From Lytechinus pictus (taxonomy: Eukaryota), in NCBI RefSeq assembly GCF_037042905.1, contig NC_087250.1:27654001-27718000 (forward strand): DNA of 64,000 bases, read 5' to 3'. Under the pieces are notes generated by a model. The model was not told the origin of the DNA. It made no database searches and was given only the letters and a program-made list of their open reading frames with translations. A program made the position numbers and the translations under genes. Numbering within the stretch: the stretch's first letter is position 1; each line of letters begins with the position of its first letter. Of this stretch, positions 1-64,000 are shown piece by piece.

Positions 1-488
1 GGTTGGTGAAATACGCATGTTAATCATGATTACAATGACTACAAGTGCTTCATGTGTTTAGATGTAATTCTAACAAAATCAGCTATCGCTTAGCACTCGC
101 ATAAGATGACTATGGTGAGATATGTGTACTCTTTATGGATTCCTAAAATATAGTCCTTAAAATATCCCTGTTTGGGGTCAATATATACAAAAATTTAAGC
201 TCGCGCTTCGCGCTTGCATTGTTTGTTTAGCGAGAAAGGTACGTATTATGATTACAAAAAAATGCTTATAATGTTCCTTTTTAGGTCTGAATATCGAAAA
301 ATTTCAGCTCGCGCTTCGCGCTCGCATTATTTGATCAGTAAGATACATATTCGTTTAATGGCACTGTCCTTAAAATGTCTCTATTCGGTCAGTATACCTG
401 GCAACTGAGTGCGCTTCGCGCGCTCACTAAGTGACTCAATTTTTTTTGCTGGTGCCCCCCCAATGCCATGACTCATGGTACGCCACTG
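1..488. mobile_element. Right end of a non-autonomous TIR element with GCTCGCGCTTCGCGCTCGC subrepeats (hAT-like terminus)
   Basis: Ends in TACGCCACTG (reverse complement CAGTGGCGTA). Colinear with ~47810-48303, which ends in the same terminus. Confidence 0.65.
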
Positions 489-769
489 TATACATTGCAA
501 TGAATATAAGCAAATAAACAAAAAACAAAATAGTATTTCGTAAAAAAAGAAAAAGGAGAATCAACTTATATATAAAAATATACACAACAAACATAAGAAT
601 CATTCGGATAGATAATTTGACAATGGATATAGAGACTGATATCCAAGAAAATATAGAAACATAAAGAAAGTGAGAGTGGAGAGGAAAATAAAGAGGAAAG
701 AAGTTCGAAAATGGAGAAAGCGGGAAAGAGAGGAAGACTGAGAAGAATGGCATTACATGTAAACTCATT

Positions 770-1860
770 GTATAAAAACTGTTCTCAGGTGATGAAGTCA
801 GCTACATAGGTATCCGTTAACCAAAGAAAGGTTCAACAGTCATGTTACGTCATTCGTCATAACTCACGGGCAGCTTTATGAAAAACACAGCCGAGAGATT
901 TTCACATCGACTGCTAAAAAAATATTGGCCAAACATTTGATTTCCATTATTGAAATCAACTCCATTTAAAGTATGTACGTTTACATGTACGGTTTGAAGG
1001 TATGACGAAATGATTGTTTACGCGAAAAGAAGGAGATAATATTCTAAACTCTGTTAACGAGAGCCGCTGTAGAAAATCATACCACGGCAATTATAGACGT
1101 TAGTAGAAATAAACAAGTGACATTGATTATGCGCTTTGAGTACTCCACAAAGTGGATTTGGTGGGTTTTTTAAACATTAATTTTATTAATTTTATCATCA
1201 TATATTTATGTATATGATATACGTTGAGAAAATATTAATTTTCAAATGTTTCTTAATCGTATGATTAACGTTAAATAGATCAGAGAGTGTTTGTATGTGA
1301 CAGATAATGGTATTTTATTCATTACAAAACTACACGACTAAGACCAGACTTTCTTTAAATCTTTTTAGCCGAGTCCGTTAGGTATTATTAATCATTTTCA
1401 AGCAAACCATTACTCTTGTATTGGTGTTATTAAAGAGATTTGAATTTTTCGCTTGCATGATCGTGGTAATCATTTTGGAAGAAAAGACACTTCACTTTAA
1501 ACAGCATTTGTATAATAAGTGATAGGAATATAGGATTCTTGACCAAACTTGTAAAGTGTTTTAGTTACTTAAGAAAACTTATTTTATTTGACAGTTTTTA
1601 TTTATATTTCTTGTGTACTGTAAAAAGCAACTATAAAAAAATATAGCCGCTATGTTCTATTGGGATTCGAACCTTTGACACAATAAACACCATCACGGAG
1701 CGACTAATAAAGATTTCAACAATTTTGTACTCATTACTAGGAATCAAGAACTATTACTTTACATATATTTGAAAGCCTACAGTAATTTTCTACAGCCTCT
1801 GCTATCACATGTAAGTCAGGTTCCCAACGTTTGTTACACACTCTAGTGTACCCTATAACA
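770..1860 (+). repeat. Segmental duplication block B, with copies at ~12350-13420 and ~19490-21920 (interrupted)
   Basis: Long colinear similarity; e.g. gttctcaggtga...tccgttaaccaaagaa occurs at ~781, ~12360 and ~19497. Confidence 0.9.
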
Positions 1861-2281
1861 TCAGTTAATTCAAACAACTACACCACTGTCATATTGAATT
1901 TATGTTCAATACTTCACCAAAATAATATATCAAAATATGATAACACAACACAAGAAATACATTTAATTATTAAATTATAAAGAATAAAGAAGATTATGAC
2001 AATGACAATTAATGAAAGTGAAATGTGAAGGAACCTGCATAAAAAGCAGAGCTTATAATGTCTGCTTGTTCCTAATATGTTATGGATGCTATTATTATGA
2101 TGGTCAAGTTTATCTCACAAAAGATAATGTATGTACCGACATACACCTTTCTTCTTCTTTAGAACCCCCCCCCCCCCATCCCCGTGATGGCTACCATAAT
2201 GTGACAGTGATCTGAAGTCGGTTATCATAATCGGGAACCCCCTCCCCCCCCGTCATGTTTATCCATTATACGTCAAAGGAT

Positions 2282-5200
2282 ATCTCTCAAGCCTACATTA
2301 CACACTCATTGAAGCACTTGATGAACATGTGGTTTCTGACATTAATTAGATCAGTTAAAATCAGAAGTCCCAGCAGTATAACATGAAGCTGGAATGAAAC
2401 AATTGGTTCCATAGTTTCAATAAGCTAAAGACGCACCCCCTCACTGAAATCACAGTATATTTGGATTAAAGAATAGAAATACACGTAGTATGATTTTTGT
2501 TTCCTTGCATAGAACAAGCATGCAACTAATTAGCTCATGAAATAGATTAGATGCCACTTTGTTAATTTATTATTAAAAATATGTCATATTCATGTTCTTT
2601 TCAAGCGAAACAAGTTTATTTTGTAAGGGAATTTCCGGCATTCCCTTTCCCTTCAATTAACTTCAGGAGATCGAGGAATGCCCCCCCCCCCCCATTGCCC
2701 AATTGACAAGAATACAGCACTGTGTTTTAGAAACATGCATGTCAGGTCAAAATATTTATGTGAAAAGAAGATCAAATGAAATATTTTTAAACTGATAATG
2801 TCGTCTTCCATTATAATCGTGGAGGTATTATGTCGGTTTTTTGTTTTTGGTAAGGCACCCGCCCCTTGGATATGACGAATAAGCTGGAGGTCTCGTGTTG
2901 AAATATAAAGGCCAACGCAAAGAGAAGGGTAAAACAGTGTTGTGGCCACATATCAAGATGCTCAAAGCTACCCGTCACAGGATGACTTAATATGATAAGG
3001 GGGGGGGGTCGGGCTGAAAATAATATAGAGTGATAACCAGTTACCAAAATGCTGAAAATTTCATTAAGATATGATTAAAAAATATCGATGTTAGTCTATT
3101 TCAATGCATATACAGCTATATTTTTTTCTGAAAAAAAGTTATGTGCATGCCGTCATGAATATTCATTAGATGGGCTGATGACATCATGTCCAGGGACATA
3201 GGAACGATTATTTTAAATAGCGGGTGACGGGGTACTCGTTAAAAATAACAAACAAAACAAAAAAGAAAAAAATAGTAAACTAGATGACGCCTGAGGGGAT
3301 TTCGGTAAGAAAAAAATAAAACAACAATATTTGCTGCCAAATGTTCCTCCATTTGAATAATGTGTTTTTCTTGTCAACTTGATGGCAATGGAGTACTTCC
3401 TATGTGATAGCATACACAACACCCTCTGAAAAATCATGAGGGGTGATTGAGCATTCACCCCAGTACCCCCGCTTCACACTTTATTAAAGGTCAAGTCCAC
3501 CCCAGAAAAATGATGATTTGAATAAATAGAGAAAAATCAAACTAGCAAAATGCTGAAAATTTCATCAAAATCAGATGTGAAATTAGAAAGTTATGAAATC
3601 TTAAAGTTTTGCTTATTTTTCACAAAACATTGATATGCACAACTGAGTGACATGCAAATGAGACAGTCGATAATGTCCCTCACTCACTATTTCCTTTGTT
3701 TTTTTATTGTTTGAATTATACAATATTTCATTTTTTTCAGATTTGACAATAAGGACCAACTTGACTGAACTATATAGTATTAAACAATGCTAATTCCACA
3801 TGTTCAGGGAGAAATTAATTGTTTGTTCACTTGACAATGAAAGGAAAATGAGAATATTTCATATTTCATATAATAAAATACAAAAGAAGTAGTAAGTTGA
3901 TGACATCATCAGTTTCCTCATTTGCATACCGACCAGTATGTACGTATAACTGTTTTGTGAAATTAAGCAAAATTTTGAAATGCCATAACTTTCTTATTTT
4001 ACATCCGATTTTCATGAAATCTTTAGTGTTATGCTTGTTGGATTTTTCTCATTTTATTCAAATCAGCTTTTTGTTGGGTTGGACTTGTCCTTTTAGTTAT
4101 TAGATGAAACATATTCCTCTACTATCTGAAGACATGTTTGCATGATAAATATATTACACATTAAATCAGTAGTCAATTCATGTTTTCCGTTCTTGGTGGA
4201 CGAAATTTGACGAAATATAATTTTCCATAAAATAAAATAAAAAATAATAAGTGCGGATTAGACTGCAGACACAGACCCTAATTTGAACTTCGATCAACCA
4301 GTGTGCCTCCACGCAAATGTGTATGATATGATTTTATTTACTGAATATATAGCTCAAAAGTAGATTCTCATGAAAAGGTGATTTTTTTTCTAGCTCGCTC
4401 GCTTCGCTCGCTCGGGACTTATATAAAGCAGCTTTTAGAACATGTGCTATACTGCGCCCTTCGTTTTTTTTACTCTTCACGCTACTGCCGCAAATAATCC
4501 TGCTCACAGTGGCGTACAGACCACAAAAAAGGAATCTGAAGAGAGAAAAGTGAAATATATTGTTCTCTGGATATCATGTCAAAATCTATCACAAAATTTG
4601 ATTTTTGTATTAAAAAGGTCAAAATTTTTGCTCGCTCGCAACTTCTTTTTAAAGATAAATTCTGCCCGATACACAATATCTGGCCTTCTCAAAATAGTCG
4701 CCTCATTACACCATTACGCCCGTTCATACCATGATATGACCGGGAATTTTTTTGCTCTTGCCCCCCCCCCCCCCCCCTGGCCACCGACCTCTGTTACGCC
4801 GATGATCTCTCAAGCCTACATTACACACTCATTGAAGCACTTGATGAACATGTGGTTTCTGACATTAATTAGATCAGTTAAAATCAGAAGTCCCAGCAGT
4901 TTAACATGAAGCTGGAATGAAACGATTGGTTCCATAGTTTCAATAAGCTAAAGACGCACCCCTTCACTGAAATCACATTATATTTTGATTAAAGAATAGA
5001 AATACACGTAGTATGATTTTTGTTTCCTTGCATAGAACAAGCATGCAACTAATTAGCTCATGAAATAGATTAGATGCCACTTTGTTAATTTATTATTAAA
5101 AATATGTCATATTCATGTTCTTTTCAAGCGAAACAAGTTTATTTTGTGAGGGAATTTCCGACATTCCCTTTCCCTTCAATTAACTTCAGGAGATCGAGGA

Positions 5201-6759
5201 ATGCCCCCCCCCCCCCCATTGCCCAATTGACAAGAATACAGCACTGTGTTTTAGAAACATGCATGTCAGGTCAAAATATTTATGTGAAAAGAAGATCAAA
5301 TGAAATATTTTTAAACTGATAATGTCGTCTTCCATTATGATCGTGGAGGCATTATGTCAGTTTTGTGTTGTGGCCACATATCAAGATGCTCAAAGCTACC
5401 CGTCACAGGATGACTTAATATGATAAGGGGGGGGGGGTCGGGCTGAAAATAATATAGAGTGATAACCAGTTACCAAAATGCTGAAAATTTCATTAAGATA
5501 TGATTAAAAAATATCGATGTTAGTCTATTTCAATGCATATACAGCTATAATTTTTTCTGAAAGAAAAGTTATGTGCATGCCGTCATGAATATTCATTAGA
5601 TGGGCTGATGACATCATGTCCAGGGACATAGGAACGATTATTTTAAATAGCGGGTGACGGGGTACTCGTTAAAAATAACAAACAAAACAAAAAGAAGAAA
5701 AAATAGTTAACTAGATGACGCCTGAGGGGATTTCGGTAAGAAAAAAATAAAACAACAATATTTGCTGCCAAATGTTCCTCCATTTGAATAATTTGTTTTT
5801 CTTGTCAACTTAATGGCAATGGAGTACTTCCTATGTGATAGCATACACAACACTCTCTGAAAAATCATGAGGGGTGATTGAGCATTCACCCCAGTACCCC
5901 CGCTTCACACTTTATTAAAGGTCAAGTCCACCCCAGAAAAATGAATGATTTGAATAAATAGAGAAAAATCAAACTAGCAAAATGCTGAAAATTTCATCAA
6001 AATCAGATGTGAAATTAGAAAGTTATGAAATCTTAAAGTTTTGCTTATTTTTCACAAAACATTGATATGCACAACTGAGTGACATGCAAATGAGACAGTC
6101 GATAATGTCCCTCACTCACTATTTCCTTTGTTTTTTTATTGTTTGAATTATACAATATTTCATTTTTTTCAGATTTGACAATAAGGACCAACTTGACTGA
6201 ACTATATAGTATTAAACAATGCTAATTCCACATGTTCAGGGAGAAATTAATTGTTTGTTCACTTGACAATGAAAGGAAAATGAGAATATTTCATATTTCA
6301 TATAATAAAATACAAAAGAAGTAGTAAGTTGATGACATCATCAGTTTCCTCATTTGCATACCGACCAGTATGTACGTATAACTGTTTTGTGAAATTAAGC
6401 AAAATTTTGAAATGCCATAACTTTCTTATTTTACATCCGATTTTCATGAAATCTTTAGTGTTATGCTTGTTGGATTTTTCTCATTTTATTCAAATCAGCT
6501 TTTTGTTGGGTTGGACTTGTCCTTTCAGTTATTAGATGAAACATATTCCTCTACTATCTGAAGACATGTTTAGATGATAAATATATTACACATTTAACAT
6601 TGTTTAATCAGTAGTCAATTCATGTTTTCCGTTCTTGGTGGACGAAATTTGACGAAATATAATTTTCCATAAAATAAAATAAAAAAGAATAAGTGCGGAT
6701 TAGACTGCAGACACAGACCCTAATTGGAACTTCGATCAACCAGTGTGCCTCCACGCAAA
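2282..6759 (+). repeat. Recent ~2-kb direct tandem duplication (2282-4317 and 4805-6759) with a TE-derived spacer
   Basis: Near-identical copies; ORF-track peptides at 3897 and 6329 are identical. Copy 2 has a ~100-bp deletion. Confidence 0.95.
3488..4091. mobile_element. Kolobok-like MITE (duplicate at 5919-6523; relative at 50551-51150)
   Basis: TTAA|AGGTCAAGTCCA...TGGACTTGTCCT|TTTA. The paralog has an empty TTAA site at ~43238. Confidence 0.8.
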
Positions 6760-7798
6760 GACTAGCACATACAACACTTGCTGTTCCAGCCTTCAGTAAA
6801 CAGGCATAAGTAGGCTGCACATTCAGACACTAATCTCGAGTGAAGGGTTTGCCCAGCAGACTAATTGCGGATAGACATCGTCAACTTGTTCATTGCATAT
6901 TCATGAAGACATGCAGGAACTTTCTCATCAGAACAATGCACGTGCTTAAAATATCACAAATATCACATTTCTTATCCGGTTTTAATGACATTATCAGTAT
7001 TTTATTTGTCAAATTTTACCTTTTCTGTTCAAATCATATTACATCCAAGCCGGGAGTACCCTCTAAGCTTCCTTTCTTAGGCACATCAACCCACATGAAA
7101 CAATAATATTTGTTGGCAACGAAACTATTTTTATCATATCATATCTGCCTTCCAGAAGGTGTATGTTGTTCATTGAATCCAATGGATCCTTTTTGATTTA
7201 TACAGATTTTTCAATATCTATATAATACACTTAAATATGGACGAAGTATAATGCTTGATACTTAAATCTTAATGAATTAAGCTTGGTTATTCAAAATCAC
7301 ACTACAGAGATCATATAGTAAACAGTGTTGTAAAAAATGGAGCAGCATTTGAACTGAGTGAAACCAGTTTCATGATTCGACGATTAGTACCACTGACTCT
7401 CATTTTTTTTACAAGATACCTAATAGATGTGATTTGATTATATTTGAAGATGAATTAGATTTTTGTTTTCCAATGCCCTTTTTTAAAGGGCAATATGATG
7501 CCATATATCGATTGCATAACAGAGAAATAACATTTACTCTAGCAGAGAATGTAAACAAAAGAAAAAAAGAAGGAAAATTAAATAGATAATATCAATCGGC
7601 AATATTGCCCCTTTCCTGGTCAAACGACGGTGTAATATTTAGAACTATCGCCCTCATGAACATTTTATATTTCCATACTATACCAACATGATGAAAATCA
7701 CCGTGTAAAAACACACTCATTATAACAGTAATGTTAAAAATAATTTTGTAAATAACATTGTGTTATGTTTCCTGTTGCACCATCTTTGTGTTCCTATA

Positions 7799-7919
7799 CA
7801 CTGCAAAAACTGCGGTGTTAATTTAACACCAGTCCGGAATTTGTATATGACCACACCAAAGAAGAGTTGTAACAACACCGTCGGGTTTTATAATGTATAC
7901 GATGCATGTTTTTGCAGTA
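7799..7919. mobile_element. Small CACTGCAAAAA-terminal MITE
   Basis: CACTGCAAAAAC...GTTTTTGCAGT termini; absent from the paralogous site at ~46030. Confidence 0.7.
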
Positions 7920-7938
7920 GACATAGTGTTGTGCATAT

Positions 7939-8367
7939 GGACGCACATCACTAATGGGATCCGGCAATTTCGGGAATCCCCTTTTGACCCCTACCGAAAA
8001 TGACGTAATGGTTACGTGGTTTCACATGGGCATAGAGAGGGATTACTACTGGATATCTGTTCAGTCCCATGGGAGAGCAGTAATTTGTCAATTCTGGATT
8101 TTATGGGACCTTAATTAGTTGCCCAAGAAACCCTGTGAGCACCGTGACTGTAACCAAGTTTGCATGTAGTCTTGGTTTGAGTCCCTGTAGCGCAAAAAAT
8201 GCTGAAAACCTTTTTTTCATATTTTTAGCGTTGGAAGGATATTGGATGAACTACCAAATGATAAAGGTTTCGATGGTGTCATCAGTAAGACTTATTTTTG
8301 CGATTTTTTTTTCAAATCTCATTTTTAACGCATGAGTCTATGGGGAAATAATTAATAGTGTGTGCCC
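7939..8367. mobile_element. Unclassified TIR insertion with ATAT target duplication
   Basis: ATAT|GGACGCACATCACTAAT...ATTAATAGTGTGTGCCC|ATAT, with an imperfect TIR. Flanks align with those of 46049-49432. Confidence 0.65.
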
Positions 8368-8424
8368 ATATACCTTAGTAGTAATCGATGGAAATGTGAA
8401 AAAAAATGTTCAAGTCCAAAGTCT

Positions 8425-8628
8425 AAAGTGAAAGTTGTTTATTCTTGGACTGAAACAGGCTGTGGAATTCCCCGTGTTTTTCAATACACACTGCACGTCT
8501 AACTCATACCATAGAGCTATTACGGTTATACCAATGTATCATGTAGCGTTAGCATACCGTCACACGGTAAACTGATAGTGTAAGCTGAAAGAGAGTGTGC
8601 AAGCCTATAACTGGATTTATCGGTAAGT
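8425..8628 (+). promoter_or_regulatory. Putative promoter/non-coding first exon, copy 1 (IRF-like site, NF-kB-like site, 5' splice donor)
   Basis: AAAGTGAAAGT at 8425-8435; GGAATTCCCC at 8464-8473 (reverse complement GGGGAATTCC); TTATCG|GTAAGT donor at 8623. Confidence 0.5.
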
Positions 8629-8822
8629 TTTGATAATTAGGAATGCCCTAAATCCGTATTTTGATTTTATTATTCAGCATTGATAAACTGGAGTACATGT
8701 AAGCTAATAATACTTGATAATCCTAAATCAGTTGGTTTACTGACGGTTGGTATATATCACTTGGTCTAATAATCAGATGGGCTAACAACGTTCGGGCTAA
8801 ATCCACTTACTCCGATTCTCTT

Positions 8823-9597
8823 TTGGTCTAATGACCACTTGGTCTAATAGTCAATTACTCTAATGACAACTTGGTCTAATAGTCCATTACTCTAATGACA
8901 ACTTGGTCTAATAGTCCATTACTCTAATGACAACTTGGTCTAATAGTCAATTACTCTAATGACAACTTGGTCTAATAGTCAATTACTCTAATGACAACTT
9001 GGTCTAATAGTCAATAACTCTAATGACAACTTGGTCTAATAGTCAATTACTCTAATGACAACTTGGTCTAATAGTCAATTACTCTAATGACAACTTGGTA
9101 TAATAGTCAATTACTCTAATGACAACTTGGTCTAATAGTCAATTACTCTAATGAAAACTTGGTCTAATAGTCAATTACTCTAATGACAACTTGGTCTAAT
9201 AGTCCATTACTCTAATGACAACTTGGTCTAATAGTCAATTACTCTAATGACAACTTGGTCTAATAGTCAATTACTCTAATGACAACTTGGTCTAATAGTC
9301 AATTACTCTAATGACCACTTGGTCTAATAGTCAATTACTCTAATGACAACTTGGTCTAATAGTCAATTACTCTAATGACAACTTGGTCTAATAGTCAATC
9401 ACTATAATGACAACTTGGTCTAATAGTCAATTACTCTAATGACAACTTGGTCTAATAGTCAATTACTCTAATGACAACTTGGTCAAATAGCCAATTACTC
9501 TAATGACAACTTGGTCTAATAGTCAATTACTCTAATGACAACTTGGTCAAATAGCCAATTACTCTAATGACAACTTGGTCTAATAGCCAATTAATGA
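8823..9597. repeat. 32-bp minisatellite, ~24 copies
   Basis: Unit TTGGTCTAATAGTCAATTACTCTAATGACAAC, made of two related 16-bp halves; highly homogeneous, with no spacers. Confidence 0.95.
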
Positions 9598-9982
9598 CCA
9601 TTTGAAATCGTCAAGTATTTCAATGAATGATTTGTGAAAAATATATACGATATACGTTCCCCACAACATGACTACTTTCATACAAGAAGATATTTATTTT
9701 GTGAATCACCCAGAGTATAAAAATGACTTACTTGTGACATTAACAAAGATCACTGATTACATTGTTTGTGCTGGATTCCCATGTGTTTACAATCCAACCT
9801 TTGGGCTTATCTAATCTTGAGAAGAAAAAAAGAGAAGATTTTGTAATTAAGTGGGAACCTAATCTTGATGGATAATGTGAATGTTCAATAACAAGAATGA
9901 AAACCTCATCAATATTGATGTTTAATATAGAATCATGCCTCAGTGTCTACATGATCAGGATATCTCAAAAAGTCGATTGATT

Positions 9983-10210
9983 TGATAACATTCGGTAGAA
10001 ATGATAACATTTGGTAGTAGTGATAGCATTCGGTAGAACTGATAACATTCCGTAAAAAATGATTACATTCAGCAAATACGATAATATTCTGTAGAAATGA
10101 TGACATTGTGTATAAATGTGTTAACATTCCGTAGAAATGACAGCATTCAGTAGAAAAGATATCATTCTGTAGAAATGATAACATTCGCTAGAAGTTATCA
10201 TTCGGTAGAT
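9983..10210. repeat. Degenerate 19-bp minisatellite, ~12 copies
   Basis: Consensus GATAACATTCGGTAGAAAT. Confidence 0.85.
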
Positions 10211-11229
10211 CATTGGCGCCCTCTACATTCATTTATGTTTACATACTTCATTAGTGAGGTCAATTTGATTACATCATCATATCATTTTCACTAGCGGTCA
10301 ATGGCATCTCAAGTTATGAACCTGCCTTGATGGATATTAAAACCCTTCATATTCAATAACATTCACGATGTAGATTAACATAATAAGACATGTTCATATT
10401 TTCATATTTAAGTCAGAATTCGACATGACAAATATTTTGCATTTGTGATGAAGAATGTTTTATCATAATATGTATTGTTAGCGATAGTGATGATATTAGA
10501 TAATACATTCTTGTTAATTGTGTGCATTCTAAACTCGTGTTTAAGCGAATGACACATGTTATGTTGTTGATAGTTATAATCCTTTTTTCTACAAGACTGA
10601 TATCACATAGTATTCTGTGAATTATTTGATACTTGTTCCCCACCCCCTCTCATATGTTTATACCAACTCTCTCTTATTTTCATATTTCCCCTCTCTCTCT
10701 CTTCAACGTAAATATTTTTTGCACGATCACCATATTTCTTTCTCTATATGTTTTTTTATGTTTATAAAGTTTGGAGTTATATTTAAATTGCTGATAATGA
10801 TAATCAAGTTCTCTAGATTCCAATCAGATTTATTGTAACAATCATCAATATCGTATAAATTTCAGCTGTATTTTAGTTCTATGAACTATTGCTCATTATA
10901 TAGTGTACTCAAGAGCCTTTGCTGAAAATAGAAAACAGAATTGTGTATGTGTCGTATTTCTTCAGTATTTCATATCCAGATAATCAAAATTTGCTTCATA
11001 AAAATGGACACTACACAAATCCAGTGAATTTATATTTTCAGGTGCGTTATAGCTATAACAATCTACATCCAATGATGTATTTTAGAAGCGCTTTTAGATT
11101 TTTATATAAGTAGAAAAGGTATATACCTTAGTTCTAAAACTCTGTTTCGTTATCTCTTTTATAATCTCTGATTGTATATTATGTGATACAAAAAATGCAC
11201 TTGCTTGCTAGTAAATATACATGTATATA

Positions 11230-11830
11230 ACGGAGACCTTGTTGATCAAAAAAAAGAGAGAGACAGTGAGAATGAAGACCGGAAAAGAGGGAGGGAGAAA
11301 TGGAGAGACAAGGGGAATAAGAGAGAGAGAGAGAGGGAGGAGAAGATTTAAAGAACTACCGAGAGACAAGGAATGGTGAAGAGATGGGGGAGGGGAGGGG
11401 GTGAATTTGTAATTGAATTTGTATTTGTATTTTCCTTTCTCATGAAACAAAGTGATATTACATTACAAAGTTAAATATATCAAAAACCATGTCATCATAG
11501 TAATTCATACCATAATTGAAGAAGGGTGAATTTGAACTACGTAGATAGAATTGGCTTCATCGACATTCGCTAAACAAAAAACACACACCACAGAGTGGCT
11601 TATTAATAAAGAATGAATTTAAGAGATAGAAAAAACGAAGGAAGAGAATAAAAAAGAATGAGAGAGAGAGAGATAGGAAGAGAACAATCCCAACGCTTCT
11701 TACTTTTTGTATAACCAGGAAATAAAGTACGATTACATGATATTAAATTATATTAGTGACCATTACGCTACTTCAATATATTATAAAAAAAACATCATTG
11801 TCATGACTGTCATATTGAATTTATGTTATG
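11230..11830 (+). repeat. Segmental duplication block A, with copies at ~40720-41920 and fragments at ~14680-15800
   Basis: Shared agaactaccgagagacaagg, gtgaatttgta...tttgtatttgtattttcctttc and atattaaattatatta...gtgaccatt. Confidence 0.85.
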
Positions 11831-13701
11831 TTAATTTATGTCACATGTACATATTTAAATCAAACTAAAATTATCAAAAGAGGTCATGGTGCACGGTTTA
11901 TACGCAAATAAATTATAGGAATGAGGAGAGGGGTTGGAGGGGAAAGTTCCACCCCTCAGTTTTCTCAAATTTTGATATGCAAGAATGTTTAACTGCATGT
12001 ATGTTTTGTGCACTAGACAAAAACGTCAGATTATCATTAGCGAAACTTCATAAATTATCTTCTTTATTATTATTTGATATTTTTTTAAGAATTCACCCCG
12101 AATCAAAAATGAAATTTTAACACAATCCGCCGGTATATTATTTCATTGCGTGTCAACAAACAGTATTTTATTACGTTGATAATATTAACTGCGTGTCAAC
12201 AGAGACGGTACCATTATGTTGATAATAATGTACTGGCATCCACTGGAACGGTAACAAAAAAGCGAAACAATAATACAAGAGAAAAAAAATTATTTGATGG
12301 GTGTTTTATAAAGCTGTTCGTAATAAATGTACGAATGACTTTACGCAAGGCTGGTACATGTTCTCAGGTGATGAAGACAGGTACATAAGTATCCGTTAAC
12401 CAAAGAACGGTTCAACAGTCATGTTGCGTCATTCGTCATAACTCACGGGCAGCTTTATAAAAAACCCAGCCGAGAGATTTTCACATTGACTGCTAACAAA
12501 GCATTGCCATAACCTTTGACTTCCATTATTGAAAGCAACTCGATACATGTATGGTTTGAAGATATTTCGAAATGATTATTTATGCGAAAAGAAGGAGATA
12601 ATATTCTAACCTCCGTTAATAGAGCCGCTATAGAAAATTATATATCACGGCAATTATAGACGATAGTAGATATAAATCAGTGACACTGATTATGCACTTT
12701 GAGCACTCCACAAAGTGTATTTGGTGTTTTTTTAAACATTAATTTTATTAACATTATCATCATATATTTATGTATATGATATACGTTGAGAAAATATTAA
12801 TTTTTAAATGATTCTTAATCGTATGATTAACGTAAAATAGAGCAGAGAGGGTTTGTATGTGACAGATAATGGTAATTTATTCATTACAAAACTACACGAC
12901 TAAGAGCAGACCATCTTTAAATCTTTTTAACCGAGTCCATTAGGTATTATTGATCATTTTCAAGCAAACTATTATTCTTGTATTCGTGTTATTAAAGAGA
13001 TTTGAATTTTTCGCTTGCATGGTCGTAGTAATCATTTTGGAAGAAAAGGCACTTCATATTAAACAGCATATAGAAAGTGATAGGAATATAGGATTCTTGA
13101 CCAAACTTGTAAAGTGTTTTAGTTACTTAAGAAAACTTACATTTGACATTTTTTTTATTTACATGTATATTTCTTGTGTACTGTAAAAGGCAACTATAAA
13201 AAAATCTAGCCGCTATGTTCTATTGGGAATCAAACCTTTGACACAATAAACACCATCATGGAGCGACTAAAAAGATTTCAACAATTTTATACTCATTACC
13301 AGGAATCAAGAACTATTACTTTACATATATTTGAAAGCGTACAGTAATTTTGTACAGCCTCTGCTATTAAGTCAGGTTCCCAACGTTTGTTACACTCTCT
13401 AGTGTACCCTATAACATGTATAATAAATACTTAATTTCATCTTAGAATGCTATGTTTAAGAACATCATTCTGATATACCCATTGGCCATATCTTATTTAT
13501 TGTAAAAGTGTAACAAATAAATTCTGATTCAATTCAATACATCCTGTATTATTTCTTCCGTTTCAGTTATTACTAAACCCACAATTACTGTATGTCATTG
13601 CTATACTGTAAGCCACATTAAACTTGTAGTTGTATAAAATTGGATCGTAATGATATCTAACATTGGGTATTTTATTTGATTTGTGCACTGATCCAGGATG
13701 T

Positions 13702-13826
13702 GGAAAATCCCCAATATGTTTTAATACACATTGCACGTCTACTCAGTTGCACACTAAACTCGTATTCATTCACACAGTGTACAGAGATTGTTAGCTGAAA
13801 GAGTATACTTGAACTTATCGGTGAGT
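13702..13826 (+). promoter_or_regulatory. Putative promoter/non-coding first exon, copy 2
   Basis: GGAAAATCCCC at 13702-13712 (NF-kB-like); Inr-like TCAGTT at 13743-13748; TTATCG|GTGAGT donor at 13821; TGACGTCA (CRE) at 13992. Confidence 0.55.
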
Positions 13827-14119
13827 ATGTAGCTTTGGAAATATATTTTTTGGAAAAATAGTAAGGGACATGACTAGTAACTTACATTAAATACATTTGA
13901 TCTACTTTACTATAATTTGGCTATTGTTCTGGACATGACTGTGCTTAAAAACAAATGTCATACCGAGTCTTTCTGATAAAATCCCTCGTAATGACGTCAT
14001 CCCTACAACACATGTAGCTCGTCTAATTTTCTGTTAGCACTGACAAGGACAAAGGTTGCAAAAAAGCAAAGATCCCATGCTTGGGGGATACTTTCTTTTA
14101 CTGATAATGAATGAAATCT

Positions 14120-14613
14120 GATATCACACTGTACTTTTTTCCCTTCACCCCGGGAAATTGATGGGGCAAATGGGGGGGGGGGGGGGGGGGGGCTTAGCCC
14201 CACCAATTTCCCGGAGTTAAGCTTAGCCCGCTTCGTTTTCACACTACGTTTTAGCAAAGTTGGCTGGCACGGTAAATAATACGGTACTATCTGGCCCTGC
14301 CAAAAAATCAGGGTTAGCCGGTGCTAATTGCGATGCTAAGAGATGCAGTGTGAAACGAAAGTGGGCTAAGGAGGAAAAGTGGGGCTAAGCATTAACCAAT
14401 CACAAAAGTCGAAATTGCACGTTAATCGCGTTCTGTATGATAAAATCATCAATATTAATGAGCTGTGTGATAGTCCAGGGTTTAGGTGATAACCCCGGCT
14501 AAGCAAATAGTATGGGGTTAAGAAAGACAGTGTGAATAACAAAATAGTATTGGGTTAAGGATAGTACGGGGTTAAAGGAAAGAATGGGGTTAAGGAAATG
14601 CAGTGTGAAAAGC
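14120..14613. mobile_element. MITE, possibly PIF/Harbinger-like
   Basis: Imperfect TIR tcacactg..tttccctt / aaggaaatgcagtgtgaaaagc, with internal GGGGCTAAG/GGGGTTAAG repeats. Confidence 0.5.
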
Positions 14614-14779
14614 ATAATAGAAGGGTAGCAGTGTTTTTTGCTCTCATAAATCAAAATAATCTAATCATTGTAAAATGAAATATATCACAAGGCATGTCAT
14701 TTATTGGAATTCAGAGCAAAATTGAAGAAAATATGAATTTGAACTCCGTAGATTGATCTAGTTTTGTGAAAAAAATAAG

Positions 14780-15410
14780 TATTGTATTGTATTGTTATTT
14801 ACAATTACAAACGAATGATCATTAAAAAGACGGAGGGATTGCCCTACTCAGCGTTGATATCATATCAAAGCTGTTTTACAGAGGGGTCCCTTACATAGAT
14901 ATACATGTAATTATAATACAGGAAAAGAAAAACGTAATTAGTTGACTTAGGATAAAGACGTTGAGAAAATGTGAAAAAGTAAGAAAAAAAAAGATTTACA
15001 ATATATATATATATATATATATATACAAGATAACAAAGTAAGATAGTAAGAACAAGGGATCTGAACTAAAAATTACAAGAAGTCTGGAAAAATGTTTTTA
15101 AGATTTTTTTTTAAGGCATCGATATTTTCTATTCATTTCATGTGATGGGGAAGAGTATTATAATGAGATGCACCTCTGTATTGGATAGTGTGTTTTGGGT
15201 TTGGGTAAAGCAAAGTTATGAGAATTACGTAGTGAATATTGATGAGAAGATGGTTGAAACATACCGGACATAATTGGAGATAACATGCCATGGACTGATT
15301 CATAAACAAATATGTTAAGATTTTTTTTACGTCTAGATTCAAGAGAAGACCAATTTAAAACTGAACGAATTTGTACATTAGAGATATGATCAAATGGATT
15401 GACTTTCATT
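14780..15410 (-). mobile_element. 3' fragment of an L2/Crack/Daphne-type LINE
   Basis: Frameshifted peptide LNWSSLESRR...HQYSLRNSHNFALPKPKT / QYRGASHYNTLP, typical of the CR1-group ORF2 C-terminus; (CAATA)n tail. Confidence 0.75.
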
Positions 15411-15583
15411 ATTATTCTTTTTTTTTTTTAGTAAAAGAACATATAACTAGGAGACTTTCCAGGAACTATTAAGTTTAGGAGATAGAAAAATGGGGATAAA
15501 AGAGAAAGAGAATAAAGAGGAGGGAGATAGCAAGCAAGAGTAGAAAGAAGCAGACAGAGAGAGAGTGTGCGGGGGTGTAGATA

Positions 15584-15748
15584 CACTGTAAAAAATGAGG
15601 TTCTAATTTAGCACTTACGGTGCTTGTATAGTGACTGCACTACGAGTGCTGAATTTCTAGTTAAAATTTAAGCTAGAAAATTAGCACTCGTAGTGCAGTC
15701 ACTCTACAAGCACTGTATGTGCTAAATTAGCACTTTACTTTTTTAGTG
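15584..15748. mobile_element. Palindromic CACTG-type MITE flanked by TA
   Basis: The whole element folds back (gtgactgcactacgagtgct / agcactcgtagtgcagtcac). Confidence 0.8.
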
Positions 15749-16104
15749 TAGATCCCAACGCCCCTACGTTTTGTGCATAACCAGGGAATGCCAGCACGAT
15801 TACAAGCTCGTTGGACGGCATGAAATTATGTCATTTCTTTACAAAGGTCAATATTGGGGAAACCCATTTATTATGCTTATCCATTCTACATCAAAAGATG
15901 GCGCTCTTCCAAGCTTTGATTACACTCACATTAAAGCACTTGATGAAGATGTGGTTCCGGACATTAAATCATTTGAAATCAGAAACAATGGGAAGTCTAC
16001 ATTATCTTCATTTGATAACTTCAGTAGGCTAAATACAGACTCCCTTTAAACAAAGCAATAAACTCACATTATATTCGGATTCACGATTAGTATGATATTG
16101 AAAT

Positions 16105-16875
16105 TGTACATAAATTTACATATTTTTAATGTATATTATGTGACATCTTTAATGTACATTAGTTTACAAATTTAATGTACATTATGTTACATCTTGAATG
16201 TACATCAATTTAAATTTTTAAAGTACATTAATTTACATATTTAATGTGCATCAATTTGCATGTTTGCATGTTTAATGTACATCAATTTACCGAATTAATG
16301 TACATTATTTACATCTCCAATGTACATTAATTTACATCTTTAATGTAAATCAATTTACATATTCGTGTGGAGGAGCCGTGGTGTAGTGGTTCTGACTCTC
16401 GCCTTGTAAACAGAGGGTCGTGTGTTCGAATCCCACCGCGGTGTAGCGTCCTTTGGCAAGGCGTTAATCCACACTTTGCCACTCTCGACCCAGGTGCTAA
16501 ATGGGTACCCGGTAGGATGTGACAGGCGACTGACTGGAATACTCCCAGGGAGTGGAGGATGTGTACACATTGCGGGAATGACTGATTGAATCCGACGACC
16601 GGGGTAATAATATATCTGTAAAGCGCTTAGACACGACCGTCGTTCCGATGGATTAAGCGCTTTATAAAAAGCGGTTATTATATTATTATTATTATATTCA
16701 ATGCATATCAATATACATTTTTAATGCACATCAGTTAAGATCTTTAATGCACATCAATTTACATATTTAATGTGCATCAATTTACATTTTTAATTTACAT
16801 CAAATTACATCTTTAATGTACATCAATTTACATTTTGGATGAACATTATTTTACATCTTTAATGTACATCATTTC
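16105..16875. repeat. Degenerate ~23-bp minisatellite interrupted by a SINE
   Basis: Consensus AATGTACATCAATTTACATCTTT. Confidence 0.85.
16365..16694 (+). mobile_element. Full-length tRNA-derived SINE
   Basis: A box TGGTGTAGTGG, B box GTTCGAATC, central ctcgacccaggtg..aaatgggtacc domain, (ATT)n tail, possible ATATTC TSD. Confidence 0.9.
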
Positions 16876-17030
16876 AAACTAGATTGACTACCTTATTTAT
16901 TTCACCATCTCCTTTTATTTTCCATTAGTCATCACTAAACATCCCCAAACTAAAGTGTTTTAACCAGAATATTTAAATTTATGAGTCAATAATTAACTTC
17001 GTTATATTGACCTTGCAAAATCTGTATGCC

Positions 17031-17524
17031 CCTGGGGGGGGGGGGGCAGTCGACACAAAAGTGGAAGGGGTGTGCCGCGGGCGAGACCCAAAAAACGGGG
17101 GCCTTGGAGCGGGCTTATTGTAAAAAGGAGGGTCCTCGGAACGGGGCTTCAGAACGACAAATGTTTGGAACGGGCATGCGTTCATGATGCAGCTAGCCCG
17201 GCGGCACGGCCGCCGACTTCACTCGCGCAGAGATGATGGTTGGACAGCGCTCTCGGCCGTTTTTCACCAAAATTGCAGCTTATTGTAGCAGATCAATGCG
17301 ACCGGAATGGCGAAACGAAAGTATGCGAAGCTTTGGAGCGGATTTCTTTCTTCCTTTTTTCTCGATAAGAAGAAAATGCTATGCCTTGGAGCGGCTTTCT
17401 TCGTTTTTTTTCTCAATAAGACAAAAATGCTACGCCTTGGAACGGAAATTGAGTGTAAAAATGGGGGTGCCCTCCGCGGCACATACCCACCGTGCATTAT
17501 ATGCTGAGTGCCCCCCCCCCCGGA
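17031..17524. mobile_element. GC-rich non-autonomous TIR element with a 7-8-bp TSD
   Basis: TGTATGCC|CCTGGGGGGG..GCAGTC...GAGTGCCCCCCC..CGGA|TGTATGCA. Confidence 0.75.
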
Positions 17525-19184
17525 TGTATGCACTGGGTGAGCGTTTCTTTTATTTATTTATTTTTTATTTATTTATTTCATTTCCAGGCAAGAAAACATG
17601 ACAGCAATATAAACATTACAAAAGAAATGTAAAATTGAGCACCAGCCAATGCCTGGGGATCACCTAAAAGAATTGAAAATTCTGGCGAGAGGTCCTCCAC
17701 ATTGGCTGGTGTCTACATGGAATAACACAAAATAGCAATATATTCAAACATGTAATTACAATACTTCTATATAAATTAACCTTCATCGTAATATGAATAG
17801 AAAAAACCAAGGTTATCGAATTAATACTTTAAGAAAAAATGCAGATTGGGTCAAATCAGGAATTAGTCATTTATCAAATTAGAGACAGAGATGGGAGGTC
17901 AATTGGTTGAATTTTGAGAGTCTGAAATGAATTGTATATGACATTTGTCACGGTTATGTGCGGGTTGAACCAAAAAAAAAAATCAGCAAAGTAAGTATAT
18001 AACAAATAATGATTTAAAAAAAAAATCAAGATTCATACCCAAAGTATATTCAAGCAAACGACATCTTAGATATCAACTCAATTTAAGCTACCATGTAAAG
18101 AAAAGTAAATGAATTCATGTGTAACAGAAAAAAAAAATAAAACAATATGAAGAATGGGAAAGTATGGCAAAGCATTAGAAAAAAAATAATCAATCATAAA
18201 TGAAACACACATTCAAAGTATTGGCCTGATGTGACAAGAACTAAGTTGAGAGCTTTACACGAAAATGGGAATGGTAATGAATTAATTATATAAAGGGGTA
18301 ATATAATTTCAGTTGATTGAAATGCAGGTATGGCAAATTATTAGAAAACCAAATAATCAATCAAAGTACAAACAAGAGTGTGACATATTAAATGTAAAAA
18401 AAAATCTAAGACATGCTAGGAAGCCTTTAGGGGGATCACAATTTTGATACTGCGTACGTGAGACTAAAAATTAAAAATAGTTCTAGCGTTATTAGGGTAT
18501 GGGTGCTAACAAGTTAATATGCTTCTATGAGGGGAGGTAATTCAAAGAGGAAATTTCGTAACACAAGACATTCAGTTAATTTATCGGAACCATTTTCATT
18601 CATCTTTACTGCACAATGATAGCCAACGAACTTTATGTAAAGATCTCCAAACTCTGTCTCCTCTTTGTTGGATTAATCTGAGTATTAGTTTTCTCTTTAA
18701 GACATCCAAACTTGTCTTTCACCCCCCCTTTAATCATCAATGGAAACCAAGAACAGTCACTAAACTCATTTTAATAACCCTATTAGTAGAAGTTGTTGTT
18801 TGAGCCTCTCTTATAAATTACATTATCTTTCCCTTCCATTTACCACATTTTTTAATTGTTCCTCTAAGTATATTTTATTTTTCATCAGAGTGTCCCTTAC
18901 CTTTGATTACGTACTATAAAAAACTTTACCCGTTCTTTACTCAGTATATTGTTATCAGTGTCTCTAATGTCTTGTAATCTTATGCCTCTTAATTTTCGTT
19001 ATTTCACTGATTTAGTTCAATATAAATGCAATATGTTTTTCTTTTTGATGTCAGCTACTGAGGTCTGAAATACAAAGGTCGAAAATTTGAACCTCACGAA
19101 TCATGATAATGTTTCGATAAATCTATAAAGAATTCACCCCCGTTGAATAGAAAAAATGCCATAATTCGTCTGTTATATTGAAAA

Positions 19185-19365
19185 TATGTCATTGCATGTC
19201 AACCCACACTGTTCTATTATGTTGATGATATTTCATTGCAAGTCAACACAGGCTGTCCTATTATGTTGATGATATTTCATTGCGTGTCAACCCAGGCTGT
19301 CCTATTATGTTGATGATATTTCATTGCGTGTCAACCCAAGGCTGTCCTATTATGTTGATAATAAT
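19185..19365. repeat. 44-bp tandem repeat, ~4 copies (2 copies in the paralog at ~12140-12225)
   Basis: Unit TTATGTTGATGATATTTCATTGCGTGTCAACCCAGGCTGTCCTA. Confidence 0.85.
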
Positions 19366-19806
19366 GTACCGGCACCCACTGGAACGGTAACTAACAAGGG
19401 AAAATAAAAATAATAAAAAAGGGACAAACTTGATATGGCAGTTTTGTCATAAAGTTGTTCCTAAGTTACGAATGGCTTTACTCAAGACTGGAATATGTTC
19501 TCAGGTGAAAAAGTCAGATACAAGTCATAGGGATCCGTTAACCAAAGAAAGGTTCACCAGTCTGTGTAAAGGCATTCGTCATAACTCACGAACAGCTTTA
19601 TGATACACACAATAGATAGATTTTCACATTCACATTGACTGATAACAAAAGATTACCAAAACCTTTGACTTCCATTATTGAAAGCAACTTGGTTTATAAT
19701 TCATGTATTTACTGTTTGAAGGTATGACGGAATGATTATTAACATTATTGAAAAGCAGAGATAATATTCTAACGTCCGTGGATGACGAGATCCGCTATAA
19801 AAAAAT

Positions 19807-21477
19807 GAGTATCTGAATATAAAAAAACAGCCAAGTCCAATTGAGTTAGCTTGTTCCTCCTACAATGACTCTTCTTGTGTATAAATGATAATTCTAAAAT
19901 CATCTAAAAATGCCTTAAATAAATGGGGAAAACCTCGTATGAATGTAAAAAAAGGCCCAAGTCCAGGGGGGCGTTTCATAAAGCTTTTCGTAAGTTAAGA
20001 GCGACTTTAAGAACGACTGGTGATCATTTCTTTATACGCGCTAAGCCATCGCAAATAAACATGTTGGTATGTACAATTTACCACAGGAATTGATCACCAG
20101 TCGTCCTTAAAGTCACTCTTAGCTTACGAACAGCTTTATGAAACACCACTTTTCATACCTTCATATCACTGCGCCCCATCTCATTACATTCCACTCTGTA
20201 CATACACTAACTGCATTATATTACTTTTTTATATTACAGTATTTGACAGAGATATGGTTCAATCGTTGTGACGGAATAAAAGTTTTCACCTGAATCTCTA
20301 GCTTTATTCAGTCCTACGTTATTATTATAAGTTTTTATTTTACAAGAGGAGAGAGGTATTTTCAATATTGATCAGATGTAAAGTGGAATCTTGTTTTGTT
20401 TTTGACCTGGTCTAAAATGTTTAAAAAGTAATAAGTAATTGAAGATCACTTGCAGATGTCTGTGATTCTCTGTTATCTGGGTATAATAGTACCCTGTATG
20501 TTGGATGGTGTGTGAGGGGTGCTTGGGTGGGTGTGAGTAAAAAGGAAATCCTCAAAACATAGCAAAAATAATAATTCCTATGGTAATGTGCGTGTGTGGA
20601 AGTGGGGCATGTAGGGACAGATTAAGTATTGATGTTTTCTTACAAAATTTGCTCACAATACAAACCAAGTTTATTTTGGAAGAATCACCCCCCCCCCCTA
20701 CCTCCAATTCACTAGCAAGCAATGCAATATAAATTCTTCCAATTTACAAATGCATTAAACAAAATATTTGGCAAGCATGAAATTAAGGTCCTTGCCAAGA
20801 AAAAGTTCTCACTACATTTACACGCCCAACCTAAAATTAAGTGAGGACGCCCTCTGTGTTTCTTGTTTTTCTATTTAATAATAAAAAAATTATAAAAGGG
20901 AAGGACCATACCCACGCGCCCCCCCCCCCCCCCCTCTTGGTGACATGGATGGAGGAAGAAGGAACTGTAGAGGAAGAAGGAACTGTAAAACACGAATGAT
21001 ACGTCATTCTGCAAACTCTGTTTTATATACATGTATAGATATATATTTGCAAACAGATACACATTTCTTCACTTTTAACACTCACATCCACATCCGCTCG
21101 CTCATCCCAAAACACATCAGCTATTAAAAAACCTAGAATATAAAAAGATAGGTAGCACAATTTTGTCTGACATATTAAACAAATCCCTTGTGTATCATTT
21201 GTTATACATTCAGTAGAACAAAGTCTACCATGTATATGAATGTAAGAATGACCCAAGTCCATATGATTCTAAAAACGACCCAATTCCACCAGACAAAAGG
21301 CCCCGCTCATAAGTAACATCAATATTATTGTTCATAAAAATACAATTTGTTTTATGATGTTCTCTGATGTCTTTAGGCAAAATATACTTTAATTGCCTAG
21401 TATAAAAGAAATATTTTTTTTTCGACTTTCTCGAAATACTTTCAACGGACTTGGGCCTTTGTTATATTCATATACTT
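19807..21477. mobile_element. Sola-like non-autonomous DNA transposon with a nested palindromic MITE (19966-20149)
   Basis: TIR GAGTATCTGAATATAA..CCAAGTCC / GGACTTGGGCCTTTGTTATATTCATATACTT; AAAT/AATT flanks; absent in the paralogs at ~1075 and ~12635. Confidence 0.7.
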
Positions 21478-22584
21478 AATTATATCATGGAAATGACATG
21501 TATACCATCATTATTAATTTTTCAAATTTTCTTAAGTGTATGATAAAATAGCAAATACATCATAAGAGGTTTTTGATGGAGAGATAATCGATAGTTTATT
21601 CATTACAAAATATACAATTAAGACAAGACTTTCTTCACATTTATTTAGCCGACTCCATTAGGTATTATCAATCATTTTCAAGCAAACTATTATTATTTTA
21701 TTGTTGCATATCATTAAGGTGAGTGGAATTCTTCGCGGCATGGTCAATTATTCATTTTGGAAGAAAAAGGCAGTTCACTTTAAACAACAGCTGTATAGAA
21801 AGAGACAGGATGTTTGATTACTGGTTAATGTTCAAATCTAGCCACGTGGACAGGTGTAGTTCAAATAAATGTTGGATTCTTAACACAACTTGTGATGTGT
21901 CTTAGTTACTTAAGAAAACTATTTTTTTTATTCATATTGTTAAGTGCATTTATCCATAATAAAGAGACTTTGTACTGATTTTTTGTTGGAAATAGAGTTA
22001 AATACCCAAACCGGGCCAAAAAGTGAAAACATATCATAACTTCTCGTACAAACATGATTTGAAGAAATCTTCAGCTTTTGACTAGTTTTTGTGATATCTA
22101 ATTAATCCTATTTGGCGCAGCTTTCAAATTCTGCATTAATATCATGTGTGTCAACTTCTCCTGACATAACAATTTAGGTAAAATAAGAGCCAAATAAGAC
22201 ATCAAAAAATTAATCGTTTCACTATTAGTTAGTGTCTGGGACTTTAAACTTGAATTTGAATAATGTCTCGGGCATGGGTGCTGATCAGTGTATATTGATA
22301 TTGGGTGTGGGTAAGTGAGTGTATGTGTAAGGGTGTGTGTGGGGGGGGGTGTGTGGGGGCTAGAAAAATTGATAAAGATGTCAGATATTGCGTTTTTTTC
22401 CGCAAGGGGACAAAGTTTCAGTTACAAAGAGTTACTACGTTTCTACTGCGCTAACCATTGGCACATTTGCTGTACTGGAAGCCACATTAGACCTGTAGTT
22501 GTATAGTTGTGAAGAGATGTGAAATGTAATATATAATTCCCAACATTGAGCATTTTATTTTATTTGTACACTAAACCATGATGT

Positions 22585-22711
22585 GGAAAATCCCAAATGT
22601 TTCACAATACACACTGCACGTCTACTCAGTTGTACATTGTATGCATTCATTCACACAGTGTATATATATTGTAAGCTGATAGAGGGTGTGTACTTAGACT
22701 TATAGGTTAGT
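22585..22711 (+). promoter_or_regulatory. Putative promoter/non-coding first exon, copy 3 (proximal to the TRIM-like ORF)
   Basis: GGAAAATCCC at 22585-22594; Inr-like TCAGTT at 22626-22631; TTATAG|GTTAGT donor at 22706. Confidence 0.55.
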
Positions 22712-24127
22712 ATGTAGCTTAAGAGTTATATTTTATTTGTGGGATAGGAATAAACATGATTTTGATAACTTATTCTATGAATATATTTGATCCACGTTAT
22801 TTTAACTTGGCTGTTGTTACGAACATGAGCTTCGAAAAAAATGCCCTAATGAAACTTTCCGATAAATTTCCTTTTAATGACGCAATCCCTACAGCACATG
22901 TAATGTACAGTAGCTCGTCTCATTTTCATGTTTTTGTTTCAAAACTTTTTGCTTATAAAGGTTGCCTCTGCATTTTCCCCATTAAGTTGTGCGTTTACAT
23001 TGTATTTATGTCTTACACTAGCTCGAGCTAAAGCCGGGGTAATAATAATAATAACAACGCGCCTCGGAAAAGAATATTTCTAGATAGATGGCGCTATATA
23101 AATGCCTATTATTATTATTACACTATCTGTTATCAAAACATTGTAAGCTGGTTATATGTCATTTAAGCCAGATTAGGTTTTTGCATCCCATGATTGGAAA
23201 CAAAATAATACCATTTCACAAAGAATATAATTTCCGCTTTCAAATTAAGATGATATGTACATCATAAGTACTTCTTTAATAAATTTCAGGCTTTAATTAT
23301 AGTTGATGTTATGTTTTACCGGTAGATGTTGTATAGAATCGCCTTTTTAAATTATTATTTGCTCCTTTTGTGATGGCAGCACTAATTATGCTTTTATGCC
23401 TTTAAGCTGCCTTGTTCATTTTTGAATTCTGTCTGGGTTTTGAGAGTGGGGTTTATATAAACATTGTCACAAATGTATTTTAATCCATGAATGAAATATA
23501 TACATATAAATGAATGATAATTCTTGTTTGGTCTATAGAAGTATTAGAAGGGACTATTTTTACTTTATAAAAGGAATTTTCATACAATATTCTATTTTCT
23601 TTTACCATTAAGAGAGCCTTACACTTTTTACTCTTCGAACATTTGAATTTCGCTTTGAGGTATACTCATTGCATAAACGCAGGCCCTAGACTTGCTAAAA
23701 TTGTTTGAAGTTGTTTGCGTTTGTTATTACGCACTATCAATATTTCATTCTCACATTCTTTGCAATTTGAGCACTGATCCATGTTTATCATGAACTAAAA
23801 ATAAAAACCATACCTCCTAATATGTTTATACACTGCACCTCTTTGTTTATCTGTGTATAATAATACATTATACGAGGATCTTAATTCAGTTTGATTATAG
23901 CTTATTAGTTCGACAAGGGCGTTAATATACACGTTAATTTAGTATGAATGTGTTGATGTTTGTGCGTGGGTGTGTCTACTTGCGTTTACGTCTGTTTGTG
24001 AGAATTTTGTGAGAATTCTATATTTAACGTTATTAGAGGTGTTAAAGAATCTTTAATATACCCTGGTAATATATTTTTTTTCAATTGTTTCTTGAGTTCA
24101 TTTTAACTTTTTTTTGCATTTTTTTAG
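22706..24127 (+). other. Predicted 5'-UTR intron of the TRIM-like gene
   Basis: GT donor at 22706; long T tract followed by TAG|G acceptor at 24126-24127, 30 nt before the ATG. Confidence 0.5.
23021..23120 (+). mobile_element. 5'-truncated SINE tail
   Basis: Matches the 3' end of the SINE at 46509-46740; (ATT)n tail; TTACACTA on both sides. Confidence 0.8.
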
Positions 24128-24157
24128 GTAGGCTACTGCCCCTATATTTTCTTCGTC

Positions 24158-25795
24158 ATGGCTTCTAAGTTCCCAACAAAGAAGAACGGAGAGGTCGAAC
24201 TTCGTACAAGGAAAGGTCATGACATGACATGGTCATGTGATGACCATGGTGAACCAATCAAATTCTACTGCTTAGAACACAAATTGCCAATTTGTCATCC
24301 ATGCGCGACCAAAGATCATCAGAAACCATGCAAGCTGAAAAACATCCAGGATATCATCTCCCAGAGGAGGGAGAATTTGGATGACAAAAAACCAAAGATA
24401 GAAGAAACGAAGAAACGACTGAAAACTCTGGTCTCCAAAATAGAAACCGTTGCGACGTCTGCAAGTAGAAGCATTGACGCAGTCAAGGACCAAGTGAAGA
24501 TGACATTCGAAGACAAGTTAAAGAGTGTAAGGGATAAGAAAGTGGGAATGGTTCGAGAGATTAACGAAGAGGCAGATGAGGAAATTAGAATGATTCATGA
24601 GAAAATGAACAAACGGATCAAGGATTGCAACACTGAGATAGAAAAGGAAGAAAAAATCATCAAAGACAAAGAAGCTAAATTGTTATCAGATACAAAGACA
24701 ATCAGTGAGGTAGTTACTAAGAAGACAAATAATCTCTCTTGTAAAAATCAGCATGCAATAAACACTTTGATGAATATTGAATCAACCATCAAACGTGTAA
24801 ACCAACATGATGAAACATTGGTGAATGAAGCTCCTCAAGTACTTGCATCTATTGATGAAAATTTAAGTTTGAATGTTCATCAAGATGTTAGCGATTGTCT
24901 TGACCGAATACAGAGTGAAGTTGAGAGAGTGAAGTTTGTAGAGAGGGAAGTAGGTGGAGAATACTATGGTAGAATTGGTGGGTATATCGGTAAATGGGAA
25001 CTTGTCAAGTCAATCCACATTCCATCGGTTGTTAATAAGCCGCGTGTGTGTGGTTTAGTCAGTGATGATGAGATATGTGTGCGAGACGAAGATAACAATG
25101 TCATGTATATTACAAACATCAACACTCAACACACAGAGAAAGTCATTGATGAAGGTGTGTGGATTACATCATGTGCGCCCATAGACAGTAACGTAATAGT
25201 ATGTGGTAAGGAGAGAGATGATTGCACGGATGACAGGTTGGATGGATGCATCACTCTCTATGACAGACAATGGAAGGTGATTAGAGACATCAGCAGTAAT
25301 AGTGTGTATGTTGATGTTGACAAGGATGGGATGATCCTCACTGGTCAGTTCGATCAGTCTAATATCTACATCATCAATCCTGCTGATGATAAGATAGTAA
25401 ACACTATTACGATGCAGGGTAAGGTGGTGTGGGGTGAGATACAAGCCTTGTCATCAGGTGATATCGTTGTGTGTACAGGTCGTAATAAATACACTGTCAT
25501 CTCACGATCAGGAGAAGAGAAGGCTGTCATACACTGTGATGGGTCGGACTGGCCACAGTGTCGCGTTGACAAACTGACAGACACACTCTACATCGCGTAC
25601 TGGGGTGGAGCGCGTAATCCCATCGCAGTTGATCAGGTGTCACGTGATGGTATCATCCAGGCAAGGAAGATCGTGGAATACGAGCAATCAGATCGCACTA
25701 ACTTATTGAGCCCTTGTCTCGTTACTCCTACTGGTAACTTTATAGGGTGTGATGGAAACAAACTTCTTCTCTACAAGAAGACATTAATCTTGTAA
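24158..25795 (+). CDS. RING-less TRIM-like protein: B-box type 2, coiled coil, NHL-like beta-propeller (545 aa, single coding exon)
   Basis: Intact ORF with gtcATGg context. CDDH-x7-CLEH-x4-CHPC-x4-H B-box motif; K/E-rich helical region at ~aa65-260; beta-rich ~40-45-aa blades from ~aa278. Confidence 0.9.
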   Translation: MASKFPTKKNGEVELRTRKGHDMTWSCDDHGEPIKFYCLEHKLPICHPCATKDHQKPCKLKNIQDIISQRRENLDDKKPKIEETKKRLKTLVSKIETVATSASRSIDAVKDQVKMTFEDKLKSVRDKKVGMVREINEEADEEIRMIHEKMNKRIKDCNTEIEKEEKIIKDKEAKLLSDTKTISEVVTKKTNNLSCKNQHAINTLMNIESTIKRVNQHDETLVNEAPQVLASIDENLSLNVHQDVSDCLDRIQSEVERVKFVEREVGGEYYGRIGGYIGKWELVKSIHIPSVVNKPRVCGLVSDDEICVRDEDNNVMYITNINTQHTEKVIDEGVWITSCAPIDSNVIVCGKERDDCTDDRLDGCITLYDRQWKVIRDISSNSVYVDVDKDGMILTGQFDQSNIYIINPADDKIVNTITMQGKVVWGEIQALSSGDIVVCTGRNKYTVISRSGEEKAVIHCDGSDWPQCRVDKLTDTLYIAYWGGARNPIAVDQVSRDGIIQARKIVEYEQSDRTNLLSPCLVTPTGNFIGCDGNKLLLYKKTLIL

Positions 25796-26034
25796 ATCAT
25801 CTAGACTATCAAAGGAATCATATCGGATTTGTAAGAGAAATATAGACCAGAGATTTGTTTTCACTTTTACTTCCATTTCAATTTACGTCCTTCTAGCTCT
25901 ATATGTACGTGACTACATTCATATACACATGGCCATGGTGTGTATAATGTTGTATCGATCCATATCAAATAGAAAACTGTCGCTAATGTCCACTCCGTCT
26001 AGATTTAGGTCTGTAATGAATGCACTCAGATCCA

Positions 26035-26069
26035 AATAAATAGTTTACTCGAAACCTGAACAAAATAAA
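26035..26069 (+). terminator. Candidate polyadenylation signals
   Basis: AATAAA at 26035 and 26064, ~240 nt after the stop codon. Weak evidence in AT-rich DNA. Confidence 0.35.
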
Positions 26070-26255
26070 TGCAAAATGTGTTAACGAATTGCCTACTTGA
26101 ACCAGATGGTTATTGTAGAAAATCTTTTAGAATGGCTGAATTCAGAATTGAACGTGTTAATAACTGAACTGATGTTATTCTCCTAATAGTGATCGGATTA
26201 TTCCTCGATTAAAATTGCTCTCAGCTTTTAAGGTATTTGATTCGAATCAATTAAT

Positions 26256-26420
26256 CAGGACCCCATTTCATAAAAATGTTGACTATGATAGCAACTCATG
26301 CTAAAATGTCAATTACCATGACAACAATAACGATTCTGGTTCCTGATTGGCTGATCCAATGAAATTTGATATTCAAACTGGAGTTGTTATCATAGCCAGG
26401 TTTTATGAAATGGTACCCTG
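26256..26420. mobile_element. Palindromic MITE
   Basis: CAGGACCCCATTTCATAAAA...TTTTATGAAATGGTACCCTG. Confidence 0.7.
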
Positions 26421-28632
26421 GTTGATTTCATTGTTTTTTTAGTCTGTGGTAAAAAAAAAAAAAAAAAAAAAGAACGGAAAGGGGTCAAAACTGCATGAAA
26501 TTTAAGTTTCGTAATGTACACAATCCCCCCTCATGAAGTTAGATTAAAATAAGATAAAATCTCGTAAATAATGGTGTTTAATAGGGTTCTTGTTTAGTCT
26601 ACATTCATATGTCAATATAAAGGGAAAGGGATAATGTTTCCCGTATAATTCTTTTTTTGCCAATTAAATATTCTCTAGTCATGTATAACAAAATAGGTGA
26701 GATTTTTTCAAAAATATTTAGCACACGGTATATTCATCAGATTCCTGAAAGTATTGCATCATATTATTTATTTCAATCAGTTCATTTTTCTTCGCTTGTA
26801 CAACTTTTACTTTATCCTCATATCGCTTAATATTTTCAACATAGATTACTGATTAATTGTTTCCCTACACGAATAATATCATCTTACACATTGGCTACCT
26901 GACTATCAAATCTTAAGTAACAATAATATGGAAGTGAAACATTTTTTTTAAATAGTTATTTGTGTCGACGTTCTGTAATGATGTATTCGCACCTACACTG
27001 TTAGAAAAATTTCCGTTTTTTAACGGAAAAAGTCCGGCAGCAAAATTTCCGGACTTTTTTTTTTTTCCGTAAATTTACAGAAAGTGGTAATTTATGGAAA
27101 AGTTCTGTAAAATATACAAGATTCCGTAAATTACAATTCTTGAAAATACGGACTTTATTTACGGAAACTTTACAGAAAATTTACATAAATTAACATGATT
27201 CCGTAAAAATAATTAACGGAAAAAAAAAATTTGTCCGGAAATTTTGCTGCCGGAAATTTTTTTTTTTGTCCGTAATTTTACGGATTCCTTTTCCGTAAAA
27301 TTACCGTACTTTTACAAAATTCCCATATAAATACGGATTTTATTTACGGAAATTTTACAGAAAATTTACGTGAATTAACATGATTCCGTATAAATAATTA
27401 ACGGAAAAAAAAAAATTGTCCGGAAATTTTGCTGCCGGAATTTTTTTTTTTTGTCCGTAATTTTACGGATTCCTTTTCCGTAAAATTACCGTACTTTTAC
27501 AAAATTCCCATGTAAAATACGGATTTTATTTACGGAAATTTTACTGAAAATTTACGTGAATTAACATGATTCCGTATAAATAATTAACGGGGAAAAAAAA
27601 TTTGTCCGGAAATTTTGCTGCCGGAATTTTTTTTTTAAATCCGTAATTTTACGGATTCCTTTTCCGTAAAATTACCGTACTTTTACAAAATTCCCATGTA
27701 AATTTACACATTTCCGTAAAAAAACAAGTTTACAGAATTCTTAAATTTTTTACAGATATTTTTTAATCAGTAGATACCTTACAATAGGAACGCTGATTTG
27801 CTATTTAAACATGTACTCCCAAACACATGGTAGATTGTATGAATGCATTCACTTAAGGCCTGAACAAAAATTGTGTTGCCCTTTTCTGACCTGGACAAAT
27901 CGGGCCAGCTTTTTTCAATAATTTTTTTCATACTAAGCTTACTATTTCTAGAATAAAACATGGCAACAGTGATTGTGTCTCGCCCACTCATGAAAATAAC
28001 CAGAAATATTGTGATTTGCGAGGGCACACAACATAATTGTATTGAAACTTCATTGTGAAATGACTGGGATGGAATAACACTTGTCATAAGAGCCTTGCAC
28101 ATAAACTTTAATGTTGACCTGTAAATTCAATTCAATTCAAAATGGTTTATTAAAAATCCTTTCTTTGCGGCAAATGCCGAATTGCGAAAATTTACATTTC
28201 AAACAAAATCATCAATAACAAGGTAAAAAACTTATAGTACTACGAACAAATTTCAATATAGACATATGTAACAAAGTATATCATAAATAAATTTAAATCG
28301 ATACTCACTGATCAATAAAAAAAATTGAAAAATATTCAAAATACATGTAAATATGAGTGGATAGAGGAAATGAATTGGAAAGCAGAAAGGAATAGAAATA
28401 GTGGAAGAGAGAAGAGAGGCAGAGAGAGAGAGAGAGAGAGGAGAAGAAATTGATGGTGGAAGGGAAACAGAGAGAAAAGGGCGAAGAAGCAATTAGGTCA
28501 CATTTTTTCATACATGCTGCAATAATACATATTTTGGCAATTTTTGTGACTTCAATTCAAATATTAAGTTTACGACTAGATATCAGTGAATAATTGCTCA
28601 TATGAAAGAAAAATATTTTGATTAACAAAGTA

Positions 28633-29735
28633 AAATGAAATGAAATGAAATGAAACTTGAGTTCGCCAACATAAAGAGAACTCAACATTAGAATTAGTAT
28701 GTAATCTGCATTTTATAAAAAAAAATCTTTTAATGATATCACATTTTAAGAGTCCAATGAATGATGAGTTCTTTAATTCTCAGCCATTCGTAGTTTGATA
28801 TTATTATACATGTAACGATAGGGGAAGATATATACAAAAAAAAAACAATCCTTGTAATCAATTCTTTTAGAGTTAAAGGTAAATGCTAGTTTTGGTAACG
28901 ATATCAAAATGAGTTCGTACAGAATCCAATGAAATGACCACCAAAGTGTCTGTTTGTATAAATAAAACATATGAGCCAAAGGATTCTGGAAGAAATTGTG
29001 TAATTGCTGAGAAATCAGCAAATAAGCACAGGATTCGGGTAGAGCGTCGGGCCTTGACATTCGAAGCAATAATTATACACTGTCCCACGTGCGCTTATCT
29101 GTGTTGGGGATCTTCAGCCTGAACATTTTTCAGCGTAGATTTCAAGATTTCACAAAGTTCAGTTTATGTAACTGTACCAGATCTAGATCCTCGATGATAT
29201 ACTGACAATTAAGCCTTGTTTTACAGACTTTCTCATGAAATCAGCGTTTACTGCAACTACTGGAATTTCTCTTTAAGGTGCCGAATCAACGAGGGCAAGG
29301 GGCTATTTCTATATCGTGAAGTTCGACATCGCATCTCTACTGTTCCGGCCAAGCTTCTAGTCTGATATTGACAAGTCCTATTTTGAGGTAGAAGGTGATA
29401 CAGTTTAGACGTGGGGATTTGCATAGACTTCGCAAACGCAAGACAAGAGTTTGATCCATCTATCTTCAAGAGACATCAGTTCTGACTGGAGTAAAGCATG
29501 CTCATATGAAGAATATGCTGCTCCAAAAATGATTCTGAGGGCACGTTTCTGAATACGTTCGATGACTTGTACTTGTTGTTTTGTTAGTGCTCCTGACCAT
29601 ACAGGTACAGCATATTCAACAACTGGTCTCACGAAACTAGTATATACAACTATAAGGTCCTGAAATTACAGACTATGATATTTCAAAGTGCGAAGAACAT
29701 ATAAACGACTATGTGTAGACCATTTCAAATCCGAC
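28633..29735 (-). mobile_element. 3' fragment of a CR1-group LINE, interrupted by a Kolobok-like MITE
   Basis: Peptide VYTSFVRPVVEYAVPVWSGALTKQQVQVIERIQKRALRII, typical of the ORF2 post-RT region; (TTTCA)n tail at ~28633-28655. Confidence 0.85.
28877..29272. mobile_element. Kolobok-like MITE
   Basis: TTAA|AGGTAAATGCTAGT...ACTGGAATTTCTCT|TTAA; cuts the LINE reading frame. Confidence 0.7.
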
Positions 29736-30570
29736 TGGATTGCTACGATGCAGTGACACATCATGGAGTGAGAGCACCGTCGGGTTTGGTACATTTCTAC
29801 AAAAACTTATGTCCATTGTGGAACACTTTGACCTTACCATGTGACCTCCGACTGCAGCATAACATGCAGGTCGCCTAAGTACATCTACCATCCAAGTTTG
29901 GTTGAAAAGTGACTTACGGTTGCAGAGTTAGGTGTGCTGCCAGGCCATCTGGCAACGATGCTTGTTATTTTCCCAGCCTGATCACAAACAACCTAGCAGA
30001 AGAAAAAAGAGGAATATCAAATCTTACATTCATAACTGTCTCTATATCGTTCTGGGCACTTAATTTTCAATTTTCTTTGGGACATCCAATGGGAGCACAC
30101 AACAATTGAGTTTTGCAAGTTTATCACATATTTGGAATGCAATTTTAACATGCATGCACATAAAAATTATTGGTGTGCTTTCCATGTTAGGTTGATTTAT
30201 CCAACAATCACCCCACCCATCCACTGCTTCCATTGCTCAGTACTTGCAAAAAAAAAAAATATGCTACAGAATTAACTACTCATTTTAAAAATTGCCCAAT
30301 CAAATACGAATCGAATAATTACTATAAATGAAACTGAAGTGATAGGAAATCCTAGGAAAGAAAATTAATGTCACATTCTTTTTTTTGGCCAAACTTTATA
30401 CAAAATAGTACATTGTTCTAGTTATAGTAATTTAAGTGGCTTTCACATTTGCTTGTATTAGCAATTGCAATCATTTGATCACAATATATGTCGCACACAA
30501 TCACAAAGCTTGCAAGCAGTCTCAGCACTAATTGTGAAAAGGGCCTAAGAAAGGGTATAATTAATCTAAC

Positions 30571-33445
30571 CTGAACATTGATCGAGTATCTATTCTTCCT
30601 GTTGAGGAAGTATATTGCCTGATCCCCACCAGGGCTCCTGATGTAGACATGTGTCCCATCAATTGCACCTATCACTCCTGGAAATCTGCAGTACTGGAAG
30701 AACTGTCGCTGAGTTGCTTCAACTTCTTCTCTTGTCGAAGGTAACTAAACTTCATGTATTGCCTCTTCCTTCTTGCTATAGCTTCTGACACATCTTTGAT
30801 GATTCGACACATCGATGACTGTGATATTGCTGCCTCATCACCATGCATCTTTTGAAATGATCCTGTAAAATCAAACAAACCATATGGTTGATAGGTCATT
30901 GTTTCGAGGTAATTTTAAAACATTTCATTGAAGCACATACAGATGATACTTCTGATGACAAAAAAAATTAAGCACATATTTCATAAGAATATTCATCTTT
31001 TACAAATATCAGACAATTTTCTGCAATTCATTTTAACAAGTGGAAGGCCTCTTGCAGTGTCGCCATCATACGCGATTCGATATAGCAGTAGTACTGACTT
31101 CAAAAACAGCTATTGAATAATGTTTATTTTCTGCCCCGTGCTTTTGACTTTTTACCTTGATGTTTTTGCACATCTATTGATAAAAGTTCGAAAAAATTGG
31201 TCAGTACCCCCAAAGTGTACCACTATATAACATGGCGCGCAACATACATGGTATTTCCCATACATAGTAGATGTCTATGTGTGATCATTCACATGATTAT
31301 AATTCAAATAAAAAAACATTTCTAAATATTCATTTGGAACTTATGATAATCATGTGGAAACCAACTCGCATATCTAATGAGCTGTGACCTTTGACCTGCG
31401 GACTCCGAATTCGAACTGAGCCTGTATTTTGGTGTCCTAAACCTACACACCAAATTTTTTTTATCCATTAAATATTTTTTTACTTATTGCGCGGAAACCA
31501 AGTGGGGGGGGGGGGGGGGGGCGGACGGACAGGGGCAATGCATGACCATCCAGACGCCATTTTGTAAATTTCTAGTCCATTTGCATACTATTCCTAATCC
31601 CATCCTTACTCTCTTATCCTGCACGCTACACACTTCTAACAAATTGCTGTAGATTGTTTAAGAGTTGCTCTTCATATGAAAATATGACTTGCCCTTGAAA
31701 ATGCCGTCTTCATGCCCTAAATTCAAATCCGAAATAGTCTACATTAAAAAAATTCATATTTATTGAAATGTAAAGTAGGAAAATCATAAAATGGCCGTAA
31801 CTTCCTTGTTTTTATTCATTTCGGTCTGATTTGGGAACATCTTCCTTATTCATCTGTTTTTACGCATCAGTGACCATTACCTTTAGAAATAGCGCCCTCT
31901 ATTGCAAAGTGGAAAAATAGTAAAATGGCCATCACTTACTTGTTTTCATTTATTTTAGTTTCATATTTTCAGGGTTGACTTATGATAGTCCAAATTCAAT
32001 TGTTTTTTTTTTCATTTTACACATCAATGACCATTATCTTAAAAAATAGCGCCCTCTAAATAGAGGGCGCTATTTTGCAATATTGCAAACTAAAGAAATA
32101 TTATAATGGCCATGACGATAAGTTCCTTGTTTTCATTTATTTCGGTCTCATATTTTCAGGGTATGCTTATGGCATCATCCCTCATAATCCATGTTTTTTT
32201 ACGCACATCAGTGACCATTACCTTTAAGAAATAGCGCTCTCTATTAAAAAGTTGGAAAACAGTAAAATGGCCATCACTTCCTTGTTTCCATTTATCTTGG
32301 TATCACTTTTTTAGGGTTTGCTAATGGCATCATCCCTCATATGCAAAATGTTTTTTTTACGCATCAGTGACCATTGCCTATAAAAATAGCGCCCTCTTAA
32401 TATTTTGAAAATGTATATCCTCAGGAGTTTTCTCTTTATCTCCTTCTGTTTCTTGCCCTCCATAATATCACAGGCGTCAATGCATGCACATTGTTCTGAT
32501 ACGATTGCAGCTCTAGTTTTTTTTGTGTATGTTCATCTCGAGTTGTTATCTATGTGCCAAATTTCATAGCTTTTCATTGCAACACAGCCAAGTTTCGGGG
32601 GGGGGGGTGGGGGTGATCTGCCAATTTAGGGTTAATGACGAATTTATAACTCTAACCTGACATAACAGTTCTAACAGCAGAAACAGCAGAGCTTCACTCC
32701 TGCTGTGGTAGTTTTGGAATTTTTAAGTATGCAATTCATAGGTACTTGACTGTTTGCTAAAATGATACTCTTACTTAAGTGATCCCTCTCTGATTTCTAG
32801 ATATTGTCATCATCATCAACTTTGTCTGGAGTCCTAAAATTAATAGAAACAACCTCAGTCAAATAGACTTAACAGTGCCCAGAAACATTCAATAATCGTT
32901 TAATTCAATTACTCACCCACTGCATGAAAACGGAGAGCCGTCAACACCTGCAAATAAACGGGAAGTGGATCATTCCTCTGTGTGTCCCTCTTCAATTCGG
33001 CTTCCAGCATGTTGATGATGTAAATGACGGTTTCTTTTGACAGTCGATACCGATCTCGAAATGGCCCATCCTCGTACGATTCCGATGGATTTCTAGCATC
33101 CCGTAGCCCACGACGTGGTCTTGGCAAAGGTAGCTGTACATGTATGCAGAAGAGTTGAATATTATTTTTAATTCTTTTATTTTGTGATCTTTATAAACGT
33201 TCCAAACAGTGAACATGTGCATGTAGATTTGATTACACATCTACCAACATAATAACTGCAATCTTAATTGTCTTCCCAAGATTAACAAAAATTACATTCA
33301 ATATGTTATTTCAAGTTTTCATTTTTGTTATCTCATCAAATCATTTCAATAATACTTTTAAACAAATTAAAACAATGTAAACCAAATTTATCAATCATAC
33401 CTCTCTTAGCAATTCAATGTTGTGAAGGTGATGGAGATAATCCAT
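30571..33445 (-). pseudogene. PIF/Harbinger transposase (HARBI1-like) pseudogene fragment, 3 exons: 33445-33401, 33133-32917, 30862-30571
   Basis: GT-AG introns with compatible phases (0, 1). Motifs FRDRYRLSK, LQVLTALRFHAVGSFQ, ISQSSMCR, FPGVIGAIDGTH and NRKNRYSINVQ. 5-bp frameshift near 30745; C-terminal exons not found. Confidence 0.85.
31540..32516 (+). mobile_element. Non-autonomous repeat with ~140-190-bp internal tandem units, possibly Helitron/Helentron-derived
   Basis: Four units with ca(g/a)tgaccatt..aaatagcgc(c/t)ctct; ends in CTAG followed by a T run. Confidence 0.45.
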
Positions 33446-34580
33446 GGGTATAGGTAGATGTCAACCGACGACGTAATTCTGTGAAACAATTGTCAAATAA
33501 CAACACAAACATTATTTTTTAATAAATACCGGTAGGCAAATAATTGGAAACATATACATACAAAAATAATTCATTGGTTTATCACTTTATACAGATCTCA
33601 TAGTGAATGATAAATAAAACAAAAACATTGTAAATCATTTGTGCGAGATGCCTTTAAAAATTAAAGTTTTTTTTTGGGGGGGCGCTATATTTTCTCTATT
33701 TGCAAGTGATATGAAAAAGATTTTAGAACGAAAATTTAAGTTATCAACTCTTTAATATTTCAGCCTCTAAAAATTGGCCTGTGCCGAAAGCAAAAGAAAG
33801 GTATATTTTTAAATGCAATTTAGGCAAATTGAAAAAAAAAAGCATTTCTTTCTCCTCTTTAAATGCATCAAATAGTACAAAAATATATGGGGTCTTCGGA
33901 AATTTTATTTGATCTATGAGAAGCAAGTTCCCATAGAAGAATAATTACAGCTGAGAACAAATTTTGCTTTCTACTATATGGTCAACATATAGTCAATAGA
34001 CCAGCATGTTTCCACTTATATTGCACTTTCATTTGACCGGCATGTTTCCATTTTCATTACAGTGGACATTGTATAATAATTTAATGAAACACAAGTGAAG
34101 ACTCTTTAATTGATATGTAATGGGAGAAATAGACTGAGGACAAAATAAAAGACCTGTTCTAAAACAAACAATTTAATCAAATAATTGGAATGTAGCAATC
34201 ATCATTATAAAAATTTAAGCTTGAAAAGAGAATCATTTAATTATAGATAAACCCACAGAGCTGTAAGAAACTTCAACCCGGGCTTCAACCCTTCACAATC
34301 ACATGCACACTGTCACTAAACCCATGCCCACACGTCCAGAGGACACATGTACAGCACGCTTCGCATTACCTAAAGCGATGTTCGTGCAGGCTCCACTCCA
34401 CTTCACTACCGCTACACTGTACGCTCCAACAAGGTCGTCTACATCGCTTGAGCTGAGGTAGCTTCGCATCACACATACACACATGGAACACACTGTCTTA
34501 ACTGAATTATCAGTGAATGGCTAAGAATGGAAACCCGTCGGTCGCTAGCCAGCACTAAGTCATTACTACATGTAGATCTA

Positions 34581-35097
34581 CCTCGAGCGAAGTTCGTGCA
34601 GGCTCCACTTCACTACCGCTAGTGACAAAGGTGGGATGGAAATGTTATTTATTGTAAAAATTATAGAAAAAAATAAAACGAGGAAAAAAAACATTTTCCC
34701 ATACTCGTAGAATATTTTTGGTATTTTCTGAACCATCCAATAATAATATAAATATTTATGCTGTTTGACCTGCGACCGATCGCATGCGATGATTTTAAAT
34801 CGGCCATGAATAGTGACGTGTGAGGAAATAGATACTGGCTCAAAATCAACAATTTAGAGGATAACCAGAGGATGGACACGGAGTGAAATACGGGTAAGAA
34901 AGAGTAAGAAATTAAGCCTTTTTTCTTTCTCTTTATATTTTTTGTTATGATTTTTACAATAAATAACATTTCCATCGGCCACCCCACCTTTGTCACTCGG
35001 AATATCCGATCGAGTTCACCGTCCCGAAGTTTGGGTAGGTGGAGTGTAGTGTAGCGGTAGTGAAGTGGAGTGGAGCCTGCACGAACTTCGCTCGAGG
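34581..35097. mobile_element. Nested inverted-repeat elements
   Basis: Outer IR CCTCGAGCGAAGTTCGTGCAGGCTCCACT (34581 / 35097); inner IR AGTGACAAAGGTGGG..GATGGAAATGTTATTTATTGTAAAAA (34621 / 34997). Confidence 0.75.
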
Positions 35098-35128
35098 TGT
35101 ACTAGATCTAACTAACTGTAGTTGACAT

Positions 35129-35795
35129 TGGGTGATTTCAAGTTCGGTGTTGGTGTTGAGAGCGTAAAAAGGCCGCTGAACCGAGCTCCAACACCGAGCT
35201 GGGACTGGGTTCAGAGGAATGATACCAATTGCGTTATCGATAGCACATGACGTCACGCCACTGCGCTGCGAAATCATCTCAACTTCACGCGAGAAGTCTC
35301 AACGACGAAAATGAAATCGGAAAGAAATGCATTAAATTCTCATCGTACAGAATACATGTACCAATGTTTTAATTAATTCAAGAATTCGAAAGAGTGAACA
35401 TTATTCTTTATCAAAATATATACAGCTCAAATGATTTGTTCTGTACTAGCTCATCTTAACTGTAAAAGCTAATTAAAAGTAATTTTACGGGGATGTTTCA
35501 TCGTGTTTGCCGCCTGTTCACGAGCTTGAGATTGCCAACACCAACACCGAACTTGAAACCATGATTTTCCCAATCCCTGGGGGTTGGTGTTGGTGAATGG
35601 GGAAATTGCACGTAGATCGTCAACACCAGCCGCAGTGCTGGGTTCAGCAGACGACATTCAACACGAACTGCCGGAAATACGTCATATTTTCCAAGGTCAA
35701 TCCCAACACCAGCCTGATTTCAAGTACGGTGTTGTGGCGTTGTCACAACACCAACACCAGATTTCAACACCGTAGGCTTGAGTTGAAATCACCCA
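35129..35795. mobile_element. TIR element with a 7-bp TSD
   Basis: TTGACAT|TGGGTGATTTCAA...TTGAAATCACCCA|TTGACAT, with internal CAACACC repeats. Confidence 0.8.
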
Positions 35796-38280
35796 TTGAC
35801 ATGATTGACATTGTCATTGATTTGATTTACTCATTGATTTAGTCATAATCTAATCTAGGCCCGGCCTAGGTACCCCTTTAAATAAGTTTAATTGCACAAA
35901 TTTAATATTTTGAGGTTTATATTTTCATCTTGACATTTACAAATGAAGATACAAATGAATATATAAATGGCATCATAATATAAATATCCTTGTGAAGCTC
36001 ATAAAACAAGCTTGGCCCACGGCTTCGCACCTTCGATTCAATTCGTTCAACCACAGTGTCAAAATATCCAACACTCAAATGCACCAATGGGACTGTAGCA
36101 GCGCGTACGCGACGATACATTGCATCGTCTGGACTTGTCAATGCCAAAACCTTGTTCGTAATCATGAAAACCAACACTATTCATTTCATATAACTGCATA
36201 AAACGTATCAATATATTCCAGAGAAGCACAGCAGAAATTTCTTTTACGAATTCAAAGCAAAATACTTACGAATTTCTGATCAAGAAGATCACTTGACACA
36301 TCCAAGACCGCAAGGAAAATTCTCTTTGCTTCGCGGGCTTTTCACAAACTTCTCAAGTGCGCATGCTCGAAAAAGAAAACTTATCATTAACTTGATTTTT
36401 CTGTAAATTTTACAAAGTTTCCGTAGAAATTGCACTTTGCACATATTACGAATTAATCTGTTAAAATCGTGTCTGTAAACTTACATCTACTTTACAGTAA
36501 ATTTACAAAGATGTATCGTAAACGTCTCCTTACGTCAGTAAATTTACCATTATAACCTGATTTTTCTGTAAATTTTACAAATTTTCCGAAGAAATTGCAC
36601 TTTACACATTATTACAAATTAATCTGTTAAATCTTGTACATAAACTTACATCTACTTTACAGTAAATTTACAAGATGTATCGTAAACGTCTCCTTTCAAT
36701 AATGATCTTCACTACAATTACGGACAACGTCAGTAAATTTATCATTAACCTGATTTTTCTGTAAATTCTACAAAGTTTCCGTAGAAATTGCACTTTATCT
36801 GTTAAATCTTGTCCATAAATTTACAGCTACCTTCTAGTAAATTTACAAAGATTTGTACAGTAAACCACTAAATGTCTCCTTTCAAGTTTACGGATATAAG
36901 ATTAACAGATTTATTTGTAATATGTGTAAAGTGGAATTTCTACGGAAATTTGTAAAATTTATACAGAAAAATCAGGTTAATGATAAATTTTCTGACGTTG
37001 TCCGTAAACTTACATCTACTTTACATTAAATTTACAAGATGTACCGTAAACGTCTCCTTTCAATAATGATCTTCTGTACAATTATACGGATAAAAACGTT
37101 TGGAAAATTGATCATTTACCTGATTTTTATGTAATTTTTACAAATTTTCCGTAGAAATTGCACTTTACACGTATTACAAATTAATCTGTTAAATCTTATC
37201 CGTAAACTTACATCTACTTTACAGTAAATTTACAAGATGTATCGTAAACGTCTCCTTTCAATAATGATCTTCTGTACAATTACAGAAAACGTCTGTAAAT
37301 TTGATCATTTACCTGATTATTATGTAATTTTTACGGGTTTTCTGTAGAAATCCGTAAATTTACAATTTTATTCCGTATTTTATCGTTTACGGACGATTTC
37401 TGTTAAATTTTGTCCGTAAAATTACGGCAATTTTTAACAGTGTACTACGTTCAGTTATGTTTATCAACATCATGAAATTATGTCAAATTAATTTCATTAT
37501 AAAGATCATATGTCAATAAAAAAAACACATGATAGGCTAGCGTACCATGCTGTAAATAAATAAAACAGGAATCTATTTTTGTTTAACAGACAGAATTAGA
37601 TAATTTGTCAAATATCTGCCCATAATGTAGCTTTTGTTCGTGGTTTCATGTTAATATAATATTTAACTCGATTCAATCCATTTGTTTATTTCGTTTCTAT
37701 TTTAAATTGTGTTTAGTGTGTAAACTGGAAGTCTATTCCAGAGGCATTAGCTAAAGTGAATATTCTTAAGATGAAAATGGTTGTATTCTTCTGATCATAA
37801 TTGATTCAAATTGTGTGGTTATTCTTATACATCTACCCCCCCCCCATCTCCCTTTTAACCCCTAAATTACCCCCTTGTACTGTGTAATACGACACGGATA
37901 TCCATGTTGCTGCAATAAGTTGTATATAAATCGTTATTGTCTAGGGTGTGTTGTTTTAAGTTAGGAGTATATCATTTTTCAAAAGAAAAAAAATCCAACC
38001 GAATTTATTCTTACAATAATCACCTTTGTACAGGTTAAGTTTAGCTAGGGTTTATGCTTTATTTCAACTATCAATTCAATTGCCCGTTATTGTCTATATA
38101 GTATAGGTTATTGAAAGTTCGTTCCTAAAAATGGAACGGGATATAGTGCTATATGTCTACATTTTCTTCCGGTGATATGTCAGATCTAACGATTTTTCTT
38201 GTTTTTGATTGGCTGAGAAGCGCTGTTACTATGGGTAATGTCAAATGAAACGCTTGACAATCAAAACTTCTTTTTTTTTT

Positions 38281-40420
38281 GCTCAATATTTGTTGTTTGA
38301 TCTTATACAGCTAATTACAATTTTCTTCATACAACTAGGAAAACTAATGTACATAATGAACATTTATATTATGATATAACATGTATAATGTGATGATGTT
38401 AGTATCTATTATTTCAAGTGTATATTGCAAGATGAGTAGAAACTATACTTTTTGTTTTTAAAATAATATATTTTCATTATAATTTGTTGTGAATTACTAA
38501 CACTATTAAATAGAAAAATAAACCGTTTGTTGATGTATATTACTTAAATCGAGACGAAATTATTCTTACCTACTTGAGAGCTGAAAATAGTCAAGTGAAA
38601 ATAGTTCGGAAATATCTTTCTGTATTAATGTATTTAGTAAATTTCGAGAAATGTTTGCCAATGCAATATACAGTGCGTCCCACAAAAAACGAAACCGAAA
38701 TTTATCGATGATTTATCATAACTTAATCATAAATAAAATAGACAAATGACCTATCATTGTAAAGCTTAGAATCTTCTCTTTCATCTGCAATTACTTACAT
38801 TATTTTTTATTCACGCATGAGTGAGTAAAAACAATTTGAAGAGGGGATACTAAAAAGTCATTTGGCGGGCTGTATCTGGATCTCAAAAAAGAAAACCGCA
38901 TTTTGAAAAAGTTAAATATCTGCTCTTTAATTTGATACCTCAATTACAGAAAATGGTCAAGAAATAACAAAGTTCTGGTTATTTGAAATAAGGTTTGAAT
39001 TTCAATAATTTCATAAAATGAAGAGGTTTTACAGGCTAGCGTTCAAAATCACTCGACACTCCGTTTTGTTGACTATCAGCCATGCATTAATTCTTTTGTT
39101 AACTATGCGATAGCTTCTGTGGGAAACCGGTGAAAACACGTTTATTTAATGAAATTATGGAAATACAAGCATTGTTTCGAGGGAACATAACTTTTTTACT
39201 TCTTGACCATTTTTTGTGATTAAGGTATCAAATAAAAGAGCAGATATTGAACGTTTTAGGCATGTGATTCTCGTTTTAAAATTCAGATACCCCCCGCCAA
39301 ATGAGTTTTTGGTATCCTTTCTTCATATTGTTTTTGCTCACTCATGTGTAAATAAAAAATAATCTCAGTAATATCAGATGAAAGAGGAGATCCTAGATTT
39401 ACATTGATAGGTAATTTGTCTATTGTATTTATGATTAAGTTATGATAAATCATCGCTAAATGTCGGTTTCGTTTTTTGTGGGACGCACTGTATAGTGATA
39501 TACAAATTGCTGATCTAATTATCAACCGATCGGAAGAATATCTAAGATTTTAAATTGATCAAAAATACATGGTGTATTTTGAAGTTATTATCATAGTTAT
39601 GAAGAGGGTGTTCTTAATACACAAATAATCACGTACTATATAATCAAGAAATTTTGTCAGCATAAATGAAAATAAATGTCAAACAAAATACCGACTTTGC
39701 TCAATATATGATGTTTAATATATACAGCTGATTATAATTCGCTTCATAAAACTTGGAAAACTATTGTACATAACATGCATAATGAACATTATTATGATAT
39801 AATGTATATCATGATATCTATTATTTTCAAGTGTATATTGAATGATGAGTAGAAAGTATACGTTTGCTTTTGATATAATATATTTTTATTATACTTTATT
39901 GTGAATTACTAGGAAAAAAAGCAAAATTATTGTTGTTGGATAGACTTAAATCAAGACGAAATTAATCTTAAATACTTGAGAGCTGAAAATAGTCATATGA
40001 AAATAGTTAGGAAATATCTTTCTTTACTGTGGGTTAATGTATTTAGTACATTTCGAGAAAGGTTTGCCAATGCAATATATACATGATATACCGGTAGTTG
40101 TATACAAATTACTGATCAAAACACCAATTATCAACCGATCTAACTATATCTTCACTATGGGTTATCTACGACATTTCGAGAAAAGCTTACCAATCCACAA
40201 TGAGTTGTATGCACATTACTCATCTAAAAACCAAGTATCAACCGATCTGAATAAATGCTTAATATTTTTAAACTGATCGAAATCTTTGCAGTTTTTTTTT
40301 TGAGGTCATTATCATGGTGATGGGGAGGGTGATTTTAATGCACAAACAATCATGTAATGTTATAATCAAATAATTTTGTCAGCATAAACGAAATTAAATG
40401 TAAAAAACCCGACTCTATAT
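38281..40420 (+). repeat. Diverged ~0.6-0.7-kb tandem duplication (38281-39698 including a MITE; 39699-40420)
   Basis: Shared gctcaatat...tatacagct and tacttgagagctgaaaatagtca. Confidence 0.85.
38671..39490. mobile_element. Tc1/mariner-like MITE
   Basis: TA|CAGTGCGTCCCACAAAAAACGAAACCG...CGGTTTCGTTTTTTGTGGGACGCACTG|TA with long TIRs; second copy at 58736-59540. Confidence 0.9.
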
Positions 40421-41227
40421 GCAGTTCATATTAGTGATTTACAAATGATTTTATTGGGCATGTAGGACTGATGGTAACAGACGAATGGGGGGGGGGGGGG
40501 AATGAGAAGATAAAGGGAAAAGAGAGGGGTGGGAAAGTGGAGGGAATGAGAGATTAAAAAAATGGAGAGACGAGGGAAGTAAAGATGGAAAAAATATAGA
40601 GAAAAATATATATATGAAAATAAAAGGATAAAGAGACGGAAAGGAAAGGGAAAGAACAGATGAGAGAGAGGGGGAGGGGGGGGGGAGAGAAAGATAGAAG
40701 AAGGGGAGAGAAAAGAATGGAGAGACAGTGAGAATAAAGACTGAGAAAGAGCGAGAGAGAGAGAAGTGGAGGAGTGAGAAGGAGAAATGGAATAAGAGAG
40801 AGAGAAAGAGAGAAGAAGAAGAAGAACTACCGAGAGACAAGGGATGATAGAGAGAGATTGGGGGGAAGGGGACGGGGTGAATTTGTATTTGAGTTTGTAT
40901 TTGTATTTTCCTTTCTTATATAGGAAACAAAGAAACATTACATTACAAAGTGAAATACATCACAAACCATGTCAATCATAAAAATTCATAACAAAATTGA
41001 AGAAAGGATGAATTTGAATTCCGTATAGATAGATCTGGCTTCGTCGAAATTAAGTAAAAGGAAACATAACTGAGGGGCTTGCCAAGAACGAATGAATTTA
41101 AGAGATTAAAAAAAAAATCATAGAAAAGAGTTAGAGAGAGAAAGAGGGGGGGGGGGAACAATCAGAACGCTACTTTTTTGCTTCACTGGGAAATTTTGTA
41201 CGATTAAATAATATTAAATTATATTAA

Positions 41228-41850
41228 AGGGATGGTCCAGGCTGAAAATGTTCATAATAACTAAATAGAGTGAAATCCACAAAGCCAAATGCCGAAAATT
41301 TAATTAAAATCGGATAACAAATAAGGAAGTTATTGAATTTTAATTTGTCTAATTTTAAACATTTTGTGAAAACAGTTATTTGCATATGGTCATGATTATT
41401 CATTAGGTGGGCTGATGATGTCACATCTCCACTTTCATTGTTCTTATGTTATTACATGAAATCATACACGTTTCATTTCTTCATACATGTGCAAATGATG
41501 TGTCTCTATTACGATAAAATAGGTTGCAGCAATAAATAACTATTGCACTTGATCAGTTGCCATCCAATTGTTTTAGCTCTTGGTAAAAAAAGTTTAATAA
41601 ATCTAGTTTCATATAATACAATACAAAAGAACTGGCGGGGATATGACTTCATCAGCCTATCTCATGAATATTCATAAAGACATGCCTAGAACAGTAGAAC
41701 TCAGTGTTTCACCGGAATGATAATGCAAATCTTTACAATTCAAATAACTTCGTTATTTTCTACCAGATTTTGATCACATTTTTAGCATATTGCTTTTTGA
41801 TTTTTTTTCTTTTTATTGAGATTTGAATATCTCTAGCCTGGACCATCCCT
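41228..41850. mobile_element. Kolobok-like MITE
   Basis: TTAA|AGGGATGGTCCAGGCT...AGCCTGGACCATCCCT|TTAA; empty site at ~11755. Confidence 0.85.
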
Positions 41851-43539
41851 TTAAATGTGACCATTGTGCTACTTCTAAAAATTCAAAGAACTACGCCACT
41901 GTAATATTGAAATTATGTTCAACGCTTCACCAAAATAATATATCAAAATATAATAACACAACACAAGAAATACATTTAATTATAAAATTATAAAGAAGAT
42001 TATGGCAATGGCAATTAATGAAAGTGAAATGTATATCTAACACAAAATAATGTATACACTGACAGAGCAACGCACGTTGCTTATTGAATCACCCATTGAA
42101 AGTGAATTTCTTCTTCTTTAGAAACCACCCAGTAATGGCTTCCATAAAGTGACAGTGATCTGAAGTCGGGTATCATCTATCGGGAATCCACCTTCATGTC
42201 TATCCATTCTACGTCAAAAGATGGCGCTCTTTCATGTCTACATTACACACACATTGAATCACTTGATGAAGATGTGATTTCTGACATTAATAATATCAGT
42301 TGAAATCAGAAGTCCTAGCAGTCTACATTGAAGCTGAAATGAAACGATTGATTTCCGTAATGTCAATACGCTAAAGACGCACTCCCTCACTCCTCACTTT
42401 TTTCCTTGCACAGAGCAAATATGCAACTAAATAGCTCATGAAATAAATTCGATGAGATTGAGGAATACCCCGCCCCCCCCCCCCCCCCCCCCCATTGCCC
42501 AATTGGCAATCATACACTGTTACTTTACAAACATGCATGTCAGGTCAAAATTTTTATGCAAAAGGAAGATCAAATGAAATATTTTCAAACTGAGAATGTC
42601 GTCTTCCATTATAATCGTTGGAGGAATCATGTCGGGTTTTTTTTTTGGTGAGGCACCGATCCCTTAGATATGCCAAATAAACTGGAGGTTTCGTGTTGAG
42701 ATAGAAAGGCCAACGCAAAAAGCAGGGTAAAAACACGGTGTTGTGATCATGTATCAAGATGCTCAAAGCTACCCGTCACAGGCTGAAAATAATATAGAGT
42801 GATACTCACTTACCAAAATGCTGAAAATTTTCATTAAAATATGATTACAAAATACTGCTGTTAGATGTTAGTGTATTTTAATGGGCTGGTGATATCACGT
42901 CCAGTGCCATAGAAAGGACTTTTCAAATAGCGGGTGCTGGGGGATTCGTTAAAAAAATTGTTAACTAGATGATGCCCGAGGGGATTTCGGTAACTAAAAA
43001 AAAAAGAAGCCAAAAAAATAATAATAATAATAAATAAATAAATAAAAAAATAAATAAATAAATAAATAAATAAATAAGTTTCTGCTGCCAAATGTTCCTC
43101 TATTTCAATCATTTTTTTTTCTTGTCAACTTGATGGCAATGGAGTGCTTCCTATGTGATAGCATACGCAACACCCTCTGAAAAATCATGAGGGGTGCAGC
43201 TTCCGCATTCACCCCAGTACCTCCGCTTCATATTTTATTAAGTTATTAGATTAAATCATATTCCTCTACTATCTGAAGACATGTTTGCATGATAAATATA
43301 TTACACATTTAGTCAGTAGTCAATTCATGTTTTCCGTTCTTGGTGGACGAAATTTGACGAAATATAATTTTTCCAAAAAAAAAAAAAAAGAATAAGTGCG
43401 GATTAGTCTGCAGGCACAGACCCTGATTAGAACTTCGACCAACCAGTGTGCCTCCACGCAAAGACTAGCACATACAAAACTTGCTGTTCCAAGAGAACCT
43501 TCTGTACACAAGGCATATAAGTAGGCTGCACATTTAGAC

Positions 43540-44789
43540 TGTCACAAGCCCAGTGCAAAAGCAAAGGATAAAAAATACTCTAGAGAAAAGATAATTGCCT
43601 ATGTACTGTTTACACAACAAATCACGAAAAAGAAAATGGATTGGAATTACAAATCAAATGAAATATCTTTAATCATAATTAAATTCAATGCGTTCACTTC
43701 TGTGAATAATATGGCGTAACATCAACGAATAAATTCATAATGAAATTTCATTTCGAATAACATAAAGTCCTTAGCTGTTATCATTTCGTTGGGGCCCATT
43801 GAAGAAAACTGACGAGTTTATCGCGATCAATGGCGAATCCGAACATCGATGACTCATCACTATGACGTCACACTGGAGGGCGATTCCCGAGACTTCTGTC
43901 CCGTCCGGAGTTTCCGTAAGCACCCTCAGTACTCACTGTTGATACGGCTCTGCCTTTAGAACCTCGATACCAAAAACCCTACAATAAATAGTAAACATGG
44001 AACCACACTTCTAATACATTGATCTAATCACGCAATTGATTCATTAATTAGTTTTGCATAACTAGTTGTCAATAAGTGTCCATGTTTGATTGATGGAAAT
44101 TCACTTCAAAATTATCCATAAAGTAATCTTTCAAAATACGTTCAATCTTACAAATACATTACAAATTAATTATGCCAATCCCTTATAGATAAACACACAA
44201 CATGTTCAGGCATAGTATGTAAACAAACCCATTAAACGGACGTAATGTCAAAAATCTGTTAAATAGTTTTAATTTGCAAAATTTAACATTAAATAACTTT
44301 CACATATTCTGCAATGAACTTAAAACCTTATTTCGTGCAAATTTCCGTCTTAGTTTTAAAGATTATTGAAATATCCTAGTAGGAAGTAATTTTGACTTAC
44401 CACGTATGTGGGTTAAAAAATACACCAAGAAATCATCTAAAACTCCTTCCTGACATAGCAGCATAAAATATGATTAGCTCGTCGATAAAACAAATCCATA
44501 TTATGTGTCTGCTAAAATTATAGCAAAATGATGAAGTTGATATTGCCCCTAAGGCAAAAACAAATCGAGACAAATCATGTCAGCTCCATCCAAACCAATA
44601 AAACGTAATGACCAAAATTAATAGGCCTACAGTACACGACGCCGTCGGATCGGGTTTTAGGGCGTAGTTCATTTGCCTAACAAAAGTTTTACAATTAATT
44701 TGCATATACGTATGCGCTTCGCCTAGACGTAATGTCCAGTCTTTAAGAAAAGCTCTAAATTAGTAAGATTCATACACTTAACCTTGACA
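43540..44789. mobile_element. Probable solo LTR (1250 bp)
   Basis: TAGAC|TGTCA...TGACA|TAGAC with a 5-bp TSD; empty site in the paralog at ~6825. Confidence 0.8.
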
Positions 44790-45390
44790 TAGACCCTTAA
44801 CTCGAGTGAAGGGTTTGCCCAGCAGACTAAGTGCGGATAGACATCATCAACTTGTTCATTTTATATTCATGAAGACATGCAGAGGCCCGTCTCATCAGAA
44901 CAATGAAAGTGCTTAAAATATCAAAAATCTATCATTTCTTATCCGGTTTCAATGACATTGTCAGTATTTTAATTGTCTAATTTTACTTTTTCTATTCAAA
45001 TCATATTATATCCAAGCCTAGAGTACCCCCTCTTAGCTTCCTTTCTTAGGCACGTCAACCCACATGAAATAATAATATTTGTTGACAACGAAACTACATA
45101 ATTTTTATCATGTCATCTCTGCCTTCCAGAAGGTGTACGTTGTTCATTGAATCACATGGATCCTTTTAATTTATACAGTCTTTTATATATCTATATAATA
45201 CACTGAAATATGAAGAGTTAATGGACGAGGTGTAATGTTTAATACTTAATTATTATATTGCCCCCTTTCCTGTCCAAACGACGGTGTAATATTCGCAACA
45301 ATCACCCTCATGAACATTTGGTATTTGCATACTATACCAGCATGCTGACAATCACCATGTAAAACATTCTCATTATATCTGTAACGTTAA

Positions 45391-45972
45391 AGGAGAATGA
45401 AACTCTTGGAGCAAGTTAGCTTTTGTGAAAGCAGAAAAATCAAAGAATAAGATCAACAAAACTTTGAGTAAAATAGGACTAGCAATAAAAGAGTTATGAG
45501 CATTTGAATGTCGAGATCACTAATGCTATGTAGATCCTCCCATTGGCAATGCGACCAAGATCCGTAATGTCACACACGTACAACTCTCCCATTTGGACAC
45601 TGAAAATATACCCCAAAACATCTCTTTTTGCTAATTCTAATCATATGACAAACGATTCATCAATGATATAATGTTGTGAAACCTCTGTACTTGTCATCTC
45701 ATAAAGAGAACACCTCACCTTGTGATAGACTCTATAAAAGTGAGAATATAAGTGAAATAAGTACTAAAGTAATGAGGGAGTTGTACGTGTGTGACATCAC
45801 AGATCTTGTCGCATTGCCGATGGGAGAATCTACATGGCACTAGTGATCTCAATATTCAAGTGCTCATAACTTTCTTATTATTCATTCAATCTTTCTCAAA
45901 CTTTCAACAATATGTTTCTTTGATTTTTCTCTTTGATATGGATTCAGCTGGTTTCAAGGGTTTCATTCTCCT
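45391..45972. mobile_element. Kolobok-like MITE
   Basis: TTAA|AGGAGAATGAAAC...GTTTCATTCTCCT|TTAA; empty site at ~7735. Confidence 0.85.
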
Positions 45973-46508
45973 TTAAATATTTTTTAAATGATATGTTATT
46001 TTTCCTGTTTAACCATCCTTGTGATCCCATACAGAGTGTTGTGCATATGAAGAGTTTAGTTGCAAAAGGGGTTAGGTCCACTATGGACCATTTCGAGAAA
46101 AAAACATGTTTTTTATTCTCATTTATGTAATGTTAAGTTGGTGGAATGACACTGTATATCACTGAGATGGACACGTGACTGATTGAACTCTCAAATAACA
46201 AGTTTATTAACAACCACTTAGCAACCACGCGCATGCGTAAACATATATCATAACCAGGGCCGTAGCTGGAGGGGGGGGGGGTACGGGGGTGTGACACCCC
46301 CCCCCCCCAACATTCATGGCAGTCGGCAAAATCATGTACCAGTTGGCAAAATGGAGGATAGGGGAAAAAGAAAGAGGGAAAGAAAGGAAGAGAAAAAAGA
46401 AAGAAGGAGAGAGGGGAGAGAAAGAAAAAGAAAGAAAGAAAGAGAGAGAGAGAGGGGGAGAAAGGGGGGGGGGGAGAGAAAGTGAGATAGAAAGAAAGAA
46501 AGAAAGAA

Positions 46509-46740
46509 ATAATAATAATAATAATAATAGGCATTTATATAGCGCCATCTATCTAGAAATATTCTATTCCGAGGCGCGTTGTTATTATTATTATCACCCC
46601 GGCTTTAGCTCGAGCTGCCTTTCAGCGCTCATGCATTCAAGGAATTAATCCTGCCAGGTACCCATTCACCTCACCTGGGTCGAGTGCAGCACAATGCGGA
46701 TAAATTTCTTGCTGAAGGAAATTACGCCATGGCTGGGATG
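46509..46740 (-). mobile_element. SINE lacking its tRNA head
   Basis: Body matches 52150-52250; (AAT)n tail at 46509-46528. Confidence 0.85.
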
Positions 46741-46925
<185 letters not shown>

Positions 46926-49440
46926 AAGAACAAAAAAGGAAAGAAAAATAGGGGTACTAACTTCGAAGAAGGTTACGACTTTTAGAGTAAAGACAACCAG
47001 TTGGCAAATCCAAGTCCATGTAGCCAGGCTTAGAGCCCTACTAGTCAGCAAAATACAAAGGACAAAACAGATGGAGCTATAATAACACACAAAGTAAGCC
47101 CCCGGTCCTCCCCCAATATAATTGAGTTTGCAAATTATACCACAACTCTTCAGTTGGCAAATTCATGAAGACAAGTCTACATCTTGTACACTTGTCTACA
47201 AGTTTGCAGTTGGCAAAAAACACAAAAATGTTCCAAGTTATTTTTACTAAATTCTGTCGCCGAAGATTTTTTTTTAATTTATGGTGTCAGAATGTGCTTG
47301 GGGTGGGGATGGGTGGGGATGGGGGCAGGTTGGGGTTGCATCATTCCTGGTGCTCTTATTGTCTGAATAATGAGATATATAGTCCTGTTGTATTTTAAGT
47401 CCATATTAAGATTATGCACCAAATTATCTCCTCGCACTTCAAGTTATTATTTTTTTATGTAGTGCCATATGCTTTTTTCATGACTATATACTTAAAGTGA
47501 TTGCCCCCTTTTAAGGCCTTAATGAAACATTTCCAGTCTGTGCTTACGTCCGCATTGGTGTGGACCGATATAGATACAGGGCTGGTGTTAAATCAACACT
47601 GGCGTTTTTGCAGTGCACGAATTCCTAAAGACAGTCCTTAAAATGTCCCTTTTTCTGATCTAATTATAACAAATTTTCAGCTCGCGCTTCGCGCTCGCAT
47701 CACTTAATTAGTGAAATAGTAAATTCCTACAAACAAGCCATAGAATGCCCCTCTTCAGGTCCGAATTCCAAAAATTGTCAGCTCGCGCTTCTCGCCCGCA
47801 ATATTTCATTAGTGAAATACGTATCATGTTCATGATTACAATGACCACAACAAGTGCTTCATGTACCAGTGTAATTCTTACAAATCAGCAAGCGCTTGGC
47901 GCTCGCATTAGATGACTATGATGAGATACGTACGCACTTCATAAATTCCAAAAGATAGTCCTTAAAATGTCCCTTTTTAGGGTTAAGTTATACTAAAAAA
48001 TTCAGCTCGCGCTTCGCGCTCGCATTGTTTTGTGAGACAGGTACGTATCACGATTACAAAACTTTGCTTATAATGTCCCTTTTTAGGACTGAATATCAAA
48101 CATTTTCAGCTCGCGCTTCGCGCTCGCATTATTTGATTACTAAGATACATATCCGTTTAATGGCACAGTCCTTAAAATGTCTCTATTAGGTCAGTATACC
48201 TGGCAATTGAGCGCGCTTCGCGCGCCCACTTAATGACTCAAAATGTTTGCTGATGCCCCCCCCCCAAAAAAAAAAAAATGCCGTGACCCACGGTACGCCA
48301 CTGTTAGCAGTAGCACTCTTGACATTTAAGTTGAGACATCTTGCACAGAAGGTCAATTAAAAATTAACAAATCTTTGATTTTGATATTATTAATGCATAT
48401 AGGGCACTATACTGCAAGTTAGCAACTACGGCACACTAGCCTTTCTATTTTGATCCAAAATGTTTATTTTTACAGTGCAAGTATCTTTGTATATCTTTGT
48501 ATAATTTACCTTAAAGTATTCACCAAATGCCACTAATTCAATTCTAAAAATTCAAAATCTTTTAGCATGTGATTATTGTAGGGGGGCATATCCCCCATCA
48601 GACTCCCCCTGTGCTCACGTTGGCGCTGTCACGCCAAATTTAGTTGGCAAATTTAGCTGGTACACCCCCCAACAAAATGCTTCTGGCTACGGCCCTGATC
48701 ATAACATGACAACTTAGTGCAATATTCTTATGAGAAACTAAATTATCATGATATACTACTCTATCATGTGAACATAAAATTGATTATAAAAGAAATCTAC
48801 CTGCCTTCAATTTTTTTCTATATATTCTTTTAAAAATCATAATTGTGGACCTAGCCCCTTTTGCAACTAAACTGAAATGAATCCAATCTATTTTGATTAA
48901 AGAAGTGATTATTTCTTTGCCACTTTTATTCACGTTTTCATGAAAATTTTAAATTTTCTTTGTTTTCATCAGAGCAACATAAAATTTAGAGGTTTTGAGA
49001 CAGAAAACAATAAAATTTGTGAACAATGGACCTAACCCCTGTTGACAAATGAGGTCTTCAGAAGAGTTTCTTTGCATAAGGGGTTAGTTCCACTCCAAAA
49101 AATCATTTTTTTTTATTCTTTCATATTGCAATATTCTTATGCGAAACTAAATTCTAATGATACCCCACCATGATAACATAAAATTGGGTATAAAAAATTT
49201 TTACCTGTCTTCATCTTTTTCATGATATTCTTTTCCAAAAAAAAATTTGTATGGACCTAACCCCTTTTGAAAAAAAAGGTGATTTTTCTTTGCCATTTTA
49301 GTGCACTTTTTAATAGGAATTTCAACTTTTCTTTGGCATCATCTTATAGAGCTACTGAAAATCTATACATTAAGACATAAAAATCAAATTTGATGAAAAA
49401 TGGACCTAACCCCTTTTCCAAGTGAGCTCTTCATATACAT

Positions 49441-49614
49441 CGGAAGTGATCGACGGAAACATGCAAATAAACGTTCAGGTTGAAAGTGAAAGTTGTTCAT
49501 TCTAGGGACTGATACAGGATGTAAAACTGCACGTTCAAAACTTGTAGATTATATTCGCATTCATCCACACAGTGAGCAGAGATAGAGGGTGTGAACTTGA
49601 AATTATCGGTAAGT
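49441..49614 (+). promoter_or_regulatory. Putative promoter/non-coding first exon, copy 4 (IRF-like site kept, NF-kB site absent)
   Basis: CGGAAGTG (ETS-like) at 49441; ATGCAAAT (octamer) at 49461; GAAAGTGAAAGT at 49482-49493; TTATCG|GTAAGT at 49609. Downstream sequence matches 8623-8730. Confidence 0.5.
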
Positions 49615-50550
49615 TTTGATAATTAGGAATACCCTAATCCGTATTTTCTTTTCATTATTCCGTATTGATAAACTGGAGAACATGTAAGCTAATACTACAT
49701 AATCCTGAATCACTTCATATGAATTTATAGGCCTACTTTATTAACACTTGGGATACGAGAAATTTCCTAGTCAATAGAAAATCGAATCTAAACATAATCT
49801 TGCTGTAGCCTATAACATTGACACTATAAATGTTAGAGGTGAGAGAATTCAAAATATAAGTATGATAAGAGATGAAGAAGGACAATTTTATTAGGACTCG
49901 AACATTTGTTAATAGAGATAATGAGGGTGACTCTTGCATGTGGTAAACGAATGTGGTGAAAGAAATAATTTTCGTTCTCGCTGATGTATGACTTTCTGTG
50001 ATAATACAGCACCCCCCCCCCCCATGGTTATGCACGTGATCAGGAAATTACAAAGAAACATGTTTGAAAGTCTCCGCTTCTTTAAATTTTTCGTTGTTCT
50101 TCCTTAATTGGAGCCATAGTAGAATATAAAGTTCACTATCAAACCGTATTCATAAAAAACAAGTAAAGATTGTTTTTGTCTTGTCAATCTGAGACACTAC
50201 ACTCAAAGCAAAATATACAAAATTAGAAGAGATGTATTGTCTATCAACCTGATAATTGTAAACTGATGTTACATACATATTTTGAACATGCAACCAGCTA
50301 ACTGTGACACCTCATCCCTCTCTTTCCTCTCTCTCTCTCTTTCTTGTATCACTTATCAATATCATGTAAAAGAGAGAGCTCTGGGGCTAGACCCACCCCA
50401 AAAGTTCAAGCACCAAGATAAAATTGAGAAAGAGAAAGAAAGGATAGGAAGAGGTGTGAATTATATACACATATTTTTCTTAATTTTCTTATTTTCCTAT
50501 TATTTTTTATCATCACAAAATAAGCTGTCTTCTTTTGCTCGCTTTCTTAA

Positions 50551-51150
50551 AGGTCAAGTCCACCTCAGAAAAATGTTGATTTGAATCAATAAAGAAAAAT
50601 CAGACAATCACAATGCTGAAATTTCATCAAAATCGGATGTAAAATATTAAGAAAGTTATGACATTTTAAAGTTTCGCTTATTTTTAAAAAAATAGTTATG
50701 TGAAGCCAGTTATATCCAAATGAGAGAGTTGATGATGTCACTCACTCACTATTTCTTTTGTTTTTTATTGTTTGAATTATACAATATTTCAATTTTTACG
50801 AATTTGACGATAAGGACCTCCTTGCCTGAAGCACAAAATGTTAAAATAATGGAATTCCACGTGCTCAGGGAGGAATGATACTTCATTTCACATGACAATG
50901 ACAAGAAAATAAAAAAATTCATATTTCATATAATAAAATACAAAAGAAATAGTGAGTGAGTGATGTCATCAGTTCCTTATTTGCATACTGACCGAGATGT
51001 GCATATAACTGTTTTGTGAAATGAAGCGAAACTTTAAAATGCCATAACTGTCTTATTTTACATCCGATTTTGATAAAACTTTCAGTGTTATGCTTGTTGA
51101 ATTTTTCTCTCTTTATTCAAAACAAGTTTTTGTTGGGGTGGACTTATCCT
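50551..51150. mobile_element. Kolobok-like MITE
   Basis: TTAA|AGGTCAAGTCCAC...GTGGACTTATCCT|TTAA. Confidence 0.85.
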
Positions 51151-52016
51151 TTAACTCCTAATTATGATCCTTTTCATCTTTTGGACAATGTTTGGCCCCC
51201 TCATGTTTTTGTTGGTTCATCACCGCATTGACACAAGGCTTTTATATTTGACACAAGTTTCCGAAACTGTGATCAAATTTACCATTTTTGTTTTAATATC
51301 ATTCAGACTAAAAATATTCCTTCTGGATAAAAATGAAGGGAAATTATAAAACTAATCTGCATTTGTAATAATTCTTTTCTGTATTATCATAATAGTACAA
51401 AACAATTGAATTATATTGGATGGTTCAGAACGGAATATCAGAGATATTTCAATAGTTTTGTATAGTAGCCTGGTATGCGGAGGATATCAGTCCTTTGTTC
51501 AATGTGCTCTCATATTGAACAGACAACTGATTCAGACAAAAATAAACATTAAAAATGCATCGCTAAAATCATGGACCCTTGTAGGGTCCATGCTAAAACA
51601 CTCTGTAGATTACAATTCTTGATATCAGTATTAATAGTATATAACCATTATTGTCAAAGTCATGGTCAGTTTTTAAATGTTATTATCATGTACAACATTA
51701 TTATCATTCTTATTATAGTTATGGTGATTTAGATTGTTCGTTATCATAATCAAAATCATTATCATAAATGGTGACAATTATAATAATAATAATAAAGTAG
51801 GTGGCCCTAATGGTACTATTATTATGGTAATATTCACCATCAACGTTATCTAACATGCACAATACTAAAACATTTAAGTTTTATGCAGAAAAGTCTATAG
51901 AAAATTCAAATAAAAAAAACGAAAATGCTTTGAAATTTCAAGGCTCAAAATTCTCAAGGCCAAGGCTTGACAGTCCTAGGCTAAGGCTTCGAAAAAGTTG
52001 GCTTTAAGGCACTTTG

Positions 52017-52312
52017 ATAATAATAATAATAATAATACCAACATGCTTATATAGCGCATATTACTGCCTAATGCGTCCCTATGCGCTTAATTGGATATTA
52101 TTACCCTGGCTTTAGCCTCGCAGCCTTTTACAGCGCGATGGCATTTCAAGAAGTAAATTCCTGCCAGGTACCCATTTATCCTACCTGGGTCGAGTGCAGC
52201 ACAATGTGGATGAATTTCTTGCCGAAGGAAATTACGCTATGGCTGGGATTCGAACCCACGACCCTCTGTTTCAAAGTCCGAAGACTAATCCACTGGGCCA
52301 CAACGCTCCACA
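52017..52312 (-). mobile_element. Full-length tRNA-derived SINE
   Basis: On the minus strand: A box TGGCCCAGTGG, B box GGTTCGAATCCC, aaatgggtacctggcagga domain, (ATT)n tail. Confidence 0.9.
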
Positions 52313-52399
52313 ATGGCAATGGTCGAACATCAAGGCACTACAACACTAGTTCTTGATTACAAAAAATGCTTCTATATACTTTCCAAATTTTAGGTCAGG

Positions 52400-53970
52400 G
52401 TATCATTTTTTCAGCTTGCGTTTTGTGCTCGCTCCAACAAAGTTTAGATGTCCGTTTACCAATCCCAGTTTAAAAGTAAGAAAAAAAAAAATTACAGCTC
52501 TCTCTCTCTTCTCGCTTGTATCAGAAGTTTAGTAAGAAATCTATTTTGTTCACAGTTAGAAAAAGGTGCTAAAAAAGTCAAGGTTAAAACTCGGAAAAAA
52601 AATTCAGCTCGCGCTTTGCGCTCACGTATTTTGTGTAGTTAGATACCTATCCTCTTAAGGGTAACAAAATATTAATTTCCTATTGTTTAGTTGGAAAATT
52701 AAAATTTTAAGCTTATGCTTCGCGCTTGTATCAATATTGTTTGAGTAAATACATATCATGTTTATGTTTACAAAAGTGCTTTATTGCTCACATTGATTGG
52801 TACATGTAGTATATGTATTCTTCTCATGTGTTACATGGAAACATTCATTAACAGGTAGCTTTTCAGATCAATATATTAAAATTTTCAGCTCCCGCTCGCA
52901 ATATCCTCTACATGAGCCACTGCAAAACTGTTATTATTAGCTCCCTTTTTAGATTAGTGTATTGAAATTTTGGCTCGCGCTTCGCGCTCCCATTAATTAT
53001 TTAATTACATACGCATATTGTTCATGAAAAAAAAAAAAAACTGCTCAGAATATCAAAGTTTATATCACTATACATGAAATATAAAAAAAGATAGCTCGCG
53101 CTTTGTGCTCGCGTTATTTCTTAAAGCCTTATTCTACTATCTTGTGTGGACGCACAAACCTGAGATGTAGTTAAAACTTCGGTCTTTTGAGAGAAATACC
53201 CCCTAAAAATTAGCTCATGGCGGCCAATCGGAAAAAAAATAATAATTTGTTTCTGCCGATCATTATTATTGTAAGATATGTGTTCTATTCCCCGGATAAC
53301 AAAAAAAAAGTATTAAGCTCTTGCTTTAGCTTTAGATTCCCATCATCCATTAGTGAGATAAGTATATCCTCTCAACAATTTTCATGCCTCTTAAAAAGTG
53401 TTCAAAGGTTTCCAATTCTGGTCACTATAATAAGATTTTCACCTTGGGCTTTGGACTCGCATCAATCATAAAATTAAGATACACAAATTGTTCTTTATTC
53501 TAAAAACGTGCTTAAACTGTCCAATTTTCAGATGGGAATATGAAAATATCCCAGCTCGCACCTCCTGTTTGTATGGCCTAATTAATCATGCTTAAAAATT
53601 GAAATTTTCAGTATAAATTATAAAAAAAAAAGAATCAGCTTGCGCTTGGCACTCGCATCAATTTTTTTTATTATAAAGGCATCTTATCCTGAATGATTTT
53701 ACGCGACCGCAAAGCGTGAGCTGATTTTTTTTGTATTCTAACCTGAAAACCGAAAATGATCTTTTTCATATTATTACAGAAAATTTCAGCTCGCACTTCG
53801 CGCTCACATTTTTTGTATTTATCCCTTGTAAGACACCTTGCCGTGTTTTTGAGAATAAATCTCATAATTTATTTAACTTCGGACGGTTTCTACAAAACAT
53901 ATTTATTTTGGTGCCCCCTACAAATGTTCAAGCAGCCTTCCAGCTGAATTAAGTCTCAGATACGCCATTG
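52400..53970. mobile_element. Degenerate element with periodic GCTCGCGCTTCGCGCTCGC motifs
   Basis: About 12 motif copies spaced ~85-220 bp apart; ends in GATACGCCATTG, similar to the termini at 488 and 48303. Confidence 0.6.
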
Positions 53971-55255
53971 CCTTTAAGATTACATTACTACCAAGGGATG
54001 TTATCAATAATATTTCTCACCTCCCGCTTACACAATTCTAGGCCTACTCTGATTAAAAAATACATGAAATTGAAACCCCCAAATACTTGAAACACAAATT
54101 ACTCGCGCTTCGCGCTCGCATTTATTATTTTTGAAGAAAAAGTGATATTACATATATATATATGGATTTGGAGGGCGCAATTCATCTTCGCTGGATAAGG
54201 TCACGACCGTTCCCAGAGAGTGATTAAACCCTCTATTTCTAACGTTTTTGGATATATATTTTGAGAAAGGACTAGTGGAATCTGAGGTAAATATAGTGAC
54301 ATAACATCTATTTGGAATCTGGATGTTGTTGCATGGTCTTGATATTTTGAGATTCCAACTTTGAGGTTAACGCCCAGGCTATTTTTGAAAGATGGCGGCC
54401 TACGCAAAAAAAGCCCGGTTTAAACCTCCAATAGACTCAACTGACATTAAACCGGTGTTTGTGAAACACAAGGACATCCCCTCTAGTAAATCGGAGGTTT
54501 ATGGCGTTCATATCTGACGTCCCAAGACGCCCGTATAGAGCTCATCACAAAAGGCATGAATGTTAGGAATGTCAATATCGCAGTATACGATAAAAATCCA
54601 TTCCTAAATGATGGAATGGATGGATGTATTCGCCTCATAATTAAGGACATACCCCTGTCAGCCCATGACTCCTTGATTTGTGACGAACTAGAGATGAGGA
54701 AATATAAAACTGTTGGGAAACCCACCTACCAACGGCTCCGTGTTGACGGGCAGTTGACAGACTGTCTAACCGGAGATAGGACTGTTTACATCCAGCAACC
54801 ATCCCAACCCCTCCCTCGTTTCATGACCTTCGGCCTCTTCAGAGGAAGAATCTTCCACCCAGGGCAAATCACAACCAACACAAGCAAGGTTGTAGTATGC
54901 TCCAACTGCTTGAACGAAGGGCACCATCGTTCAAGTTGCATTAACCCGGTTGTGTGCTGCAGTTGTAAACAACCCGGGCACATTCAGCGTGATTGCAGCT
55001 ATACGACCACGCCCACCTCGCAACAACAGGCTGATAACACCCGCACAGCAGATATCACCCCCGATGCCCAGGCGACAATTGAACAGTTCATCGCGTCCAA
55101 GCGAAATGCAGCTACACCCGTCACCGAACAGACGCATCACCCTGACGACCCCATACCTATGGAACCGAAGATTACGCGATCTAAAAGCAGCCGCCAATCG
55201 CAACAAAAGAATGCGTCGTCATCCAGGCAACCAGGCATATCTGAATACCTACGTA

Positions 55256-58200
55256 TAGTCCGGGTTATAATTGAGCAAGGTGCCACACGGAAAAGGAGAA
55301 ATTTTCATATAGTGCTTCTAGACCATTTTTTTACGCTGAATATGAATATATGAGGTAACCAGGCTGTATCCTGAAAATTAACCCGTGAGGGCGCTTTTTT
55401 CAAAATGGCCGCCAAATTTTCAGAACATTCGAATTTTCGTACATAGATTTTGACATAAACATTCCATTGCCACAAAGTTAGTGTCATATGAAAGACAAAT
55501 AAATTTCCTACAATTTGGTACTATTTGGAGGGGATAAGTAGGTCATTTGGCTGAGATTTTAAGTAGAAAACTGCATTTTTTGCCATTTTTTTCCAAAAAT
55601 TGAAAATTTTGCAAATACATGATTTTACATAATTCTAAGAGAAATGAATCAATTACCTTGAAATGTTCCAGAAAACTTTATTGATATACTATTATAATGT
55701 GGATGAAATTCCAACTCTGTATCATTCTTTTTAGGAAAATTATAAGGTATCAAACTTGAATACTTCATTTTCAGAAATGCCACTTTTTGTATGCATTTCT
55801 ATAGACTAATACGTATAACATGTATAATACATGTATGTATAATGTATAGTTACAAATTTAATGCAATTATCTCCGCTTTTCAACCACTTGGAGAGTTAAG
55901 AGTAGGCTTTTCTCTATCAGCTACATAAAAAAATGTTGGCACATCAAGGTCTGACCCTCTCATGGGGGTGGGGGTGTCGAAGTCACCCCCCCCCCCACCC
56001 TGCCCTTGGCTATATCATGTTGTTGTATATTTGTTGGAAAAAATACTGTTTTTGGAGCACCCATGAGGCAACAGGCATATCTGCAATATACAGTTCAGCC
56101 ACTTTGATTGCGGCTTTGAAGCTGCTTGGAGAGGAAACAGTAGGCTTTGTTCTACCAGCTACATCTAAAGAAGTGGCACATCGAAGCCTATATACCCCTC
56201 TCGGGGGGGGGGTGCTTAATATTGCCAATTTATTTGAAAATTCACAATTTTGGACACAACATTGAGGCCAGAAAGCGTTTGTGCTTTGTTATACACCCCA
56301 TTTTATTTATTTGAAACCACTTAGAGAGGAAAGAGTAGGGTTTGTTCTACTAGCTACATAATAAGCGCTGGCACATCGAACCCTAGCCCTCTCAGGGACT
56401 GTCTAAGTCAACCCCCCCCTCTATATCATGTATATTACCATTTCACCATGCTGTGTCACCCATTGAGGCATAAGGGCATTTCTACTATATATCATATAGC
56501 CAATTTTATTTTTTTGCAATTACTAGGAGAGGAAAGCGTAGGCTTTGCTCTATCAGCTACATATTATTAAGAAGCGCTGGCACATCAAAACCTACTCCTC
56601 CAAGGGGCTGTCTAAGTCAACCACTCCCCCTCCATATCATGTATATTGCTTATCCATGGAAATTACACCATTTTGAATCACCCATTGAGACAAAAGGGCG
56701 TTTCTTCTATATAGTACAGCCAATTTCATTTTCTAGCAATGACTTGAAGGAAAGAGTAGGCTTTGCTATATCAGCCACATATAATGAAGTGCTGGCAAAT
56801 AAAAGCCTACCCCCTCCGAGATGCTGTTGAAATCACCCCATCCCTTATGCATTATTGCATATTTATTGAAAAATTCACCATTTTGAAGCCCCCATTTAGG
56901 CAAAAAAAGCGTTTCTGATATATAGTTCTGCCGCTTTTACTGCCTTGAAACCACTTGGAGAGGAAAGAATAGGCTTTGCTCTATCAGTGACATAGAGAGA
57001 TTAGCTGGCAAATAAAATCCTACTTCCTTCAGGGGACTGTCAAAATTCCCCCCCCCCCCTTGAAATTCACCATTTTGGAGCCCCTATTGAGGCAAAAAGG
57101 CGTTTCTGATATAGTTCTGCCACGTTTAATGCCTTAAAACCACTTAGGGAGGAAAGAATAGGTTTTGCTTTATCAGCCACATATAAAGAACTGCTGGCAA
57201 ATAAAAGACAACCCCCTCCAGGAGGCTGTCGAAATCGCCCCATCCCTTTTTCATTATTGCCTATTTATTGAAAACAAAAATCACCATTTAGGAGCCCCCA
57301 TTGAGGCAAAATGTCATTTCTGATGATGGTTCTGCCTTTTTTCACCCTTGAAACCACTTGGAGAGAAAAGAATAGGCTTTGCTTTATCAGCCACATATAA
57401 AGAAGTGCTGGCAAATAAAAGCCTACCCCCTACAGGAGGCTGTCGAATTCACCCCCACCCCTTTTTCATTATTGCTTATTTATTGGAAAAGTCACCATTT
57501 TGGAGCCCCCATTGAGGCAAAAAGGCTGTTTTGATATATAGTTCTGACACTATTACCGCCTTGAAACTACTTGGAGAGGAAAGAGTTGACTTTCCTTTAT
57601 CAGCTACATATAAAGAAGTGGCTCTACTCTATACCAGAAACACATTTTTTGCCTCAATGGGGGCTCCAAAATGGCGAGTTTTCAAATGAATTGGCAAAAA
57701 TCGTAAAAAAAAGGTGGGGTATTATCTATATTCCCCTCAAGTGGGTCAGGCTTCGATATGGCAGCAATTCGTTATATACAGCTGAAACAGGGGAACCTAC
57801 CGTTTCCTTTCCAATCGGTTTCAAGAAAATGAAATTGGGTGTTTTATACAGCAGAAGTGCATATTGCCACAATGGGGGCTCAAAAATTGTGAATTTTCAA
57901 ATAATTAGGCAATAATAATAAAGGGGTCGGGTGATTTGACAGCCGCCCAGATGGGTAAGCTTCAATGTGCTAGCACTTCTTTATAGGTAGCTAATAGAGC
58001 AAAGCCTGTTCTTTCCTCTCTAAGTGGTTTCAAGGCAATAAAAGTGGCAGAGACGCCTTTTTGCTATATATCAGAGATGCCTTTTTACCTCAATGGGGGC
58101 TCAAAAATGGTGAATTTCCATAGATATTTATTTATTTATTCAACAAGGGTATCTATAGAGGCTGAAAAGCCGAATTGCATAACCATTTACCATCATCTTC

Positions 58201-60795
58201 GAGATAGGCTGCAGAGCCCTTTGAAGATTACAGCAGATGATGATGATTTACATAAAAATACAATCAACGTCAAATAAAAAAAAGCTCAATTTACACGAAT
58301 TCTACATCATAAGAAATATCAAAACACATAGAAAGTTTGTTTATCATGTTGAGGCCGCAAGTATCAAATATATAGATAGGCAATAATGCAAAGGGGGAGG
58401 GGTGATTTTGACAGCCCCCAGAAGGGGGTACGCGTTTATTTGCCAGCACATCTTTATATGTAGCTGATAGAGCAAAGCCTGTTCTTTCCTCTCTGAGTGG
58501 TTTCAAGGCAATAAAAGTGGCAGAGACGCCTTTTTGCTTTAATTGGGTCTCCAAAATGGTGACTTTTCAACAAATAGTCAAATACCGAAAATTGATGGGG
58601 TAAATTCTACAGCCCCCTGAACATTTTGAAGGGAATAAGCTTCGATTTGCCAACACTTCTTTATATGTAGCTGATATAGCAAAGCCTACTTTCCTCTCCA
58701 AGTCATTGCAAGAAAATAAAATTGGCTGTACTATACAGTGCGTCCCACAAAAACCGAAACCGAGATTCATCGATGATTTATCATAACTTAATCACAAACA
58801 CAATAGACAAATGACCTACAATGTACCATTGTAAAGCTTAGAGTCTCCTCTTTCATTTCATTCACGCATGGGTGACCAAAAACAATTTGAAGAGGGGATA
58901 CCAAAAAGTCATTTGGCGGGCTGTATCTGGGTATCAAAAAGAAAACCACATTTTTAAAAAGTTCAATATCTGCTCTTTAATTTGATACCTCAATTACAGA
59001 AAATGGTCAAGAAATAAAAAAGTTCTGGTTATTTGAAATAAGGCTTGAATTTCAATAATTTCATAAAATTAAGAGGTTCTACAGGCTAGCGTTCAAACTC
59101 ACTTGACACTCCGTTTTGTTGACGATCAGCCATGCATTACATCTTTTGTTAACCATGCGATAGCTTCTGTGGAAAAACGGTGAAAACACGTTTATTTAAT
59201 GAAATTATGGAAATACAAGCATTGTTTCGAGGGAACATAACTTTTTTACTTCTTTACCATTTTTTGTGATTCAGGTATCAAATAAAAGAGCAGATATTGA
59301 ACTTTTTAGGCTTGTGATTTTCTTTTTGAAATTCAGATACCCCCCGCCAAATGAGTTTTTTGTATCTTTTCTTCAAATTGTTTTTGCTCACTCATGCGTG
59401 AATGGGGAATAATCTAAGTAACATCAGATGAAAGAGGAGATTCTAAGCTTTACATTGGTAGGTCACTTGTCTATTGTATTATGATCAAGTTATGATAAAT
59501 CATCGCTAAATCTCGGTTTCGTTTATTCTGGGATGCACTGTATAGTAGGAACGCGCTTTTGCCTCAATGGGTGATCCAAAATGGTGAAATATCCAATAAA
59601 TCGGTAATATACATGATATAGAGGGGGGGGGGGGGGTTGAATTAGACAGCCCCTGAGAGGGCTAGGGATCGATGTGCCAGCGCTTCTTTATATGTAGCTG
59701 GTAGAACAAACCCTACTCTTTCCTCTCTAAGTGGTTTCAATTCAATAAAATGGGGTGTACAACAAAGCACAAACGCTTTTTGGCCTCAATGTTGGGTCAA
59801 AAATTGTGAATTTTAAAATAAATTGGCAATATTAAACAAAGCCCTCTCCCCCGAGAGGGGTAGGCTTCGATGTGCCACTTCTTTAGATGTAGCTGGTAGA
59901 ACAAAGCCTACTGTTTCCTCTCAAAATAGTTTCAAAGCAATCAAAGTGGTTGTGCTGTATATAGATATGCTTGTTTTTGCCTCAATGGGTGCTCCAAAAA
60001 ACAGTATTTTTTGCCAACAAATAGGCAATATACAACAACATGATATAGCCAAGGGTGAGGGGGGTTACTTCGTCACCCCCACCCCCATGAGAGGGTCAGA
60101 CCTTGATGTGCCGACACTTTTTTATGTAGCTGATAGAGAAAAGCCTACTCTAAACTCTCCAAGTGGTTAAAAAGCGGAGATAATTGCATTAAATTTGTAA
60201 CTATACATTATAGTATACATGTATTATACATGTTATACGTATAAGTCTATGGAAATGCATACAAAAAGTGGCATTTCTGAAAATGAAGTATTCAAGTTTG
60301 ATACCTTATAATTTTCCTAAAAAGAATGATACAGAGTTGGAATTTCATCCACATAATAATAGTATATCAATAAAGTTTTCTGGAACATTTCAAGGTAATT
60401 GATTCATTTTTCTTAGAATTATGTAGAATCATGTATTTGCAAAATTTTCAATTTTTGGGAAAAAATGGCAAAAAATGCAGTTTTCTACTTAAATTCTCAG
60501 CCAAATGACCTACTTATCCCCTCTAAATAGTACCAAATTGTAGGAAATTTATTTGTCTTTCATATGACACTAAATTTGTGGCAATGGAATGTTTATGTCA
60601 AAATCTATGTACGAAAATTCGAATGTTCTGAAAATTTGGCGGCCATTTTGAAAAAAGCGCCCTCACGGGTTAATTTTCAGGATACAGCCTGGTTACCTCA
60701 TAAATTCATATTCAGCGTAAAAAACTGGTCTAGAAGCACTATATGAAAATTTCTCCTTTTCTGTGTGGCACCTTGCTCAATTATAACCCGGACTA
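55256..60795. mobile_element. 5.5-kb foldback, Academ-like non-autonomous transposon
   Basis: GTA|TAGTCCGGGTTATAATTGAGC...GCTCAATTATAACCCGGACTA|GTA. TIRs exceed 1 kb and continue into inverted arrays of ~180-bp subrepeats. Confidence 0.85.
58736..59540. mobile_element. Tc1/mariner-like MITE nested in the right arm of the foldback element
   Basis: Same family as 38671-39490; TA TSD; absent from the mirror position in the left arm (~56710). Confidence 0.9.
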
Positions 60796-61011
60796 GTAGC
60801 GAGAAAGCAAGTTCGCGAGAGTCGGCAGTCACAGAGGAAGAAACAAACACAGATGCAACAGCTTCAGGAGATGAAGAAGAATCCGACTCGTATCTATCTC
60901 CCGAAACACCGAGCCCTAAAAAACAAGGGGAAAACCCCGTCAAGCGTAGGAGAAAACAGAAAAAATGAAGAAAAAAAAAATGAACAGTAATTATTCTTGA
61001 AAGGTGCAGAG

Positions 61012-62656
61012 ATGGTCCATATCTGTTCTAACTTGAAAACGCAGAATCTACACCTCATTTCTCTTAATGTCAGAGGCATTCGGAATAAAGTAAAACGAGG
61101 CGTTACATTTTCATGGTTATCTTTTCAAAAAGTGAATGTAATTTTATTACAAGAAACCTTCTTAACAACTGAACTGGAATATGCGTTTAGATCATAAAAA
61201 TGTGGTGAGCTGTGCTTTTTCAACCATGGAACAAATCATTCTAAAGGCGTTGTGACTATAATAAAAAAACAGGATAACATTGAAATACTCGAAACTTTTG
61301 TGAAATTCGACGGAAGGGCAATCGCTGTAAGATTAAGTGTTAAGAAAAAAGTATACTTTCTTCTAAATGTTTATGCCCCTACTAAAAAATCTGAAAAAGA
61401 AATATTTTTCAAGATAATGTATAACTGGATAAAAGATATAAAACAAAAGGGTGATTTACTCGTATTTGGAGGTGATTGGAACTGTGTACAAGATCCCAAG
61501 CTTGATACCCAAGGTTGTTCACAGGCTTATAAACAAATTAAAGGGTTACAAAATATTCAGAATAAATTTAGTCTAAGTGACGTATGGCGAAAATGGTATC
61601 CACTCGGAAAACAATTTACCTGGCGTCAATTAACGTTAGTTATATCATCTCGACTTGATTACTGGTTGATTTCTTCATCATTGTATTGTAATGTTCAAAG
61701 TACTGATATCAGACCTGCAATCAAGTGTGATCACTGTGCCATATCACTAAAATTAAGGATAGAAAGTGTTACGAGAGGAACGGGGACATGGAAATTTAAT
61801 AATTCATTATTACATGATTCTGTCTATAAGAAACATATTAAGTATATTATAAACTCTACATCATTTCAATGCTATATGAATGCAAGAACCAAATGGGACA
61901 TTATGTGAAAAATAAGGATTCGAGAGTTTACCATGAAATTCGCCAAGCAAAAGCAAATTGAAAAGATGGAATGGTATAAAAGAACGTACGAAATGTACAT
62001 GTTATTGTGCAGGAATGTTGACAGTGGTAATTACGAAAGAAACGACATAGCAAGAATGAACGATCTGAAAACAGATATTGAAAAATGGTATGCACATAGA
62101 TGTAGGGGCGCATTTGTAAGATCTCGCGAACGGTGGATGGAATCTGGCGAAAGATCTAACAAGTATTTTCTCAATTTAGAAAAGAAAAATGGAAAACAAA
62201 AAGAGATTGACTGTATAAATAAAAATGGAAAAATTGTTACTGGTAATGGAAACGTTCTTAAAGAAATAACAAAATATTACAAAGACTTATACTAAAAAAA
62301 GTCTTTAAGTGTACATTCCAAAATAAAAAAGTACCTAAAAAATACAAATTTAACTACTCTTTCTGAGGATGATGCACTGGCTTGTGAATGCTTAATAACA
62401 GAAAAGGAATGTTTTGAAGCGTTAAAAACAATGAGAAATAACAAATCTCCCGGCAGTGATGGACTAACTGCTGAATTCTATCGGTGCTTCTGGGATGATT
62501 TAAAGTATATGTTGATCGATAGTTTGAAAGTCAAGAGTTGCCTGAAAGCCAGAACAGGCTGTCATTACATTGTTGCATAAAAAAGGTGACAAGAGAGTAA
62601 TAGACAACTGGAGACCAATTTCATTGTTGAACATTGACTACAAGATCCTTGCAAAG
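61012..62656 (+). pseudogene. Tx1/L1-clade LINE ORF2 (AP endonuclease and start of reverse transcriptase), inactivated
   Basis: Motifs SLNVRG, LLQET, NVYAP, GGDWN, SRLDY, CDH, WKFN, KSPGSDGLTAEFY and NWRPISLLNIDYKILAK. In-frame stops at 61195, 61906 and 62293; interrupted at ~62656. Confidence 0.95.
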
Positions 62657-64000
62657 GGTGATTGCATACGTGTCGTACGGGACATTTAGAGAACATTTGA
62701 CAGTTTTTTGACAAGAAAAACAAAAAATATTCCAGTAACTAAAGGTGATCATCAAGTACTACCAGAGTGTTAGAAAAACCAAGACTTAACATGACTTGAA
62801 TTCACATCCTGTATAATACAGATTTAAAGTAGTAATGTGTCGTACGGACGCAGAAAAGGTGGCTTTTTTAGAAACCTCAAGTTTGTACTCTAAAGTCTGT
62901 GAGTTGGACAGATAATTTTCATAGAAACTGAACTAAAATTGATATTCAATTACCCAAGAACAAACACATCTATGAAAGAAAGCAAAATAATCCTTCATGA
63001 ATAAATAAAGCAAATTGCAATTTTCGAGAACATTGTGGGGTACGGGACACTCAAAATGTTACGGGACATTTCTAAATTGAAGCCAAACTTTCTTACTTTA
63101 TGTCTCTTTGACTTCTTCAATCACTTTTTTTGGCTGATGATAATGATAATCCTATCAAACTAAAGACATTCATTATGTTAGAAACCGCTATTGGCTGAAT
63201 ATTTCTTTCAATTATCATAAACAAAAAAATGTGTCGTACGGGACACTTGTGTGTCGTACAGGACACTTCTGTGTCGTACGGGACACTTCTGTGTCGTACG
63301 GGACACTTGTGTGTTGTACAGGCACTTGCGTGTTGTACTCGGCAGCCTGAATAAAACAATGATCTTTTTATTAATCAGAAGGGGAGCATTGCCCCTAAAT
63401 TCTTCGTTTTTAATGAAAAGTCTTTTAATAAGTAGTCATTCAGGACAATATAATTAAGTAACCTCAATATATACAATCGGGAGCAATATGTTATCATTTT
63501 TTTCATGATGGGAAATGTACAAGGGTTCACAGCATTTTTACGAGCTGAAAAACTTGAGGTTTTGTGTGAAGTTATATTTAGTGAATTAATTGATGATTTC
63601 CAATACACTATTTAAACAATGAATGAATGAAACTCTTTGTGTAAATTATGGGGCTAAAATGTTATAATTTTTCATATAAAATGTATATACACTAGCGTAC
63701 CTACGGGGGGGGGGGGCACTCTGCCCCCCCTGACGAGCCACAACCCATACAAAAGACATATACCTGCCCCCCCCCTGACGAGCTTGAAGACATTTATAGG
63801 GTGAATCAATTTTAAAGGTTTTCTTTTAATGCTCAATGACATATAAATTAACCTGCTCTGACCAGTGAAAATCACCAGTTTAATTGGAGGGATTCACAAA
63901 AGAATACGCCTACATGAAATCAATTAAAATGGTTAGAATCACCTATTTCATGTTCTATGGAGATAAAAAAGTACTTTTCAGTTCACTTTACGTCAAATCA
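62657..64000. mobile_element. Unclassified insertion(s) interrupting the LINE RT and running off the window
   Basis: Abrupt loss of the RT frame; GTGTCGTACGGGACAC motif repeated, tandem 20-mers at 63231-63340; a further TE-like start CACTAGCGTACC at ~63690. Confidence 0.55.

Follow-up and report, generated by a model that had tools for sequence, protein, structure and literature searches.

In the sea urchin Lytechinus pictus, three same-strand paralogous modules stand upstream of a single-exon open reading frame (ORF) encoding a protein with a B-box, and we consider it probable that they are cluster-shuffled, stacked copies of one promoter/leader cassette. Each would be a copy of a cassette of about 250 bp, consisting of a promoter and an untranslated leader exon, that belongs to one fast-duplicating sea-urchin cluster encoding RING-less B-box/coiled-coil/NHL-like proteins and paralogs in which Death-like and TIR-like exons replace the B-box. 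The gene in the window (the whole 64,000-nt stretch of DNA analysed) would then have two exons, a non-coding leader followed, after an acceptor at 24127, by the entire ORF. Module 1 would represent the kind of leader that this ORF subfamily had ancestrally, and modules 2 and 3 the kind normally ahead of Death/TIR paralogs, placed between module 1 and the ORF by segmental duplication and recombination with a joint at about 23.3–23.6 kb. That the cassettes act as promoters and exons, where transcription would start and which of them would be active, we infer from sequence. In our estimate the stack arose as a by-product of duplication and was not selected as a device; the use of two or more cassettes in vivo is possible, if on the doubtful side. 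The features of the window are as follows.

780–1861, plus strand: further copy of block A whose cassette is lost (the 'module 0' relic), 89% identical to 12359–13417.
8367–8463, plus strand: upstream part of module 1, of the type-1 kind, with an IRF-like string TAAAGTGAAAGT at about 8425–8436; aligns to module 4 and other type-1 cassettes.
8464–8473, minus strand: kB-consensus site of module 1, reading GGGGAATTCC on this strand, from the sequence and its match to the consensus.
8484–8622, plus strand: core ATACACACTGCACGTCTA and presumed non-coding leader exon of module 1, from the cassette alignment, with donor G/GTAAGT at 8623.
8805–9626, no strand: array of tandem 32-bp units a short way into the intron 3′ of module 1, a repeat found in the sequence.
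12359–14482, plus strand: duplicated unit of module 2, 90% identical to L013 and 86–92% to L009 and L012.
21533–23273, plus strand: duplicated unit of module 3, sharing 82–84% identity with L002 and 81% with L003/L004 (contig C8).
23597–24127, plus strand: proximal intron common to paralogs of the ORF subfamily, with a polypyrimidine tract and acceptor AG at 24126–24127; 81–83% identity, 8 of 8 paralogous upstream loci.
24128–25795, plus strand: second exon, comprising a 30-nt part of the 5′ UTR and the ORF 24158–25795 (545 aa), from the ORF, Pfam and a structure model.
49432–49715, plus strand: module 4, a canonical type-1 cassette that carries GAAAGTGAAA and has no kB site, from alignment to type-1 cassettes.

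Re-reading of the sequence confirmed the three modules that a preliminary description had reported, each with a kB-consensus site, a common core and a GT donor. Module 1 carries GGAATTCCCC at 8464–8473, the core at 8484–8501 and donor G/GT at 8623; module 2 has GGAAAATCCCC at 13702–13712, the core at 13724–13741 and its donor at 13821; module 3 has GGAAAATCCC at 22585–22594, the core at 22607–22624 and its donor at 22706. Their similarity far exceeds chance and marks them as paralogs: modules 2 and 3 share 73% identity over about 470 nt (E 1e-69), and module 1, which has a 35-nt insertion compared with other cassettes, is 76–77% identical to modules 2 and 3 over 71 nt (E 6e-7). Every module is embedded in a larger duplicated unit of 1.7–2.1 kb. 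That of module 2 is composed of upstream block A (12359–13417), the kB-like site (13702–13711), the core, a leader to 13820 and donor G/GTGAGT; that of module 3 has a kB-like site, the core, a leader to 22705 and donor G/GTTAGT, with a repeat inserted at about 23020–23120.

The first clear acceptor and ORF lie where they had been described, the acceptor (tttttttag) ending at 24127 and the ATG standing at 24158; no other ORF there is long. The acceptor and the 30-nt UTR are kept in all nine ORFs of the 'MASKFP' subfamily, and the ORF is present as a single copy in the window by tblastn. The 560 bp proximal to the ORF resemble other subfamily members; sequence farther upstream does not. The encoded protein comprises, in order, a B-box, a coiled coil and an NHL-like β-propeller. 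The B-box is detected by Pfam (PF00643, zf-B_box, residues 25–55; E 4.3e-6, 27.2 bits against a cut-off of 24.1), with Cys and His columns invariant among 39 homologs; about 24 residues precede it, of which residues 1–22 are disordered in the structure model (pLDDT 86), and Pfam at E up to 0.1 found neither a RING nor NHL repeats. The coiled coil is modelled as long helices spanning residues 63–257 (pLDDT mostly >90). In Foldseek comparisons the propeller scores best against NHL domains (7qrv, 7b2r, 1q7f, 7nyq and 6d69), with target-length-normalised TM values of 0.65–0.70 vs about 0.5 for WD40. At least 82 places in the L. pictus genome match the ORF, some paralogs having Death-like and TIR-like N termini, and relatives occur in L. 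variegatus and S. purpuratus; members of the family mostly go under the name 'uncharacterized protein' in the sources.

Several lines of evidence bear on the cassette model. First, the cassette family is cluster-restricted. An nhmmer profile finds 28 distinct cassettes in the L. pictus genome, 25 on contig C6 at 26.1–28.0 Mb, two on C8 and one on C17. With module 3 as query, 16 of 19 genome places fall in the same interval of C6; with module 1, matches are on C6 only, at 26.2–27.9 Mb. The 18-nt core occurs at eight places, all inside the cluster, at 0–1 mismatch, and at 59 places, against 52 for a control, at two mismatches. In 20 ten-kb loci upstream of paralogs, nhmmer found a cassette in two. 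The preliminary description had named a genome-wide transposable-element fragment as one case that would overturn its proposal; a dispersed element is ruled out, 25 of the 28 copies lying within 1.9 Mb of one contig.

Second, two types of cassette are paired with different coding bodies. Module 1 belongs to type 1, and modules 2 and 3 to type 2. Each of the nine 'MASKFP' ORFs has a type-1 cassette 5.6–35 kb upstream without an intervening family ORF, and for 9 of 10 type-1 cassettes the next downstream ORF is of this subfamily. Type-2 cassettes are mostly upstream of paralogs with Death-like and TIR-like exons in place of the B-box, a Death-like exon or its ORF being the next coding feature for 10 of the 16 on C6. 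Elsewhere in the cluster, coding exons between distant cassettes and ORFs were judged by whole-genome searches alone; direct inspection covered the 10 kb preceding each of 20 paralogs and the 1.5 kb surrounding every cassette.

Third, splice signals are retained. All 28 cassettes have GT at the homologous donor position (GTRAGT in 23), and the 3′ half of the leader together with the donor is the best-conserved stretch of the alignment (0.90–0.98). By these alignments the modules look like promoter and leader cassettes, as had been suggested. It is very unlikely that they instead represent a local non-genic duplicon, neither promoter nor exon, in which the GT and kB-like string were merely inherited: the donor is kept in every copy though column conservation falls to 71–82% in the intron beyond it, and type-1 cassettes pair one-to-one with 'MASKFP' ORFs, whose conserved polypyrimidine tract and AG just before the ATG call for an exon upstream. 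In favour of such a duplicon, the 1.7–2.1-kb units are similarly identical throughout in several pairs, the cassettes L011, L012 and L008 and the copies on C8 and C17 have no ORF nearby, and three RNA-seq runs gave no RNA support over modules 2 and 3 and the ORF.

Fourth, the intervals between the modules agree with the earlier statement that no coding exon is evident in them. They yielded no family exon of the Death, TIR or B-box kind, a Pfam scan of the 28 ORFs of at least 70 aa (of 45 of at least 60 aa) gave no match, and no Rfam family or tRNA was found in the 8.7–22.4 kb intervals. These results also argue against modules 1 and 2 being first exons of other genes (non-coding RNAs or small-exon genes) at 8.7–22.4 kb, not of the B-box ORF. 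The intervals are long (5 and 9 kb) and spots at 16.4, 20.0 and 23.0 kb collect RNA reads in the three runs, but these spots are repeats with copies elsewhere in the window, at which reads mostly run into unlike sequence (shares 0.74–0.83), and we regard this origin as extremely improbable.

Because the donors are kept, the orientation is the same and no coding exon intervenes, any cassette that fires should reach the same acceptor and yield the same protein. An arrangement of alternative first exons, as first proposed, is thus structurally possible, and its donors, shared acceptor and lack of intervening coding exons stand; the stacking itself is explained by segmental duplication. The stronger form of that proposal, in which the modules are three selected, working alternative promoters and first exons with differing mixes of transcription-factor sites that serve one coding exon and respond to several immune signals, draws on the same layout and on the single conserved acceptor. 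We judge it unlikely, for reasons that concern the history of the stack, its predicted sites and its transcription.

The stack recurs 170 kb away (C6, 27.826–27.852 Mb) as cassettes L015, L045, L013 and L002, preceding a Death-relic/TIR/propeller gene. L045 shares 97% identity with module 1 and is likewise followed by the 32-bp-unit array; identity is 90% between L013 and module 2, and 82% between L002 and module 3. Because the whole stack has been duplicated before another coding body, it looks like a product of segmental duplication. Elsewhere in the cluster, cassettes are often duplicated or gene-less, as in L016 with L006, the identical pair L010 and L007, L011 with L012, and the partial L018. 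The recurrence of stacks of two to four cassettes would fit selected alternative promoters, but these stacks are related by duplication and not independent (L007 equals L010), and the short-intron units L025 and L033 carry one cassette each, so that a stack is not needed.

Sequence constraint within the stack is uneven. Module 3 and L002 share 93–95% identity over promoter (−90 to −1) and leader, against 80–84% in the flanks; the excess is clear in this one pair and weak for module 2 against L013, L009 and L008. Such extra conservation in seemingly orphan cassettes may reflect selection, which would favour the view of the preliminary description. Gene conversion could mimic the pattern.

The kB sites of modules 1–3 match GGGRNWYYCC exactly on the minus strand and are putative Rel targets. 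The window contains 12 matches to this consensus, several of them copies of one another, against 3.18 ± 1.90 in 100 shuffles, none of which reached 12. Among type-2 cassettes, GGAAAATCCC is kept in 12 of 15 that are non-redundant, and among 11-nt windows 5′ of the leader those that cover the kB-like site show the highest conservation in these 15, in agreement with the earlier claim that these sites outlast their surroundings. In type 1, by contrast, 9 of 11 cassettes (the canonical form) lack the site through a 26-nt deletion, so the predicted kB site is not required for the family. Because the cassettes share descent, counts of this kind do not represent independent events. Six of eight canonical type-1 cassettes, module 4 among them, fit the strict GAAANNGAAA pattern and read GAAAGTGAAA; module 1, for which an IRF site had been claimed, has TAAAGTGAAA, one mismatch away. 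As canonical type-1 cassettes bear GAAAGTGAAA instead of the kB consensus, the family has two predicted regulatory flavours. These flavours and the kB consensus in all three modules would suit selected alternative promoters; against them, the kB-like site begins with T in place of its first G in both L013 and L002, the sister copies of modules 2 and 3. It is quite unlikely, in our estimate, that IRF-like (GAAAGTGAAA) and kB-like (GGAAAATCCC) cassettes have been shuffled among B-box or Death-/TIR-like coding bodies sharing the coiled-coil/NHL-like part, with stacks of two to four cassettes acting as alternative promoters and recurrently rewiring the immune signal of each member. The CRE and C/EBP calls made earlier are weak single-string matches.

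Transcription over modules 2 and 3 and the ORF was assessed with about 6% of the reads of each of three RNA-seq runs, all belonging to a single study. Depth was 0–0.27 in the module 2 bin, 0–0.03 in the module 3 bin and 0–0.34 over the ORF, and no junction from module 2 or 3 was seen in these reads, in which the ORF itself is silent; the predicted transcripts and junctions did not appear, which counts against working alternative promoters and also against the cassette model. A further point against such promoters is the donor of module 3, the module nearest the ORF: it alone among the 28 has T at +3 (GTTAGT) and is the weakest. One further run, whose RNA nature is a guess, covers 24214–27000 and lists no junction. 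No retrocopy bearing the predicted junction motif turned up in the genome, and the motif's matches in metagenome contigs are by chance.

The cassette model invites comparison with known systems. Among vertebrates, BDNF and NR3C1 (the glucocorticoid receptor gene) splice one or another of several untranslated first exons, each under a separate promoter, to a single shared coding exon. The urchin locus resembles them in having same-strand 5′ units with donors upstream of one acceptor just before the start codon, and in that the protein would be the same whichever unit was used. By contrast, the urchin units, whose use is predicted, derive recently from a single cassette and were stacked through segmental duplication within a gene-family cluster, whereas the BDNF and NR3C1 exons share no sequence relationship and are of documented use. 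As modelled, the protein resembles TRIM-NHL proteins (TRIM2, TRIM3, TRIM71, Brat, Mei-P26 and Thin) in its B-box, long coiled coil and C-terminal six-bladed NHL-like propeller; it differs in being without RING and filamin domains, in being encoded whole in one exon and in belonging to an echinoid-specific expansion. Sea urchins have expanded innate-immune families of TLR, NLR and SRCR genes, and the ORF family is likewise large, clustered and fast-diverging. S. purpuratus has 140 genes annotated as TRIM, and TRIM-like genes rise after UVB, according to a 2026 coelomocyte study (PMC13043383); a term search of an L. pictus infection paper (PMC11688612) gave no mention of TRIM.

If active, the cassettes would offer a compact natural case of regulatory diversification through promoter/leader duplication in an invertebrate immune-type family, in animals convenient for reporter tests of cis-regulatory DNA. 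Even as a by-product, cassette families mark which 5′ end goes with which subfamily, a useful marker in an echinoid family that is large, poorly annotated and made up of B-box/NHL-like and Death/TIR/NHL-like genes, and they illustrate that repeated kB-like motifs upstream of a gene can come from shared descent, not independent retention.

Module 4, absent from the preliminary description, probably serves as leader to the next paralog; the ORF of that paralog begins some 4.3 kb past the end of the window. At the 'module 0' relic, the matching place in the sister array holds a full cassette, L015.

Reading of the sequence bore out the three same-strand modules of the preliminary description, each with a kB-like site, a shared core and a GT donor, and the window holds a fourth cassette absent from that description:

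Module 1: kB-like site GGAATTCCCC at 8464–8473, core ATACACAYTGCACGTCTA at 8484–8501, donor G/GT at 8623
Module 2: kB-like site GGAAAATCCCC at 13702–13712, core ATACACAYTGCACGTCTA at 13724–13741, donor G/GT at 13821
Module 3: kB-like site GGAAAATCCC at 22585–22594, core ATACACAYTGCACGTCTA at 22607–22624, donor G/GT at 22706
Module 4: fourth cassette, at 49432–49715

Homology across the whole cassette is visible in a four-way alignment of the modules; modules 2 and 3 share 73% identity across some 470 nt (E = 1e-69), and module 1 matches both at 76–77% over 71 nt. Read on the minus strand, the kB-like sites of modules 1, 2 and 3 fit GGGRNWYYCC, a consensus that matches the window 12 times against 3.18 ± 1.90 in shuffles, several of the 12 being copies of one another. 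Additional matches lie at 2233, 2627/5150 and 2675/5198, and a palindromic consensus site, GGGAATCCCC, at 7972–7981, some 500 bp ahead of module 1, is retained in the module 1 copy L045 (position 343).

These modules are very probably promoter/leader cassettes. A profile search of the genome followed by alignment yielded 28 distinct cassettes in three forms, all 28 with GT at the homologous donor position: GTAAGT in 16, GTGAGT in 7, GTGAGC and GTATGT in 2 each, and GTTAGT in module 3 only. Type 2, which includes modules 2 and 3, comprises 18 cassettes with the kB-like site present. In canonical type 1 (8 cassettes, or 9 with module 4), a 26-nt deletion took the kB-like site together with the ATACACA part, and 6 of the 8 carry GAAAGTGAAA in its place. 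The third form, module 1 and L045, has type-1 flanks, keeps GGAATTCCCC intact and carries an insertion of 35 nt.

In the region upstream of the leader, conservation across 15 non-redundant type-2 cassettes peaks in the 11-nt windows that span the kB-like site (0.96). Values of 0.90–0.98 in the 3′ half of the leader and the donor compare with 0.71–0.82 in the intron. Module 3 and its paralog L002 are 93–95% identical in the promoter (−90 to −1) and leader against 80–84% in the flanks, although three pairs that include module 2 show this contrast only weakly. Some observations count against strong constraint: the first G of the kB-like site is changed to T in both L002 and L013, the latter a second paralogous cassette, and the site is missing altogether from canonical type-1 cassettes. 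The copies, moreover, are non-independent, and gene conversion could be an alternative source of the pattern.

We considered whether the cassette is a fragment of a transposable element and rejected this because its copies are restricted to the gene cluster; the modules do not form a dispersed repeat. A search with module 3 found 19 places in the genome, 16 of them on C6, the contig of the window, at 26.1–28.0 Mb; matches to module 1 lie on C6 only. The core occurs eight times at 0 or 1 mismatch, always inside the cluster, and at 2 mismatches its count is about that of the control. Far from the main cluster, contig C8 carries two cassettes of identical sequence, L003 and L004, on opposite strands about 9.3 Mb apart and 81–83% identical to the module 3 unit; no family ORF was found near either among 80 scored candidates.

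The coding exon behind the cassettes follows an acceptor, tttttttag, that ends at 24127; its ATG lies at 24158. This 545-aa ORF is the only one of its kind in the window; as described earlier, no coding exon is evident between the modules, and Pfam gave no match to 28 inter-module ORFs. The one domain that Pfam found in the protein is a B-box (E = 4.3e-6, above the cut-off); a RING is absent. An AlphaFold model based on 39 homologs (mean pLDDT 86) has a B-box, helices at residues 63–257 and a C-terminal propeller, the last appearing nearest to the NHL domains of TRIM2, Brat, Mei-P26 and Thin (target-normalised TM 0.65–0.70). Genome-wide, the ORF has matches at no fewer than 82 places, about 19 of them on the plus strand of C6 at 27.0–27.95 Mb, the region of the window, and has relatives in L. 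variegatus and S. purpuratus, mostly named ‘uncharacterized’. In comparisons of paralogs L021–L033 with window positions 23597–24467, identity is about 82% in the proximal intron and about 77–78% in the first 300–420 nt of coding sequence; the N-terminal coding part thus changes no more slowly than the intron, a possible sign of relaxed or diversifying selection.

Which cassette would serve this ORF is suggested by their pairing across the genome. The acceptor and 30-nt untranslated region of the ORF are common to nine ORFs starting MASKFP. When places from the genome searches are ordered, each of the nine has one type-1 cassette 5.6–35 kb upstream with no family ORF between, which makes module 1 the leader to be expected for the window's ORF. 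By the same reasoning, the next ORF, beginning about 4.3 kb beyond the window, would be expected to have module 4 as its leader. The B-box subfamily starting MASRFP or MAARFP has a different acceptor, and the profile search found no cassette within 10 kb upstream of its loci.

Type-2 cassettes show another association. In three longer paralogs, P0087, P0080 and P0099, two extra exons substitute for the B-box, the first of which looks Death-like and the second TIR-like, names that rest on atlas leads: TIR_2 scores below the Pfam cut-off (E = 0.005), and a Death domain was not confirmed by Pfam or PDB sequence searches. The next coding feature downstream of type-2 cassettes on C6 is the Death-like exon or its ORF in 10 of 16 cases, and Death-like exons also have an acceptor just ahead of their ATG. 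Neither exon occurs within the window. In the paralogous locus L024 they lie at 2004–2345 and 6179–6703, preceding the same coiled-coil and NHL-like body. Such a Death/TIR/coiled-coil/propeller architecture, seen in cluster paralogs, is unusual; matches to the Death-like exon by itself number at least 88 in the genome, many on C8.

The last 560 bp before the ORF (23597–24157) are 81–83% identical to all eight other subfamily members; upstream of 23597 the window is unlike them. The module 3 unit spans 1.7 kb (21533–23273) and is 82% identical to L002 and 81% to the two C8 copies, and the module 2 unit spans 2.1 kb (12358–14482) and is 90% identical to L013. A sister stack on C6 at 27.826–27.852 Mb, in the order L015, L045, L013, L002, mirrors relic block A (780–1861) and modules 1, 2 and 3 of the window, with a Death-relic/TIR/propeller gene downstream; segmental duplication has thus joined one stack to two different coding bodies. 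Elsewhere, stacks and orphan cassettes comprise L016 with L006, L010 with L007 (an identical pair), L011 with L012, and the partial L018.

The preliminary description had read the modules as alternative first exons of one coding exon. This interpretation is partly supported. The modules are very probably cassettes, and their arrangement would structurally allow more than one to serve the window's ORF, but the evidence points to a stack built up through duplications within a turbulent gene cluster; no multi-cassette use was seen. Genes with several untranslated first exons are known, and the arrangement may be likened to them in kind.

A search of sequencing runs listed no RNA data set with this sequence. 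From three raw RNA-seq runs of one study with the same species label, about 6% of each was read and mapped on 9600–27500, a range that begins downstream of module 1. Within the tissues and conditions of that study, these runs left modules 2 and 3 and the ORF nearly free of reads (depth 0–0.27 and 0–0.03 in the bins of modules 2 and 3, 0–0.34 on the ORF). Coverage in X1, a small run only guessed to be RNA, extends over 24214–27000 and is empty at 23331–23927, which fits a transcribed second exon; among the rows listed there is no junction or loose end at 24128. At 2 mismatches, the predicted leader/exon-2 junction motif has 9 genome matches against 7 for the control, so there is no retrocopy in the genome. 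None of its 71 metagenome matches resembles the leader or ORF beyond the motif, and no transcript contig was found.

PMC13043383 describes many TRIM-annotated genes in S. purpuratus and their induction in coelomocytes; a term search of PMC11688612 gave no mention of TRIM. Our literature search found no paper on this ORF subfamily or its promoters.

Very many RNA reads fall on short repeats at 16375–16522, 19986–20026 and 23020–23120, up to several thousand at 16443. Most reads at these deep spots (16.4, 20.0 and 23.0 kb) continue into sequence unlike the window, so the RNA probably originates in further copies of SINE-like elements. No match came from Rfam and tRNA scans of 8–27.5 kb, these repeats included. 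The repeat at 23020–23120 is 98% identical, inverted, to 46516–46616. Module 1 is directly followed by a tandem array of some 25 units of 32 bp (8805–9626), also in L045, and after module 2 lie two arrays of a 23-bp unit (16076–16920), also in the paralogous unit of L021. Inside a 2.4–2.5 kb tandem duplication at 2282–6759 (98% identity) sits an element of roughly 610 bp (3484–4096) that also self-matches in reverse, has a further copy at 50542–51152 and looks like a foldback element or MITE. The next paralog's long first intron holds open frames at 54490–55353 and 61198–61908 that, judged by eye, resemble a retroelement Gag with CCHC zinc knuckles and a LINE-type endonuclease.
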